Below, piece after piece: positions 1 through 64,000 of a DNA stretch of 64,000 bases. This stretch comes from Methanotrichaceae archaeon (GTDB lineage Archaea > Halobacteriota > Methanosarcinia > Methanotrichales > Methanotrichaceae), in NCBI GenBank assembly GCA_963803145.1, contig CAWDLW010000015.1, positions 352,001 through 416,000 on the forward strand. Reading direction: 5' to 3'. How positions within the stretch are numbered: position 1 is the first letter of the stretch; each line of letters starts with the position of its first letter. Below the pieces are notes generated by a model that did not search any database, was not told the origin of the DNA, and worked only from the letters and a program-made list of their open reading frames with translations. Both the position numbers and the translations under genes were made by a program.

Positions 1-370
1 TCCTCTCCAGCAGTTCCGATAGCTTGGTCGTCTCCTCATCTGAGGAAGATACCTTGACTGTAATGTGATCTGGTCTGCCGGTCTTGCAGATATCTTCTCT
101 GATCAGCTGGTTTGTCCATGGAGTGGCGGTCATAAAGGCCATCTCAGGATGGGGCTCATCATCAGAGAGCTTTACGGTCACTACTATGCTGCCCACATCG
201 TTCTCAATCTTCACATTCTGGCCCTCCTTGACACCTATCTTCGCCATATCCTGTTTATCCATGATTATCCTGGCACTAAGCTTCTGATAATCATCTGTGT
301 GTATTCCCTTCTCCTTGGCTTCACGCTGGAAGATATCTTCAAAGGTGATTATCTTGATCTCTGCAGGCAT
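1..370 (-). CDS. Partial (runs off window) molybdopterin-dinucleotide-binding protein, FmdD/FwdD-like
   Basis: Not in ORF track. Manual translation from ATG at 370: MPAEIKIITFEDIFQREAKEKGIHTDDYQKLSARIIMDKQDMAKIGVKEGQNVKIENDVGSIVV...EMAFMTATPWTNQLI, which resembles FwdD; GGGAG upstream. Confidence 0.7.
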   Translation of the reverse strand, partial: MPAEIKIITFEDIFQREAKEKGIHTDDYQKLSARIIMDKQDMAKIGVKEGQNVKIENDVGSIVVTVKLSDDEPHPEMAFMTATPWTNQLIREDICKTGRPDHITVKVSSSDEETTKLSELLER

Positions 371-667
371 CCAATCTCCCCAGTCTATTTTATTTTTATC
401 TGTTAAATCATACTAATTTGCATAAAGGCTATCATCTAGATAAAAAGTTAATCGTTCATATAAACTTCAGAAGGGTATTCCTATAATCCTTAAAAAGATG
501 ACCTCGTTAAGTCGGGGCTATTCCAGCCATATCGGCAAGAGCCGTAATTATAACCTCCCAGATACACGATACTATATATAGAATACCGATTTCAAGGATT
601 GGTGGCAGAGTCGGCTTCCTTATAGAATACGCTCGACAATGTCCAATAGCGTGATAAAGGAGATAAT

Positions 668-1318
668 ATGTCAAAGTCGATACTTATTCTGGCTTTAATA
701 TGCCTCATAGTGGCCTTAGGAGGCCTTGCAGCCATAGCAGGTGCACAGATATATGCCGCAGGCGGCAGCGGCGCCGACGAGAACTGGGATCCTATGCATA
801 AGTTGGATGAGATAGGTAACCCCGCGGCACAGGAGACAACTCCACCAGTCTTTGGTCCCACAGCAGCCAGGTTGACGAACTCACAATTCAGCAGAGGGGC
901 ACAGAATAATAGTACCAGCAGCTCAAATACGACGAACACTGCGAACAGTATCGAGCAGACACCAGTGATTAACATTAATCTTGAAAATATTAGCGCCATG
1001 CCGAATCCTGCAAATCCCGGAAGCCCTGTTGAGATTACTGCGGTCCTTAGCAATGTAGAGAATATGACAGCTTATGCGATCATCAACAACTCAATGGGCG
1101 TACAGGTCGGCAATGTAGCTCTGGAGCGCTCATCCGGAGGAGAATATGTCGGGACCTGGAAGGCCGGCATTGCTACAGGGACTTATAGTGCAACTATTGT
1201 AGCATCTGCATCAGGTGCGTCCAAGACCTTCAATGATGCAATACAGATGGAGGTAAAAGAACCAGTTAATGCAACCAGTAACAGTAATAGCAAAACTACT
1301 TACACCAAGCTGGGGTGA
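668..1318 (+). CDS. Secreted/surface hypothetical protein with Ig-like C-terminal domain
   Basis: Hydrophobic signal peptide, N/S/T-rich linker, beta-rich C-terminus (PNPANPGSPVEITA...YVGTW); AGGAG RBS. Confidence 0.7.
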   Translation: MSKSILILALICLIVALGGLAAIAGAQIYAAGGSGADENWDPMHKLDEIGNPAAQETTPPVFGPTAARLTNSQFSRGAQNNSTSSSNTTNTANSIEQTPVININLENISAMPNPANPGSPVEITAVLSNVENMTAYAIINNSMGVQVGNVALERSSGGEYVGTWKAGIATGTYSATIVASASGASKTFNDAIQMEVKEPVNATSNSNSKTTYTKLG

Positions 1319-1509
1319 CGTTAACTATAGTCAACTCCAGTTTTGCTTTTTCTAATTAATCCATAATCAAGAAGCGGAGCGCCTTTTGCCCTTCGATTTC
1401 AATACTTGTTAAACACGATAACTTACAAAAATCCAAATGATTTAGCATTCATGCAAAACCTCTTTAACCCCATCACACCAATACCCAGGGCCAGCAGGCT
1501 GTGTAAAGG

Positions 1510-2535
1510 ATGAGAGAGGTAATTCTGGACTCGAAGGAGGACAAAACGCAGGTTTACCTGCCTGAAAAATGCATAGGCTGTGGGACCTGTGTCCAAGTTT
1601 GCCCCAAGGGTGAGCTTGTGATAGGCTCTGTGGGCGCTGTGGCCCGCGACTTGATTGACAAAGATTATATTGAAAAGAGGAGAGGCACTTGCGTCTTCTG
1701 CGGCCTTTGTGCTCGGATCTGCCCTACTGGGGCGCTGGAGATGCGAGTCGCAGGAAAGGCGGTAAAGGATGATTCATACCTGCATGTAGCCTTGAAACCG
1801 ACGCAATCGAGCGATAAATGTGTTCACTGCGGCCTATGCGTCGAGGTCTGCCCCCGAAGATGTATAGAGATCAAAGATCGAAAGCTGGCTGAAGATGGAA
1901 GCCTGCGAATGGAGGGCAAGACCATAATCGATCTTAACGCTTGCATTCACTGCGGATGGTGCGCCATCACCTGTCCGGCTGGAGCTATCTCATTTGAGAA
2001 GCCTTTTTCAGGCGAGTTCTTCAGGGACGATAAGATCTGCCAGGCATGCCGGACCTGCGTTCACACCTGCCCGGCCAATGCCCTATTTAATAAAGAATGG
2101 GATCAGGGCGAGATCGTGGAGAAGGTAACCCACCGCAAAGACGCCTGCATTTACTGCGGTGCCTGTGCCCAGGCGTGCCCTGTGAGGGCCATCACTGTTC
2201 GGAAAACGGGGATAATACCGGAGATGAAAGGCAAGAAGGCTTTTGAAAAAATGCTCTCGGACATTGCGCCCTGGCCGACTCTGACTTCAGTTTTGAAAAC
2301 AGACGGCGAAGCCTGTCTAGGATGCGGCAACTGCATCATTGCCTGCCCTGTAAATGCATTATCCGATCCATATCTGGCCGCAGGCCATCTGAACGAACTG
2401 GAGAGAAAGCCCCTGCTGGAGGTGCTGAATGGCACTGTTAAGGTAGTCGATCAGGAGGTTTGCGGCTCCTGTGCCACCTGCAGCATGATCTGCCCTGTAG
2501 AGGCAATTTGGTTGAAGAGGCGGGATGTGATCTGA
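1510..2535 (+). CDS. fmdF: Formylmethanofuran dehydrogenase polyferredoxin subunit F
   Basis: Eight CxxCxxCxxxCP motifs; first gene of the fmd operon. Confidence 0.9.
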   Translation: MREVILDSKEDKTQVYLPEKCIGCGTCVQVCPKGELVIGSVGAVARDLIDKDYIEKRRGTCVFCGLCARICPTGALEMRVAGKAVKDDSYLHVALKPTQSSDKCVHCGLCVEVCPRRCIEIKDRKLAEDGSLRMEGKTIIDLNACIHCGWCAITCPAGAISFEKPFSGEFFRDDKICQACRTCVHTCPANALFNKEWDQGEIVEKVTHRKDACIYCGACAQACPVRAITVRKTGIIPEMKGKKAFEKMLSDIAPWPTLTSVLKTDGEACLGCGNCIIACPVNALSDPYLAAGHLNELERKPLLEVLNGTVKVVDQEVCGSCATCSMICPVEAIWLKRRDVI

Positions 2536-4313
2536 TGCCAGCAAAAAATATTATGATTATCAGGAACGGCTACGTCTTCGACCCCTTGAATGAGATCAAC
2601 AGTGAGGTCAAAGATATCTTCATCAAAGACGGAAAAGTTGTAGCTGATCTTTCCGGTGCCGAGATGAGGGATGCTAAAATAATCGATGCCTCAGGCAAGA
2701 CTGTTATGCCTGGCGGTGTGGACTCCCATTCACACGTGGCCGGTGCAAAGGTAAATGCTGGCCGACTAATGAGGCCTGAAGACCACTACAAATCTGTCCG
2801 CTCCAAGACTGCTTTGACTCACTCCGGCAGCGGCTACACGGTCCCTTCAGTTTACAAGCAGGGCTACGATTATGCTGTCATGGGTTACACCACAGTCTTC
2901 GAAGCAGCAATGCCTCCACTCGAAGCCCGTCATACACATGAAGAGATGAGGGCCACGCCTATTTTGGACATGGGCGCCTACATGGTCTTCGGCAACAACT
3001 GGTTCATCATGCGTTACTTGAAAGAGGGTGACATCGAGAAGGCTGCTGCATATGTCGCCTGGATGCTTCGGACTCACAAGGCATATGGCATCAAGTGCGT
3101 CAATCCTGCGGGTGTGGAGAACTGGGGCTGGGCCCAGAACGTTCACAGCCTAGACGAGTCCAACATCCACTTCGAGGTAACACCCAGGGAAATCATCCGC
3201 GGGCTGGCCGAGGTAACTGAACTTCTGGGACTGCCAATCTCCCTCCATCTGCATACCAACAACCTGGGGCATCCCGGAAACTGGGAGATCACAAGAAACT
3301 CGTTGCAAATTATGGAGGGATTAGAGCCAAGAAACAAGACTGATGTAGAGTGGGCCGAGACCAAGATGAAGCCCCAGCGCAAGCAGACTGTCTACCTGGC
3401 CCATGCTCAGTTCAGCTCTTTTGGCGGCACCTCATGGAGGGACTTCGGCTCCGGCGTGAAGGGCCTTGTAGATTATGTAAATCAAGTAGACCATGTCGTA
3501 ATAGACAACGGAGCAGTTCCTTTCGGCCCAGGCACAGCAATGACAGGCGACGGCCCCGCCATACATGACCTGTATATGCTATCAGGCCAGAAATGGTCGA
3601 ACACTGATGTCGAGCTGGAATGCGGCTCGGGAGTGATCCCCTGGATGTATCTCAAGAGCAGCCCCATCAACAGCGTTCAGTGGGCAATGGGACTTGAGCT
3701 ACTTCTTCTGATCAAAGATCCATGGAAGACCATTATGACTACAGACCACCCCAACGGTGGAGTTTTCACCCAATACCCTGACGTTATCACGTGGCTGATG
3801 TCCCGCAAAGCGCGTGAGGATACCTTGAAGGAATGCCATAAATGGGCTGCTGATAGGTCAAGCCTGGCAGCAATCGAGCGAGAGCTGAGCCTCTACGAGA
3901 TAGCAATAGTTACCAGAGCTAATCAGGCCAGGACCATCGGCATGGCCAACCGAAAAGGCAGCTTGGGCGTTGGTGCAGACGGGGATGTGACAATCTATGA
4001 TTTAGATCCCAATAAACTAAATGTAAATGACTATGTGCAGATCAAGCGAGCTTTCTCCAGAGCTGAATACACTATTAAAGATGGACAGATTGTAGTCCGC
4101 CAGGGCGAAGTTTTAAGCGTTCCTGATGGCCGACGGTTCTACAGTACACCTTTCGTGGATGAAACATTGGAGAAAGACATGCTTGCCGACGTCAAAGAGT
4201 GGTTCAAGTATTACACGCTGGGCTTCAACAACTACCCTGTTCCTGATAAGTATCTGAAGAATCCTACACCAATAGCTGTAAATCGTCCTTTAGAGGCTTC
4301 GGCGAGGAGGTGA
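2535..4313 (+). CDS. fmdA: Formylmethanofuran dehydrogenase subunit A (amidohydrolase)
   Basis: PGGVDSHSH, GYTTVFEAA, TTDHPNGG motifs; true start ATG 2535 overlaps the fmdF stop (TGATG). Confidence 0.95.
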   Translation: MPAKNIMIIRNGYVFDPLNEINSEVKDIFIKDGKVVADLSGAEMRDAKIIDASGKTVMPGGVDSHSHVAGAKVNAGRLMRPEDHYKSVRSKTALTHSGSGYTVPSVYKQGYDYAVMGYTTVFEAAMPPLEARHTHEEMRATPILDMGAYMVFGNNWFIMRYLKEGDIEKAAAYVAWMLRTHKAYGIKCVNPAGVENWGWAQNVHSLDESNIHFEVTPREIIRGLAEVTELLGLPISLHLHTNNLGHPGNWEITRNSLQIMEGLEPRNKTDVEWAETKMKPQRKQTVYLAHAQFSSFGGTSWRDFGSGVKGLVDYVNQVDHVVIDNGAVPFGPGTAMTGDGPAIHDLYMLSGQKWSNTDVELECGSGVIPWMYLKSSPINSVQWAMGLELLLLIKDPWKTIMTTDHPNGGVFTQYPDVITWLMSRKAREDTLKECHKWAADRSSLAAIERELSLYEIAIVTRANQARTIGMANRKGSLGVGADGDVTIYDLDPNKLNVNDYVQIKRAFSRAEYTIKDGQIVVRQGEVLSVPDGRRFYSTPFVDETLEKDMLADVKEWFKYYTLGFNNYPVPDKYLKNPTPIAVNRPLEASARR

Positions 4314-5110
4314 CTAGGGTGGAGATAATTCTCGAACCAAAGGGCAAGATCGGCATAATGATTGAAGCAGAGGTCATTCGGCCGGATATCATGTATGAAA
4401 AGAAGAAAGAGGAGATCGAAAGTCTGACCGTCTGGCAGGGACCGGAACGAATGCCTCTAGGCGATTTCTTTGATGTAGAGGTAATCGGAAATGGACCAGT
4501 TGAGGAGACTTCGATCCTTATCCATGGAGATGTCTCAAGAGTGAAGCGCATCGGCCAGGGCATGAAAACGGGAAAGATAGAGATCCATGGGTCGGCTGGC
4601 ATGCACGTAGGATCGGGGATGACCGGAGGCAGCATTCTTGTCAATGGGGATGCAGGTTCCTGGGCTGGCATGGAGATGAAAGGCGGCCTGCTTCGTATTT
4701 TTGGAAATGCAGGTGATCACGCGGGATCTGCCTATCGAGGAAGCTGGAGCGGCATGTCCGGAGGCAGGATTGTCATCGAAGGCGATGCCAGAAACCAGCT
4801 CGGCAACGGCTTAACCGGTGGGGAGATTGCAGTAGCCGGTAATGTGGAGAACTTTGCAGGCATTCGCCAATCAGGCGGCTTGATCCTGGTGCGAGGAGAC
4901 GCTATCCGGGGTGCAGGCGCTGAGATGACTGGGGGCACTCTAGCAGTATGCGGAAGGATCAAGCAATTCACTCCCGGATTTACGGAAATCGGCCGTGAAG
5001 AAAATCCGAAGCTTGGCGAGACGCGAGCGGAAGGAAAATTCGCCAAGTTCTCAGGGGATTATGCCATCAGCAAAAACCCCAAGGGATCGCTGTACCTTAA
5101 GGAGGTCTGA
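4310..5110 (+). CDS. fmdC: Formylmethanofuran dehydrogenase subunit C
   Basis: GXGXG beta-helix repeats (GxxMxGG), operon position. Confidence 0.95.
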   Translation: MTRVEIILEPKGKIGIMIEAEVIRPDIMYEKKKEEIESLTVWQGPERMPLGDFFDVEVIGNGPVEETSILIHGDVSRVKRIGQGMKTGKIEIHGSAGMHVGSGMTGGSILVNGDAGSWAGMEMKGGLLRIFGNAGDHAGSAYRGSWSGMSGGRIVIEGDARNQLGNGLTGGEIAVAGNVENFAGIRQSGGLILVRGDAIRGAGAEMTGGTLAVCGRIKQFTPGFTEIGREENPKLGETRAEGKFAKFSGDYAISKNPKGSLYLKEV

Positions 5111-5116
5111 GGGCCA

Positions 5117-5563
5117 ATGGAGGCCATGCTCAACCTCTTTGCGACCACGATGGAAGATGAGAAGATGATTGAAGAGTTTCTGCTAAACACTGGAAGCACA
5201 ATCGAGGAGGGAAGGCTTGCAAAGGGCGGCAGCAAGCTCACCGATGATTATACGGAGGAATGTGCAGTCTGCAATATGAATCCTGAGGATTATTCAAGTC
5301 TGGGATCTCCGCAGAAGGTCAAGATAACATCAAAGGATGGAAGGCATGGCATAGCCGTCTATGCCTATTCTGATGATTCAATTAGTCGGGGTCACGTCTT
5401 CATGCCCCGAGCCATTTGGTCCAATGTAGTCATCGATCCCGAGACGTTCTCAACTGGATCTCCACTTTACAAGGGCTCTCGTGTTCTTGTTGAGCCCACC
5501 CAGGAAAAAGTGATGAATGCTAAAGAGCTGGTAGTAGCACTCTATGCCAGGCACAGAAAATGA
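5117..5563 (+). CDS. fmdD: Formylmethanofuran dehydrogenase subunit D (start may be ATG 5165)
   Basis: LNTGSTIEEG, VFMPRAIWSN, TGSPLYKG motifs. Confidence 0.9.
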   Translation: MEAMLNLFATTMEDEKMIEEFLLNTGSTIEEGRLAKGGSKLTDDYTEECAVCNMNPEDYSSLGSPQKVKITSKDGRHGIAVYAYSDDSISRGHVFMPRAIWSNVVIDPETFSTGSPLYKGSRVLVEPTQEKVMNAKELVVALYARHRK

Positions 5564-5572
5564 GGTAGAGGG

Positions 5573-6883
5573 ATGACCTTTAAAAACATCATTTGTCCCG
5601 TCTGCGGGGCTTCATGCGATGACATCCAGGTGGATCTGACAGGAGATGCCCTGACGGTTAAGAATGCCTGCAAGATGGGTAACGCCAAGTTTCAGGAGAT
5701 TGTGAGCACCCACAGAATACGGGATCCCATGCTCAAGGATGAAGGCGATTTCAGAAAGGCTGCGTGGGATGAAGCTATACAGCGAGCAGCCGAGATTCTG
5801 GCAGGCGCAAAACGCCCTCTGATATTTATGGGCAGCGAGACCTCCTGCGAAGCCATGGAGGTCGGGCTTCATTTAGGCGAGTATCTTGGAGCTGTTGTAG
5901 ATTCCAACTCCACTGTCTGCCACGGCCCCACTGCTATGGGCATCCAGGAGGCAGGTCGTGTCGGTGCTACTGCTGGCCAGAGCAAGAACAGAGCAGATCT
6001 GGCAGTGTATTGGGGCTCGAATCCACTGGAGTCCATGCCCAGGCATATGTCGAGGTATGCCATTTATCCAAGGGGCTACTGGACAAGGCGAGGCAGGTTT
6101 GACAGAAAAGTCATAACTGTGGACCCGAGGAAATCTATCACGGCAAGAAACTCAGATCTGCATATCCAGCTCAAGCCGAACACCGACTATGAGCTAATAT
6201 CGGCTCTGCTCACATTGCTGCACGGCAAAAAGCCACACCCCTCTGTCGAGAATATCACCGGCGTCAAAATCTCCGAAATGGAAAAGATGCTGGAGATAAT
6301 GAAGAACTGCAACTTTGGCGCTATTTATGTCGGCCTGGGGATTGCCTCCTCTTTCGGCAAGCATCGCAATACGGAAGCAGCGTTCAATCTTGTTAAGGAG
6401 TTGAATGTTCATACGAAGTTCGTGATAGGAGCTTTACGGGGCCACTGCAATGTCGCCGGTTTTAACCAGATCGCTTCTTATCTCTATGGCTATCCCTTTG
6501 GTTTGGACTTCGCCCGAGGTTATCCTCGGTATAATCCCGGAGAGTATACGGCTGTAGATGTTCTGCGGGAGAAAGATGTGGACGCTGCATTGATAGTCTC
6601 AGCCGACCTGGTGTCGCACTTCCCTGCTGCCTGTGCCGAAGCGCTGGCTGATATCCCTGTGGCCTGCATTGATATTGCACCATGCCCAACTACTATGATC
6701 TCTGACGTTGTTATACCCGGAGTCATCGATGCAATGGAGTGCGATGGTACATTCTACCGTCTTGACGATGTGCCGGTCTACTTCCAGCCGTTTACGGATT
6801 CGCCATTCCAGTTTACGAAAAGCAATGAAGATACAATGAAGCAGATCTTCGAGAGGGTAAAGGCGATCAAGGGCAGTAAGTGA
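5573..6883 (+). CDS. fmdB: Formylmethanofuran dehydrogenase catalytic Mo/W subunit B (Cys ligand)
   Basis: CPVCGASCDD, VCHGP, RGHCNVAG motifs. Confidence 0.95.
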   Translation: MTFKNIICPVCGASCDDIQVDLTGDALTVKNACKMGNAKFQEIVSTHRIRDPMLKDEGDFRKAAWDEAIQRAAEILAGAKRPLIFMGSETSCEAMEVGLHLGEYLGAVVDSNSTVCHGPTAMGIQEAGRVGATAGQSKNRADLAVYWGSNPLESMPRHMSRYAIYPRGYWTRRGRFDRKVITVDPRKSITARNSDLHIQLKPNTDYELISALLTLLHGKKPHPSVENITGVKISEMEKMLEIMKNCNFGAIYVGLGIASSFGKHRNTEAAFNLVKELNVHTKFVIGALRGHCNVAGFNQIASYLYGYPFGLDFARGYPRYNPGEYTAVDVLREKDVDAALIVSADLVSHFPAACAEALADIPVACIDIAPCPTTMISDVVIPGVIDAMECDGTFYRLDDVPVYFQPFTDSPFQFTKSNEDTMKQIFERVKAIKGSK

Positions 6884-6937
6884 AGAAGGAAAAATGGTTA
6901 CTTTCTGCTTTGAATAGGCTAATTTGAGGCCGAAAAT

Positions 6938-6977
6938 AGTCAAACAGGCGTACCCTGCAGCAAGCTGCGGGGTATTC
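6938..6977 (-). mobile_element. Minimal IS200/IS605-type end remnant (single hairpin)
   Basis: Reverse complement GAATACCCCGCAGCTTGCTGCAGGGTACGCCTGTTTGACT matches both ends of the IS200 at 12.9-13.5 kb. Confidence 0.65.
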
Positions 6978-7139
6978 AATAAAATAAAGAATTTCACGAT
7001 GTTTCCGAGGTTGTTCCGAGTTAACCGAGTCGCAATATCCCGAATCGGAATCTTTAACCATCAAGCACAATCATGATAGTTGACAGAAATGTTTAATCAA
7101 GATAGACCATCGATGAGAATAGTCTGAGCATTGATTGAA

Positions 7140-7413
7140 CCCACATCCCGCAGGTAGGTCATCAAGAATTTGGATTTTTTTGATTATACAAATTGAGATT
7201 TAATATTTAATTATGCACCCATGAATGATAAAGATAAAAACAAAAAATAAAATATGGCCCAAGCATTCCAACAAGTCTTTAGAGAATCTGATGCTATAAT
7301 TATTGGAGGATATAATTCCGGCTCAAAACAAAGTGACCGCATCTGCGTGGTTTTGCAGAAAATCGTTATCAAGAAAAATGCTAAGCCTTAGAGTTTTACC
7401 TGCGGGATGTGGG
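7140..7413. mobile_element. 274-bp MITE (IS1634-like ends)
   Basis: Perfect 17-bp TIR CCCACATCCCGCAGGTA / TACCTGCGGGATGTGGG; 6-bp TSD ATTGAA at 7134-7139 and 7414-7419; no ORF. Confidence 0.8.
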
Positions 7414-8075
7414 ATTGAAGATGCGCTGGATGTTCAATTCGCCAAGGCAGACTGATTGATACCATGATACTATGAGTAAAACCAATATGTTCTATTATTG
7501 TCCCTGGAATTATTTACTTTTAGGTTGTACACCTACCTCATTTCAATATAATAAGTTACACTTACTTTTGGGAGTTAACCAGCAATAAGTATCTTTCTCA
7601 AAAGCATCATTTTTTACTGCAAATGCTACTGCCCTGCATCCACTACAGTTCTTGATGTATAAGCAATTTGAGCATTTACCAACTTCTTTTCTATTTCTTA
7701 AATCATCAAGTAAACTAGAAGAATACCATATATCAAAAAATGTAGATTTTGCTAAATTTCCTATTATTATTGGCAATCTTCTACAAGCCATAACATCTTC
7801 ATTTGGCATTAAGGCAAGACCTGAGAAGCCTGCAGCACACCCACCCCCTATAATATCCTGGTATTCCTTAAATTCATCTTTTAATAATGTCCATAGCGGT
7901 CTTCTCATATCGATTTTCAATTTAGAACCAATTATAATTAATTCTATTTGTTTTTTAATTATGTTTCTATAAAGTTCATGCGTTTCCTCTGGATTCAACA
8001 TTAATTCTAAGAGTTTTTCTCCCCTTCCCTCGGGAACCAAAGGAGTGATTCCTAGTGTCGATACATTTAAAGAGT

Positions 8076-9606
8076 GAACATGCTCAATAGCAGGTAAAAT
8101 TAACCGACCTTTGGGATCATATCGGCTAATCTTGGCATAGAAAAGCTATTAGAATAAATATCCTTGACATACAAATAGAATCTAACCTTTTGCTTTCTGC
8201 AAGTATCAAGTATAGAAAGCAAATTCCCCCAGGCTGCTTTGCCTAACTCAGATCTAGTGCCATAGCTGATCTTTCTTTTTAGCACACCCTCGCGAACAGC
8301 GATTTCAGATCCATTGTTGTGAAGAGGGATCTCCGGAAAATCGAGCATAAGGAGCAACTTATCTCGATCGCTATGGGTCGATGCTATCCGCTTGTCCAGT
8401 TCGAAGTATCCTGTAGTCGTTGTAAACAGGGATTCAAACCTTCGTTCAATTAACCTTCTGAGATCAATCTTTGGTTGGGATTTGAATTTCTTCAATAAAT
8501 CGTAGAACTTCCAAAGACTGGCAATGAATTTTTCCAGAATTGATCGGTGAAGGTCCAAATAAGGTTTCAACTTAATGTAATGCTGTATCTCGTGTAACCA
8601 GCAGTGACCATGATGGCAAGCTATGCCATCATATTGATGAGCACTATCGGTTACCATCGGAGTAGGCGTCAAGACTCCATCCAATAATCCGAGCAGGTCT
8701 CTAATTGTTTCTCGCTTCCTGTTTTTCTCGATAAAATAAGTAGAAAATTCTTCATTGCCGATATAATGCATATCGCCATTCTTGCCTGAATGCCTTGCGC
8801 CAGTACTATCGGTTTGGAAATACTTGGCGCACCTCATACCGGTTTCAAATATTGCTGATTTCTCAGCTGAGAAGACTTCGCTCTTCTCTTTAGTCAGTAT
8901 ATTTGAGATTTCGCCTTCTGAGATGAAGATACCAAAATCAGTTAAGATACTATGGATCTTGTTTTCAGTCACTCTGCCTGCATAATAAAATGTAGCAATG
9001 AGCGCCTTTAGGTCGCTGCCAAATTGGGTGTTCTGAATTTCCTTTGGAAGCTCAGCATAATAATGCTTGTCCAGTGACTTGGAATAATAGTGTCCTCGCC
9101 GGTATTCGATATTATCAGTCTGTAGCTGGATATTTTGGATTATTACAGGTTCATACCCAAGGTATACAGCATCCGGCGGCAAGATATCGGACTCGATATC
9201 TAACCAAACTACTCGATTGATCTTTATCTTGGGATTCTTCGATCCCTTTGACCATTTCTTAGACTTCTCTGTTGATGCTTGTTTTGGTTCCAGATTAGGG
9301 ATGTTTGGCGCGATCTTCGGTTTGCCCTTCAAACCTTTTAATCTTGCTATTTCATCACCTTGTTGTTGGATTATCTCATTTTGCCGCCGTATCACTTGAG
9401 CTTGATATTCTATAAAGTTGAGCAACTTTCGGAATAGCTCTTTAGTTGCCTCCTTGTCATCGAAGTCGATCTTATCGATATCAAGGGTTATTATTTCTTC
9501 TTCAATTGCCTTATCCACAAGTATACTTATTTAGTTTTCTCAGCATTTTTAATTTCTGAACGATACGTCTTAATTTGCTGATCTGAACAAGCTATTGAGC
9601 ATGTTC
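8076..9606 (-). mobile_element. IS66-family element (single-ORF type)
   Basis: 16-bp TIR GAACATGCTCAATAGC; 8-bp TSD TAAAGAGT at 8068-8075 and 9607-9614. Confidence 0.9.
8100..9518 (-). CDS. IS66-family transposase
   Basis: N-terminal coiled coil, DSTG, CWLHE, HNNGSEIAVREGVLKRKISYGTRS motifs. Confidence 0.85.
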   Translation of the reverse strand: MDKAIEEEIITLDIDKIDFDDKEATKELFRKLLNFIEYQAQVIRRQNEIIQQQGDEIARLKGLKGKPKIAPNIPNLEPKQASTEKSKKWSKGSKNPKIKINRVVWLDIESDILPPDAVYLGYEPVIIQNIQLQTDNIEYRRGHYYSKSLDKHYYAELPKEIQNTQFGSDLKALIATFYYAGRVTENKIHSILTDFGIFISEGEISNILTKEKSEVFSAEKSAIFETGMRCAKYFQTDSTGARHSGKNGDMHYIGNEEFSTYFIEKNRKRETIRDLLGLLDGVLTPTPMVTDSAHQYDGIACHHGHCWLHEIQHYIKLKPYLDLHRSILEKFIASLWKFYDLLKKFKSQPKIDLRRLIERRFESLFTTTTGYFELDKRIASTHSDRDKLLLMLDFPEIPLHNNGSEIAVREGVLKRKISYGTRSELGKAAWGNLLSILDTCRKQKVRFYLYVKDIYSNSFSMPRLADMIPKVG

Positions 9607-10395
9607 TAAAGAGTCACATAGCTCAATAAATTCCTCAATTTCTTGGTAATTATTTTTGTGAAATACAAACATAACTGCTATCTTAATACTAGCAGAATTT
9701 AGAAGTTCTATAGCCTTTAGCACTTTATTATAGACCCCTTTGCCTCTAATAAAGTCACAAGTGTCTTCTTTTGCACCGTCAAGACTTATTTGTATATTAT
9801 CTATTTTACTTTTTTTAAGCTTGGTGACAATAGTCTCGTCTATTAAAGTGCCGTTGCTCAATATATTTTTTCTTATTTCTGGAAATTTTTGGTTACAATA
9901 GTCCAATAAATTGAAGAACTCATCCCCAAGAATAAATGGCTCTCCTCCTGTAAAGGCAATCTTCGGAACTTTTTTTATTTTTTTACAGAATTTTGCGAAA
10001 TCTGATATTATCTTTTTTTTCCGATCAAAATTAGTTTCTGTTCCTATATATTCTAAATTCTGATAACAATGTTTACACTTAAGATTACATTTATCAGTAA
10101 GATGCCATTGTAAGATAAATGCCTGTTGAAACTGGTTTTGCTTTTCAAAATTATGGTTCATTCGGTCTCACCTAATTTAAATAAGACATATTTATTCATG
10201 CCACGAATAATTAAAGGTTCTCTATTCACAATTCAATCATTACAAAGAGATTGTTTTATTAAACTTTTCCTAACTATAGAGGATTCGCATGAGAACCACT
10301 TCATCGACACCGCGTAAGGAGCATGTCAGCCACATGCACCCGATCATTCTTCCTGATTTCATAGCCACCCCCGTTAAAGGAGGTCTATCCTGAAG

Positions 10396-10602
10396 TTATA
10401 AGCATCTCTGGCGTGTGGAATTGGTCGGTGACGATACAAATATCTTGTCTCTCGATGGATTGATCCAATTCGCTTGTAAGCACTTTGAGGAAAACGAATG
10501 GCAATCAATAATAAGGCAGCGCTCAAAATTGTTCCAATATTTTTTGCACTTATTCTCTAAGCGCCTCATTATACGGCCTGAAGCAGGTGGCACGCATTTC
10601 AT
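10396..10602 (-). pseudogene. Fragment resembling N-formylglutamate amidohydrolase
   Basis: CLIIDCHSF motif within a short, frameshifted fragment. Confidence 0.35.
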
Positions 10603-10699
10603 CCTTTTAATATGAAAATGATTTGATCCATATCTATGCAGTTTCCGCTTTTGCCACGAATATCCAGCCTTTTCAAGTTATCTCAATATCGATCGCGCT

Positions 10700-10825
10700 C
10701 GCTTCTTCAAGACTCTTTCGCAAATTGCTTCAGTTCCTATTATCATGATAAGGCTCACCTTTATTGAGGACAAAATAGATATCGATCAGTATACGATGCG
10801 CTATGGCAACAAGAGCCCTTATTTG
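10700..10825 (-). pseudogene. IS110-family transposase C-terminal remnant
   Basis: Translates ALVAIAHRILIDIYFVL, typical of IS110 C-termini; boundaries approximate. Confidence 0.45.
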
Positions 10826-10839
10826 CCACTCCTTCTGGC

Positions 10840-11435
10840 AATATTGTCGTAGCAGTGGATTCAACCTGCGTAAAGGTCACGAGAAAGGAGAATAGGTAGG
10901 AGAGAAACATGGTACTGAGCCCAGAGGTTAGATCAAGTTACATATCGCTGTTGATATTGAGACGAAGAAACCAATATCTTTCGAGATCACTGATGAGAGA
11001 ACGCCTGACGTAAGATGGTCAGGCCTCAACTGAATGGCGTATTGATGAAGGATTCTATAATGGATACTGGCTATGATACTGAAGTCGTATTTAAATTTAT
11101 AAAGGAGTGACATTGGCTAATATCAACGTCAGAAAGAATGCTATTGTTAAGGCGGGTACTGAGATGGCTGAGTCAGTTCTGGAATTAAAGAAATATGGAT
11201 ATGGTAGCTGGAAAAAGATTCAAAAATATAGCAAGAGATGGGCAGCAGAAAGCTTCTTTTCTGTGATCAAAAGAATCTTTGGAAAAACTGTTAGATCTAA
11301 CTCTTTAGAAGACATGATAATGTAAGTAGCAGGCGGATAGCGCCTTTTAATATAATATTATCATGGTTAGATATTGAAATTTATTCATTAAATACATTAT
11401 CGTATATCAATAATTATTCAATTATCCAACACAGT
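10840..11435 (+). mobile_element. Degraded IS5-family element
   Basis: VAVDSTCVKV, KLHIAVDIETK and YSKRWAAESFFSVIKRIFG fragments with stops/frameshifts; TTATCCAACACAGT end. Confidence 0.7.
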
Positions 11436-11547
11436 GTGGTATATGAAGTCAACGGTTTCGGGACTCTACAATTTAGGAATTCTCAAGCGAAATATTCATT
11501 AATACAGACAACGAAAGTACAAAGGTTATAATTATTGGAGATTAAAA

Positions 11548-11649
11548 ATGAAATATGAAAAACCTGAAATCACGGAGCTAGAACTAAATGACGAAATAGA
11601 TGATGATGAAATAAGCATAAATTGCGAAGGGTGCGGATGTGGAACTTAG
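11548..11649 (+). CDS. Putative RiPP precursor peptide, 33 aa: MKYEKPEITELELNDEIDDDEISINCEGCGCGT
   Basis: Manual translation (below ORF-track cutoff); GGAG RBS; YxxPxI RRE-type leader, acidic spacer, CxxCxC core; directly upstream of a PqqD-like gene. Confidence 0.8.
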   Translation: MKYEKPEITELELNDEIDDDEISINCEGCGCGT

Positions 11650-11790
11650 TCAAATGGCGGCGATGCGCCCCACTGCAAGCAGCGGAGCATGCAAGGCACT
11701 GCCGCATAATTCACAGTTGGCTAACTGATCCCACCTACGTTGGATGAGAATGCTCTTTTATCCAAGCCACACCAAGCTGTAGGGTATTAC
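11648..11790 (-). mobile_element. Non-autonomous IS200/IS605 derivative (about 140 bp)
   Basis: Reverse complement starts TAATACCCTACAGCTTGGTGTGG (left-end hairpin) and ends GCATCGCCGCCATTTGACT (right end), matching the IS200 at 12887-13495. Confidence 0.7.
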
Positions 11791-11836
11791 TTTTAAAATA
11801 AAATGCGAAAAACCTGAAATTAAGGAATAGGGACAT

Positions 11837-12088
11837 ATGGAAATTTCCAGGTCGATTAAGATGGTTAGGCGACTTGATAAAATACTACTATATTCGTCAG
11901 AGGAAGGAGATTTATTCCAGATAAATGAAATAGGCGCTTTTATTTTAGAAAAAATAAGAACGGGGAAAAATGAGAGAGAAATAGTTTTAGAACTGGAAAA
12001 AGAAACATATGAAAAAGAGGATAGAATAAAAGAGGATGTAAAAGAGTTTTTAGGAATCCTTAAAGAAAAAGGCATAATAAATGATTGA
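11837..12088 (+). CDS. PqqD-family RiPP recognition element (RRE)
   Basis: 83 aa; LFQINEIGAFILE...EIVLELEKETY...IKEDVKEFLGILKEKGII is the PqqD pattern. Confidence 0.85.
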   Translation: MEISRSIKMVRRLDKILLYSSEEGDLFQINEIGAFILEKIRTGKNEREIVLELEKETYEKEDRIKEDVKEFLGILKEKGIIND

Positions 12089-12887
12089 TAGTAGATTAAT
12101 TGGTATTCTTGATAGAGATGTATTAATTCTTATAAAAATTTTGAAGAGGATGCAAAAGGTAGGTATAGAAAATTCACGGCAAACACAAGTTGCAGGTGCA
12201 TTATTGAAATTGGGTCTGGATAAAGAGGATGAATCTCTACAAAAAGTCCTTCAGGTATCCATACAAAGAACCGAGGAAAATAAAATCTCTGATATGAGCG
12301 AAGCAATAAATTGTCTGAAATTGTTTTCCTTTTATAAAAGATGTTTTGAAACAAGTGTAACGAAACTAGTAAATATTATTGTAGATTGTTTGAATGATGA
12401 TGGAGGATTGGGGAAATTCAAAGGAGATAGAAGTAGAATTCCCATTTGTTGGAGTTTATTAGAATCTTTTTACTACCTCAACAAGGAGGAAGATAATAAT
12501 ATTGTAGAAATTATTAATTGCATGGAAAGAGAGTGGTCGAATGATATGAAATTCGGTGGATTAAGCTATAAATGTGCTGGAATACTAATTGCAGCCAATT
12601 ACTATCCCCTATTTGATAATGAATTTATTGAGAAATCATTGAATTGGTTAATAAATGATCAATCCGAAGATGGTGGATGGAGTGCCAAGAAAGGTTTTTC
12701 TGTTGGTTCAGTTCCGTCTTATACTGGATTAGCATTGCGGGCACTAACAAACTATGGAAAAAGCGATGAAGTTGAAAATACAATTTCACATGGAATAGGT
12801 TGGCTAATAGCAACAAGGCAAAGGGGTTTATGGAAAGAACATCCGATAGAAAGAGCATTAATAGAAGTAGATTTGTTTTTATTTTAA
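12081..12887 (+). CDS. Prenyltransferase/squalene-cyclase repeat (alpha-alpha toroid) protein; extreme C-terminus possibly clipped by IS200
   Basis: QW-like repeats CLNDDGGLG, WLINDQSEDGGW, TGLALRAL, GIGWLIATRQRGLW; overlaps pqqD stop. Confidence 0.7.
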   Translation: MIDSRLIGILDRDVLILIKILKRMQKVGIENSRQTQVAGALLKLGLDKEDESLQKVLQVSIQRTEENKISDMSEAINCLKLFSFYKRCFETSVTKLVNIIVDCLNDDGGLGKFKGDRSRIPICWSLLESFYYLNKEEDNNIVEIINCMEREWSNDMKFGGLSYKCAGILIAANYYPLFDNEFIEKSLNWLINDQSEDGGWSAKKGFSVGSVPSYTGLALRALTNYGKSDEVENTISHGIGWLIATRQRGLWKEHPIERALIEVDLFLF

Positions 12888-13495
12888 CGAATACCCCACA
12901 GCTTGCTGTGGGGATGGCAAACTAACAGGGGATTAATAAGGTATTTAGTTCTAGCAGGCGCTATCTGAATTAATGCTGGAATTGCGGCATGCAAGCCATT
13001 GTGTTTACAGAATCAGATATCATATGGTGCTTTGTGTAAAATATAGAAAGAAATTACTTATCGATCAGGAAAGGATAGACCTTTTTAAGAATGTATGTAT
13101 TGAGATTGGTGAAAGATATTGTTTTGAATTTGATGCTATTGGGACAGATGGAGACCATGTCCACGTTTTTGTTGGATCAGCGCCAAAATATGCGCCATCT
13201 AAGGTTATGCAAGTTATAAAAAGTATAACTGCAAGGCAAATTTTCAGAGCCTTTCCTGAAATCAGAAAACAACTTTGGGGTGGAGAGTTTTGGAGTGATG
13301 GTGGCTATATTGGTACCGTAGGTGAGGGTATAACTGCTGAAATTATAAGAAATTATATTGAAAGGCAAGGATCGATTGAGGAGAAAGAAAGCTATAATCA
13401 AATGAAGCTGTTTGAATTTGAATAAGCGGGGCTATTGCGGCGGCGCCTCGCATGCCCCGCAGCTTGCTGCGCGGGTGCGCCGCCGCAGTTTGACT
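12887..13495 (+). mobile_element. IS200 element (tnpA only)
   Basis: Subterminal hairpins CCCCACAGCTTGCTGTGGGG and CCCCGCAGCTTGCTGCGCGGG; no TIR/TSD; ends approximate. Confidence 0.85.
12973..13425 (+). CDS. tnpA: IS200/IS605 Y1 HUH transposase
   Basis: DHVH (HUH), LWGGEFWSDGGY, catalytic Tyr in RNYIERQ. Confidence 0.95.
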   Translation: MLELRHASHCVYRIRYHMVLCVKYRKKLLIDQERIDLFKNVCIEIGERYCFEFDAIGTDGDHVHVFVGSAPKYAPSKVMQVIKSITARQIFRAFPEIRKQLWGGEFWSDGGYIGTVGEGITAEIIRNYIERQGSIEEKESYNQMKLFEFE

Positions 13496-13551
13496 CAATC
13501 AAATTTCATCCCAGCATAATAATAACATTTAATACGAATTATTATTATAGT

Positions 13552-14316
13552 CTATTCAGTCTTCCACCAATCTCGATTTCCTGCAATCGCATCAGTTAGA
13601 AATTTCTTATGTCTTTCAATTTCTTCATAGATTTCTCCATTCTTACAAATGAGGCCATGTCCTGGTACTAATATTTCGATCTTCATCTCTTTTAATTTTT
13701 CAAGCGATCGTATCCATAGTTCCCACAATTTATGGTTTCCGAAACGCAATGTAGGTAAATATTTTGAGTAAATCAAATCGCCTACATAAATTACTCTCTC
13801 TTCAGGCATATAAACCGAAATATTAGTATCAGTATGTCCAGGCGTCAGAATTAGTTCCACTTCGATTCCACCTACACTTAATGATGTATCTTTTTCGATA
13901 AATTTATCTGGATTACAAACGATAGTCTTAGCAAAAAATTTTTCTATTTTCTTGGAGTCCTTCTGCTCTTTGAATCCTGATGAGAGTATATCGTTCATCC
14001 GGTTAATCATCGATTCCATATTCATATGTTTATTATAAGCAATCATATTATATGCAATAATTTCGGCTCCGATTTCTTTGAAAATTGAATTGCCAAGCGT
14101 GTGATCAAAATGGAGTTCAGTATTGATCAAATACTTTATTTTATTCTGGGGTGCACTTACCTTAGCGTAACCTAAAATTGTTTGAGCTGATAGATAATTA
14201 AATGCGGAGTCGATAATCAATGTCTCTCCATCGCCTGTTATAAATCCGGCATTTACACTGAAACCAGTTTCATGAGCCAAACCAGTTACCGCAAAACAAT
14301 GTCTACTAAGTTCCAT
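13552..14316 (-). CDS. Metallo-beta-lactamase-fold hydrolase
   Basis: TELHFDHTLGN, PGHT, GDL, PGHG motifs. Confidence 0.9.
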   Translation of the reverse strand: MELSRHCFAVTGLAHETGFSVNAGFITGDGETLIIDSAFNYLSAQTILGYAKVSAPQNKIKYLINTELHFDHTLGNSIFKEIGAEIIAYNMIAYNKHMNMESMINRMNDILSSGFKEQKDSKKIEKFFAKTIVCNPDKFIEKDTSLSVGGIEVELILTPGHTDTNISVYMPEERVIYVGDLIYSKYLPTLRFGNHKLWELWIRSLEKLKEMKIEILVPGHGLICKNGEIYEEIERHKKFLTDAIAGNRDWWKTE

Positions 14317-14459
14317 AATTTGGTCTCCTTGCGGATTTAGAGATTAAATGATAGGATTACTATTAACTCTTGCTATTGAGCAGCTAATCCAATGTCGCTA
14401 ATCACGTCGATATTATCCATTTTCCTTTAATTATATCTTATATTGATTATTTTTTGCCA

Positions 14460-14860
14460 GTTTCCGCTAGTCTAGAGACATCCGAGGCAAAGATATTTCC
14501 AACACAAATTTGGAGACAGTGTCTCTAGCCCTTCTAGTCGAAACGCCCTGTAGATATGATTCTGCTATTGCAATTCTCAAAGACTTTTTATTCGGGATGA
14601 TCAATCGGGTATGTGCGATTGGACGGGAAGCGCGCGAAATTGTGGCTTACTCAGAATTACTTCTCAGTGAAGGATCTGGAGGGATCTCTTTCTGGTGCCA
14701 TTACGTCGCGTTCTCCTTCTGCCAGAATGTTCATAGGGTTGGCCTGAATCTGGTTCAATGCCTCCTGTTGCATCACTTTATTCAAGAACCAAGTAATCAG
14801 ATTCTTCATCCTATTACTACGATCAACAAGGCAATCTTCTGCTAAATCCTCAATATCATG
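14460..14860 (-). pseudogene. IS256-family transposase N-terminal remnant
   Basis: Minus-strand fragments MKNLITWFLNKVMQQEA and KSLRIAIAESYLQGVSTRR in different frames; boundaries approximate. Confidence 0.65.
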
Positions 14861-15037
14861 GTTCAGTGTCCTTCCGTTATGTCCAATGGCCCAGGGGATA
14901 CAGGGAGATATTATCTAGTTATCCTACCACTAATTTACAGCAAAGTGGTACGCTGCCAGAATTGTTGACATTCAGAGTGGCAATTCATAGACGCCATACA
15001 CGACCTAATGACGAGGGAAAAGAGAAACCTTTATTTA

Positions 15038-16120
15038 TAGTTAATCATTGAGCTTATTGCCCTATAGATACATTTAATAATTAATGCGTGAAAATACATA
15101 GGCATGGGTAGAAAACCTATAATAATTAGGCATATATCAAAGATAGACCTTGATAAATTATATAAAAAAGAGACTGATCTAAGGATTAAGGAACGGTTAT
15201 TGGCAATAATACATTTATATGAAGGGAAAAACGTATATGAGGTAGCTGATATTTTAAAAAGGGGCGAGAGGACAATAAAATATTGGTTAAGCAGATGGAA
15301 TAATCAAGGCTATAATGGATTGACACCAAAGAATAGAAATGGCAAAAAGCCAAAGATGTCTCTTGATGAATGGGATAGAGTTATTAAAGAAATTGAAGAC
15401 AAAGGAATGACGATAAAAGACGTATTAAAATATGTAAGGGATACAAGAGGTATAGATTTTTCATATAAATATGGCTGGCGAATTTTAAGAGTAGTGAAAA
15501 AAGTTAAGTATGGGAAACCATACATCAGAAATGAAAAGAGGCCTGCAGATGCAGAAAGTTTTTTAAAAAAGGATAAAATCAGTGCTGACCACTGTTACTG
15601 ATCCTGTTATAGGATTTCTTGATGAAAGCTCTTTACAACAGCGCCCTAATACACGTAGAGTCTTAAACACTCATTTAATAAATTATAAACCTGGAAAGGT
15701 TAGATCAAGAACTATTTTTGGATTTATAGCATTAAATGGCAATGATGAGGTTATGGTTTCCAACTCCTCTAAGAAGGAAGCGTTGATGGCATTTGCTCAA
15801 AATATAAGAAATAATAATATTATGAGGCCAATTTGTATACTTTTAGATAATGCTAGAATTCATTTGGCCAAGAAATTTAGAAAACTAGCTGAGGAAATCG
15901 ATATTCACTTAATTTATAATATCCCCTATTCACCAGATTTGAATCCTATAGAATTCGGTTGGAAGGATTTCAAAAGAGAGATCGCCAAATACACTGATTT
16001 CGATGAAGCTATTATAGCTAGCCAAGATTGCGCTTTAGAAATATTTTATTCCAAAAAGGATGGATATTCAAAGTCCTGGGTGGAGCGATTTCTTAGTGCA
16101 AAAAGCTAGGAGATTAACTA
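15038..16120 (+). mobile_element. IS630-family element, copy 1 (orfA 15104-15601, orfB 15582-16109, probable -1 frameshift)
   Basis: TIR TAGTTAATC/GATTAACTA, TA duplication, HTH plus DDE (DES, LDNARIH, PYSPDLNPIE); TTTTTTAAAAAAG slippery site. Confidence 0.92.
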
Positions 16121-16154
16121 TAATAACGACAGGGCAAGTACCCTTAGATGAGAT

Positions 16155-16634
16155 ATGGTCGACGATAATGTGGCTGATACGAAGATATATCTTGAATTGG
16201 ATGATGAACTTAAAAACGTTCTAGAAGATAACGAACTAGATATTTCCGATTTACTGCAAAACGAGGGAATTGAAGCAGTTGTCAAGCCAGGGACGGCACC
16301 GTACCAGACAGAAGATAATGATGCCAGAGATAAGGAACCAATTTCGATCATTATAGCCTGTAGTATTGCGATAGTTCCTATAGTATGGGCTATCTCCAAA
16401 GGATTAAGTACATTGTACAATAATAAGCCCATAGTTGAAAAAATTAGCGAACTTGTGGAGTTAAGGGACGCGAATGATAACATATTGATGAATAAAGACG
16501 GAAATCCAATTTTTAAAAAAATAGAAAGGTATGTGATACTTCAACCTAAATTAGAAGAAAAGCTGGAGATTAAGGCAACGTTTGATCTTAGAAATGGAAT
16601 CGTCATCCAAATCAGTTCAGAAACGAAAAGCTAA
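16155..16634 (+). CDS. Single-TM protein preceding a caspase (EACC1-like architecture)
   Basis: Central hydrophobic helix ISIIIACSIAIVPIVWAI; first gene of the caspase/NB-ARC run. Confidence 0.55.
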   Translation: MVDDNVADTKIYLELDDELKNVLEDNELDISDLLQNEGIEAVVKPGTAPYQTEDNDARDKEPISIIIACSIAIVPIVWAISKGLSTLYNNKPIVEKISELVELRDANDNILMNKDGNPIFKKIERYVILQPKLEEKLEIKATFDLRNGIVIQISSETKS

Positions 16635-16676
16635 CTGCGTAGTGATCCAGTTTAGAGTTTAATTAAGGTGGCTGCA

Positions 16677-17879
16677 ATGGCTTATAAGGCATTTATCATT
16701 GGTATTAACACACTAGGCTTGAAATATTGTGATAGAGATGCAGATCTGATGAAATATGCCCTCTCAAAACGCGGCTATAATGTAAATGTAATAAATAAAG
16801 AAGCGAAAAAGTATGATATCATGCCGAAATATATCGATATATTGGGAGATTGCCGAATAGTAGATACCTTAATTTTCTTTTTTTCAGGTCATGGCAAACC
16901 CATTGGGCGCGAACTTTTTTTATTTACCAAGGGAGATGGTTCGGACGAATTAAACAAGATTCCAATTAGTGAGATTTTGGGGCCTTTGGAACGGTGCGCC
17001 GCCAAAAACAAACTTGTAATCTTAGATTGTTGCCGGGCAGGAAGACTAAATGGTAGTGGTGAGTGGAATTGTCCTGAACCGGGGGATTTCTATCGCATTC
17101 TTGTTGCTGCGAATCCTCTAGAAAAGGCCAAAGAGATCGATGATTTGCGAGCAAGTTTTTTAACGCATAAAATTCATTCAGCACTTACAAATCCTCCCGA
17201 AGCTATCTTGGACAAAGGAAAAATTCGAATAAACAACCTTTCTGATTGGCTACGTAAGCAGGCGGACTTACATAATGTGTCATCATTGATAAAAGTCCCC
17301 CGACCATATCTGATTGGAGCCGATAGGGCGGATTTTGAGATCTGCATTCTTGAAAAGTCACTTATCGAGCCAATGGAAGGCAAAACCATAATCAATGATA
17401 GGCAATTGATTGATGAAATAAGAGAATGGAAAGTGATTCATACAAAATCGCAATCCCTTCAAGATCATCTAGCCGAAATGATTCGACATCTTCATATATC
17501 CCGATTTGAACCCTTTGGTTCAAAGGGTTTTAATAATTCAATGCAAAGCGCGGAAAATGAATGGATACGATGCGCTTCTTATTTTAAAGAGATACTGGAG
17601 GATGTTAAGGGATTTCGCTACATTGCGGCGAATGAGGCAGTTCTACAGTGTTTACCATACGCTACAGAACCATCTATTAAACCTATATTGGATCGGATTA
17701 GAATAGCAAAGAGCCCTGAAGACGCTTTAGATATCCAACGACTGATAGTCGATATTAAACAAGTTATAGATGAAATGCTTCATGTAGCTGATAAACAAAT
17801 TGTCTTATTAGTTGATAAGCTAGCAATTAAATCATCGTCCGAAACGATTGAGGCAAATCATGTCGTTACAGAAGCTTGA
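16677..17879 (+). CDS. Caspase-like (peptidase C14) protease with helical C-terminal domain
   Basis: AFIIGIN, FFFSGHG (His) and ILDCCRAG (Cys) dyad. Confidence 0.88.
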   Translation: MAYKAFIIGINTLGLKYCDRDADLMKYALSKRGYNVNVINKEAKKYDIMPKYIDILGDCRIVDTLIFFFSGHGKPIGRELFLFTKGDGSDELNKIPISEILGPLERCAAKNKLVILDCCRAGRLNGSGEWNCPEPGDFYRILVAANPLEKAKEIDDLRASFLTHKIHSALTNPPEAILDKGKIRINNLSDWLRKQADLHNVSSLIKVPRPYLIGADRADFEICILEKSLIEPMEGKTIINDRQLIDEIREWKVIHTKSQSLQDHLAEMIRHLHISRFEPFGSKGFNNSMQSAENEWIRCASYFKEILEDVKGFRYIAANEAVLQCLPYATEPSIKPILDRIRIAKSPEDALDIQRLIVDIKQVIDEMLHVADKQIVLLVDKLAIKSSSETIEANHVVTEA

Positions 17880-20800
17880 AAGTAATTATAGAAATTTTTT
17901 GAACTCATATAAATCTGAGAAACAGCTGGACATCCTTGAAGCTAAGAATCTTCTTAATACTTTTCGACAATCTGGCGAATTTATCAGCAGCCCAGAGGAA
18001 AGAGAGATTTTATCTGTATGGTGCAGGACAATTGCAGACATAATCTTTGAGAATACAGGGGAATATCTTCCTGTGAGAATCTTTCCTTTAGATAACATCA
18101 CAATATCATCTGAACCTGCCTCGATCCCCCTCCCTCGCCAGATACCTCCACCGCCAGCTGACTTTAAAGGCCGTAAGGACGAAATCATAAATATCCTATT
18201 ATGCTTCGATAAGGTAAGACCCATCATCGGTCTGCGTGGTATGGCTGGCGTTGGCAAGACTGCACTAGCACTTGTTTTGGCAGAGAGGCTAAAAGACCGT
18301 TTTCCTGATGGGAATCTCTTTCTAAACCTGCAAGGAACGACTAGTAATCCCCTTAGAGCAGCTGATGCTATGGCCCAAGTCATCCATTCGTATTACCCAA
18401 CTAAACGCCTGCCAGAGAGAGAAGACGAGTTGCGTGGGCTATATCTCTCAGTTCTGTCTGACAAACGAGTACTGCTTTTATTAGACAATGCGAAGAATAG
18501 AGAGCAGGTTGAGCCGTTGTTGCCTCCTTCAAGCTGCGCCGTTTTAATCACCTCAAGAAATAAATTTTCTTTGCCAGGCTTAACGGCACGAGATCTGGAT
18601 GTTTTGAGTTCTGCAGAAGCTCGTGAACTGCTCCTCGAAATCGCCGGACGGATTGGCGATCGATCTGACAATTTGGCAAATCTTTGCGGAAATCTTCCCC
18701 TGGCCCTTCGAAATGCTGCAAGCGTCTTGGCCGAGAGGGGAGACATAGATGTGGCTGATTACGAACGCTGCCTAAGTGACAAAAAGATGAGGCTAGATCT
18801 AGTATATGCTTCATTCAGTTTGACTTACGATCTTTTGTCTCCAGTGAAAAAGAAGCATTGGTGTCGTCTTTCGGTCTTTCCGCAAGACTTTGACCTAAAA
18901 GGTGGAACAGCAGTTTTGAAGATGGCTCTTGAACCATCTGCTAAGGTATTGAGCGACTTAGTTAAATGTAGTCTCGTGGATTTTATTCGCCCCGTAGATT
19001 CCGGAGAGGGACGTTACAAGCTGCATGACTTGGCTCGCCTTTTCGCTGAATCACGCCTGGAATCCAAGGAGCGTGACGATGCTGAGCATTGCCATGCTAA
19101 GTATTACTTGATAATGCTCTCTTCTGCGGAAACTCTCTACAATAAGGGCGGGGAAAATGTCATGGAAGGGCTGAAAATTCTCGATCGAGAATGGGCGAAT
19201 GTGCAGGCCGGACAGGCATTTGCCGTAAAAAATGCCAAAAAAAATGCGGATGCAGCTGCCCTCTGCATTGAATACGCTGATCCAGTGGGTATCCTTTCAT
19301 TGCGATTGCATCCCAACGATCTAATTCACTGGCTTGAGGTTTCTTTGGATGCAGCTAAGCAATTAAAAAGATCAGCTCAAGAAGGCATCATTCTAACGAA
19401 GATAGGATATACCTACTTCCAACTGGGCAAGGTTCAAGAGGCAATCCATCTCCATGAGAAGGCACTGACTATAAGCCGCAAGATCGGTGCCAGACGAGGT
19501 GAAGGAACCGTTCTGGGAAACCTGGGACAGGCCTATGCTGCTCTGGGCGAGACACGGAAGGTCATCGAATATTCTGAACACGCGCTGGCCATCGACCGTG
19601 AAATCGGAAACAAAAAAGGGGAAGATATCCGCTTGGGCAATCTGGGCTGTGCTTATTATGATTTAGGCGAGATGCATAAGGCCATCGAGTACTACGAGCA
19701 GGCGCTGACCATCGACCACGAGATTGGAGACAGAAGGAGCGAAGGAAAGCATCTGGGCGATATGGGATTGGCTTATGCCAGTCTGGGAAAGACTCGCGAA
19801 GCCATCGAGTACTACAAGCAGGCCTTGAATATTGCTTGCGAGCTCGGCGACCTAAGGACTAAAGGAAGACACATGGGCAATTTGGGCGGTGCTTATTACG
19901 ATCTAGGCTATATTCGTAAAGCGATCGAGCACTATGAGCAGGCGCTGGCCATCAGCCGCGAGATCGGGAACCCATGGATTGAAGGAGAAAATCTATGTAA
20001 TTTAGGGAATGCCTATGCTGCCTTAGAGGATACTAACAAGGCAATTATAGTTAATCCACGTAATTTTTACCTCATAGATACCCTTAAATAATTAATATAC
20101 GATATAGCCGTTCATGGGCAGGAAACCTGTAATTGTAAGACATATCTCGAAGGTAGAATTAGATCAATTGTATAAAGATGAGAGAAACATAAGAATTAAA
20201 GAACGGCTACTAGCGATAATACATTTATACGAAGGAAAGAATGTATATATAGTAGCTGATATTCTTAAACGAAGTGAAAAGACAATAAAGAATTGGCTAA
20301 GCGATTGGAACAAACAAGGATATGATGGATTGATACCACAGAATAGAAACGGCAAAGAACCAATGATATCTTTTGATGAATGGGATAAAATTATCGAAGA
20401 GATTGAGGACAAAGGAATGACTATAAAAGAGGTAATAAAATATGCAAAAGACACAAGAGGCGTAGAATATTCGTATAAAGGTGGTTGGAAGATTTTAAGA
20501 TCAATAAAGAAAGTCAAATATGGTAAACCATATATTAGAAATAATAAGAGGCCTGTTAATGCAGAAAGTTTTCTAAAAAAAGGATAGATTCAGTAATAAC
20601 AACAGTCAAAGAACCTATTATTGGATTCCTTGATGAAAGCTCTTTGCAACAGCGACCTAATACACGCAGGGTTTTAAACACCCATATGCTAAATTATCAA
20701 CCTGGAAAAGTTAGGTCTAGAACTGTTTTTGGGTTCATTGCATTGAATGGAAATGATGAAGTTATGGTCTCTCACTCATCCAAGAAAGAAGATTTAATGA

Positions 20801-21464
20801 TCTTCGCCCAAAAATTGAGAAGTAACAATATTATGAGACCAATATGTATTGTCCTAGATAATGCTAGAATACATCTAGCTAAGAAGTTTAGGGCATTAGC
20901 CCACGAACTTGATATCCATTTAATATATAACGTGCCATATTCCCCTGATTTAAATCCTATAGAGTTCGGTTGGAAGGATTTTAAAAGAGAGATATCAAAA
21001 TATACTGATTTTGATGAAGCTATTGAGGATGCCCAAGATTGCGCTTTACAAATATTTTATTCCAATAAAGATGGATACTCTAAGTCTTGGATAAAGCAGT
21101 TTATAAGGTAAAAAGTTGGGAGAATGACTATAAATACTATGAGCAGTCGCTTGGGATTGTTCGCATGATCGGGGATCGAAAGAATGAGGGCAATGCTCTT
21201 TGTAACCTTGGAAAGGTCTATGCCGCCCTTGACGAAGTCTGCAAAGCGATCGAGCACTACGAGCAATCGTTAGAGATCTTTCGCCGGATCGAATACTGCC
21301 GAGGAGAAGGTGATGCCCTATTCAACATGAGCTTAGCGCATGAAAAGATTGGCCATCGACAGGAGGCAATCAATCATGCGAAGGAAGCACTAAGAATTTT
21401 CGAGCAGATCGAAAGTCCATATTCTGAGAAAGCGCGGCAAAAGTTGGCGGAATGGAAAGGATAA
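17860..21464 (+). pseudogene. STAND NB-ARC ATPase with TPR array, interrupted by IS630
   Basis: GMAGVGKT Walker A, LLLLDNA Walker B, ITSR, LPLAL, LHDL; TPRs resume in frame after the IS (KAI-KYYEQSL). Confidence 0.88.
20048..21130 (+). mobile_element. IS630-family element, diverged isoform (orfA 20114-20587, orfB to 21111)
   Basis: Same length (1083 bp) and similar TIRs as copy 1, TA duplication, homologous transposase. Confidence 0.9.
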
Positions 21465-21952
21465 TAATATTTATCCGTAAAATGCTTTGAAGTCTCCATC
21501 AAATGATTAAATGGTAAAGTGAGATTACTCGTTAAAGTGAGACTATAGTGTTTCCTGGGACTTTTTGCCCGATAGAATAAGCAATAAACGAGCTGATCGC
21601 GGAAAAGATTAGGACATTCATGAGTCTCAGAATAGGGCTTATGCCCGAAGTATGTAAAACGTGATTTACCATCGCAGCCATAATTAATCCTGATATAGGC
21701 AGTGAAGGCTGTGCATGAGTTGAGACAATAAGATCTCGAGATAATTAAACTAATTGCGAATATTACGGCAAGAATCGAAATCGGCTTGGCTCCAGGATCT
21801 TGGCTCTGCAACAAACAAACCTTGTGGTTGAATCTTGTTCGTTAGGCAGCAATAAAACAAAACTAAATTCACCATAAAGCTCACAAAGGGGACAAAACGT
21901 TCTGTAACTCTGTCCGAAGGCAACAAGACCTCTGTGGCCCTAGCTAACTCAT

Positions 21953-22768
21953 TTAAATCAATCTCTCCGCCCCAGCATACACATAAAGATTCGGGCTCCT
22001 AACGAAGCCCACCAGAGTCATCCCAATCTTTTCCGCCAGTTCCACGCCTGAGTTCATTGGCGCGCTTCTGCTCACCAATATTGGAAACCCCGAACGTGCT
22101 GCTTTGGCAACCATGACCCCCGACAGTCGTCCGCTGGTGATCAGAGCACACTTGGATAGATCTGTCCCGGAAAGAAAGGCCGCTCCTACAGTCTTGTCCA
22201 CGGAGCTTGACCTGCTGACATCCTCGCAGGAGGCGATAATATTCCCTTCGCTATCGCAAATAATCGATGTGTGCGTGGCGCCAGTCCTTCGCCAGATCTT
22301 GGCTCGCTCATTGAGCTGATCCACGGCCCTTAGAAGTGCATCGACTTTTATCCTGATTTCGGAGACAACCGGCTTCAGATCCTGTAAAGATGAGCTTCCA
22401 ACGCTGCAGCACTGATGCCCCTTCCAGGGTGCTGCTTTGCCGTCCCTGGTTTCACAGATCAAAGCTCCCATATCTTCCTTGAGGGAGACTATATCCTGGA
22501 AGCTTTCCACAATTCCCTCGCCGACTAGGAAGCCCACTGCCATTTCCTTAAGCTGATCCGGGAGGGCAGGGATAGCGGTTATACAGCTGCCATTGAGGAT
22601 TATGTTCACGACCTCTTCCACGGCCACATCAGCATCAATCTCGCTTCTCTTCCCATCCGAGATCTCCAAACACCTTCTTGAGCGAAATGTCGGATGAGGG
22701 TCCAGATGCTCTTCCTTCCAGTGGGTTTCCGGCTCAGTTATCCTGCTCGCATGCCAGCTATCTCTCAT
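21953..22768 (-). CDS. fdhD: Formate dehydrogenase accessory sulfurtransferase
   Basis: VAVEE, MAVGFLVGEG, TGATH, EDVSR...DKTVG, SGRLS, GMTLVGFVR. Confidence 0.9.
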   Translation of the reverse strand: MRDSWHASRITEPETHWKEEHLDPHPTFRSRRCLEISDGKRSEIDADVAVEEVVNIILNGSCITAIPALPDQLKEMAVGFLVGEGIVESFQDIVSLKEDMGALICETRDGKAAPWKGHQCCSVGSSSLQDLKPVVSEIRIKVDALLRAVDQLNERAKIWRRTGATHTSIICDSEGNIIASCEDVSRSSSVDKTVGAAFLSGTDLSKCALITSGRLSGVMVAKAARSGFPILVSRSAPMNSGVELAEKIGMTLVGFVRSPNLYVYAGAERLI

Positions 22769-22786
22769 CTTTGGGCTCCTTCAAAC

Positions 22787-24826
22787 TCAGGACAGCGCTT
22801 CTATCCTGCAAGCTGCAACCTTGTATTCCGGAATTTTGGCGACAGGGTCCAGAGCATCTGAAGTAAGTATATTCGTGCCCTGCCAGTGGAATGGCATGAA
22901 GGCCACTCCCGGGTTCACCTTGTCCGATACCCTGGCTCTGGCCTCGGTTCTGCCTCGCTTTGTTTTTACGGATACCATATCCCCCTCGCGGATATTCAGC
23001 TTAGCAGCATCGTCTAGATTTATCTCGATATAGAGCTCGGAGTCTCTCTCAAGAAGAGAAGGACTACGTTTGGTCATCGAACCGCCGCAATAGTGAAGGA
23101 CAATTCGTCCTGTAGTGAGCAAGAGGGGATACTCCGGACTCGTCACTTCCCCTGGGGTTTTGTTCTCCACTGTTGCCACCCTAGCCTTTCCGTCAGGGGT
23201 AGAAAATCTCTCTTTGTGAAGGATATCAGTTCCAGGATGCTTCTCGTCTGGACAGGGCCACCGGAGTCCACCGATTTTTGAGATCCTCTCCTTGGTCATG
23301 CCGCCATATTGCGGGACGAAGCGGTTGATCTCTGATAGAACCTCTGCTGCATTGTTGTAGTTGAAATTAAGCCCAAGCCGATTGGCAATCTGGCAGATTA
23401 TCCATAGACCCTCTTTCGCCTCTCCAATGGGTGGAACTGCCTTATCGATCCACTGTACACGGCGTTCCATGGATGTGTAGCTTCCGTCCTTCTCAGCCCA
23501 GGCTGCTGCAGGAAGTACGACATCTGCAAGCCTGGCCGTGGCCGTCATGAATATCTCCTGCACCACGAAAAAGTCCAGGCTCTCCAAGGCTGCCTTGGTC
23601 TTGGTGATATTGGCATCGCATATCACCGGGTCCTCGCCGATGATGTACAGAGCTTTAAGAGATCCATTCAGCGCAGCATCATTCATCTCTGTCGAGGTCA
23701 GCCCAGGTCCCAGAGGCAGATCTGGCATATTCCAGGCGGATTTGAAATATTCAATAGTCGCTGGATCGGAGGCCCTCTTATAGCCGGGATAGAATTCGGG
23801 CATGCCTCCCATATCGCAGTTGCCCTGGACGTTGTTCTGGCCGCGCATGGGCCACACACCTGCCCCGGGACGCCCGATCTGGCCACAGAGCAATGCCAGA
23901 GTGGCACATGATTTGACGTTGTCCGTGCCACATACATGCTGGGTGATTCCCATTGAGTAGAGAAGGGCGGAGGCAGAAGACTTGGCATAGGCTCTAGCTG
24001 CCCTGACGATATCTCCTTCAGGCACTCCCGTTTTCTCAGACGCCTCCTTTAATGTGAATCCCTCGAGGCTTTTTTGCAGGCTATCAAAGCCCTCAGTACG
24101 CGAGGCGATGAACTTGCTATCTGCCAGACCTTCATCCACTATGACCTTCATCATTCCCCTGATAAGGTCTATATCCGAGCCAGGGCGGATGCGGAGGTGG
24201 ATATCCGACATCCAGGAGGTCGATGTGATTCTGGGATCGGCTACTATTATTATTGCGCCTTTATCCCTAGCCCTCTGTGCCCATCGTGATACGATAGGAT
24301 GAGCCTCTGTAAAGTTTGTGCCGATGGCAAAGATGCATCGTGAATTTTCAAGATCCAGAAGGTTATTGGTCATGGCGCCGGTTCCAAGAACTGCACCCAG
24401 GCCAACAACTGTTGGAGAATGGCAGAGCCTGGCACAATTATCTACATTGGGTGAGCCCAATTCACGAGCCATCTTCTCCATGAGGTAGTTTTCCTCGTTG
24501 TTGCACCTGGACGACGCCAGAAAACCAAGGCTTTTCGGGCCATATTTTTTGATATTCCTGGCTATACCCGCAGCAACGAGATTGAGCGCCTCATCCCAGG
24601 ATATACGTACGAAATCCTCGCCGACCCTCTTCATAGGGTAGCGCAGCCGATCCTCATGGTTCAGGACCTCAAGGACGGCGTTCCCCTTGGGGCAGAGAGC
24701 ACCCTCACATGTGGGATGGTCAGTCATATACTCGATGCCTACAGCCCTGTCCTTCTCCACCACCAGGTAGAGACCGCAGCCAACAGCACAGTAGGGGCAC
24801 AGGGAGGGAACTAGCTTTGTTGACAT
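22787..24826 (-). CDS. fdhA: Formate dehydrogenase alpha subunit (Cys form)
   Basis: CPYCAVGC, DNCARLCHSPT, RGQNNVQG, DPVAKIPEYK. Confidence 0.93.
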   Translation of the reverse strand: MSTKLVPSLCPYCAVGCGLYLVVEKDRAVGIEYMTDHPTCEGALCPKGNAVLEVLNHEDRLRYPMKRVGEDFVRISWDEALNLVAAGIARNIKKYGPKSLGFLASSRCNNEENYLMEKMARELGSPNVDNCARLCHSPTVVGLGAVLGTGAMTNNLLDLENSRCIFAIGTNFTEAHPIVSRWAQRARDKGAIIIVADPRITSTSWMSDIHLRIRPGSDIDLIRGMMKVIVDEGLADSKFIASRTEGFDSLQKSLEGFTLKEASEKTGVPEGDIVRAARAYAKSSASALLYSMGITQHVCGTDNVKSCATLALLCGQIGRPGAGVWPMRGQNNVQGNCDMGGMPEFYPGYKRASDPATIEYFKSAWNMPDLPLGPGLTSTEMNDAALNGSLKALYIIGEDPVICDANITKTKAALESLDFFVVQEIFMTATARLADVVLPAAAWAEKDGSYTSMERRVQWIDKAVPPIGEAKEGLWIICQIANRLGLNFNYNNAAEVLSEINRFVPQYGGMTKERISKIGGLRWPCPDEKHPGTDILHKERFSTPDGKARVATVENKTPGEVTSPEYPLLLTTGRIVLHYCGGSMTKRSPSLLERDSELYIEINLDDAAKLNIREGDMVSVKTKRGRTEARARVSDKVNPGVAFMPFHWQGTNILTSDALDPVAKIPEYKVAACRIEALS

Positions 24827-25530
24827 TCAAGACTCCTTTCTAGAAGCGATTTGCTTTCTAACGATTCGCGTTCTAACGATTCACATTCTAACGATTTGCT
24901 CTCTAGCGATTCACTTTCTAATGATTCGGGTTCTAACCTGGTGTTATTGTTATCTGATTTATGTGTCTCAGAGCATGCCTGGCAAAGCCGCTCTTCTTCT
25001 CTCTGGATGAAGCTTTCACCGCATTCTCTACAAAGAGCAATCTGCTTCCTTGGTTTCTCTGGAACCTCCAGCTCCAGAAGCTCCCAAGTGTAAACGCTTT
25101 CTCCAGCCTCCAGAAGAAAGGAAACTGCTTCAGGGTGAGGTACTTTACAGGTCTTCATGAACCATGCATGGAGCCTAGGGTATCGAGCAGTCTTGGCCGG
25201 GTCCAGCATTATCCTTACAGCTTTTACCCGGCTTCCTGCAGGTCCGCGTTTACTGATGGTGGCTGCCATCTTTCCATGGTCCTTGATCTTCATTCCTTTG
25301 TTGCCTATAGTGCAGCCGGCTAGAATCTGAAAAGGATCGGGCAGACAATTGTAAGTCTCACAGGTTACAAAAAGCCTATCTCCATCCATTATATCCAGAA
25401 GCCTTTGAGCAATATTCAGCATCTGGATGCCTACAAAGGCTCCTGTGCTTAGATAACCATGGAAGGGTGCGACCTTCTCAATCTGAGAACGCATCCTTGG
25501 ATCAGCGATTTTCCCTAGAATCTCCTCCAT
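24811..25530 (-). CDS. fmdE: FmdE-family protein with C-terminal Zn finger and pentapeptide repeat tail
   Basis: FHGYLSTG, CLPDPFQILAGCTIGN, CRECGE...CQAC. Confidence 0.8.
   Translation of the reverse strand: MEEILGKIADPRMRSQIEKVAPFHGYLSTGAFVGIQMLNIAQRLLDIMDGDRLFVTCETYNCLPDPFQILAGCTIGNKGMKIKDHGKMAATISKRGPAGSRVKAVRIMLDPAKTARYPRLHAWFMKTCKVPHPEAVSFLLEAGESVYTWELLELEVPEKPRKQIALCRECGESFIQREEERLCQACSETHKSDNNNTRLEPESLESESLESKSLECESLERESLESKSLLERSLECQQS
24833..24937. repeat. 15-bp tandem repeat (about 6-7 units, TCTAACGATTCnCnT) encoding ESLES-like repeats
   Basis: Visible repeats; translation LEPESLESESLESKSLECESLERESLESKSL. Confidence 0.85.
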
Positions 25531-25736
25531 GTAAAATCCTCTTGCCCTGGTCTATGCTACCGTATTGGTTAAGAATTTTTGCATAGCCACTAACTTAAAG
25601 CGCAAAAGGTATGCACTCGTGTTAACTCGAAAGATCTCGACTCACAGGGATCATGTGGATACACATATGAACTGCATCATGAACTGTATCTTGGTTATTA
25701 AATGCGCTTCATCTCTATAAGCCAGAAAAAAAGCGG

Positions 25737-26813
25737 TTAAAAACCGTTCCTCCTCAGCTTTATTTTGCCTACCTTTTCGATCGCTTTGACATTCACGCCA
25801 TCCCAGGCTTCGATGAACCCCATCTCTTCGGCTATTTTGAACAAACCCATGCCTTCGGGAGTCCTTATGATAACCGTGCTCATGCCGGGTGCGCTTCCGA
25901 TGCTGCCAGCGGATACATCTGATAGCTTCGCCGTAAAATCATCGCAGGTCTTACAGCCAGGCTTGACGCAATTCCCGAGTTCTGCCAGAGGAATGGTCTT
26001 TTGGCATCCATCACGTAAGGTTACGACCATCATGCCCTCAGCAGCAACCATCTTATCGATACGCCATGATGGAACATCAAGGCGTCTAGTAATCTCGGAT
26101 ATCAATGAATCATCAAACGCTTCGAAGCAGAAAAGACCTATAAGGAACCGTACTTTTTGCGTAAGCTTTATAGCATGCTCATTGGATGATTTCCTGAGAA
26201 GTCCTACAGCCCTGATTGTACAGGGCGTTCCAACAAGCGCTATGTTCTTCGCCTTCGATTCCTTGATTGCTTCCAGAACGGCATTGCTCGTATACTTGCT
26301 TCCGGTACACTTTACTAGCCCTTTTGCGTCGCATACAACGCGCGGCTGCGCCTTCTGTGTCCACCGATCAACGCCCATGACCAGTGTGCAGTCCACCAGC
26401 TCCTCATCCAGCGCAGCGGTCAGCAGTGCTGTAACTGCACCACCGTTCTGGTAGCGTCCATTACTTGTCTTAGACCTCACGTTCTTAATTTCGAGGTAAG
26501 GCCCGACGATCTCAGAAGAGACTATATTCTTTATGTTTACAGGCAGACGGGGGCATATATCAAGGCATGCCTTGCAGTCCACACAGGGCGCAACCTGAAT
26601 TGGTCTATTCAGCTTCGAGTCGTATGTAAGCGCATCGGCCGGGCACACAGCGATACAGCCTCTGCAGCCAGCACAAATATTCTTCAGCCATACATCCTTC
26701 TCGAGCTCCTGATAAGGCAGAAGCGCCGTCTCATTTGTTTCGTTATCCAGCATTTGAAGCACCGTCAGATATGATTCATTATGACTCATTTCCTCACGCA
26801 GAAGGAATCGCAC
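25737..26813 (-). CDS. Coenzyme F420 hydrogenase/dehydrogenase beta subunit (FrhB/FdhB family) with N-terminal ferredoxin; true start probably a downstream Met
   Basis: CAGCRGCIAVCP, QNGGAVTALL, GSKYT, VGTPC, IGLFCFE, CKTCDDF, DVSAGSIGS. Confidence 0.88.
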   Translation of the reverse strand: MRFLLREEMSHNESYLTVLQMLDNETNETALLPYQELEKDVWLKNICAGCRGCIAVCPADALTYDSKLNRPIQVAPCVDCKACLDICPRLPVNIKNIVSSEIVGPYLEIKNVRSKTSNGRYQNGGAVTALLTAALDEELVDCTLVMGVDRWTQKAQPRVVCDAKGLVKCTGSKYTSNAVLEAIKESKAKNIALVGTPCTIRAVGLLRKSSNEHAIKLTQKVRFLIGLFCFEAFDDSLISEITRRLDVPSWRIDKMVAAEGMMVVTLRDGCQKTIPLAELGNCVKPGCKTCDDFTAKLSDVSAGSIGSAPGMSTVIIRTPEGMGLFKIAEEMGFIEAWDGVNVKAIEKVGKIKLRRNGF

Positions 26814-27489
26814 CCCAACTCATAACATCATCCGCTACGCCAGACATTGAAATCTTTCCTCTCTCAAGTAAGCAGGCTTTGTCCCCGATGCAGGCCACGT
26901 CTCTCAAATCGTGGGTGACGATAATGCTCGGAACTCCACATGCATGAATTCTCTCCCTGAGCTCCTTTCTCATAGCTGCTTGTTTTCTAACATCTAGAGC
27001 GGACAGCGGCTCATCCAGCAGGAAGAGGTCGGGCTCAATTATGAGTGCCCGAGCAAGAGCCACCCGCTGCTTCTGGCCTCCAGAGATTCTCATGGCTTTG
27101 GCCTTTCTAATCTCCCACAGACCCGCTGCCTCCAGATGGTCCTTCACAATGCATTCGATCTCCTTTTGGGGTATCTTGCGGGTTCGAAGGCCGAATGCCA
27201 CGTTATCATAGACGCTCATATGGGGAAACAATGCGTAGCTTTGGAAGACATAACCTATATTTCTCATCTCCGGGCTGATGTTGATCTTGAAGCTTGAATC
27301 AAAGAGGGATCTTCCATCAAGCGTTATCCTGCCAGCATTCGGACTCACAAGTCCTGCTATCAAGTTCAGAAGAGTGGTCTTTCCGCAGCCATTATCCCCC
27401 ACCATCATAAGGATCTCCCCTTTTTCAACCTCTAGGGTTACTTCAAGATCGAAATCCCTCAGCGTTCTCTTGACATCAACTTCTAGCAT
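26794..27489 (-). CDS. modC: Molybdate/tungstate ABC transporter ATPase
   Basis: GDNGCGKT, ISGGQKQR, LLDEP. Confidence 0.88.
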   Translation of the reverse strand: MLEVDVKRTLRDFDLEVTLEVEKGEILMMVGDNGCGKTTLLNLIAGLVSPNAGRITLDGRSLFDSSFKINISPEMRNIGYVFQSYALFPHMSVYDNVAFGLRTRKIPQKEIECIVKDHLEAAGLWEIRKAKAMRISGGQKQRVALARALIIEPDLFLLDEPLSALDVRKQAAMRKELRERIHACGVPSIIVTHDLRDVACIGDKACLLERGKISMSGVADDVMSWGAIPSA

Positions 27490-28366
27490 TTTTGTACATC
27501 CTTCGGGTGAGCGTTTTTACTACGACGATTACCAGGAAGGATATGACGACCAATATAAGGGCCAGACATAGTGATATATCCAAATCACCCTGCATAGCTG
27601 TGTAAATAGCAAGGGGCATAGTTTGGGTTCTTCCCTGGAAGTTGCCGGCAAACATGATAGTGGCTCCGAACTCGCCTAAAGAACGAGCAAAGGCCATAAT
27701 AGCGCCTGAGATGAGGCCGTTTCCGGCTATAGGAAGGATGACATGGAAGAATGTGTAGATCCTGGAAGCCCCCAAAGTGCGTGCTGCATTCTCAAATGAC
27801 CTGTCGATGTCCTCAAAGCTGATCCTAGCCTGGCGGATGTAAAACGGAGAGGAGACAAATACCTGCGCAATGATCACCGCCACTGTTGTGAAGGCGATGC
27901 TTATTCCGAAAGTATTCAGGTAATGCCCCAAAATGCCCATCCGTCCGAATGCCATAAGGAGCGCAATGCCTGCTACAGCTGGGGGCATGATCACCGGCAG
28001 ATCGATCAGGGAATCGGCTATTTCTTTGCCGAAATAATGGAAGCGAGCGCTGACGTAGGCGACAGGCGTGCCTATCAGAACCACAATCGTTGTGGTCAGT
28101 GTCGAGGTCATCAAACTGAGCTTCAGAGCATCCATCACCACTGGGTCGTTTAAAGATCGAAGCGTTGTATCAATAGGGCTCTTGATGAAAAGCGAGGCTA
28201 TTGGCAGGGCTATGAAAGCTGTAGCTATGATCAGCAAGAATGCTATGCCTAACTTCAATGCTGTATCTTTAGCCCGGGCAGAAGTGCTGGCTATATCTTG
28301 ATTTCGTGCCTGAAGCTGTTTTCGGAGCCCAATGAGATGGCTTAATTTAGCTTGATTCGAGGCCAT
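27476..28366 (-). CDS. modB: Molybdate ABC transporter permease
   Basis: DLPVIMPPAVAG, ENAARTLGA, ARSLGEFGAT. Confidence 0.9.
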   Translation of the reverse strand: MASNQAKLSHLIGLRKQLQARNQDIASTSARAKDTALKLGIAFLLIIATAFIALPIASLFIKSPIDTTLRSLNDPVVMDALKLSLMTSTLTTTIVVLIGTPVAYVSARFHYFGKEIADSLIDLPVIMPPAVAGIALLMAFGRMGILGHYLNTFGISIAFTTVAVIIAQVFVSSPFYIRQARISFEDIDRSFENAARTLGASRIYTFFHVILPIAGNGLISGAIMAFARSLGEFGATIMFAGNFQGRTQTMPLAIYTAMQGDLDISLCLALILVVISFLVIVVVKTLTRRMYKNARS

Positions 28367-28485
28367 AACTCCTTAAAGATCAAAGTTCAACCGTGGTCCA
28401 ATTTCGGTGGTTTCTGATGGATGAAGGCCGGAGACTCATCCGGATCTCCGGCCTTGCCTTACAAGGCGAATGCCGATGAAGTGGC

Positions 28486-29337
28486 TCAGGCTGCAGCTTT
28501 AGATGCGGTAACATTACCGGTTACATTTGTCGGTACAGCATTGCCTTCGACTGGCGAAAAGCCATACCTCTTCATGATAGCAGTTCCCTTATCGGACTTC
28601 ACCAGATCAATGAACTTCTTTGCCTCAGCAGGATACTTGGACTGCTTTAATATGCCTATCGGATACTCGGCAATGACATTATATTTGTCAGGGATATCAA
28701 TCTTGTCGACCTTGGCAGACAGGTTTTCAGTTATATCGGACACATAGGCAAAGCCCACATCCGCCTCTCCTAAAGCCACTTTGGTCACTACATAATTCAC
28801 GTTGGTCTCTTGAGAGATTATGTTGGCCATAACCTTTTTCTTATAATCCTGTCCGTAGGCTGAATCGTTTCCCAGCTTACTTATGATCTGCATGGCATAA
28901 TCGCCAACCGGCACGTCCTTAGTACCTATTACGATCTTGATTCCGGGTTTGGCTAGATCAGTGAGGTTATGGATATTCGCCGGATTGTCCTTTGGGATAA
29001 TCAGTGCCAGCTTATTCCTGGTGAAGATGGAAATGCTGCTGTTATTCATAAGCCCCTCGGCTTTTAACGCATTCATCTGTTTCGTGTTGGCAGAGACTAA
29101 GATATCTGCATAAGCCCCATTCTCGATTTGAGTACGCAACACCTGTGAGCCGTCAAAGTTGAAGACCGCATTGATATTTGTCTCATTTTTATATATCTGT
29201 CCTATCTCGCCGAAAGTGCCTGTCAAAGATGCAGCTGTAAAGACTGTAAGCTCCTTTGGCTGCTCTGCACAAAGGCCTGCCGATGTTGCCAGGAATAGAG
29301 CTACCAGGACCATCGTAAGTACACGTTTATCGACCAA
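28486..29337 (-). CDS. modA: Molybdate ABC transporter substrate-binding protein
   Basis: Signal peptide, TAASLT, GSQVLRTQIENGA, DVPVGDY, GEADVGFAYVSD. Confidence 0.92.
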   Translation of the reverse strand: MVDKRVLTMVLVALFLATSAGLCAEQPKELTVFTAASLTGTFGEIGQIYKNETNINAVFNFDGSQVLRTQIENGAYADILVSANTKQMNALKAEGLMNNSSISIFTRNKLALIIPKDNPANIHNLTDLAKPGIKIVIGTKDVPVGDYAMQIISKLGNDSAYGQDYKKKVMANIISQETNVNYVVTKVALGEADVGFAYVSDITENLSAKVDKIDIPDKYNVIAEYPIGILKQSKYPAEAKKFIDLVKSDKGTAIMKRYGFSPVEGNAVPTNVTGNVTASKAAA

Positions 29338-29674
29338 GTTTTTACCTCCTTATACGCTTATCCCATCTTGAAGTAAGCATAAACGCTTACTTTTATATCA
29401 TTATGTTAACGTATATGTTAAACCTAATAACCTTTGCGCCTAAATATGGAAAGCCGGTTCACTGCATGTATGGAGGTACTATTGCAATCTAATGCCAGGA
29501 ACGTTGCAGTTTAGATAGGGGCTAGCGATAAGCTGAAATCCATAACCGAGATATCCCAGCCTTGCATGCTTCGGTAAAGGCTATACTTGCCTCGATATTG
29601 AGTACCACTCTGCCGCAACATAAGGCGATAGATTAATATTCCCTAAAGGCAGCTTCGCCAGGCAGAGGAATTGC

Positions 29675-30094
29675 ATGAGCAATCTGTCTATGTGTTTTAT
29701 CAGCGTGCTAGTTGTTATATTGAATACATCGTTAACAGTGGCCATCACCCAAGAGAACAGCAGCATGGATAAGATTAGTAATATAACATTGAATAATACC
29801 ATTCTGAATAATACAACTCCAGGTAATACAAGCCTAAACACTTCGGCTACGAATAATACATCTGTTAATATAACCAAGCCTGAGAGTATTGAACCGATGA
29901 ACAACACCGACGCCAATACCCCTATCAATCTCTCAACGGCTCAATCTGAACAATCCGATGATGCCGTTTTCATAATTGGCGGTAATGCCACGAGCAATAT
30001 ATCAACCCATAATGTGGATATTCCAACATCGCCTGCAAAAAATGCAAGCGACTTGTGGTATGTCATACAAGCCAAGCCTCACGGTATGGTTTAA
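29675..30094 (+). CDS. Secreted Asn/Thr-rich hypothetical protein
   Basis: Signal peptide, many NxT/S sequons, C-terminal PHG. Confidence 0.6.
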   Translation: MSNLSMCFISVLVVILNTSLTVAITQENSSMDKISNITLNNTILNNTTPGNTSLNTSATNNTSVNITKPESIEPMNNTDANTPINLSTAQSEQSDDAVFIIGGNATSNISTHNVDIPTSPAKNASDLWYVIQAKPHGMV

Positions 30095-30135
30095 ATTTAC
30101 CCCCAGCTTTTAGTTTTCAGAAAATTCTGAAGGAG

Positions 30136-31356
30136 CTAAGCCTCGTTAATGGTGTGAGGCACAACCAGCCTGATACATAGCCCAGATAGGATGCAGAATA
30201 CGCCAAGATACGTGAATACAATGAGGAAGTTTCCTCCAGTTACATCCAATATATATCCGCTAAGCGATGGTCCGAGCAGCCCAGAAACAAAGCCATAGGC
30301 TGTGAATACCAGTCCGAATATGGCCCCAAAATGTTTGAAGCCGAAGCAGTCATAGACCAATGGAGCTGAGACGGTAAATAAAGTACCATGTGATAGCCCC
30401 ACAAAAGCTGCCAGTATAGAGCACACCATGAGATCGCTGCTATGAGGCAAGATAAGATAGGCGCCGCCTGCCGCAAAGAAAACAATGCTCATTGTCGTGT
30501 TTCGGCCAATAACGTCTGATAGGTATCCTGATATCAAGCGTCCTATGCCATTGGCAATATTGAACGCTATTAGAATGAAGACTGCAGATTCTAGAGTGAA
30601 CCCTCTTGATAGACCGTAGCTCGTCGAGAGCACAACCATGGAGATAGTCGCTGCACCCTGCATCGCCCAGGTGCTCCAGAGAAACCAGAAGCTGCGAGTT
30701 CGAGTGCTTTCCCGTAGCGTTAGAGACGCTTCAGGCTCTCTGATATCCATAGCCTTCGCCCCTGAAGACAGCCTTGTCGCTGCAGGTATGATATCTGGGG
30801 CCTTAACAATATAAACGGCTCCAAGACCGGTTATAAGCGATATGATCGCTATAGCTAGGTTCATTGTAAGATATCCGAGAGAATTCAGCATATACCCGAA
30901 TAATGGCGACATAATGGCAGCCGATAATCCAAAAGTAAGGTTCACTACGCCAGATACAAGGCCCCTTTTCTGTGGATACAGCCTCTGGACTATAGTCAAT
31001 GCCGGAGTATAGATAAAGCTGGATGAAGCGCCTATTATAAAAGCCCACGCATAGAGCCATACAATGCCGGATGCATAGCCGGCAATGATGGCGCTGAGGC
31101 TGCAAGTGAGAACGCCTATTGCAATCATTGCCTTGGTACCATAGCGCTCTTGCCAGTATCCTGCCAGAAACATGAAGATTCCTACAGCAGCAAGAACGAA
31201 GAATAGTATATTCCCTGTTTCTCCGCGGCCGATGTGAAACATGCCTTGCCATGTAGGCGCCATTACTCCTGGAAAGCCGAAGATCAGGGCACCAGGCCAG
31301 AAGATGGCAATTGAGCAGCCAATAATGATTAAAATGCTGTTCTTATCTTCCGACAT
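30136..31356 (-). CDS. MFS transporter, oxalate/formate antiporter-like
   Basis: About 12 TM helices; KRGLVSG, NGIGRLISGYLSDVIGR, FGFKHFGAIFG. Confidence 0.8.
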   Translation of the reverse strand: MSEDKNSILIIIGCSIAIFWPGALIFGFPGVMAPTWQGMFHIGRGETGNILFFVLAAVGIFMFLAGYWQERYGTKAMIAIGVLTCSLSAIIAGYASGIVWLYAWAFIIGASSSFIYTPALTIVQRLYPQKRGLVSGVVNLTFGLSAAIMSPLFGYMLNSLGYLTMNLAIAIISLITGLGAVYIVKAPDIIPAATRLSSGAKAMDIREPEASLTLRESTRTRSFWFLWSTWAMQGAATISMVVLSTSYGLSRGFTLESAVFILIAFNIANGIGRLISGYLSDVIGRNTTMSIVFFAAGGAYLILPHSSDLMVCSILAAFVGLSHGTLFTVSAPLVYDCFGFKHFGAIFGLVFTAYGFVSGLLGPSLSGYILDVTGGNFLIVFTYLGVFCILSGLCIRLVVPHTINEA

Positions 31357-31477
31357 TTATGTTGCCTTTCCATGTAATAAAGCCGATTGGATCTTCATCC
31401 CTCAGTCATAGCTAAGTATCAGATTTCTTGCCGATTAACCTCAATAGATATACTATTAAGCTTTGAATGAAAGAAGC

Positions 31478-32687
31478 GGTCGTGTATGCGCATAAAAGAA
31501 ATAGTATGAAATGCATAGTATAATGACATAATAGATGTCAGAAATTAATTTGGCCAATTATTGGTGTTGTTATGACGGTTGCTCAGATTATGGCAAGAGA
31601 GATTTAGGCAACATAGTGATAAAAGAACGTTATGGAAAGAATGATCGAGCAATGTTGAAATGCAGGATATGTGGTCATTGTTTCAGTGAGACTCGCGGGA
31701 CAATCTTTTTTGGGCTGAATACGCCTGATGATGAAGTTCTGAAGGCTCTATCCCAGCTTGTTGAGAAAGGCAGTATTCGTGGAGTTGCAAGAGCTACAGG
31801 CTACGATAAAAATACAATCTGTCGATGGCTTAAAAGGGCTGCAAAGCATTGTCAGGAGGTAAATGAGTACTTCCTGCACGATCTTCACCTTACCCAAGTG
31901 CAGATAGACGAAATATGGACATTCTGTAAAAAAACAAAAAAATGTCAGCACACATGATCCAGATGGCGTCGGTGATGTATATAGCCTGACAGCAACGAGT
32001 GCTGAATCACGATTGCTAATTTGCCATCACGAAGGTAGTCGAACTATAGAAGACGCTATAGCTCTATTTACAGAGCTAGAACAGAAAAGAGCGATGGGTT
32101 CTCCGCTTCCTGTATTCGTATCCGATGATTGGGACGCATTTGCCAACGCACTTCTCGAAGTCTACGGCATCAAGGAGATGCTAGAATACAAAGGTATTGG
32201 AAGAAAACCTAATCCGGTGCTGGTTCCACCTCCTGATCTAAAATATGCCCAAATTGTAAAAAATAAAGCCAATGACAAAGTAGTTGGCATGTCCCAGCGA
32301 GTCGTCTATGGAGATATTAAAGAAGTGATAGAACTGCTTTGTCAAATGTCAAAAGGACATATCCATACAGCCTATGCTGAGAGAATTAACCTCACATTCA
32401 GGAATCATCTTGCAAGGTTCATACGCAAAACCATGAACTTCAGCAAAGATAGGCAAATACATGCTGATGTAGTTGATTTTTTCCAGGCTTGGTATAATTT
32501 TGTCAAGCCACACGATTCGCTAAAACTAGAAATAAATCTTGATATGGAAGAGGTGGGATTCGATCCGAATCCGAAAAAATGGATATTTCAGACACCAGCT
32601 ATGTTTGAATTGATTACTGATCATATTTGGACTATGTGGGAGCTGATGACTTGGAGAGCACCGATTCAGTAGTTCTCATACACGACC
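31478..32687 (+). mobile_element. IS1-family element (insA 31535-31957, insB to 32672, probable -1 frameshift)
   Basis: TIR GGTCGTGTATG/CATACACGACC; 8-bp TSD AAAGAAGC; Zn finger plus HTH, QIDEIWTF, AERINLTFR. Confidence 0.9.
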
Positions 32688-33048
32688 AAAGAAGCAAGTC
32701 GAGGATAATCTAAGGCGCCTTAAGTTAAGCGTGAGAGATTGATTGCTCATAGACCGATTCTAGTGCCACTTCTATTTGAGTTGATCGCAGATCCTGGTAA
32801 CATCAGTTAATATTTATTAAATGGTCGGATAAATTTTCCAAAATTTGTGTCCCTGTACATTTTCGCACCTTTCACCTATACGAAAGAACCATATAGTATC
32901 TGTTTTAGGATTTATGTATCAAGCATGACTATGATGCTGCCATTAAGAGCAGTGATTTCACCCAAGGATATCTCAGGAATTTATATAACCCAAATGTTAA
33001 TATCTGGTAAAAGGCAAACGAGAAGAAGTTGCCTAAGGAGGCGGTTGA

Positions 33049-33567
33049 ATGAAGATAAAACTCATGACAATTATGCTTATGTTGTTCTGCCTTGCTGTCT
33101 CTGCGGTTGCATTATGCAGCGGCTCTGATAAGGTCCAGAGCGTAGGCGGCGACTTCGGAAGGGCATGGATAAGCAACTACCTTGCAGAGAACCCGAGACC
33201 AGCAGCTCCTAACAGCAATAATAGTAGTAGTAATACAACATCCAATAACAAAACAGCTGATTGGGGAGGGGAGCCTAAAGGCACACCTGGTATAAACAGC
33301 GATTTAGTGAAGCCTCAAAATAATCCTGCACCCGCTACGGATTGGCTTGGAAGCAGCACAATCACTGATAGTCAATCATCTACGGCGGATACATCTCAAA
33401 ATGGAGCTAAACAGACGTACTTTGCTAGCGGGACTTTGAGTCCAGTCCATAAGATGGATGCGAGCTTCGATCAGGCCGGAGGAATGCCGGAGCCTGATGC
33501 CAATGGGCTCATAAACGGATTGCCACCGGAATTATATGGAGCCGTTGGACCTGCCATCTATATCTAA
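33049..33567 (+). CDS. Secreted hypothetical protein
   Basis: Signal peptide, low-complexity N/S/T region, AGGAGG RBS. Confidence 0.65.
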   Translation: MKIKLMTIMLMLFCLAVSAVALCSGSDKVQSVGGDFGRAWISNYLAENPRPAAPNSNNSSSNTTSNNKTADWGGEPKGTPGINSDLVKPQNNPAPATDWLGSSTITDSQSSTADTSQNGAKQTYFASGTLSPVHKMDASFDQAGGMPEPDANGLINGLPPELYGAVGPAIYI

Positions 33568-33681
33568 AAACATTTTAGAAGCAAATCAACATGTTCCAGC
33601 CCTGCTACGGGCTTGAACGCAATGTATCCGGGATGATCGGATACAATTATCCATTTTTTATTTATAATCGTGATTTGATTA

Positions 33682-34764
33682 TAGTTAATCATTGAGCTTA
33701 TTGCCCTATAGATACATTTAATAATTAATGCGTGAAAATACATAGGCATGGGTAGAAAACCTATAATAATTAGGCATATATCAAAGATAGACCTTGATAA
33801 ATTATATAAAAAAGAGACTGATCTAAGGATTAAGGAACGGTTATTGGCAATAATACATTTATATGAAGGGAAAAACGTATATGAGGTAGCTGATATTTTA
33901 AAAAGGGGCGAGAGGACAATAAAATATTGGTTAAGCAGATGGAATAATCATGGCTATAATGGATTGACACCAAAGAATAGAAATGGCAAAAAGCCAAAGA
34001 TGTCTCTTGATGAATGGGATAGAGTTATTAAAGAAATTGAAGACAAAGGAATGACGATAAAAGACGTATTAAAATATGTAAGGGATACAAGAGGTATAGA
34101 TTTTTCATATAAATACGGCTGGCGAATTTTAAGAGTAGTGAAAAAAGTTAAGTATGGGAAACCATACATCAGAAATGAAAAGAGGCCTGCAGATGCAGAA
34201 AGTTTTTTAAAAAAGGATAAAATCAGTGCTGACCACTGTTACTGATCCTGTTATAGGATTTCTTGATGAAAGCTCTTTACAACAGCGCCCTAATACACGT
34301 AGAGTCTTAAACACTCATTTAATAAATTATAAACCTGGAAAGGTTAGATCAAGAACTATTTTTGGATTTATAGCATTAAATGGCAATGATGAGGTTATGG
34401 TTTCCAACTCCTCTAAGAAGGAAGCGTTGATGGCATTTGCTCAAAATATAAGAAATAATAATATTATGAGGCCAATTTGTATACTTTTAGATAATGCTAG
34501 AATTCATTTGGCCAAGAAATTTAGAAAACTAGCTGAGGAAATCGATATTCACTTAATTTATAATATCCCCTATTCACCAGATTTGAATCCTATAGAATTC
34601 GGTTGGAAGGATTTCAAAAGAGAGATCGCCAAATACACTGATTTCGATGAAGCTATTATAGCTAGCCAAGATTGCGCTTTAGAAATATTTTATTCCAAAA
34701 AGGATGGATATTCAAAGTCCTGGGTGGAGCGATTTCTTAGTGCAAAAAGCTAGGAGATTAACTA
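33682..34764 (+). mobile_element. IS630-family element, copy 2 (near-identical to 15038-16120)
   Basis: Same TIRs and TA duplication; ORFs identical except Q to H in orfA. Confidence 0.93.
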
Positions 34765-34818
34765 TAGTCAAGAAAAAAGATTCCGCCAACGTGATAAAAA
34801 TTTTTTATATAATTAGTC

Positions 34819-36135
34819 TTAGCGTGGTAGCGCTGTGACCTTGACCCAAGGAACGTACGCTACCCTATCGGCTGGCCCTCCATTTCGAAACCTCATATAA
34901 TGTTGCCCATTAAATCCAAATATGCGTAAGAACGTCATTTCCACGTACCATAAACCTAGCTCTTTCGCTTCGATTCGGGCATCAAATGATATTGCGCTTA
35001 ATTTAATACGATCTTCTCCTGTTTCATGAGTAATTCTATTTCGAATATATGTAAACATGTATGAACCCGATGGATATTTTTTAGCATCGGAATTAGTTTT
35101 CTGCAATTCGGTTAATGCTCTTTGCAGCTCTTTTAGCTCGCTGGGTATAGTTACAGGAATACCCATTGATGTTAGAAGATGCTCAATTTTCCTACTAGCA
35201 GGCCATTTATGGAACGCCTCTACTGTGCAAGGTTTAGAAGCGCCAGGTGCCTCCATGAGATATACCCAAGCAAGCAGTTCCAATGCAGCTTGTATTAAGA
35301 TAATTGATCCTTCTACTCCGCCTGAGCCAATATTTGCTTCGATGTACCAATGAATTGCAAGGCGTGTTGGTTCATTCCAATCCGGGTCAACCCATTTTTT
35401 CATGAAACCAATGAATGCCTCGTTAATCTTCTCGGGTTCAAAATCAAAGAACCAACTCCGAACGTCCTTCCATGGAGTTAATCTTGGTGCATCCCATACT
35501 TGCCAGCTAACCTTATCGCCATTTTGACCTATTGGAAGTATTGGACCACACCATAAGCCCCTCACAAAAGAGAGAAAATGATATAGTGCAATTAGCTTAT
35601 CAGATGCTTGATCCTTATCAAAATGTCCTTCATCAATTCGTTTTAACATCCCTATATGTGTTAGGCCAAATCCACCTTGATCGCTGAGGTATTTGGTTAA
35701 ATCGGTGATATTATCAATCGGGCTTAATATTATGTTCCATTCATCGTTCTTTAGATTTAAGCGAATACCAGGAATACTTTTAAAGTTAGGGATATGGAAC
35801 AGGACCTCATCGCATACTGATGTATTTATTATGGTCGGTCTCCCCAACAGTTGCCCACGAATAATATAGCCACAAGATACCAAATCCACATAAGCATCAC
35901 AAGATAACGGTAACTTAGCAATCTCCAGCTTAACTTTGCCTGTATCTCCAAATATTCGATCAAGCATTTCGAATCTAATGCATGTCGAGGGTAGCCAGTT
36001 TAACTTGATAGACGCATGACCTGTAAAAACATGTCCGGATTGTTCTAGCCGTATATCTCCATCATATAAGTTAATCAAAGCATTTGGTTCGGAAGTGGTG
36101 TATATGGTTTTCAAGGGTGGTTTATCATTTGCCAT
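34819..36135 (-). CDS. ApeA-like protein with C-terminal HEPN motif (putative defence RNase)
   Basis: LAIHWYIEAN...QAALELL helices followed by RNRITH (RxxxxH); GGGAGG RBS. Confidence 0.55.
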   Translation of the reverse strand: MANDKPPLKTIYTTSEPNALINLYDGDIRLEQSGHVFTGHASIKLNWLPSTCIRFEMLDRIFGDTGKVKLEIAKLPLSCDAYVDLVSCGYIIRGQLLGRPTIINTSVCDEVLFHIPNFKSIPGIRLNLKNDEWNIILSPIDNITDLTKYLSDQGGFGLTHIGMLKRIDEGHFDKDQASDKLIALYHFLSFVRGLWCGPILPIGQNGDKVSWQVWDAPRLTPWKDVRSWFFDFEPEKINEAFIGFMKKWVDPDWNEPTRLAIHWYIEANIGSGGVEGSIILIQAALELLAWVYLMEAPGASKPCTVEAFHKWPASRKIEHLLTSMGIPVTIPSELKELQRALTELQKTNSDAKKYPSGSYMFTYIRNRITHETGEDRIKLSAISFDARIEAKELGLWYVEMTFLRIFGFNGQHYMRFRNGGPADRVAYVPWVKVTALPR

Positions 36136-36178
36136 TTAATTCCTCCCTTGGGAAATCATCTTCAAGTATTAAACGCTG

Positions 36179-37373
36179 GGTCGTGTACGAGTCTCATTGA
36201 ACAGGAATCCTGAAGTCCAATAACTCTCGAATAGTCCAAATGTGATCTGTTAGCCCTTCAGCCATAGCAGGTGTTCTCTGCATCCATCTTTTATTTTCTT
36301 GATTTATCTCCAGCCGAAGAGATTTATGAGGTTTGACAAAATTATACCAAGCTTGGAAGAAGTCCAAAGCATTAGAATGTCTCTTCAGAATTTTGCTGCA
36401 ATTCATTGATTTGCGTACAAACCTTGCTAGGGAATTGCGAATCGTGAGATTAAGTCTCTCAATATAGGCAGTATTGATAGAACCGCCCGAATTTACACCA
36501 AGCAGCTCCATGACTTTCGCAGGATCGCCAAAAACTATGTCCTGAACCACTTCAATAACTCGTCCATTCTTCCTTTTCTTACAGACCCTGGCATACTTCA
36601 GGCTTGGGTAAGGAACCAATACAGGATACGGTTTTCTTCCTATTCCTGCATATTGCGGCGTTTCCAGGAAACCGTAGACACTGACCAATCCTTCCTCAAA
36701 TGGGTCCCAGTTGTCAGATGTGAATACTGGAATGGGAGAATCGATAGCTCGTCGTCTTTCCACATCCCTAAACAACTCGATTGCGTCCTCTGTGCTTCTT
36801 TCCCCCTCGAAATGGCTTATAAACAATCTGGTATCGGTTTTAATTGCAGTTAGGGTATAGACATCTCCGTAGTCTTCAGGATCGTCTTCGGTGATATTCA
36901 TTTGCTTTTTTTATATAAGACCAAATCTCATCTACCTGTATACGATCAAGATGAAGGTCCTGGAGAAAGTAATCCGTTACTTCCTCACAATGCTTACCGG
37001 CTAGATCAACCCATTTGCAGATAGTACTTCTATCATGACCACTGGATCTTGCTATCCCGCGAATACTCCCTTTCTCTGGAATCTCGGCCAGAGTCCTGAC
37101 AACCTCTTCCCATGGTGTGATCAATCCAAAAAACGGCGTTCCTCGTTTCTCACTAAAACAATGCCCACAGGTTCTGCATTTGAGAAGCGCGATGTTGTTC
37201 TTTCCCTAGAATTCCTTCAGAACTATATTCCCTGCATCTTTCTTTCCGTAATCTGGGCAAGCTTCATGCCAGCACCAGAACTTTGACAGATCCCTTTCAG
37301 ATCCCATTGCTACTCCCAAATTAGATTCTAGTGGAGTAGTATTAATATCTTTCAGTTAGTCTCGTACACGACC
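36179..37373 (-). mobile_element. IS1-family element; insA has an in-frame TAG (37206-37208); insB 36194-36901
   Basis: TIR GGTCGTGTACGAG/CTCGTACACGACC; 8-bp TSD AAACGCTG; homologous to 31478-32687. Confidence 0.9.
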
Positions 37374-37572
37374 AAACGCTGTATATATACTCCATTCCAC
37401 TGTGATGTTGGTACTTGAAGTGGCAATCCTAGGCTACATGCTTTCAATGGTATCGGTTACTTGGGTTCAACTGCAATGTCGCTCCTTGGCAATGTCTGTA
37501 TCGATACATATATAAATGTGTTAGAAATTAGACCTTTAAACAAAAGGATGGATGAATGCCTGGGTTGGGAGC

Positions 37573-38622
37573 ATGACGAGCCTAATTACAGCGGGTACGA
37601 ATAGTCTCCAAACGTTGCTTAATGCGCTTAGCGCACTGGAAACGATAGAGAATTTTAATTTCGACGAAATTTATTTATTTGATACCCCTGAAACTAGCTC
37701 AAAATCACAGGATATCCTAACGGGAATCCGGGCCACACCCAAACGCAGAAATCTACAGATAACATCTTTTGTGGTCAATGAAAATAATGCATATAAGCGC
37801 ATTCCAGAGTTTATGGCGAGACATGTTCTAAATGATACAAAGCGAATCCAAGAAGTGGTTGTCGATCTTACAACAGGTCCTAAATACATAACAAGTTTGC
37901 TTTACTCGGCAGCAAACTTTTGCCAAATTAGTAACATCTATTATTTCTTGCTAAAAGATAATGACAAGCGAAGTGTTCCATTTGATGCTCTTATCAAGCA
38001 CAAAGACTACGAACATCTCCAACTTCCTCCCTTTTCCGGCAAAAGCCTTATGGCGTTAAGTTGGCGTAGTTCTCTAGATCTGATCTACTATCTCAAGGAT
38101 ATTGAAGTGCTCATAGAGGGATTCCCACCTGAGTCGAAAGAGTTAGCAAAGTCCGTCGATCGAACGATGCGCTCTGCTGTTAGATATTACTTTAATGAAG
38201 AGTATAAAGAAGTGCTCAGTAGCATTGGTTTACTGCTCGAAGACTGGGTTGCACAGATATACGCAACTTGGGAAATCCAAGGCACACTTAAGGCACATAT
38301 GCCCACTGATCAAAAAACTGACAGTAGGAAACGGCCTAAAGGAAAATTGGGAGATATGAATTATGTTTTTGATGATTTACTTTATATAAAACAACCGGGC
38401 AAAACGGAAAGTTTCACTTCAGAGGAACTTCAAAGCTTTATTCCTTTAACGATGGTTGGAGATATGTTAAATATTGCTAGAAATTATCGTAATATAGTTG
38501 TTCACCCTCATTGCTACCAATATGATCGAAATGATGCTAAAATAGCCCTAGATATTGGTTTTGCTTGCGTGAATAGATGCATGCAAGCAGGTTTACTACC
38601 TAAAATCAGGCCGATTCCATGA
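37573..38622 (+). CDS. CARF-HEPN effector protein (Csm6/Csx1-like architecture)
   Basis: LITAGTN beta1, IYLFDT, VVVDLTTGPKYIT CARF motif; C-terminal RNIVVH HEPN motif; ATG 37573 after GGGAG. Confidence 0.72.
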   Translation: MTSLITAGTNSLQTLLNALSALETIENFNFDEIYLFDTPETSSKSQDILTGIRATPKRRNLQITSFVVNENNAYKRIPEFMARHVLNDTKRIQEVVVDLTTGPKYITSLLYSAANFCQISNIYYFLLKDNDKRSVPFDALIKHKDYEHLQLPPFSGKSLMALSWRSSLDLIYYLKDIEVLIEGFPPESKELAKSVDRTMRSAVRYYFNEEYKEVLSSIGLLLEDWVAQIYATWEIQGTLKAHMPTDQKTDSRKRPKGKLGDMNYVFDDLLYIKQPGKTESFTSEELQSFIPLTMVGDMLNIARNYRNIVVHPHCYQYDRNDAKIALDIGFACVNRCMQAGLLPKIRPIP

Positions 38623-39023
38623 CAATTTTTCTTGCACTCGACGGTGATAAAGTTGGCTCCAGGTTGGAAGCAATGATTGTGGCAGAAGATTTAGAACGAG
38701 TTGCTTCTTTCAGCCATTGTGTGGCCGAAGCAATAAAGAAAATGACTGAATTGATCGAGCAAAACCATGGCGTAATAATCTTTGCTGGTGGTGATAACTT
38801 AATGGCAGAATTTGATGATGCGAAGAACGCTAATTTAATAATAGATGAATTGGGTCGAGTATTACGAAACATTTTCTTTGAGGCTACTGGTTGTACTGCG
38901 TCAATTGGAATTGGCTATCGACCACGAGATACGTTCATTGCTCTTAAGCTAGCAAAAGGCTCTGATAAAACTAAATTAGTACACCTCAATAGTATATTAC
39001 ATTCAACTATCTGCTACTTATAA
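38619..39023 (+). CDS. mCpol (minimal CRISPR polymerase) nucleotide cyclase
   Basis: 134 aa; LALDGDKVG, IIFAGGDNL, TASIGIG...ALKLAK; ATGA overlap with CARF-HEPN gene. Confidence 0.8.
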   Translation: MTIFLALDGDKVGSRLEAMIVAEDLERVASFSHCVAEAIKKMTELIEQNHGVIIFAGGDNLMAEFDDAKNANLIIDELGRVLRNIFFEATGCTASIGIGYRPRDTFIALKLAKGSDKTKLVHLNSILHSTICYL

Positions 39024-39063
39024 ATGACACATCGTAAGCTATAAAGCATTACATAGCATTGTT

Positions 39064-39309
39064 ATGAACTGGCATGACCGCATTATTGCCGACCCAAAAG
39101 TTCTGGCCGGAAAACCTGTTATCAAGGGCACCCGACTAGCGGTTGAGTTCATCCTCGACCTACTTGCAGGAGGATAGTCGGACACTAAGCTCTTGCAGAA
39201 CTACCCAAGATTGACTCATGAAGATATTCAGGCATGCTTAAGTTACGCCGGCGCCCTGATAAAATCTTAAAAGGTCTTCCCGATCAAGATTTTACGGGAA
39301 GAACTCTGA
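39064..39309 (+). pseudogene. DUF433 antitoxin pseudogene followed by the first codons of a PIN toxin (MLLLAD)
   Basis: Paralog of 40707-40925 with TGG>TAG and GAA>TAA stops. Confidence 0.8.
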
Positions 39310-39474
39310 TGCTGCTGCTGGCGGATGTAACTTGCCTTTAAAAAGCAAATCATCCACGACTCTGTCAAAACTTATATAAAATATCCTAACTATTCATTTA
39401 TCTGAGATTCAATTGCTCAAGCCCTATTATGCAATATTGATATCCTAAGAGACCAATAATAATCTCAGATATTC

Positions 39475-40203
39475 ATGGCTGTATTTCTTCTCGTCCACGG
39501 CGCAATGCACGGAGGCTGGTGCTGGCGCAAGCTAGTTCGCGTTCTCCAAAAAGAGGGGCATGAGGTCTTCACACCTACTTTGACGGGCATGGGAGAGCGA
39601 TCGCACCTGCTCACCAGAGAGACGGGGCTGTACACTCATGTCGATGATCTGCTGGGAGTATTGAAGTTCGAGGATCTTTCTGATGTGATTGTTGTGGGCC
39701 ACAGCTACGCGGGCCTGGTTATCACACAGCTGGCTGAGGCGGCATTTGAACGAATGCAGCACTTGATCTATCTTGCAGCTTTTGTGGCCCGGGACGGTCA
39801 GTCGCTTTTCGATGTACAGACAAAAGCAACTCAGAAGTTTTATCTGGACTGGTCGAAACGGATGGGTGAGGGCTGGCGGCTCCCGCCTTCTGAGGCCTTT
39901 CTGGCCCGCTGGGGCGTGACCAACCCTGAGGACTTGGCCTGGGTGGCCCCGCGTCTGACCGATTTCCCCATGAAGTGCCTCTTTGATAAGCTGGACCTAA
40001 AAAGGCACGCATCAGACCGACTACCAAAGACATACATCCATTGCACGCAAGAGCCCATGGCATCAGCGCTGAAGCCTTTTGCCGAAAATGCCAAAGCAAA
40101 TGGCTGGGGATACGCTGAGATAGACTCCGGACATGATGTGATGGTCACAGAGCCCGAAAAGCTGGCGGAGCTTCTGTTGACAAAGGTTTTATCAGAAAAG
40201 TGA
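39475..40203 (+). CDS. Alpha/beta hydrolase (esterase)
   Basis: LVHGAMHGGW, GHSYAG nucleophile, GHDVM. Confidence 0.92.
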   Translation: MAVFLLVHGAMHGGWCWRKLVRVLQKEGHEVFTPTLTGMGERSHLLTRETGLYTHVDDLLGVLKFEDLSDVIVVGHSYAGLVITQLAEAAFERMQHLIYLAAFVARDGQSLFDVQTKATQKFYLDWSKRMGEGWRLPPSEAFLARWGVTNPEDLAWVAPRLTDFPMKCLFDKLDLKRHASDRLPKTYIHCTQEPMASALKPFAENAKANGWGYAEIDSGHDVMVTEPEKLAELLLTKVLSEK

Positions 40204-40249
40204 GGCCCGTTTCAGACGTCTGAGTTCCATATCAATTCGAAATCGATCT

Positions 40250-40342
40250 CGGAAACAGATTTATGCAGACTGGCCTTCTCAAATTAGCGATAAGAAAGGC
40301 AGGGCTCGATGATGACGAGTTCTTGAAGCTATTAAAGGGTGA
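40250..40342 (+). pseudogene. HicA toxin C-terminal remnant
   Basis: TGLLKLAIRKAGLDDDEFLKLLKG* immediately before hicB. Confidence 0.55.
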
Positions 40343-40348
40343 TTGATT

Positions 40349-40573
40349 GTGGATTATACGATTCTGATACATCAGGCGGAGGAAGGCGGCTTTTGGTCCG
40401 AGGTTCCGGCTCTTCCGGGCTGTTACTCTCAGGGTGAGACCATTGATGAGACACTGCGAAACACCAAAGAGGCTATAGAGGCATATCTGCAGGTTTTGAG
40501 AGAGGATCAGGTTTCAGCTCCTGTCGAGGAGAGCCTTTTCATAGGTAGGGTCAGAGTGGGAGCTCTTGAATGA
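40349..40573 (+). CDS. HicB-family antitoxin
   Basis: EEGGFWSEVPALPGCYSQGETIDE...EAIEAY. Confidence 0.88.
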   Translation: MDYTILIHQAEEGGFWSEVPALPGCYSQGETIDETLRNTKEAIEAYLQVLREDQVSAPVEESLFIGRVRVGALE

Positions 40574-40706
40574 TGATTTCCTTGGAATCTTGTCATTGTA
40601 CCTGTGGATAGATCAAGCCACGGACGGTGAAGCTTTCCCGGCATACATCATCCTTTTGGCGCCTTCAGCACATGCATCTTAAAACATAAAGCGTTATGGT
40701 ATTGTT

Positions 40707-40925
40707 ATGAACTGGCAAGAACGTATTATTGCTGACCCAAAGGTTCTGGCTGGAAAACCTGTTATCGATGGCACCCGCCTGGCGGTTGAGTTCATCCTTG
40801 ATCTACTGGCTGGAGGATGGTCGGAAGCCGAGATCTTGCAAAATTACCCCAGATTGACTCCTGAAGACCTCCGGGCATGCTTAAGTTACGCCAGTTCCCT
40901 GATAAAATCTGAAAAGGTCTTCTAG
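40707..40925 (+). CDS. DUF433 family antitoxin-like protein
   Basis: DPKVLAGKPVIDGTRLAVE...EILQNYPRLTPEDLRACL. Confidence 0.88.
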   Translation: MNWQERIIADPKVLAGKPVIDGTRLAVEFILDLLAGGWSEAEILQNYPRLTPEDLRACLSYASSLIKSEKVF

Positions 40926-41176
40926 CTTCAAGTGGTATTGTTCTCTTTCGCATTCTTTTATTATCGGTTGATTATGTTACTGGCATTATTATTGAAGTTA
41001 TAGACTCCAGATCTGATTGGGCAGGTCATTTTTCAGTTGTGGAATCGGGGGAGATTCGCACGAGGAAATTTTAGGGACTGGATCGTTTATGATGCCCTCA
41101 TTTGAATTGAAAATAATTACGGCTGAGGTATGCTGGGCATATACAGGGGTAATATTTTTATAGTGTAAAACCGCTT

Positions 41177-42517
41177 ATGACGCTGAGGGGAATAATGGCT
41201 AAAAAGTCAGGTAGGTATTTAAGCGTATTAATGCTTCTCTGCATCTTTTGTATTGGTACAGCTGTTGCACAAAATGACGTTTACTGGGCGACGTGGGTAA
41301 CAAATACAACGACAAATTCTGCCACCATCAACTGGCATGGAGCCGCCGATGAAAAGGGCTCAATAGAATACGCCACGTCGAGCTATTATGATCAACACCA
41401 TAAGTTTGACAAAACAATAGAATATCCTAAAGTGGCAGCCCAGTATCGACATGTACAGCTTACCGGCCTTGAACCGAATACATCGTACACCTACTGGGTA
41501 AGACCTTCTGGCGATGCGTCAGCGTTTGGCAACCGCACATTCCGTACATTCCCGATTAGTGGGCCATTCACATTTATTGTAGTCGGCGACACAAGGGAAG
41601 GCATTAATTATACTGAAGCAAAACGGTTCAAGTACGTAGCAGATGCAGTCGCGAATGAATCAGATGCGCTTTTTGTCATCCATGTCGGAGATTTTGCTAG
41701 GTTTGATTATACACCTCGGTGGGCTACATTTTTCCAGTGTGCTGACAGGATGCTCTCGAAGTCCACATTTTTCCCGGTCATAGGGAACCATGAATATCAT
41801 AATCGCAGCAATGAAAATCTTGATGAAGAGCACTATATAGTTTGTCCTGAACATTGTATCCATTGCAATAACTGCGCCCCAGCTACCGATGCCGTTAATT
41901 ACAAGTCGGCGTTTGATATACCATTGAACTATTCTTTTGACTGTGCGGGTGTCAGATTTATCGTCTTGAACTCGCCGGATCCGATTTCCAATTGTTGCGA
42001 TGATCCGCAGACCTCCCTGGCCCTTGCAGAGAGTCAGGCGCCCTGGCTTCAACAGCAACTGGACAATAACATGGTGGGGACATTTACCCTACATCACCAT
42101 CCGATCTGGGATGCTGGAAGAACCACAATGAACTTGGATCTAAAGCCATGGGAAAACCTGTACCATCCCTACAATATTAGCGCAAATTTCGCAGGTCATA
42201 CCCACAATTACCAGAGATATAATATAAGCGGGATACCATATTTCATAGTCGGCAATGGGGGGGCTCCGAATGATGATGTCAACAACTCTACCAAATATCC
42301 GATTGGGTTAAAGTCGGTTTTACCAATGCAACTTGGGTATATTAAGGTCGCTGTAGATCCGGCAAATAATACGGCTACAGCATGGGAGATTACCGTCGGC
42401 AAGCTTATGTGGTGGGAAGATAACGAGACACCTCAGTTATATAATCCACCAGTCATTAATGACACAATCACATTCCCGCTTCATCATGATACATGCTCGG
42501 ACATCGCCGGTCATTAA
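41177..42517 (+). CDS. Secreted purple acid phosphatase-like metallophosphoesterase with FN3 domain
   Basis: Signal peptide, LTGLEPNTSYTY, GDT, VGDF, GNHE, HHP, GHTH. Confidence 0.88.
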   Translation: MTLRGIMAKKSGRYLSVLMLLCIFCIGTAVAQNDVYWATWVTNTTTNSATINWHGAADEKGSIEYATSSYYDQHHKFDKTIEYPKVAAQYRHVQLTGLEPNTSYTYWVRPSGDASAFGNRTFRTFPISGPFTFIVVGDTREGINYTEAKRFKYVADAVANESDALFVIHVGDFARFDYTPRWATFFQCADRMLSKSTFFPVIGNHEYHNRSNENLDEEHYIVCPEHCIHCNNCAPATDAVNYKSAFDIPLNYSFDCAGVRFIVLNSPDPISNCCDDPQTSLALAESQAPWLQQQLDNNMVGTFTLHHHPIWDAGRTTMNLDLKPWENLYHPYNISANFAGHTHNYQRYNISGIPYFIVGNGGAPNDDVNNSTKYPIGLKSVLPMQLGYIKVAVDPANNTATAWEITVGKLMWWEDNETPQLYNPPVINDTITFPLHHDTCSDIAGH

Positions 42518-42539
42518 TGACACGATCACATTCCCGCTT
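42448..42539 (+). repeat. 33-bp direct repeat duplicating the phosphatase C-terminal PVINDTITFPL
   Basis: CCAGTCATTAATGACACAATCACATTCCCGCTT vs CCGGTCATTAATGACACGATCACATTCCCGCTT. Confidence 0.8.
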
Positions 42540-42852
42540 AAGGTCAATGGAATCTATGCTTCCGCCACCAATCGCAATGCCAGCAAATTAGTAAACAAAG
42601 AGCAAATAGGGATAGGCGGCAAGCATGCGCAGGCGTACGGATCTGGGTCGGCGATGAACAAGATCACTACAGAAACCTCTCAGGTACATTGAGCACAATA
42701 ATGCCCTAAATGGGCGATCTTTTATCTTTTTATTTCTCAACTCAAGTGCCAATTCTGCAGTGGGAGCTAAGCACATACTATAATGAAAATACTTATATTT
42801 TCCAAACCCGCATTCATCAACAAGTTATTTAAAAACGATTTGAAACCAAGAG

Positions 42853-44676
42853 ATGCCAATGCAAAAGATCAAACTATTAGATGAGGACACCATAAACAAG
42901 ATAGCAGCAGGCGAGGTAATCGAGCGGCCAGCCTCAGTCGTGAAGGAGCTTGTCGAAAACTCCATAGATGCGGGAGCCACCAGGATTTTGATAGAAGTGG
43001 AGGATGGCGGCAAGAGCCTTGTAAAGGTAACCGATGACGGCTGCGGCATCGATCGTGAAGACCTGTCCCTGGCCTTCCAGAAACATGCCACCTCCAAGAT
43101 CTCTGGAGCCGAAGACCTTGGGAACATCTCGACCTTGGGATTCCGGGGTGAAGCATTGGCCAGCATCGCCAGTGTGGCCAGATCAGTCGAAGTCTATACC
43201 AAAACCAGATCCGCCCTGACTGGAACCTCTCTATTGATAGAGAATGGCAAAACAACTCAAGTCAAGGAGATCGGCTGTCCCATTGGCACCAGCATAGCTG
43301 TCAGGAACCTATTCAGCAACGTCCCGGCCAGACGTAAGTACCTGAAGAGCGCCAGCGACGAGCTGGCCCGCATCATCGGCCTGGTCCAGGAGCTGGCAGT
43401 GATCAACTATGGAATCTCCTTCGAGCTTTTCACAGGGAAAAGAACCATCTTCAAATCACACAAATCATCAGGCTGGGACGATGCGCTGCTGAAGATCCTG
43501 GGTTTGGAAGTGGTCAAGGGACTCATACCCTTTGAGGCAGAGATCAAAGACTGCAAGATAACCGGCTCAGCTGGAGATCCACTGACCACCAGGAGCAGTC
43601 CGGACTGGATCTACCTGTACGTGAATAACAGATCAGTTACCTCTAAGGCTCTGCTGTCGTCACTTCGAGAAGCTTACAGGACATTGATACCTCTGGGCAA
43701 AAATCCAATAGCCGTCATATCTCTGGAGATCAGCCCAACTCTGATAGATGTGAATGTCCACCCGGCAAAGAAGGAGATCCGGTTTCTCAAGGAAGATGAA
43801 ATAGCCGCCCTGCTGACAAATGCCGTGATCAAAGCTCTTCAATCGCGGTCTGAAATAAGGCCGATCTCAGGACAGAATGGGCAAAGGCCGACGGCTGCTC
43901 TGCCTGAGAATAAGGACAGGATAATAACCCATCCAGGTGAGCAAAAAACGCTTCCTTTGGGCCAAAGCTCTGATCGTGTCGGGGTGATGCTGGCACTGGA
44001 GAAAACCCTTCAGCCGGAACAACCAATAGAGGGTGCGGTCAGTGGTACAATCGACAGCGCCAGTGGCCAGGAAGCTAAACCTGAAAAAGAACCTGAGAAA
44101 CTTCCCAGGTTGAGTATTCTGGGGCAGATCCAGAAGCTGTACATAGTGGCGGAGAGCGAGGAAGGACTGATGCTGATAGACCAGCATGCGGCCGCAGAGA
44201 GGATCAGGTTCGAGATGCTGAGTGAAAAGTACAGGACCAAAAACATCGCCCAGGAGCTGGTGGAGCCGGTGACCATCGAGCTGACACCAAAAGAGCAGGT
44301 TCAACTGGGATCCTGGCTGGAAGTGTTGAGCGATATAGGCTTTGATATCTCTCATTTTGGAGGAGGCACCTATAATATCAGATCTGTTCCTGCAATTGGG
44401 TCGAAGCTGGAAAGCCCTCAGGCGGTGCATGACGTTCTGAGAGATCTGTTTTCTTCAGGCAAAATTGGACCCGATTCGACCAACCGTGAAGAAATACTGA
44501 AGCTCCTGGCCTGTCGGGGCTCAATCAAGTCAGGAAAAGAGCTGACATTGGAGGAGATGAAGGAGCTCTTGAAGAAGCTTTTTGCCTGCGAGAGCCCCAG
44601 GACCTGTCCCCATGGAAGGCCGGTAGCAGTAGTCTTGGATGAGGAGGAGCTTGAGAGGCTCTTTGGAAGGAGATAG
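42853..44676 (+). CDS. mutL: DNA mismatch repair endonuclease MutL
   Basis: IAAGEVIERP, GFRGEAL, DVNVHP, DQHAAAERIRFE, ACR, CPHGRP. Confidence 0.97.
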   Translation: MPMQKIKLLDEDTINKIAAGEVIERPASVVKELVENSIDAGATRILIEVEDGGKSLVKVTDDGCGIDREDLSLAFQKHATSKISGAEDLGNISTLGFRGEALASIASVARSVEVYTKTRSALTGTSLLIENGKTTQVKEIGCPIGTSIAVRNLFSNVPARRKYLKSASDELARIIGLVQELAVINYGISFELFTGKRTIFKSHKSSGWDDALLKILGLEVVKGLIPFEAEIKDCKITGSAGDPLTTRSSPDWIYLYVNNRSVTSKALLSSLREAYRTLIPLGKNPIAVISLEISPTLIDVNVHPAKKEIRFLKEDEIAALLTNAVIKALQSRSEIRPISGQNGQRPTAALPENKDRIITHPGEQKTLPLGQSSDRVGVMLALEKTLQPEQPIEGAVSGTIDSASGQEAKPEKEPEKLPRLSILGQIQKLYIVAESEEGLMLIDQHAAAERIRFEMLSEKYRTKNIAQELVEPVTIELTPKEQVQLGSWLEVLSDIGFDISHFGGGTYNIRSVPAIGSKLESPQAVHDVLRDLFSSGKIGPDSTNREEILKLLACRGSIKSGKELTLEEMKELLKKLFACESPRTCPHGRPVAVVLDEEELERLFGRR

Positions 44677-44830
44677 CTTGTTTGAACTTTCGTGTCCCTT
44701 GTGATCTGTGCGGTTGAACCTCCGATGATGTTATTTTTTCAAGCTGTTATCCGCAGGCGGAATCCGTAAATGGCAGCATAGTTAAGCAATTGATCGTTAG
44801 GCAATAAAATCGTTGAGTAGTAGAGTCCTT

Positions 44831-44958
44831 GAACCAATTATTAGCAGCAAATACATACACTTCTAGCGCACCCGCGCGTCTGGTGATCTCGCGCGCTAAT
44901 GGTTAACGGGGCGCGCTCAGACGCCGCGCGGGCTTGCCCCTGACCCCTCTTCGGAGGA
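44831..44958. repeat. GC-rich structured non-coding repeat, copy 1
   Basis: About 125 bp homologous to 47576-47700; nested inverted repeats. Confidence 0.75.
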
Positions 44959-45160
44959 ATGTTTCAGAAAGCGATAGGCTACAAGGTTGATGAGAACAAG
45001 ATGAACGAATCCCTCTTACGTTGAAGACGAATACTATGATTCTTTCGATGGTTGGTTTTTGATGATATCCTATGGAAGAACCTATAAGCTAAGCATCTCC
45101 ATTACCACCAGATGCTATTAAGTCATATCGCTTGGATTTCAATTCATTTCTATCTAAATT

Positions 45161-46558
45161 CTGTACTCTCCAACTTTTTCATAGCTTTATATTTATAGCT
45201 ATATTTTCTTTTACCATTAAAATTAATTCTTGATACAAAATAGATTTATTTATAAAAGTATTTTACTATGTCATGATCAAATTAGTTAAGATTCCATTAC
45301 AGTTAGAGCCATTTCTAAAAGAATTTAAAGATTTATTCACCATACCGAGCTATAATTCTTTCTGTGATATGATTTCAGCACTGAGCGTATGTGATAAATC
45401 TAAGACCATCGCACACCTTAGTGATGCTATGGCAAAGGATCGAGAATGTACGAAATCACGCTCTTCCTATAATTGGTTCTTTAGTGATGCAATCTGGGAT
45501 GAGAACGAAGTAGCTCAGCGCAGTGCGGATCTATTTATAGAAGCTCTTCAGTTAAGTGCAAGCGACAAAATATTATTAATTATAGACGATACATATAATG
45601 AAAAGGAAGGGAAATGTACTGATGGCGTGGGCAAGTTTTACGATCATTGCAAAGATGACTATATTATGGGTAACAACTTTGTTACCTCAGTCCTCCAATC
45701 TAGAGGTATATTTATACCACATAAAGCAAAAATGTATACTAAAGAGATAGACAGCAGTGAAGATTTCATGACTAAAATAGAAATCGCTTATAAAGATATC
45801 ATCGAGCCCTTAAAAATACCAAAAGGCTTGAGTCTTTATGTTGTTTTCGACAGCTGGTGGTTTTCTGCTGATTTTATAACTAAATGCCTGAACTTAGGTC
45901 ATCAAGTCGTTTGTGAAATTAAGTCTAATAAAAAGGTATGGATAAATAAGGATATGTCCTTCCAGGTCAGGGACTTGGCAAATCAGATTGACGAAATTTA
46001 TTATAGAAGAACTGCAGTCCAAGTTCGCGGCAAGAAGAAGGTATATTATGCAATCGAAAAAGAAGTCATCTTAGATAAGATTGGCAAAGTAAAGCTAGTC
46101 ATCTCAAAGAAAAAGAAAAATGGTGACGCCAACTACTTTATTAGCACCAATTGTTCACTATCTTTGGTAGAAATCCTTTCTATTTATGAGGATAGGTGGG
46201 ATATTGAGACTGCTCATAGAGAGTCAAATCAAAAATTGGGATTCAAGGATTATCAATTAAGAGGAAAACGATCAATTGAAAGATTTATTCAGATGGTTTT
46301 CTCAGTCTGGACAGCTATCGTTTTATATGAACTCAAAAACCCACCAGTGGAAAGAAATCAACAAAATAGAACGATTGGAGATATGATAGATAGTATAAAG
46401 GCTCAAGCATTCATTGATGCCTTTATATATGTATTACAATACTTTAATTTGCCAGTTCCTGATAGTGGTTTACTCTATCTAATCAAAGAACAGGGATATA
46501 AGATATGACTTGATATAGAATGGAGATTATAAATTGGTGAGAAACTTGGAGAGTACAG
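45161..46558 (+). mobile_element. IS701/IS4-like DDE element (transposase 45273-46508)
   Basis: TIR CTGTACTCTCCAA/TTGGAGAGTACAG; TSD TAAATT; IIDDT, FDSWW, YEDRWDIE motifs. Confidence 0.88.
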
Positions 46559-46704
46559 TAAATTCTTCATTAATATACAATTATGTCCTCCCTTATTAAG
46601 CAGTAGACTTCCTGATTTATGGCTCGAACAACCGTAATAGTCCACTTAACAAAAGGATGTACTTTTATAGGAAATAATGCAACATTAATTGAGCTGCAAA
46701 TCAT

Positions 46705-47266
46705 ATGACATCCCCGAACCTAAGATCTGTAGTCAGCAACACCGGACCGCTGATCTCGGCTTTACAATCCGATTGCATGCATATCCTGCTACAGTTCTAT
46801 GACCAAATCCATATCCCGGCTGAGGAGCTGCGTGAATATCAGAGGCATGGTGCGGGAATGGAGGTCCAGGCGCTTATGAATGCTGGCATCTTAGTAGTTC
46901 ACAGGGATATAACCGCATTAGAGAACGAAGCCGCCAGAACCATTGCGCAAGAAATATCGTGCCACCATGCCACCAGAGATAAAGATCCATCTCACCATCT
47001 CCCTGAGTCGTTAGCTATAGTTCTGGTTCAAAGAAGCGAACTGGGTGCAGTTGAGCTGCTCATCGATGAATTGGCTGCAAGAGATGTTGCCCCGCAAGCG
47101 AGGAGTTCCCATAATAGGATTTCCCGGTATTCTGATTCGTGCCTGCAGGCAGGATATGATGGAACCGAAGGATGTTGAGAGTGCCCTGGAAGAATGCTCG
47201 AGTCAAGGAACTCACTACTCTCCCAAGCTTATTAATGAGATATACCAGAAGCTGAAGAGGCCATAA
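46705..47266 (+). pseudogene. PIN-domain (DUF3368-like) toxin, frameshifted near 47090
   Basis: VVSNTGPLI...LLIDELAARDVA continues in another frame as RKRGVPIIGFPGILIRA. Confidence 0.7.
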
Positions 47267-47268
47267 AA

Positions 47269-47535
47269 ATGAAAAAGAAATATGCTCCACATGAGTCTGA
47301 AGAAGATGTGCTATCAGCGGATGATGCTTTTTTGGATGCAGAGCAGTCCGAAGCCAGATGGCAAAGCTTTGAAAGAGATCAAAGGATGCATCGGCTATTG
47401 TTGGAACTACCTGAACCGGCCTTTTCCAAACTTGAGAAGTTAGCAATGCAACGCAGAAAGACAGTTTCAAATCTGGTAGAAGAGGTCATCACCAACCTAG
47501 TGGATACCTTTGCCCTCCCTGAAGATAAAGCCTGA
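47269..47535 (+). CDS. Small putative antitoxin / ribbon-helix-helix-like protein
   Basis: LELPEPAFSKLEKLAMQRRKTVSNLVEEVI; adjacent to PIN gene. Confidence 0.5.
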   Translation: MKKKYAPHESEEDVLSADDAFLDAEQSEARWQSFERDQRMHRLLLELPEPAFSKLEKLAMQRRKTVSNLVEEVITNLVDTFALPEDKA

Positions 47536-47575
47536 GGAATGGATTGAGTCCAGTGTTTAGGAACATAAATTCCAT

Positions 47576-47700
47576 GAACCTATTAGCAGGAAATCCATGC
47601 GTTTCTGGCGCTACCCGCGCGTCTGGAGATCTCGCGCGCTAGCTGTTAACGGGGCGCGCTCAGACGCCGCGCGGGCTTGCCCCTGACCCCGCAAGCGGGG
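47576..47700. repeat. GC-rich structured non-coding repeat, copy 2
   Basis: Homologous to 44831-44958. Confidence 0.75.
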
Positions 47701-47938
47701 AACAATTTAGCAAGGTATGTAATATCCGGTTGACCTAACCATTTGCCATCGAGTCATAGTGCTGACTTATTATCCATCCTCATCCAATCGGCCGATGTTT
47801 TTCGTATAATCGATGTCCATCCCCTTTATCCCCTATGAAGGAATGCCAAAACATAGGGATATTACTGCAAACAATCTTTCCGCCTGGCCTACTATATAAT
47901 CAGGATATACGCACCGGAGACACAGGTCATACATACTA

Positions 47939-49121
47939 GTGCAGCATAACACAAGTTTTTTATCCTAGCAAGTCCTTATGATCGCTAATCATGTCGAGGA
48001 AAACAATATTCGTCGTAAAATTGACAGATGAGGGTCGGGAATATCTGAACCAGTTTATTCGCCATGGAAAGGCATCTGTAAGAAGCGTGACTCGAGCCAG
48101 GACACTGCTCATGGCAGACGAAGGTTACTCCAATAAAGATATCGTAAAGATTCTAAAAATAACCAGACCTACGGTTAACAGTACAAGGAAAAGGTACTGC
48201 CGGGAAGGTTTGGACTCTGCAATAAACGATAAACCAAGAAGCGGCGCACCTCCAAAGATAGATGGAAGGATTGAGACACAAGTTACCCTTCTTGCCTGTT
48301 CGAAACCACCGGAAGGCAAATCGACCTGGACTCTGAAGCTTTTAGCCGATAGGCTCGTGGAAATGGAGGTAATAGAATCCATATCTACCATGACCGTTCA
48401 GAGGATCTTAAAAAAAGCGAGACCAAGCCTTGGCAGAAGGTTAGATGGTGTATTGGCGAGATAGCAAGCGATTACATCATGCATATGGAAGATGTGCTGG
48501 ATCAATATGAGCAACCCTATGATCCTAAGCATCCTTTAATCTGCATGGATGAGATGCCATGCCAATTGATAGACAACGTTTTAGTTCCTATTCCTCCTAA
48601 ACCTGGAAAATCACAAAAAGTCGATTTTGAATATCGCCGTAATGGTACATGCTGTGTTTTCATCGCCTTTGATCCACATGCTCGTTGGAGAACAATATCT
48701 GTTGAAGAACACCGGACGAAAATTGATTATGCCCATTTTATGAAAGGGCTTTCCCAGAAATATCCTGAGGCAGAATACCTTAAAGTTGTCCAGGATAACC
48801 TTAACACTCACTCATCTGGTTCATTTTATGAAGCATTCTCGCCTGAGGAGGCGTTCCAGCTTGCCAAGAAGTTTGAGTTCCATTTTACTCCAAAGAAGGG
48901 TAGCTGGCTTAACATGGCTGAGATTGAGTTCTCGGCTCTTTCAAGGCAATGCTTGAACCGACGAATTGGCGATATCAAAACTTTAGCCAAGGAAGCGAAA
49001 GCTTGGGAACAGGATCGGAACAGGGCTAAAGTAGCTATTCGATGGAAGTTCACCAAAGCCAATGCAAGAGAGAAGTTCTGTAGGCATTACCTTAAGATAA
49101 AGAATTAATGTTATGATGTAC
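47939..49121 (+). mobile_element. IS630-family element (orfA 47991-48464, orfB 48479-49108)
   Basis: Imperfect TIR GTGCAGCATAAC/GTTATGATGTAC within CTAG targets; MDEMP, DNLNTH, SWLNMAEIE. Confidence 0.88.
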
Positions 49122-50205
49122 TAGAGTCTGCCAAGCCTCCACCTAAATCAAAATACTTTTTAAGAACATAATCTACAGAACGGACAATAAAAGAAACTGG
49201 TGGTCCGGGTGTGTAGTATACGCCACGCCGTTCTCTCAACTCAGGATCGTATGCATTAAGGAATCCTTCATAGAAATGAACTATCGGATCTTCCTGTTTA
49301 GTCTTTTTTCCAAAATCTGCTAGAACCCTCTTGATGTCGGTGTTTGCCAAAATTTGGACCACGTAGTCAACATAATTCACATAGGGCTCCTCATCAAGAG
49401 CGGTTCCTGTTATAGTCTCAAAGAGCTGACGCAGAAATGGATTTGTTTTAGGGATTTCTCTTGCTGCACCAAGCCTTTGGAAGGACTCATGGCCTTTGTG
49501 GTTACATCGTGCCGCAAAGAGTCCATAAACAATGGTCTGGGCATACATGTCAGCAAATTCATCAGTCTTCTCAGCCCGATCCATATCTGGAATTAAAACG
49601 CTGGCGAAAGCTTTCCGCAGATTCCAAAGCTGGCTGGTGGCCTTTTCAATACGGAATGCTTCCACAATTACATCCCTAATCGCGTGAGCTAGATACGCCA
49701 GGCGTTGGGAGAGCTCATTAGCGGAGGTGATAGGTTCTACTGGTTGATTAAGAAAATTCTCTAGAAGAGTAACAACGCTCTCTAATCCATTCTTGTCTTG
49801 AATAATCTTTCCATCTTTGTTCAGCCTGGCTAAGCATGCCGTTTCAAGAGGCGAATTCTTCGAATACCAGCGAAATTCTAAATAATCGGTAAGTATAAGG
49901 TTATCTAAATTTTTGAGATAACGTTCCAGTTGTTCTGACTCCTCTGCTTCGTCTAGAGATTTTCCGATGTCTTTAGCCTCAATGTGTCCAATAATTAGAT
50001 TATCTTTCTTAATAATGAAATCCGGCGCTCCACAACTAACTCGCTTCGGCTCATTGATGGCTATAATATCAGACCTGAGCGACTCTATTAATCCTTTTAA
50101 TGCGGCTCTATATGTGTGCTCAGTGGCGCTTCCAGTCTCAAACTCTCTCTTTATTTTCGCCAGATATGATTTTGCCAATTCAATGGTTGCCTTGGAAGCT
50201 ACCAA
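49122..50205 (-). pseudogene. Truncated type IIG/ISP-like restriction-modification enzyme (nuclease plus start of N6-MTase)
   Basis: PDF...IEAK nuclease, HFYEGFLNAYDPELRERRGVYYTP; cut by IS630 before the SAM-binding motif, no continuation beyond the IS. Confidence 0.8.
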
Positions 50206-50409
50206 TTATCTATCCTCCAGTAGCTTCATTCATCGCTTACACGAAAAAGCTTGCGGAGGATAAATCTCTTGTAGTAAATCATTTTGGCATGATTATCACA
50301 GACATTGACTATCTAAGCACTATCGATATGTTCCTGAGGTCATTCGCGATAACCCCACGATCAATCATATCATTTATCGCACTTTCAGGCTTGAAATCGT
50401 TGGCGGTAA

Positions 50410-50562
50410 CTAGGCCGCAGCCACTGCCCTAATCTGAGTCGTTTCACCTACATGCAGGCCAGGTCCAGTCAGCAGTAAGAGGATACACCTTTCCCTATCG
50501 CCCTTGGCGGCCTTCAATAGAGCATTGAACTCTGTGATGGTGAGTAATTTCTCAGGCTCCAT
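50410..50562 (-). pseudogene. Tyrosine integrase remnant
   Basis: MEPEKLLTITEFNALLKAAKGDRERCILLLLTGPGLHVGE (GLRxxE-like box), then stop. Confidence 0.55.
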
Positions 50563-50939
50563 GCTTGCCAGGATAGCCCTCATGTTACTTCAAATTTCTG
50601 ATTATGTCTCAAATCAGAAATTATTATCGATAGCAGCGAGTTGATATGCCCGAAGATGCATCATGGTATGTATGGGATTATATAAAGATATCACCAAAGG
50701 TAGCAATTATGCATTTTAATTTTGGCAGTCATTTTTATGTGAATCTACACTGGCTCTTAGGTTCTATAATCCCATGTTCTCGAGAGAGGGACCAAAACTT
50801 ATTTGTATGGAAAGATGCAAATTAATGCGAATATAAATGATGTTTTGGCGAGGACGAAGAAATAAAAGTGCCAAATGCCTCCCATATCATCTTTCTCGCC
50901 AGACCATTTCTAAGAAAGACGACAAGAAGGGAGATAAAT

Positions 50940-51080
50940 ATGGATGAGAAAGTATTATTAAAAGCACTGTTTGTAGTTGTAGGTGTGGTGGCATTGGTCT
51001 ATTGGGGAGTCCCTTTGGGAGTACTTGTATTCCTTGCCTGCGCTATTGGGCTGTATCTAACAGACAAGGGAAAACTTTGA
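50940..51080 (+). CDS. Small membrane protein
   Basis: GGGAG RBS, two hydrophobic segments. Confidence 0.5.
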   Translation: MDEKVLLKALFVVVGVVALVYWGVPLGVLVFLACAIGLYLTDKGKL

Positions 51081-51437
51081 AAATGAGCCAAAGACAGAAG
51101 GCTAGCGGAGTTGTTAGGGCTACCTATATAAATTATTTTAATTAAATCATTTAAGATCTGCACGTATTATCAACTCTTTTGAATATTATATCTCCACGCA
51201 ATCATAAAATCTGGAGCGTAAAGGCACGCCTTTGAGGATCGGAAAGAGATTTATAAAATGTTTCTCTAGTTTTTGAGATCCGAAAAATGAAGAAATAATT
51301 TTACAGGTTATACATATCTATGGTGTCTGGGATGGTTTGAAATTGCATTTATATTGTTATTGATTTGCGTAGCTAACGTTCGCGGAAATACGCCCTTTCT
51401 ATGGCTTCTTTAAGCTTCTAAGAGGTATCCAGCCTAT

Positions 51438-51881
51438 TCAATAGTATCCAATCAGGTAACGATTCATGAACTGAACAATATCCTGAAGCATAGATTTTAG
51501 TGCATAGAGATATGCTCGTCTAGATAAATCCTGTTCTTGTTGTGCCATTGTATCTACTTTGTTGCTAATATCATTAATTTGAGCCTGTTGGCTAATTAGT
51601 TGTTGTTGTGTAGATGGCGGTATCGTGCTCATTGGGGAAGAGGGGGGTAATTTCGTGCTAATTGGGGTGGACGGTCCTGAATACGCTATATTTGGTTCCG
51701 AATACCCTATACTAATTGTAGACAGCCCTTCATCGGAAGGCGTAGAGGATGCCGGGCATTGGCCTCCATTTTGGCACGTACAACTAGGAATACCACAGCC
51801 ACATGTACAATCACCTTGGGCTGTGGATAGCGATGCTGCTATAAGACATAATATTATTGCAGCTACTTCAATAAAGCGCAA
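51438..51881 (-). CDS. Secreted protein with Cys-rich N-terminus and coiled-coil C-terminus
   Basis: Signal peptide, CTCGCGIPSCTC, Q-rich heptads. Confidence 0.55.
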   Translation of the reverse strand: MRFIEVAAIILCLIAASLSTAQGDCTCGCGIPSCTCQNGGQCPASSTPSDEGLSTISIGYSEPNIAYSGPSTPISTKLPPSSPMSTIPPSTQQQLISQQAQINDISNKVDTMAQQEQDLSRRAYLYALKSMLQDIVQFMNRYLIGYY

Positions 51882-52111
51882 TTTGTTCCCTCCTTATTTT
51901 TCCATCTTTAGTGTTAATCCCCCGTTTATTAAGATAAATACCTTGAGGTGTTAAGTGCGGGGTTTTCATTCCCCACACATATTAGCATATACAGAACCGG
52001 CATCAATAGGCCAGGTCTTAAATGGCGGCCTGATGGTTACCAGTAAGCCTATCACAACGCTCCTTTGGCGTTAATTTTATCCTGAAGCATCAACCATAGC
52101 ATTAAGATGCC

Positions 52112-52375
52112 ATGAACCCAGAGGCCATCTTGGCAGTTCTTCCTGACAACAAAGAGGATGCCCTATCCATGAAAGAGATTGCTCTCGCGTTGGGCCTGGA
52201 TATTTCTTCCTATACTGCAGCGGGCAGAACAAAGCGCCAGCTTTCCAGAACCCTCAGGTCATTAATAAAATGGGGATGGGTGGGTTGCGATCGAAGACAG
52301 GGCGAGAACGGCCATAAATTCTGGCATAATGCATACTGGAAAACAGAGCCGACAAAGCAACCAAGATCACCTTAG
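52112..52375 (+). CDS. Winged helix-like small protein
   Basis: LSMKEIALALG...LSRTLRSLIKWGWV. Confidence 0.5.
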   Translation: MNPEAILAVLPDNKEDALSMKEIALALGLDISSYTAAGRTKRQLSRTLRSLIKWGWVGCDRRQGENGHKFWHNAYWKTEPTKQPRSP

Positions 52376-52779
52376 AACTTCATATCCCCTTCATAGATCT
52401 GAGCGCCCAAACTTGTTGCTTCCTCTACTGCTGCCGAGTCCTTCATGAGGAATATCCTCTCGTTCGCTATTTCTTTGGTGGCAACCGAGTTTTTCAGGAT
52501 CTCAGCATATTGGGCCTTCTTCGGAAGCTTAACCATATAGTCCTTCAGGTCCTCTACTAGGTCATAATCAAAGCCATTACGTTCGAGGAGCTTGAGGGCA
52601 TTGTTTCTCGCGCCAACGCTCTTGAACTCGAAGCGATACTGGTTCTTATTGTAGTGATCCAGCAACGCTTCAAATAGCTCCCTGTTCTCGAAAAAGTACT
52701 TGAAGATCCAGAGCTTGCCTACTTTGAATAAATTAACATGTTTGCGCTTTTCGATAACTTCAAAGGTGCTTGCGCTCAT
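52372..52779 (-). CDS. Hypothetical protein
   Basis: 135-aa ORF with GAGGG RBS. Confidence 0.6.
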   Translation of the reverse strand: MSASTFEVIEKRKHVNLFKVGKLWIFKYFFENRELFEALLDHYNKNQYRFEFKSVGARNNALKLLERNGFDYDLVEDLKDYMVKLPKKAQYAEILKNSVATKEIANERIFLMKDSAAVEEATSLGAQIYEGDMKF

Positions 52780-52833
52780 ATGGTTTTATCCCTCAATCTC
52801 TTCTTTACGGATCTCAATTCATGGAAGCTGGGG

Positions 52834-53523
52834 TCAGCCTGTATATCCCAGCTCCTTGGCTTTGGCAAAGGCTGCATTAGCTTCTGTATTACGACCGAGA
52901 GCCTGAAGAGTAACACCTTTGCCATACCAGGCCTTCGCATACTGTGGATTAAGCTCGGTAGCCTTATCAAATGCCTGAATAGCTTCATCGTATTTGCCCT
53001 GATTACCGAGAGCAACGCCTTTGTTGTTCCACGCTTCTACATATTGTGGATTAAACTCGATGGCCTTGTCGTAAGCCTGGAGGGCATCATCATACTTGCT
53101 CTGATGAAGAAGAGCTTCGCCTTTGTTGTTCCATGCTTCTGCATAGCGTGGATTAAGCTCGATGGCCTTGTCGTAAGCCTGAATGGCTTCATCGTATTTG
53201 CCCTGATGATAGAGCGCAAGGCCTTTGTTATACCATGCATCTTCATAGTTTGGACTCAGCTGGATAGCTTTATCACAAGCCTGGATGGCTTCATCGTACT
53301 TACCCTGATCATCGAGCGCAACGCCTTTGTTACTCCAGGGATCTGGAAAGCTTGGATTAATCTCTATAGCCTTCTCATAAGCCTGAATGGCTTCATCATA
53401 CTTACCTTGGCCATATAGAACATTGCCTTTAGTTAGCCAATCCTCAGCTGTCTGCTGCCCAGAAGCTGATAATAAAATTATCATGATTATCAGATATAAT
53501 ATGATTATTGCCTTTGCTTTCAC
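52834..53523 (-). CDS. Secreted TPR protein
   Basis: Signal peptide plus about 6 AWxNKGxAL..GKYDEAIQAYDKAIE repeats. Confidence 0.92.
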   Translation of the reverse strand: MKAKAIIILYLIIMIILLSASGQQTAEDWLTKGNVLYGQGKYDEAIQAYEKAIEINPSFPDPWSNKGVALDDQGKYDEAIQACDKAIQLSPNYEDAWYNKGLALYHQGKYDEAIQAYDKAIELNPRYAEAWNNKGEALLHQSKYDDALQAYDKAIEFNPQYVEAWNNKGVALGNQGKYDEAIQAFDKATELNPQYAKAWYGKGVTLQALGRNTEANAAFAKAKELGYTG

Positions 53524-53761
53524 CGATAAGCTCCTCCCTTTTGCTTATACAGCGCTTATAATGATAAACATTATGATTTGAAAGCCCAAGTATTTCATTA
53601 CCCCAACATAACCGATGAACTAGACGAACGTAGATCATTGAGGTCAAATAACCGAGGGAGAAATCCTGAGACTAGCGATAAAGGCTAGCCGGAGGATCCA
53701 ACCATATCGAATTTTAGATCATAACACGACTCAGAGATTACAATCAATGGTAACAAATTAG

Positions 53762-54685
53762 TTACGAAGTACTCTGCGGCAACCCCATTTTTTCGAGGGC
53801 TTCTTTAGCCGCATTGCGCACACCTGAATCGTTATCCTTAAGGGCCTGAATCAATGGTGCAATTGCCCTATGATCTTGAATAGTTCCTAAAGCCATTGCG
53901 GCATTTTCTCGGTTATAGGAATCATCATCATCTTTAAGGGTCTGAGCTAATGGTTCTACGGCTCTGGTATCGTTGATCTTTTCAAGTCCACTTATAGCAA
54001 ACATTCTAACAATGCTATCATTATCCTTAAGAGCCTGGATCAATGGTTCTACAGCTCTGGTATCGTTAATCTTTCCTATCGCTGATGCAAAATCCCTTTT
54101 AGAGATACCGGTTTCATATCTGAAGGCTTGGGTCAATGGTTCTATGGATCGTGGATCTTTAATATCGCCGAGAGCATCCGCTGCACATCCTCGGACTTGT
54201 GGGTCCTTGTTTTTGAGGGCCTGAATTAATGGGTCTACAGCTGGAGTCCCAATTACTCCGAGCGCCTTCACAGCATCGCCTCTGAGATTTGTATCTTTAT
54301 CTTTGAAGGTCTGGATCAATGGATCTACTGCTAGTACTCCAATCCTCCCAAGAGCATCTAAAGCTGATTGCTGAACATCACTGTTATTATCTCTTAGCTC
54401 CTGAATCAATGGCTTTACAACTCGCGGGTCTTTCAGCCCTCCAAGAGACTCTATGGCATACTCTCTGACATAGAAGTCATCATCCTTAAGAGATTCTATC
54501 AAGGGTTCCACTATTCTAGAATCATTGGTTCCTACGAGCTCCCAAGCAGCATTCTCTCTAATGGTGCTATTATTATCTTTCAGATCTCGGATTAGTAAAT
54601 CCACATTTTTCGATTGATCTAATCCCATAGTGGATATACATAATACCGTTAAAGCTATCGAAGTAAGTACAAGCTTAGCTATCAT
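53762..54685 (-). CDS. Secreted HEAT/PBS-lyase repeat protein
   Basis: Signal peptide, repeated AVEPLIQALKD...VR..AA.ALG. Confidence 0.92.
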   Translation of the reverse strand: MIAKLVLTSIALTVLCISTMGLDQSKNVDLLIRDLKDNNSTIRENAAWELVGTNDSRIVEPLIESLKDDDFYVREYAIESLGGLKDPRVVKPLIQELRDNNSDVQQSALDALGRIGVLAVDPLIQTFKDKDTNLRGDAVKALGVIGTPAVDPLIQALKNKDPQVRGCAADALGDIKDPRSIEPLTQAFRYETGISKRDFASAIGKINDTRAVEPLIQALKDNDSIVRMFAISGLEKINDTRAVEPLAQTLKDDDDSYNRENAAMALGTIQDHRAIAPLIQALKDNDSGVRNAAKEALEKMGLPQSTS

Positions 54686-54948
54686 TATACCCCTCCAAAC
54701 CTCTTATCAATTCGTTAGGGCAGTGTTCCATTAATGCGGTAATTTCACACACATCTGTATCCAAAAACTGTCACCCATTGTCCACCGATAAATACTTTAT
54801 TCCAGTTATCCACTCTTCTAGCCCTCTCAATCGCTTATAAGATCATCGGATCAAGATGTTCCGTTCAAAAATCAATAACTACTATGTAGATGATGCCTGT
54901 TTACTTGAGCTTCAGAGATTGTTCCCAGAGATTTGCACTAATTTTCGT

Positions 54949-55134
54949 TCAATTATCGCCTTTGGCCTTTTCGATAAGTTCTTCCATTTGCTTTTCAAAC
55001 ATTGGGTCCCATCGCCAACTGTCGGGACACCCTGTAGCTTCCCATCTCACAAAATCCGCTAAATCATCGATGAGAGGGCCGGAACCTTCTTCCAGGTCTT
55101 CTAATCGGGCCTCAATGCTCTTTTTCGACCTCAT
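54949..55134 (-). CDS. Microprotein array member (MRSKKSIEARLEDLE...)
   Basis: Shared N-terminal motif, overlaps neighbour. Confidence 0.55.
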   Translation of the reverse strand: MRSKKSIEARLEDLEEGSGPLIDDLADFVRWEATGCPDSWRWDPMFEKQMEELIEKAKGDN

Positions 55135-55270
55135 CAAGCCACATCAATTGAATAACCTGAGCACCAGGCTCATGGCTATGTGTATCGTCGTACCAAACAA
55201 GCTCAACTTTCTCGGGTTTGTCTTGTTGCCTTTCCAGGTCCTTAATCCGCTTCTCAAGATTGTGCTTCAT
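55112..55270 (-). CDS. Microprotein array member, 52 aa (MKHNLEKRIKDLE...)
   Basis: Manual translation; shared motif; overlaps neighbours. Confidence 0.55.
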   Translation of the reverse strand: MKHNLEKRIKDLERQQDKPEKVELVWYDDTHSHEPGAQVIQLMWLDEVEKEH

Positions 55271-55406
55271 TTAACCATCGGACACGGCTTTTAGGGACCA
55301 TTCGCTTAATCAAAGGGCCGTCATCCCATTGAAAAGAAAATAGTATAAGTTCTTCCTGGGTATTCTCCAGCGCTGCCAACCTCCGATTTAGGTTATCTGC
55401 CTGCAT
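55254..55406 (-). CDS. Microprotein array member, 50 aa (MQADNLNRRLAALE...)
   Basis: Manual translation; GGAGG upstream; shared motif. Confidence 0.55.
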   Translation of the reverse strand: MQADNLNRRLAALENTQEELILFSFQWDDGPLIKRMVPKSRVRWLNEAQS

Positions 55407-55612
55407 CTCATGGCCTCCAGCTCAGCAAAGTACGGCTCGTATTCCAAGTATGTCTTAACATCGGGATCGTCGGCATCCAAAGGCAGACCGGTATCCATCG
55501 CTTCGTAGATCTCCTCATATCTCGCCATGCGTGCAAAAAGATCAGAGCGAGGCAAGTGAGCTTTCGTCTTGGCTTCAAGCTTCTCAAGCCTAGTTTTAAG
55601 TGTATCTCTCAT
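55388..55612 (-). CDS. Microprotein array member (MRDTLKTRLEKLE...)
   Basis: ORF track; shared motif. Confidence 0.6.
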   Translation of the reverse strand: MRDTLKTRLEKLEAKTKAHLPRSDLFARMARYEEIYEAMDTGLPLDADDPDVKTYLEYEPYFAELEAMRCRQIT

Positions 55613-55682
55613 AAATCTCTCTCAATTTGATCCCTTTGGCCTCTAGGGCTACAAGCCTGCTCAGTCTTTTGGACAGGTCCAT
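55596..55682 (-). CDS. Microprotein array member, 28 aa (MDLSKRLSRLVALE...)
   Basis: Manual translation; GGAG upstream; motif variant. Confidence 0.4.
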   Translation of the reverse strand: MDLSKRLSRLVALEAKGIKLREIYERYT

Positions 55683-55707
55683 ATTTGGTCTCCAAGTCAT
55701 CAGGACT

Positions 55708-56040
55708 CTACCTTCCAGCAATCGTCTCAGCTCTATCAAGCTCCACATCAGTCAGGCTTTCTACAAATGCACAGCAAGGGCAGTCCATCACGCCGTTCTG
55801 CATCAAAGCTAGAATCACGGCCTCTCTAGCTTCAGGAAACTCATGGATAGCATCGAAAACAGTTGCGGCAAGATCATAATCTCTATCATTATTGCGCCTG
55901 GCTTGAAGCTGAGCAATTAAGGCTTCCTTTGCTTTTGGATAAACATCGAGAGCTTGCACAATGGCCGTTCGAATATTGGGCCAATTATCTTCGATTTGCT
56001 CAAGGGCGTCGATTCGTTTCGTTAGGTTGTTAAGTCTCAT
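55708..56040 (-). CDS. Microprotein array member (MRLNNLTKRIDALE...)
   Basis: ORF track; internal repeat YPKAKEAL/FPEAREAV; ATGA overlap with upstream ORF. Confidence 0.6.
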   Translation of the reverse strand: MRLNNLTKRIDALEQIEDNWPNIRTAIVQALDVYPKAKEALIAQLQARRNNDRDYDLAATVFDAIHEFPEAREAVILALMQNGVMDCPCCAFVESLTDVELDRAETIAGR

Positions 56041-56279
56041 TGAGCAGTCTCATGGATAGATCCATATTTGGCCTCCAGCCCTTCCAGAAAAGTAATCTCT
56101 TCAGTAGTCAGCTTATCCCTATCGCCATCTATTCTCTCAATAATCACGCCCAAACGGCGCAACTCATCAGTTGTACACTTAGATAGTAACTCCCTCTGCC
56201 TTCTGGCTTCCAGCTCTTCAAGAGACGGCATTTCACTTTCCAGGGCCTCCAGCCTTCGGGATAGAGCATTATGCTTCAT
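56037..56279 (-). CDS. Microprotein array member (MKHNALSRRLEALE...)
   Basis: ATG 56279 after AGGAG; shared motif. Confidence 0.6.
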   Translation of the reverse strand: MKHNALSRRLEALESEMPSLEELEARRQRELLSKCTTDELRRLGVIIERIDGDRDKLTTEEITFLEGLEAKYGSIHETAQ

Positions 56280-56376
56280 AGATCTCCTTACAGGCTGCAA
56301 TGACCATCTCAGTTAGGCCACTGTGATTATTATCTGCTCTAGCCCACAGTTTGGCAAGATAGAAAAATTGCAGAAA

Positions 56377-59300
56377 TTAGCTCTGGTTTACCCTGAATTT
56401 CGGGTATTTATCCCTCTCTGTAGAGAACTCAAGCACAGGTAAATCATCAGTGTTTATTTCATTCACATCTTTAACATATTTATCGATATCTGTGGGACCT
56501 CTCCTGTAATAAGAAACTAGGAAGTCGTAGTTTCTCTTGCCAGGATCATAATGATCGTAATTATCATAGGTGAAACGGTATTCCCTTCCTGAGCATTTTA
56601 TAGTCCGGTTGAAATCTTCATCTACCTTCTTGGAGGAGAGCCTTGATTTATTTAAATCCCTATTGATATCGTAATTTTTGGCAGATGCAAGTACTATCTT
56701 ATCGCCGCCGAGGTCGAATTCGTAAATGTACGGAAATACGGAGTGAATGGTTTTGATTGCTATCATATAGTCATGCTCATCCATCTCGTAGCGAGGGAAC
56801 CATTGTGAGAAGATCCCTCCATCACTGAGATGAGCTCTTGCCATCTCATAGAATTCCTTTGTGAAAAGGTTCGAAACTCCCGATACCCAGATGTTTGGCG
56901 GCTCAGAGATGATCACATCGTATTTCTTATCTGTCGAGAAGATGAAGTTCCTTCCATCAGCGATGATGACATTGGTCCTGGAATCATTTAGGCAATGATC
57001 GTTGTAATCTGCTAACACTGTTCTGCATGCCTCGACAACCTCCGGGTCTATCTCTACTACATCTACTGATTCGACCTCATTGTAGGTCAGGATTGAGCTC
57101 AAGCTGAATGCTCCGCCCATCCCGATATTGAGCACTCGTTTTGGGCTACTGTGTAGGGAGATCGGCAGATAGCTGAGCAGACCTTGGGTATCCATATCGA
57201 GCAGAGATGCATCGGTCTTCCCGTTATTCTTGAGCCAGACATTTATGCGGTCACGGAAAACAGTGACAACCCCATAAGGAGAGTTGGCCTCAAACAGAAG
57301 TTGTGTATTATCTCCGGGATTGTCCTGAAATATGCCGGACTCGTTCGAATATCTGACCCCCTGGTAGTAGACTCCGTTGTACAGGTAATCAGGCTGGCAG
57401 TAAGCGATAAGGGATATACAGCTAAGAAGGATAATTGCAGTGCAAAGCATCATAGCATCCTTTTTTCTCTTCCTGGATAGGTCGTCTGTAAAACGATAGA
57501 GGAGCGATAAAGCTATTATAATAGGACTTACGCATTTGCCGGAACTTTCTTATAATATGGAGTTTATATTAAATGAGAAATGAGCTGGAGAAAGAGGCAT
57601 TGAATCCGGCTAAATGCGATGATCTAGATTACATTCACTTTCTAATTGCATCGATGGATGTTTTTTCCTGCACCGAAGCAGCTAGATGTCAGTTACCACG
57701 GGAAAATAATCCATCACATGATGCATTTACCCGTCTATTACAAAGACAGCCTCCTGATACGGAAGCGTTATGGGATGAGGTTAAGAAATTCATCGGCACC
57801 CAAGACTGTTTCTTAATTCTTGACGATACAACATTGGACAAACCCTATGCCAAAAAGATGGATTTAGTCTATCCCCTTTGGAGCGGAAAGCATCATAAAG
57901 TAGTAGAAGGAATCAATATTACTACATTGCTTTGGACGGATGGGACTCCAATAATTCCAGTTGATTTTCGAGTCTATGATAAAGATACTGATGGCAAATC
58001 AAAGAACAATCATTTTCGCGATATGTTGAGTAAAGCAAACGAACGTGGATTCAAGCCTGATTTTGTTCTTTTTGATAGCTGGTACTCTGGAATAGATAAT
58101 CTCAAAGCATTAAGGAAATTCGGTTGGCATTGGTTTACTAGGTTGAAGAAAAATAGATTAGTAAATCCTGATGATACTAAGAATATACCAATTGAGGAAA
58201 TAGAGATCCCACCACAAGGCAGAATTGTGCATTTGAAGGCTTACGGTTTTATAAAAGTATTCAAGATTGTCTCCGATGATGGTGACATCGAATACTGGGC
58301 GACTGATTCATTGAAAATGAAAGAAACGAGGCGAAAAGTATTAAGTAAGCATTCTTGGAAAATCGAAGAATATCACAGAGGGATTAAACAATTCTGCGGA
58401 GTTGAGCGCTGTCAAGCAAGAAAAAGTCAGTCTCAGAGAGCACATATCTCTTTCTCTATTAGAGCATTTCTCAGATTGGAGCTAAATCGACTTATCAAGG
58501 GCATAAGTTGGTTTGAAAGTAAGCGTAGAATTATTAGAAACGCTATTAGCACATACAGAGAATATCCCGATTTCTTATGGTTTATGGGCTCAACTGCGTA
58601 AGTCCTATATAATATAGATCGTGCCTGCGAGGATGGATGAATAGGTGAGGCCGATGAGCGGTATAATTATGAAGCCTGATATGAACGCTCCAAAGATAGA
58701 GCCAAAGGAGTTTACTGAATAAAGCTTTCCCAAATCAGTACCGCTCTTATCTGCGGATACATATGCCGCTGATAGGAGGGAAAGTGTTGTGCCCATCAGC
58801 ATTGTAGGTACCAGAATTATAGCAAAGCAGACTAGAAACAATAGAAGCATAAAGCTGGAGTAGAGACTTGTATGGAAATAGATGTAGAGGAACCACTTTT
58901 CCATCGCAGGGAATGCTATTACCAGCAGCATGCCTGCTGTGCCTATCACCAGCTCTACAAAGGCAAGCGCTGCGAACTTATTCCTTATCTTATCGGCATA
59001 TGCACTGGCAATGATGCTTCCTATTCCAAGTCCCGCCAGGAAGGTGGCAAGCACAGTTGCAAACGATTGCGTAGAGCTTCCATAAATCAGCGCTATATAC
59101 CTCGTCCAGATAACTTCGAACATCAGAGCGGCGAAGCCTGATAGGAAAAATAGAACGAGTATCATATTATTTTGTGAAATCTGTGTTTTCCCTTTCGTCT
59201 CCGGTTCAGGCAATGATTCAGCTAGCGAGTCTCCCCTGAAAGCTATTAGGCATATAATGCCAAAACTGACATTGAGCACAGATGCCATGACCGATACCTG

Positions 59301-59933
59301 GAAAAGGCCAAATATGGCGATAAGGAAGAAGCCGGTCAGCAAAGCGCCAATGGCTCCTCCCAGAGTATCGAACATATATGCTGTGCCGACGCTTTTGCCC
59401 ATGGCCTTAAGTTCGCTATAATATAGCTTGCCTACTGTAGGAAAAATGATGCCGATAAGGAATGTCGGCACTATCAGTATCATGAAAGAGAGAGCAAAAA
59501 GTGCTGAGTTGAACAGCATGAGGTTGCCGCTAAATAGGTTGTATATATAAAAATAAGGATGCCTCACCTGATCCAGCATAAAAAGTGTTGCAAGGCAGGA
59601 CAGACCTATCAGGATCTCGATAAAGGCGAGGAAATTGTATTTCTTCTCTATTCTGTCGATTATTCTGCCTCCAGAGAGGGAACCCATCGCCAAGCCCGCC
59701 ATGAATGTGGCAAGGACGGTAGTGATTGCGAACGCAGAGGTGCCGAAGATGAATGAGAGCTCTCTTCCCCAAACGACCTCATAAACAAGAGACGAGAAGG
59801 ATGTTATCAGAAGAATCACAAGCAACAGCCTGGTTCTCCAGCTTCCTTTTAAAGCGCATGATGAGGAACGGCTAAACCTGATACAAGAAGAACTTGGATC
59901 TCCCACAAACCCAAATACTCGCTCGCATCCCAA
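56377..59933 (-). pseudogene. Fused MFS-like membrane / spermidine-synthase-like protein split by an IS
   Basis: SLVYEVVW, LNIGMGG, VVEIDPEV, DGRNF, YDVIISEP; in-frame rejoin GTIYII-IALSLLYRF. Confidence 0.85.
57522..58607 (+). mobile_element. IS701-family element (transposase 57573-58601)
   Basis: TIR TAGGACTTACGCA/TGCGTAAGTCCTA; TSD TATAA; LDDTTLDKP, FDSWYS, WKIEEYHRGIKQ. Confidence 0.9.
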
Positions 59934-60091
59934 ATGAGCTTTCCGCCTATAATAAACCGACCAAGCCGCTTGAACTTTGCTATCAATTAATGATTGTTTT
60001 ATTACATATACCCATATACCTGTGGGAAGATTTTATACAATCTTTCAGAAAGGTATTTAACTATTAAACTAAATGATTTTTGGGGTAAGTC

Positions 60092-60544
60092 ATGTTCCAA
60101 AGAATCTTGATAGCATCGGATGGATCGAAGCACGCAGAGTTTGCAGCCAGAGTTGGTGTTGAATTAGCCAAAATGTCTGGAGGAAAGGTTACAGCAGTAT
60201 ATGTAGTAGATAAAGCCAGAACCATTGGTTCTATTGGCGAATCTGGCTACGATGTTGCTCCTGATGTAGCCGACGGCACCAGGCTTGGGCTGCAGAAAGA
60301 GGGGAAAAATGCGGTTAGCTATATTGAAAATCTGGCTAAATCATCAGGCGTTAGTGTTGAATCAAAAATTTTAGTTGGGAGTCCAGCCGACGCGATCCTG
60401 AACGCATCAGAGAAAGACCTTATAGATTCAATAGTCATAGGCAGTATAGGTCAGACAGGCATTACTAAGTTCTTGCTCGGCAGCGTTGCCGAAAAGGTAG
60501 TCCGCGGCTCTAAAATCCCTGTAATAGTAGTTCCTGGCGCATAA
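60092..60544 (+). CDS. Universal stress protein
   Basis: ILIASDGS, IVIGSIG...LLGSVAEKVVR. Confidence 0.93.
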   Translation: MFQRILIASDGSKHAEFAARVGVELAKMSGGKVTAVYVVDKARTIGSIGESGYDVAPDVADGTRLGLQKEGKNAVSYIENLAKSSGVSVESKILVGSPADAILNASEKDLIDSIVIGSIGQTGITKFLLGSVAEKVVRGSKIPVIVVPGA

Positions 60545-60602
60545 AAGCAATAGCTCAAAGATAACTGCGATAGGAGTTGTGCTAATACATTAGGTGGTGA
60601 TA

Positions 60603-60881
60603 TTATCCACCCGCCACCGGTGGAAGTATCGCTACCTCATCGCCTTCGCCAAGTATAGTTCTCAAGCCCTGCAAAGACTCGATATTCTTCCTGTTTTTCA
60701 TAATAATAACATACTCTCTGATATTGCCCGCCTCATCGAAGATGGCGGTTCTGAGATTCTGGTGGTTAGATATGAGGCTCTGCAGAAGATCCCCTGTCGT
60801 GGACCCTTCCTTGATTTCCATATCAAAATCCCTTCCTAGGATCTCCCTAAAGTTTGCGAACGCTCTGATGTGTACCTTCAT
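60603..60881 (-). CDS. Ubiquitin-like sulfur carrier (SAMP1/MoaD family)
   Basis: FANFRE, C-terminal GDEVAILPPVAGG. Confidence 0.9.
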   Translation of the reverse strand: MKVHIRAFANFREILGRDFDMEIKEGSTTGDLLQSLISNHQNLRTAIFDEAGNIREYVIIMKNRKNIESLQGLRTILGEGDEVAILPPVAGG

Positions 60882-60899
60882 ATTGATCTTCCAAGTGGT

Positions 60900-62000
60900 T
60901 CATAGAACCTTTTCTATATATTCTATGCCGAGATCCTCTTCGATCTTCAGCGCCTTCTCAAGCTTGCCTTTTGTAGCAGGCTTGTGAGGTACTGCCTTGC
61001 AGCCTTCAGCAGGCATGATGGATGCATCAAAGGTTCCTATCTTCCGGGCAATCCCCTCAGCTTCCACTTTATCAAAGCCAATGAGGGGCCTGTAGATCGG
61101 CATGCTGATTGCGCTATCCAGGACAAAGAGGTTATCCAGGGTCTGCGATGCGACCTGCCCCAGGGACTCACCTGTGACAATACCTTTGGCGCCAACTTCC
61201 TTGGCGATAGACTCAGCGATACGATACATACGGCGTTTACAGATAAGACATGTATAGTTTTCCAGGTTGCTTTTTCGCATAACTTCCATAGCTCTCAGCA
61301 GGAAATCATCTTTCACTATCCTAAGCTCAATATCCGGCTGGTATGCCTTCAACGTTTCGATCACAGCCTCAGCCTTTTTCAGGGCGCTTTCGCTGGAAAA
61401 GGACTCCAGATCTGCATAGACTGGAATTATCTTGCAGCCGCGCTTCATCACCATCCAGGCGGCCACAGGCGAATCTATGCCCCCTGAGAAAAGAGCAACC
61501 AACTTTCCCTCTACACCTAGCGGCAAGCCTCCAGCACCCTTTATCACATCGCGGTAAAGGTAGCAGTCCTTGTCCCTTATCTCCACATAAATTGTTACAT
61601 CGGGATTGTCCAGGTTTACCTTCAGGTTTGTAAACTGCTCTAGGATCTTATCGGCCAGTTCTATAGTCTTCTCATGAGAGGAGAATTGATGATCTCCAAC
61701 TCTGCGCAGTCTCAGTGCAAATGTCTTTGCCCTATCCAGGCCTGCTCTCATAGAGAAGTCCATAATGTATGAGTCCAGCTCCTGTAGGGAACAGCGCTCG
61801 CATTCCGAGAACGATACTATTCCGAAGACTTTCTTTAGCCTCTCTGGATCCACCGGCCCTTCCAGCCAGATTCTTCCCCAACTCTTTCTAACCTTGCATT
61901 CTGGGAGTGCCTTCTGAAGGTTGGAGATGAGCACATCTTCCCAGCGCCTGCGTACTGGAAGGGACTTGAGCGCTATCTCGGAATACCTAAGGAGATACAT
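60900..62000 (-). CDS. thiI: tRNA 4-thiouridine synthase (THUMP plus PP-loop, no rhodanese domain)
   Basis: RYSEIALKS, GGLPLG, SGGIDS, CLICKR, GESLGQVASQT. Confidence 0.93.
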   Translation of the reverse strand: MYLLRYSEIALKSLPVRRRWEDVLISNLQKALPECKVRKSWGRIWLEGPVDPERLKKVFGIVSFSECERCSLQELDSYIMDFSMRAGLDRAKTFALRLRRVGDHQFSSHEKTIELADKILEQFTNLKVNLDNPDVTIYVEIRDKDCYLYRDVIKGAGGLPLGVEGKLVALFSGGIDSPVAAWMVMKRGCKIIPVYADLESFSSESALKKAEAVIETLKAYQPDIELRIVKDDFLLRAMEVMRKSNLENYTCLICKRRMYRIAESIAKEVGAKGIVTGESLGQVASQTLDNLFVLDSAISMPIYRPLIGFDKVEAEGIARKIGTFDASIMPAEGCKAVPHKPATKGKLEKALKIEEDLGIEYIEKVL

Positions 62001-62001
62001 T

Positions 62002-62739
62002 TCAGCTCCGGATCCCGCAGTCTCTGCAAGCTATATCTCTCTCTACATCAATGGTCTCTGTAGAGAGCTTCAGGCCATCCCATATGAGGAGCTTATTTGC
62101 AAGAAGCTCACCTATTCCTGTAAGATACTTTATTGCCTCAGTGGCTTGAATCAGGCCAATAATCCCAGGAGTGACACCGATTACAGGAAAGGTTGCAGGA
62201 GGCGGAGCCTGGGCAAAGATACACCTCAGGCAGGCTGTCTCTCCAGGCAGCACTGTAGTGGCCTGGCCATGAAACCCATAAATGGCACCGTGGATAAATG
62301 GTATGTTCTTCGAGATAGCAATCTTATTAAGCAGGTATCTGGTGTCAAAGTTATCCATAGCATCGATGATTAAATCTGCATCTCCAACCAGGCTGGGCGC
62401 ATTGTGTTCATCTAGCGTCTCTGGAATCGCCACTATACTGATGTCGGAGTTCATTTCTCTGAGCTTTTCCTTGGCCGATAGCGCCTTGCTTTTTCCCACA
62501 TCCTTCTCAAAGTAGAGTATTTGACGATTTAGGTTGCTAAGCTCCACTACATCCTTATCTATAAGAACTATTTTTCCAATGCCTGCTGCTGCCAGATAAA
62601 TAGAGATAGGAGAGCCCAGGCCGCCGGCGCCTGCAATGAATACCTTCGCATCTTTGAGCTTCTCCTGGCCATCTATCCCAAAGAGCTTTATCTGCCGATC
62701 ATATCTTCTGAGATCTTTGTCGGTGATCATTGTAGTCAA
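62002..62739 (-). CDS. ThiF/MoeB/UbaA E1-like adenylyltransferase
   Basis: RYDRQI, GAGGLG, SNLNRQ, CLRC, CRDC. Confidence 0.93.
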   Translation of the reverse strand: MTTMITDKDLRRYDRQIKLFGIDGQEKLKDAKVFIAGAGGLGSPISIYLAAAGIGKIVLIDKDVVELSNLNRQILYFEKDVGKSKALSAKEKLREMNSDISIVAIPETLDEHNAPSLVGDADLIIDAMDNFDTRYLLNKIAISKNIPFIHGAIYGFHGQATTVLPGETACLRCIFAQAPPPATFPVIGVTPGIIGLIQATEAIKYLTGIGELLANKLLIWDGLKLSTETIDVERDIACRDCGIRS

Positions 62740-63065
62740 TCATCTCCCAAGATCAGTTAAACTTTGTCTTGTCGAGCTGGGATGCATATCGCCATTAAAG
62801 CGTTCTTCTATACAATACAGCGATTTGCGGCAACAATTGCCGTATTAACAGCTGTTACGCATAAAAAGATTATTGGGAGGATTGTTGAGCAGATTTCAGG
62901 GATGGCTTTTTCTGGCGTCAAGTGAGCAATGCATCACTAGATAGAGGCAATATGCTGCTAAGAATATTGGTTTCTTCGGACATGGCCTGCCACACCTACA
63001 CTGCATCTACGATTGAGCAGTTAGTTTAATAATCCCTTAAACCGTCCAATGAGCTGAAGATAAAT

Positions 63066-63512
63066 ATGAATAACCGACTTATATCTCTAATAGCCCTATT
63101 AGGAATTATAGCTGTCCTAAGTATAGCGGCAGCTTCTGCCCAAGAGAATGGCGCTGCTAGATTAAATAATATTTCCCAGGAAAATGGGACTTTTAACAAT
63201 ACCGACATAAATCTTTCGGATATGAGTAATAAAACAATTAATGAAACTAATTTTAATCAACCTAACCCTTCAAATGGAGATGTTTTTTTAATTACTAGTA
63301 ATGTGACGGCTAGGCCAATGAGCGGCATCGGGATAAATGTCTCAGACGAAAGCCCGAGGGTTCAATTGCCCAAAAAAGCGACGTTCTTAATAAGCGGCTA
63401 TACCAGGCCAAAAACAGGTGCAGTCTATGAGAATACATCTCTACTTAACGCCGCTTCTCTTAGCCGTGGCGTTGAGGGCACACCGCATGGATATACGACG
63501 TACTACAACTAA
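63066..63512 (+). CDS. Secreted Asn-rich hypothetical protein
   Basis: Signal peptide, NxT/S sequons, C-terminal TPHGY. Confidence 0.6.
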   Translation: MNNRLISLIALLGIIAVLSIAAASAQENGAARLNNISQENGTFNNTDINLSDMSNKTINETNFNQPNPSNGDVFLITSNVTARPMSGIGINVSDESPRVQLPKKATFLISGYTRPKTGAVYENTSLLNAASLSRGVEGTPHGYTTYYN

Positions 63513-64000
63513 AGTTTAATGATTCTATATGGCTTCCTAGAGCGACTGGATGGTTTGCAGAAGATGCTTGTATGTCGAATCTTAGTATGTGTTTAGCTAT
63601 ACCAGACTCGGTTGTTAGATGCGGGTTTCAGTTCCTAACGGAATAATATATATTAGTCTGTATTTAAATGAAATCGATATCATTGGCGTCTTGGCCCTCA
63701 AAACAACCTTTAGCAATTAGCAGCAGGAGAAGTCGTAAAAATGGCTCATGGATACTGATTATAGTGAGCTAAACACATACGAATCTTATTATCCCAGTAG
63801 GGTTTGTAGCTGTTTCATCAGCCGATTCAATGGCGGTCATATTTTCTCTAGTATTTGAGTTCGTATCTGAAATTCAAAGATCGTTTTTGAAGTGATAAAT
63901 ATCATTCCAGTATGCCCTGACATATCTTCGATGATTGCCAACATTTACCGATTGACCTAATATATTTAAATTGGATCAAAGCATCCAGCTTTTAGGCATC

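Follow-up and report, generated by a model that had tools for sequence, protein, structure and literature searches.

The stretch of DNA analysed here, hereafter the window (64,000 nucleotides of a Methanotrichaceae genome), probably contains a defunct copy, riddled with insertion sequences, of a rare RiPP-type maturation cassette in four parts that this methanogen acquired horizontally. The conserved parts of the cassette are a radical SAM/SPASM enzyme, one to three tandem precursor peptides of 27-33 residues, a PqqD-type RRE and a toroid of ~275 residues with the fold of squalene-hopene cyclase (SHC) and prenyltransferases. It is predicted to modify tiny Cys-tailed peptides by means of a radical enzyme, a protein for peptide docking and a barrel protein that resembles terpene cyclases. 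The cassette is apparently undescribed: no curated NCBIfam model reached its cut-off, and in the literature searched no paper describing it was found, nor one placing a toroid in the context of an RRE and a radical SAM enzyme. An undescribed class of thioether-crosslinked and/or lipidated peptide had been proposed by a sequence-only reading of the window, and all of the genes which that reading listed are present at the positions it gave, with their domains confirmed by profile searches. The features are as follows.

7543-8067, minus strand: radical SAM/SPASM maturase, 3' fragment (SPASM PF13186, 30.3 bits against a cut-off of 21.5)
8076-9606, minus strand: IS66-family insertion sequence of 1531 bp, inside the radical SAM gene (DDE_Tnp_IS66, 58.1 bits)
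9607-10161, minus strand: radical SAM/SPASM maturase, 5' fragment (Radical_SAM, 93.8 bits, E 1.7e-26)
10400-11325, plus strand: decayed remnant of an IS4/IS5-type transposase, lying in the divergent promoter region that separates the radical SAM and precursor genes (boundaries approximate)
11548-11649, plus strand: precursor of 33 residues, MKYEKPEITELELNDEIDDDEISINCEGCGCGT, with a YxxP(I/L) leader and a C-terminal CxxCxC core
11650-11790, no strand assigned: GC-rich MITE-like element in the former precursor array, repeated elsewhere in the genome
11794-11827, plus strand: remnant of a second precursor gene, leader start only (ATG changed to ATA, stop after 10 codons)
11837-12088, plus strand: stand-alone PqqD-type RRE of 83 residues (PqqD PF05402, 50.8 bits against a cut-off of 23.4, E 2.1e-13)
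12081-12887, plus strand: single-domain (alpha/alpha)6 toroid of the SHC/prenyltransferase fold, 268 residues (SQHop_cyclase_C, 29.7 bits against a cut-off of 26.1)
12879-13494, plus strand: IS200/IS605-type element in the last toroid codons (Y1_Tnp, 115.5 bits)
13552-14316, minus strand: MBL-fold hydrolase, convergent with the toroid gene (Lactamase_B, 96 bits)

The sequence-only reading had set conserved synteny in other genomes as a test beforehand. The locus sample consists of the window and nine metagenome contigs. PqqD and toroid genes are paired in all ten loci, with the PqqD orthologue immediately 5' of the toroid gene in 9/9 related loci (in the window the two genes overlap by 8 nt), and the family-specific radical SAM gene adjoins the pair in all six loci whose contig reaches upstream, the other four contigs being too short. 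An arrangement that recurs, conserved precursors included, in nine independent metagenome loci lies far outside what chance would produce. Six further toroid/radical SAM pairs probably share contigs, as judged from the equal lengths of their longest contigs (91365, 11766, 10588, 8650, 20963 and 3940). Metagenome or MAG contigs are the source of every member except the window and genome G261. G261, another archaeon, has a sister cassette made up of a radical SAM/SPASM enzyme, PqqD, a toroid (hhalign 99.8% to A1) and a precursor of 55 residues that contains YEKP and ends in a C-terminus rich in Cys. Thus the proposal of a RiPP-type cluster stands for precursor, RRE, radical SAM enzyme and toroid, and fails for the MBL hydrolase, which follows the toroid gene in only two of the seven loci that extend downstream, the window and its relative L040 (84-88% identical). 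L040 alone among related loci has an orthologue of the hydrolase (85% identity). For the hydrolase of the window no NCBIfam model reached its cut-off (best, SoxH_rel_PQQ_2, 99.9 against 280); it is a neighbour in the window/L040 clade, outside the conserved core.

The ten loci hold 20 precursor ORFs, of which 19 were aligned (an identical duplicate was dropped) together with two database peptides. In all 21 the residues M1, Y3, P6, C26, C29 and C31 are invariant, and the anticipated YxxP...CxxCxC pattern is present throughout. Among 1.84 billion representative proteins the 33-residue precursor matched only two others, and NCBIfam models gave no match to any of the 21 precursors, even at E values up to 10.

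The radical SAM gene of the window is split, as had been claimed, by a precise IS66 insertion, with perfect 16-bp terminal inverted repeats (8076-8091 and 9591-9606), 8-bp target duplications (8068-8075 and 9607-9614), a transposase ORF at 8100-9518 (minus strand) and four copies of the element in the genome at 99-100% identity. Its removal in silico restores a 359-codon frame free of stops that keeps seven SPASM-region cysteines. The 5' ORF as called (9592-10161) takes its final four codons and stop from the IS; its fragment has the CX3CX2C motif (Cys 25/29/32) and is 43-58% identical to the radical SAM genes of L041, L042, L045, L046 and L048. The 3' fragment (ORF as called, 7543-8040; TIGR04085, 35.5 against a cut-off of 27) is 45-63% identical to those of L041, L045 and L048. 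Its cysteines suggest that the enzyme has one radical SAM cluster together with two auxiliary ones.

Pfam Prenyltrans scores the toroid of the window at 25.5 bits, just below its cut-off of 26.5, and the profile matches SHC (E 7.6e-16). The AF2 model (pLDDT 93) is closest to the SHC-like structures 8paj_A (Z 23.9, rmsd 2.9, 257 residues aligned) and 1gsz_A (Z 23.4), and it also resembles MstE (6sbb_A, Z 20.9) and rat FTase beta (2zir_B, Z 16.3). The (alpha/alpha)6 barrel and QW/DGGW-type repeats are common to the toroid, class II terpene cyclases (squalene-hopene cyclase, MstE, drimenyl-PP synthase) and the beta subunit of protein prenyltransferase. Unlike these, the toroid is a single domain of 268-285 residues that has no alpha subunit, and its partners are the RRE and the radical SAM enzyme of the cassette. 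The family is small (21 clear members among 5.8 billion clusters). The pairing that the sequence-only reading noted is conserved elsewhere, and there is a natural fusion: P0146 (770 residues) joins Radical_SAM and SPASM domains, 28% identical to the L041 enzyme (E 1e-43), to a toroid of the cassette family (40% identity, E 2.9e-86).

Complex modelling of the toroid with PqqD and precursor scored 0.64 (runs of 0.40, 0.64 and 0.64), against 0.23 for the best of three controls, with contacts agreeing to at least 70% between runs and partner pLDDT of at least 85. The docking mark used is attained by 116/157 solved complexes and 2/215 mismatched pairs, a calibration that is only rough for a three-chain job with custom alignments, the score being the model's own confidence. 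The model suggests that the toroid docks on the RRE.

For the intact cassette the following scheme is the most likely. The substrates would be the tandem precursors, with a leader of the form M-x-Y-x-x-P-x-(L/I) and a core formed by the final 6-11 residues, including the invariant C-x-x-C-x-C. YxxP is the characterised recognition sequence of the lasso RRE (PMC12710340), and by that precedent the stand-alone PqqD-type protein would bind the leader. The radical SAM/SPASM enzyme, which has no RRE of its own, would then act by radical chemistry on the Cys-rich tail; analogy makes thioether cross-links (sactionine or ranthionine) its most likely product, ahead of S-alkylation or some other modification. 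The toroid, if it docks on the same RRE through the N-terminal helix and the 44-51 loop as modelled, may perform or assist a second step while the peptide is held by its leader.

The analogy draws on several known systems, each of which matches the cassette in part. Ranthi- and sactipeptide systems (PapB/freyrasin, CrpC/CrpA) have in common with it a radical SAM/SPASM enzyme with an RRE, a ribosomal substrate with a Cys-rich C-terminus and the full set of auxiliary-cluster cysteines. According to PMC13692751, CrpC of Methanococcus voltae, a methanogen SPASM enzyme, does install ranthionine, with its RRE fused and not, as in the cassette, a separate protein. In contrast to those systems, the cassette has an obligatory toroid partner, and its substrates, peptides of 27-33 residues and not a large protein, bear a single CxxCxC tail in place of Cx2-5(D/N/Q)-type repeats; the PapB, StsB and AlbA models score its radical SAM enzyme at 71-102 bits against cut-offs of 340-850. 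The best-scoring curated model for that enzyme family is ACGX TIGR04340, which is of similar length (341 positions) and matches end to end. Its cut-off is 400 bits, whereas intact relatives score 178-188 and the two halves from the window 107 and 77. The radical SAM enzyme of the ACGX system is partnered with an ACGX-repeat peptide. Lasso systems (PMC12710340) resemble the cassette in the stand-alone PqqD-type RRE and in a Tyr and Pro at YxxP spacing near the leader N-terminus, and a lasso PqqD chaperone model is the best NCBIfam match of the cassette RRE (33.3 bits against a cut-off of 70). Neither a lasso cyclase nor a B2 transglutaminase-type peptidase was found among the conserved cassette genes, and a short Asn_synthase-like (PP-loop) gene occurs only in the sister cassette of G261, where it adjoins the toroid gene.

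Rather than an enzyme, the toroid may be a substrate holder, scaffold or adaptor that presents the leader-bound tail to a catalytic module, which would be the radical SAM enzyme in this cassette and in the sister clade an adenylating one; we regard this as possible but rather unlikely. The family is joined to two unrelated catalytic domains, radical SAM/SPASM in P0146 and, in the sister clade, a class II aaRS-like enzyme in P0147, and this second fusion, like the Asn_synthase-like neighbour in G261, fits an adaptor as well as a catalytic toroid. The toroid has no recognised catalytic motif, the DxDD of class II cyclases being absent from 18/21 members, C165 is replaced by Ala in 2/21, and the docking model sets the RRE on the toroid. 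In the other direction, some 40 positions are invariant, many of them polar and located at helix starts round one barrel mouth, which is more typical of an active site or a site for a specific ligand; even the sister clade keeps the D-x-S/G-R-I and (S/T)-Y-K motifs. The invariant polar residues (D116, S118, R119, E151, D155, S162-Y163-K164 and E253-H254), all of them at helix starts, are read, without recourse to coordinates, as forming one pocket, for binding or catalysis.

The nature of the product is a separate question. PQQ (PqqA/D/E) and mycofactocin (MftA/B/C) biosynthesis share with the cassette a parts list of very small precursor, discrete PqqD-like chaperone and radical SAM/SPASM enzyme, with modification at the C-terminus, and by that logic the product might be an intracellular peptide-derived cofactor or metal binder, its Cys triad a metal or redox site, instead of a secreted antimicrobial. 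A core of 6-11 residues at the extreme C-terminus would suit such a product, as would the absence of any transporter, immunity gene or leader protease conserved across the ten loci; lack of a conserved protease and transporter is unusual for a secreted RiPP. Neighbouring genes also vary by locus (an APH-like kinase and a methyltransferase in L041 and L048, a GNAT in L041 and L047, the MBL hydrolase). We nevertheless consider a cofactor improbable. The PqqE and MftC models fall far short of their cut-offs with the radical SAM enzyme (101-106 against 381 and 113-130 against 265), the precursors lack the Glu/Tyr or Val-Tyr motif, the remaining genes of those pathways are absent from the cassette and the toroid has no counterpart in them. 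Bacteriocin-like RiPPs typically have several divergent precursors at a locus, and sporadic distribution in mobile AT-rich islands is less suited to a cofactor than to an accessory trait for conflict or communication. Chance juxtaposition in a mobile-DNA junkyard, with the 33-residue ORF spurious and the radical SAM protein a heme/AhbD/NirJ-type cofactor enzyme, is scarcely credible and contradicted by synteny: the region is packed with IS elements, and the AhbD and NirJ (tetrapyrrole) models do figure with peptide maturases among the nearest matches, none at cut-off, but every tetrapyrrole score is below half of its own cut-off, and the identical four-gene order in nine loci, the invariant peptide positions, the fusion protein and the sister cassette all speak against it.

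To return to the RiPP-type cassette, its copy in the window is dead or dying. Besides IS66, an old IS remnant parts the divergent promoters: the spacer between radical SAM and precursor genes, which measures 68-85 bp in L041, L046 and L048, has a length of 1386 bp in the window (10162-11547) and there contains an ORF (11107-11325) with a weak DDE_Tnp_1 match (18.9 bits, below the cut-off of 23) in sequence that is essentially unique within the genome. The MITE-like element (three more genomic copies, 72-78% identity) is missing from the homologous stretch of L040, and together with decay it removed the second precursor, the remnant of which is a direct repeat of 11542-11576 (83% identity) and shares 88-91% identity with the beginnings of the leaders in the three L040 precursors. 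Finally, the IS200/IS605 element, a 616-bp insertion relative to L040 (TnpA ORF at 12973-13425, plus strand; homology picks up at 13495), clipped the end of the toroid, the C-terminus of which is 12-13 residues short. Since this copy is non-functional, it is unfit as an experimental starting point unless repaired.

The cassette lies, as had been noted, in an AT-rich island (GC 0.33-0.41 over ~7000-18000, against 0.49-0.53 in the flanks); the related loci have 28-40% GC. Low GC and the absence of the toroid from all 104 other genomes of the host family make horizontal acquisition the probable origin. Its distribution is sporadic, with the cassette found in 1/105 and 1/66 genomes of the respective families.

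The AT-rich island of the window (GC 0.33-0.41 over ~7000-18000, as against 0.49-0.53 in its flanks) lies between genes for formylmethanofuran dehydrogenase C/D/B and, at its opposite end, FdhD/FdhA; the presence of McrA on the same contig marks the host as a methanogen-type archaeon. An ORF list and scans with Pfam and NCBIfam models find in the island all of the genes that had been named from the sequence alone:

7543-8040, minus strand: C-terminal half of the rSAM protein; SPASM (PF13186, 30.3 bits against a cut-off of 21.5; TIGR04085, 35.5 against 27)
8100-9518, minus strand: IS66-family transposase (domain scan)
9592-10161, minus strand: N-terminal half of the rSAM protein with CxxxCxxC; Radical_SAM (PF04055, 93.8 bits)
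11548-11649, plus strand: 33-aa ORF, the precursor (ORF list)
11837-12088, plus strand: PqqD protein (PF05402, 50.8 bits)
12081-12887, plus strand: toroid, 268 aa; SQHop_cyclase_C (PF13243, 29.7 against 26.1), Prenyltrans (PF00432, 25.5 against 26.5)
12973-13425, plus strand: IS200 TnpA (domain scan)
13552-14316, minus strand: MBL-fold protein, convergent (domain scan)

The PqqD gene does overlap the toroid gene, by 8 nt, and the rSAM gene is, as had been noted, split by IS66. The element is 1531 bp long, with perfect 16-bp terminal inverted repeats (8076-8091 and 9591-9606) and 8-bp target duplications; since it has four copies at 99-100% identity in the host genome, it looks currently or recently active. 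Its excision in silico together with one duplication, which had been proposed along with the sequence-only reading, restores a stop-free rSAM frame of 359 codons, with the CX3CX2C cysteines at 25, 29 and 32 and seven SPASM-region cysteines, presumed to serve two auxiliary clusters, at 262, 280, 317, 320, 326, 329 and 347. The spacer from rSAM to precursor measures 1386 bp in the window (10162-11547), as against 68-85 bp in three metagenome loci with relatives of the cassette (L041, L046 and L048), and contains a decayed remnant of an IS4/IS5-type transposase (a weak domain match). Directly after the precursor comes a GC-rich, MITE-like element of 141 bp (11650-11790) that has three more copies in the genome, and behind it lies a remnant of the leader start of a second precursor; the corresponding stretch of L040, the locus closest to the window, has three intact tandem precursors without the MITE-like element. 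An IS200/IS605-type element of 616 bp (12879-13494) is inserted at the very end of the toroid coding sequence, where it costs the protein 12-13 non-conserved C-terminal residues.

Copies of the two repeats in the window and in the host genome (G000)
IS66 single-ORF element: window 8076-9606; C27:100265-101795; C8:309064-310594; C27:47352-48881
MITE-like repeat (~140 bp; diverged copies at 72-78% identity): window 11650-11790; C17:195061-195152; C17:16205-16308; C20:130753-130869

Palindromic CCCCGCAGC...GCTGCGGGG-type sequences akin to the MITE repeat occur at 6953-6988, 12878-12913 and 13449-13477, the first of them at the island boundary, directly after the Fmd operon. The island also holds two IS630-family transposase genes, each in two ORFs (15104-16109 and 20114-21111), IS256-like fragments (~14467-14850) and, at 16668-17879, a caspase-domain (Peptidase_C14) gene followed by one for a STAND-like NTPase/TPR protein of 747 aa (17848-20091), whose best NCBIfam matches, AfsR and HaaT, are far under their cut-offs. 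The latter two form a conflict-system-like pair within the AT-rich island; in L040 the counterpart position is taken by a Trypco1-domain gene. IS elements have landed densely in the island. Among the public runs listed with matches to the region none is of RNA, and the four DNA runs, which come from a single study, match just its IS66, IS200 and REP-like parts (8076-9593, 11648-11682 and 12883-13495), with zero coverage of the cassette genes. The locus documents how active IS elements take apart a biosynthetic island that a methanogen has acquired. The window's own copy of the cassette is non-functional, and the value of the locus therefore lies in the family that it reveals.

Its toroid family is tiny. 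Of the 22 proteins retrieved with the toroid from 5.8 bn protein clusters, 21 are clear members (33-100% identity to the window toroid), and a metagenome scan produced nine loci with full-length toroid relatives (L040-L048). BLAST of their ORFs answers the matter of co-occurrence, which had been raised with the sequence-only reading: rSAM, precursors, PqqD and toroid are found together in those loci whose contigs are long enough. In an all-against-all comparison PqqD is directly upstream of the toroid gene in 10/10 loci, the window included, and the rSAM/SPASM gene specific to the family (42-87% identity between loci) adjoins in 6/6 loci with sufficient upstream sequence; this count leaves out 4/10 contigs, which end within 75-250 nt of the precursors. 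We infer co-location of six further toroid/rSAM pairs from the matching size of their longest source contig. A search with the rSAM protein yields 25 proteins at 44-100% identity (P0026-P0050), a number close to that of the toroids, before identity drops to 42% or less. Beyond the drop lies a large sister rSAM/SPASM family (P0051-P0145; ~340-365 aa, ~35-42% identical), mostly from bacterial metagenomes, with Aminicenantes, WOR-3 and Bacteroidales among the named sources; this family, too, reaches no NCBIfam cut-off.

Four of the five components of the RiPP cluster originally proposed, namely precursor, RRE, toroid (the prenyltransferase-fold enzyme of that proposal) and rSAM/SPASM protein, are thus borne out, together with their synteny. 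The MBL hydrolase is not: of the 7 loci that extend downstream, just 2, the window and L040 (with an 85% identical copy), have it behind the toroid, and a PqqB-like core role for it is rejected on that count.

The toroid was found in 0/104 other genomes of the host family, and scanning 185,579 species genomes for its pattern produced no orthologue, only short repeat-level matches (81 residues at most), mostly in Planctomycetota. The related loci have a GC content of 28-40%, like the island, and L041 is archaeal, since its contig encodes ribosomal proteins L44e and S27e. We conclude that the cassette was acquired horizontally and has since entered decay. The intact loci L041, L045 and L048 are suitable for expression.

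In each of the 10 loci the interval from rSAM to PqqD holds 1-3 short ORFs, 20 in all, and only two other precursor matches turned up among 1.84 bn representatives. In an alignment of 21 peptides (19 locus ORFs, with one identical duplicate dropped, and 2 database peptides) M1, Y3, P6 and CxxCxC are invariant in 21/21, so that the YxxP...CxxCxC peptide that was to be looked for in other genomes does exist there. The tails come in a short form, CxxCxC followed by 1-2 residues, and a long form, CxxCxCxC(G)(T/S/D), of which the window precursor is an example (CEGCGCGT). Compared with NCBIfam models at E up to 10, the 21 precursors have zero matches. According to PMC12710340, YxxP is the characterised sequence by which the RREs of lasso peptides recognise their leaders, and the best NCBIfam match of the window PqqD protein is the lasso chaperone model (33.3 against a cut-off of 70).

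The cassette shares with lasso peptides a PqqD-type RRE and a YxxP leader (Y3 and P6 in 21/21); domains of the lasso cyclase, which is Asn-synthetase-like, and of the B2 leader peptidase are absent from the window genes and conserved neighbours scanned, and only a sister cassette in an archaeal genome of another family (G261) has an Asn_synthase gene (225 aa). The rSAM protein reaches no cut-off of the curated NCBIfam families, with PapB, StsB, AlbA, PqqE, MftC, AhbD and NirJ all well below. Its best model is that of the ACGX system (TIGR04340; 187.6, 178.2 and 178.0 bits for L041, L045 and L048, and 107.2 and 77.4 bits for the two halves in the window, against a cut-off of 400). In the ACGX system the adjacent precursor carries ACGX repeats, whereas the cassette precursors end in CxxCxC tails without them. 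Ranthi- and sactipeptide maturases are more distant (PapB 74.9-95.3 against 340, StsB 98-102 against 625, AlbA 70.9 against 850), and so are those of PQQ and mycofactocin (PqqE 94-106 against 381, MftC 113-130 against 265). Among methanogens, CrpC of Methanococcus voltae comes closest as a functional precedent. It is a different system: according to PMC13692751 CrpC has a fused RRE and forms ranthionine on a Cys-rich protein of large size. By analogy, thioether cross-linking by the cassette's rSAM protein is quite possible, if somewhat short of probable. In the main text of freely accessible articles no paper was found to describe a cassette of RRE, rSAM/SPASM protein and SHC-fold toroid. The cassette is a variation on the rSAM/SPASM-RRE theme of RiPP biosynthesis with an unprecedented partner protein, the toroid.

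Three lines of support speak for the toroid as an obligatory partner: synteny, a natural fusion of rSAM with toroid, and a docking model. In the fusion protein (P0146, 770 aa) Radical_SAM and SPASM domains are joined to a C-terminal toroid of the cassette's family (E 2.9e-86, 40% identity), the rSAM part being 28% identical to the rSAM of L041. The linker is not detectably PqqD (hhalign against the PqqD profile gave no match, at a probability of 0.4), so that a triple fusion is not claimed. Prediction of a complex of the toroid with PqqD and precursor scored 0.64 (runs 0.40, 0.64 and 0.64; best control 0.23), a value that is reached by 116/157 solved complexes and by 2/215 mismatched pairs, these counts holding only roughly here because custom alignments and three chains were used. 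The runs share at least 70% of contacts, with partner pLDDT of at least 85, and the modelled interface brings toroid residues 11-22 and 44-51 together with PqqD residues 5-28. The toroid would accordingly dock, in the model and with the confidence that its score expresses, on the PqqD RRE. The Cys-rich core of the precursor has no confident placement, and the only listed contacts of the peptide with the toroid are those of leader residues 11, 13 and 14. That the toroid serves merely as an adaptor is conceivable, though we think it rather unlikely.

The partnership extends to a sister cassette that was found in 1/400 other genomes sampled from the phylum (G261), with the same gene order, and in 0/65 other genomes of that organism's family:

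93-3187 of G261:C56 (locus L071): rSAM/SPASM, PqqD, 55-aa precursor, 338-aa toroid, 225-aa Asn_synthase-like protein

Its precursor has a YEKP leader and a CxxCxxCxxC tail, and its toroid matches the profile of the cassette's toroid family (hhalign, 99.8%). A type IIG/Eco57I-like restriction-modification gene adjoins this sister cassette. In a second fusion protein (P0147, 653 aa, from an Aminicenantes MAG) a class II aminoacyl-tRNA-synthetase-like catalytic domain (PF00152, 116.9 bits) is joined to a toroid of the sister clade (hhalign, 99.3%). Taken with the Asn_synthase PP-loop neighbour in G261, this fusion makes it seem that adenylating enzymes partner the sister toroid clade.

As for the fold of this obligatory partner, an AlphaFold2 model from the 21-sequence alignment (pLDDT 93) has twelve helices, which make an (alpha/alpha)6 barrel with QW-type repeats. 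When 48,161 chains are compared with it by VIA alignment, the top ranks go to SHC-like proteins of a single domain and to class II terpene cyclases (8paj_A, Z 23.9, rmsd 2.9 over 257 aligned; 1gsz_A, 23.4; 8zg0_A, 23.1; MstE, 20.9), with transcobalamin (19.1) and the rat farnesyltransferase beta subunit (2zir_B, Z 16.3) further down. Foldseek agrees with this ranking, the family profile matches SHC at E 7.6e-16, and the nearest Protein Atlas clusters, which come without context and are leads only, are generic SHC/Prenyltrans toroid families (scores 0.93-0.96). Some 40 positions are invariant, among them D116-x-S118-R119, E151/D155, S162-Y163-K164, D197-G-G-W and E253-H254, all at helix starts; they may be read, from the alignment and not from coordinates, as one conserved pocket.

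Protein prenyltransferase beta subunits have a Zn ligand triad of Asp, Cys and His. D116, C165 and H254 of the toroid are present as positions in the sequence only, C165 being Ala in 2/21 members, and the PF00432 score is 26.7 for the fusion protein P0146 and 25.5 for the window toroid, with a gathering score of 26.5; no alpha-subunit-like gene was seen in the loci. A putative catalytic role of the toroid, as an S-alkyl or prenyl transferase, is doubtful. LanC-like cyclases combine the LanC fold with a Cys-Cys-His zinc site, and no LanC chain is among the 50 Foldseek/VIA matches listed for the toroid. Membership of the class II terpene cyclases is rejected because their DxDD motif is not conserved: it is missing in 18/21 toroids, and the D-x-D-D/E-like string in 3/21 makes no conserved column.

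To our knowledge, very few archaeal RiPPs have been characterised. According to a passage of a 2025 survey (PMC12144867), many clusters of rSAM type are predicted in archaea and identified products are scarce. One broken locus has here led to a defined family, with a four-gene core, 21 aligned precursors of clear leader/core grammar and intact loci, and its toroid partner is a concrete handle on new enzyme chemistry or else on an additional mode of peptide presentation to radical SAM enzymes. The boldest proposal, which we consider improbable, is a new RiPP class in which a lasso-type RRE would recruit a barrel of terpene-cyclase/prenyltransferase fold to a C-terminal Cys triad cross-linked by rSAM/SPASM, the possible product being an archaeal S-alkylated (prenylated), thioether-bridged mini-lipopeptide. 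Such a product, if real, would give prokaryotes a leader-guided counterpart to the CaaX/CXC prenylation of eukaryotes, and the methyltransferase of L041 and L048 might then correspond to the carboxyl methylation step.

Around the core, no protease or transporter is common to the cassette loci. A helical-repeat protein of ~190 aa is encoded near the cassette in L041, L042 and L045, an APH-like kinase and the SAM methyltransferase in L041 and L048, and a GNAT in L041 and L047.

Accessory genes around intact cassettes
L041: 4637-6378 and 9401-11829
L048: 4808-6312 and 8824-10528

L041 has, in addition, a second radical SAM gene and one for a PHP-domain protein, and L048 encodes a protein of the URO-D/MtaA family.
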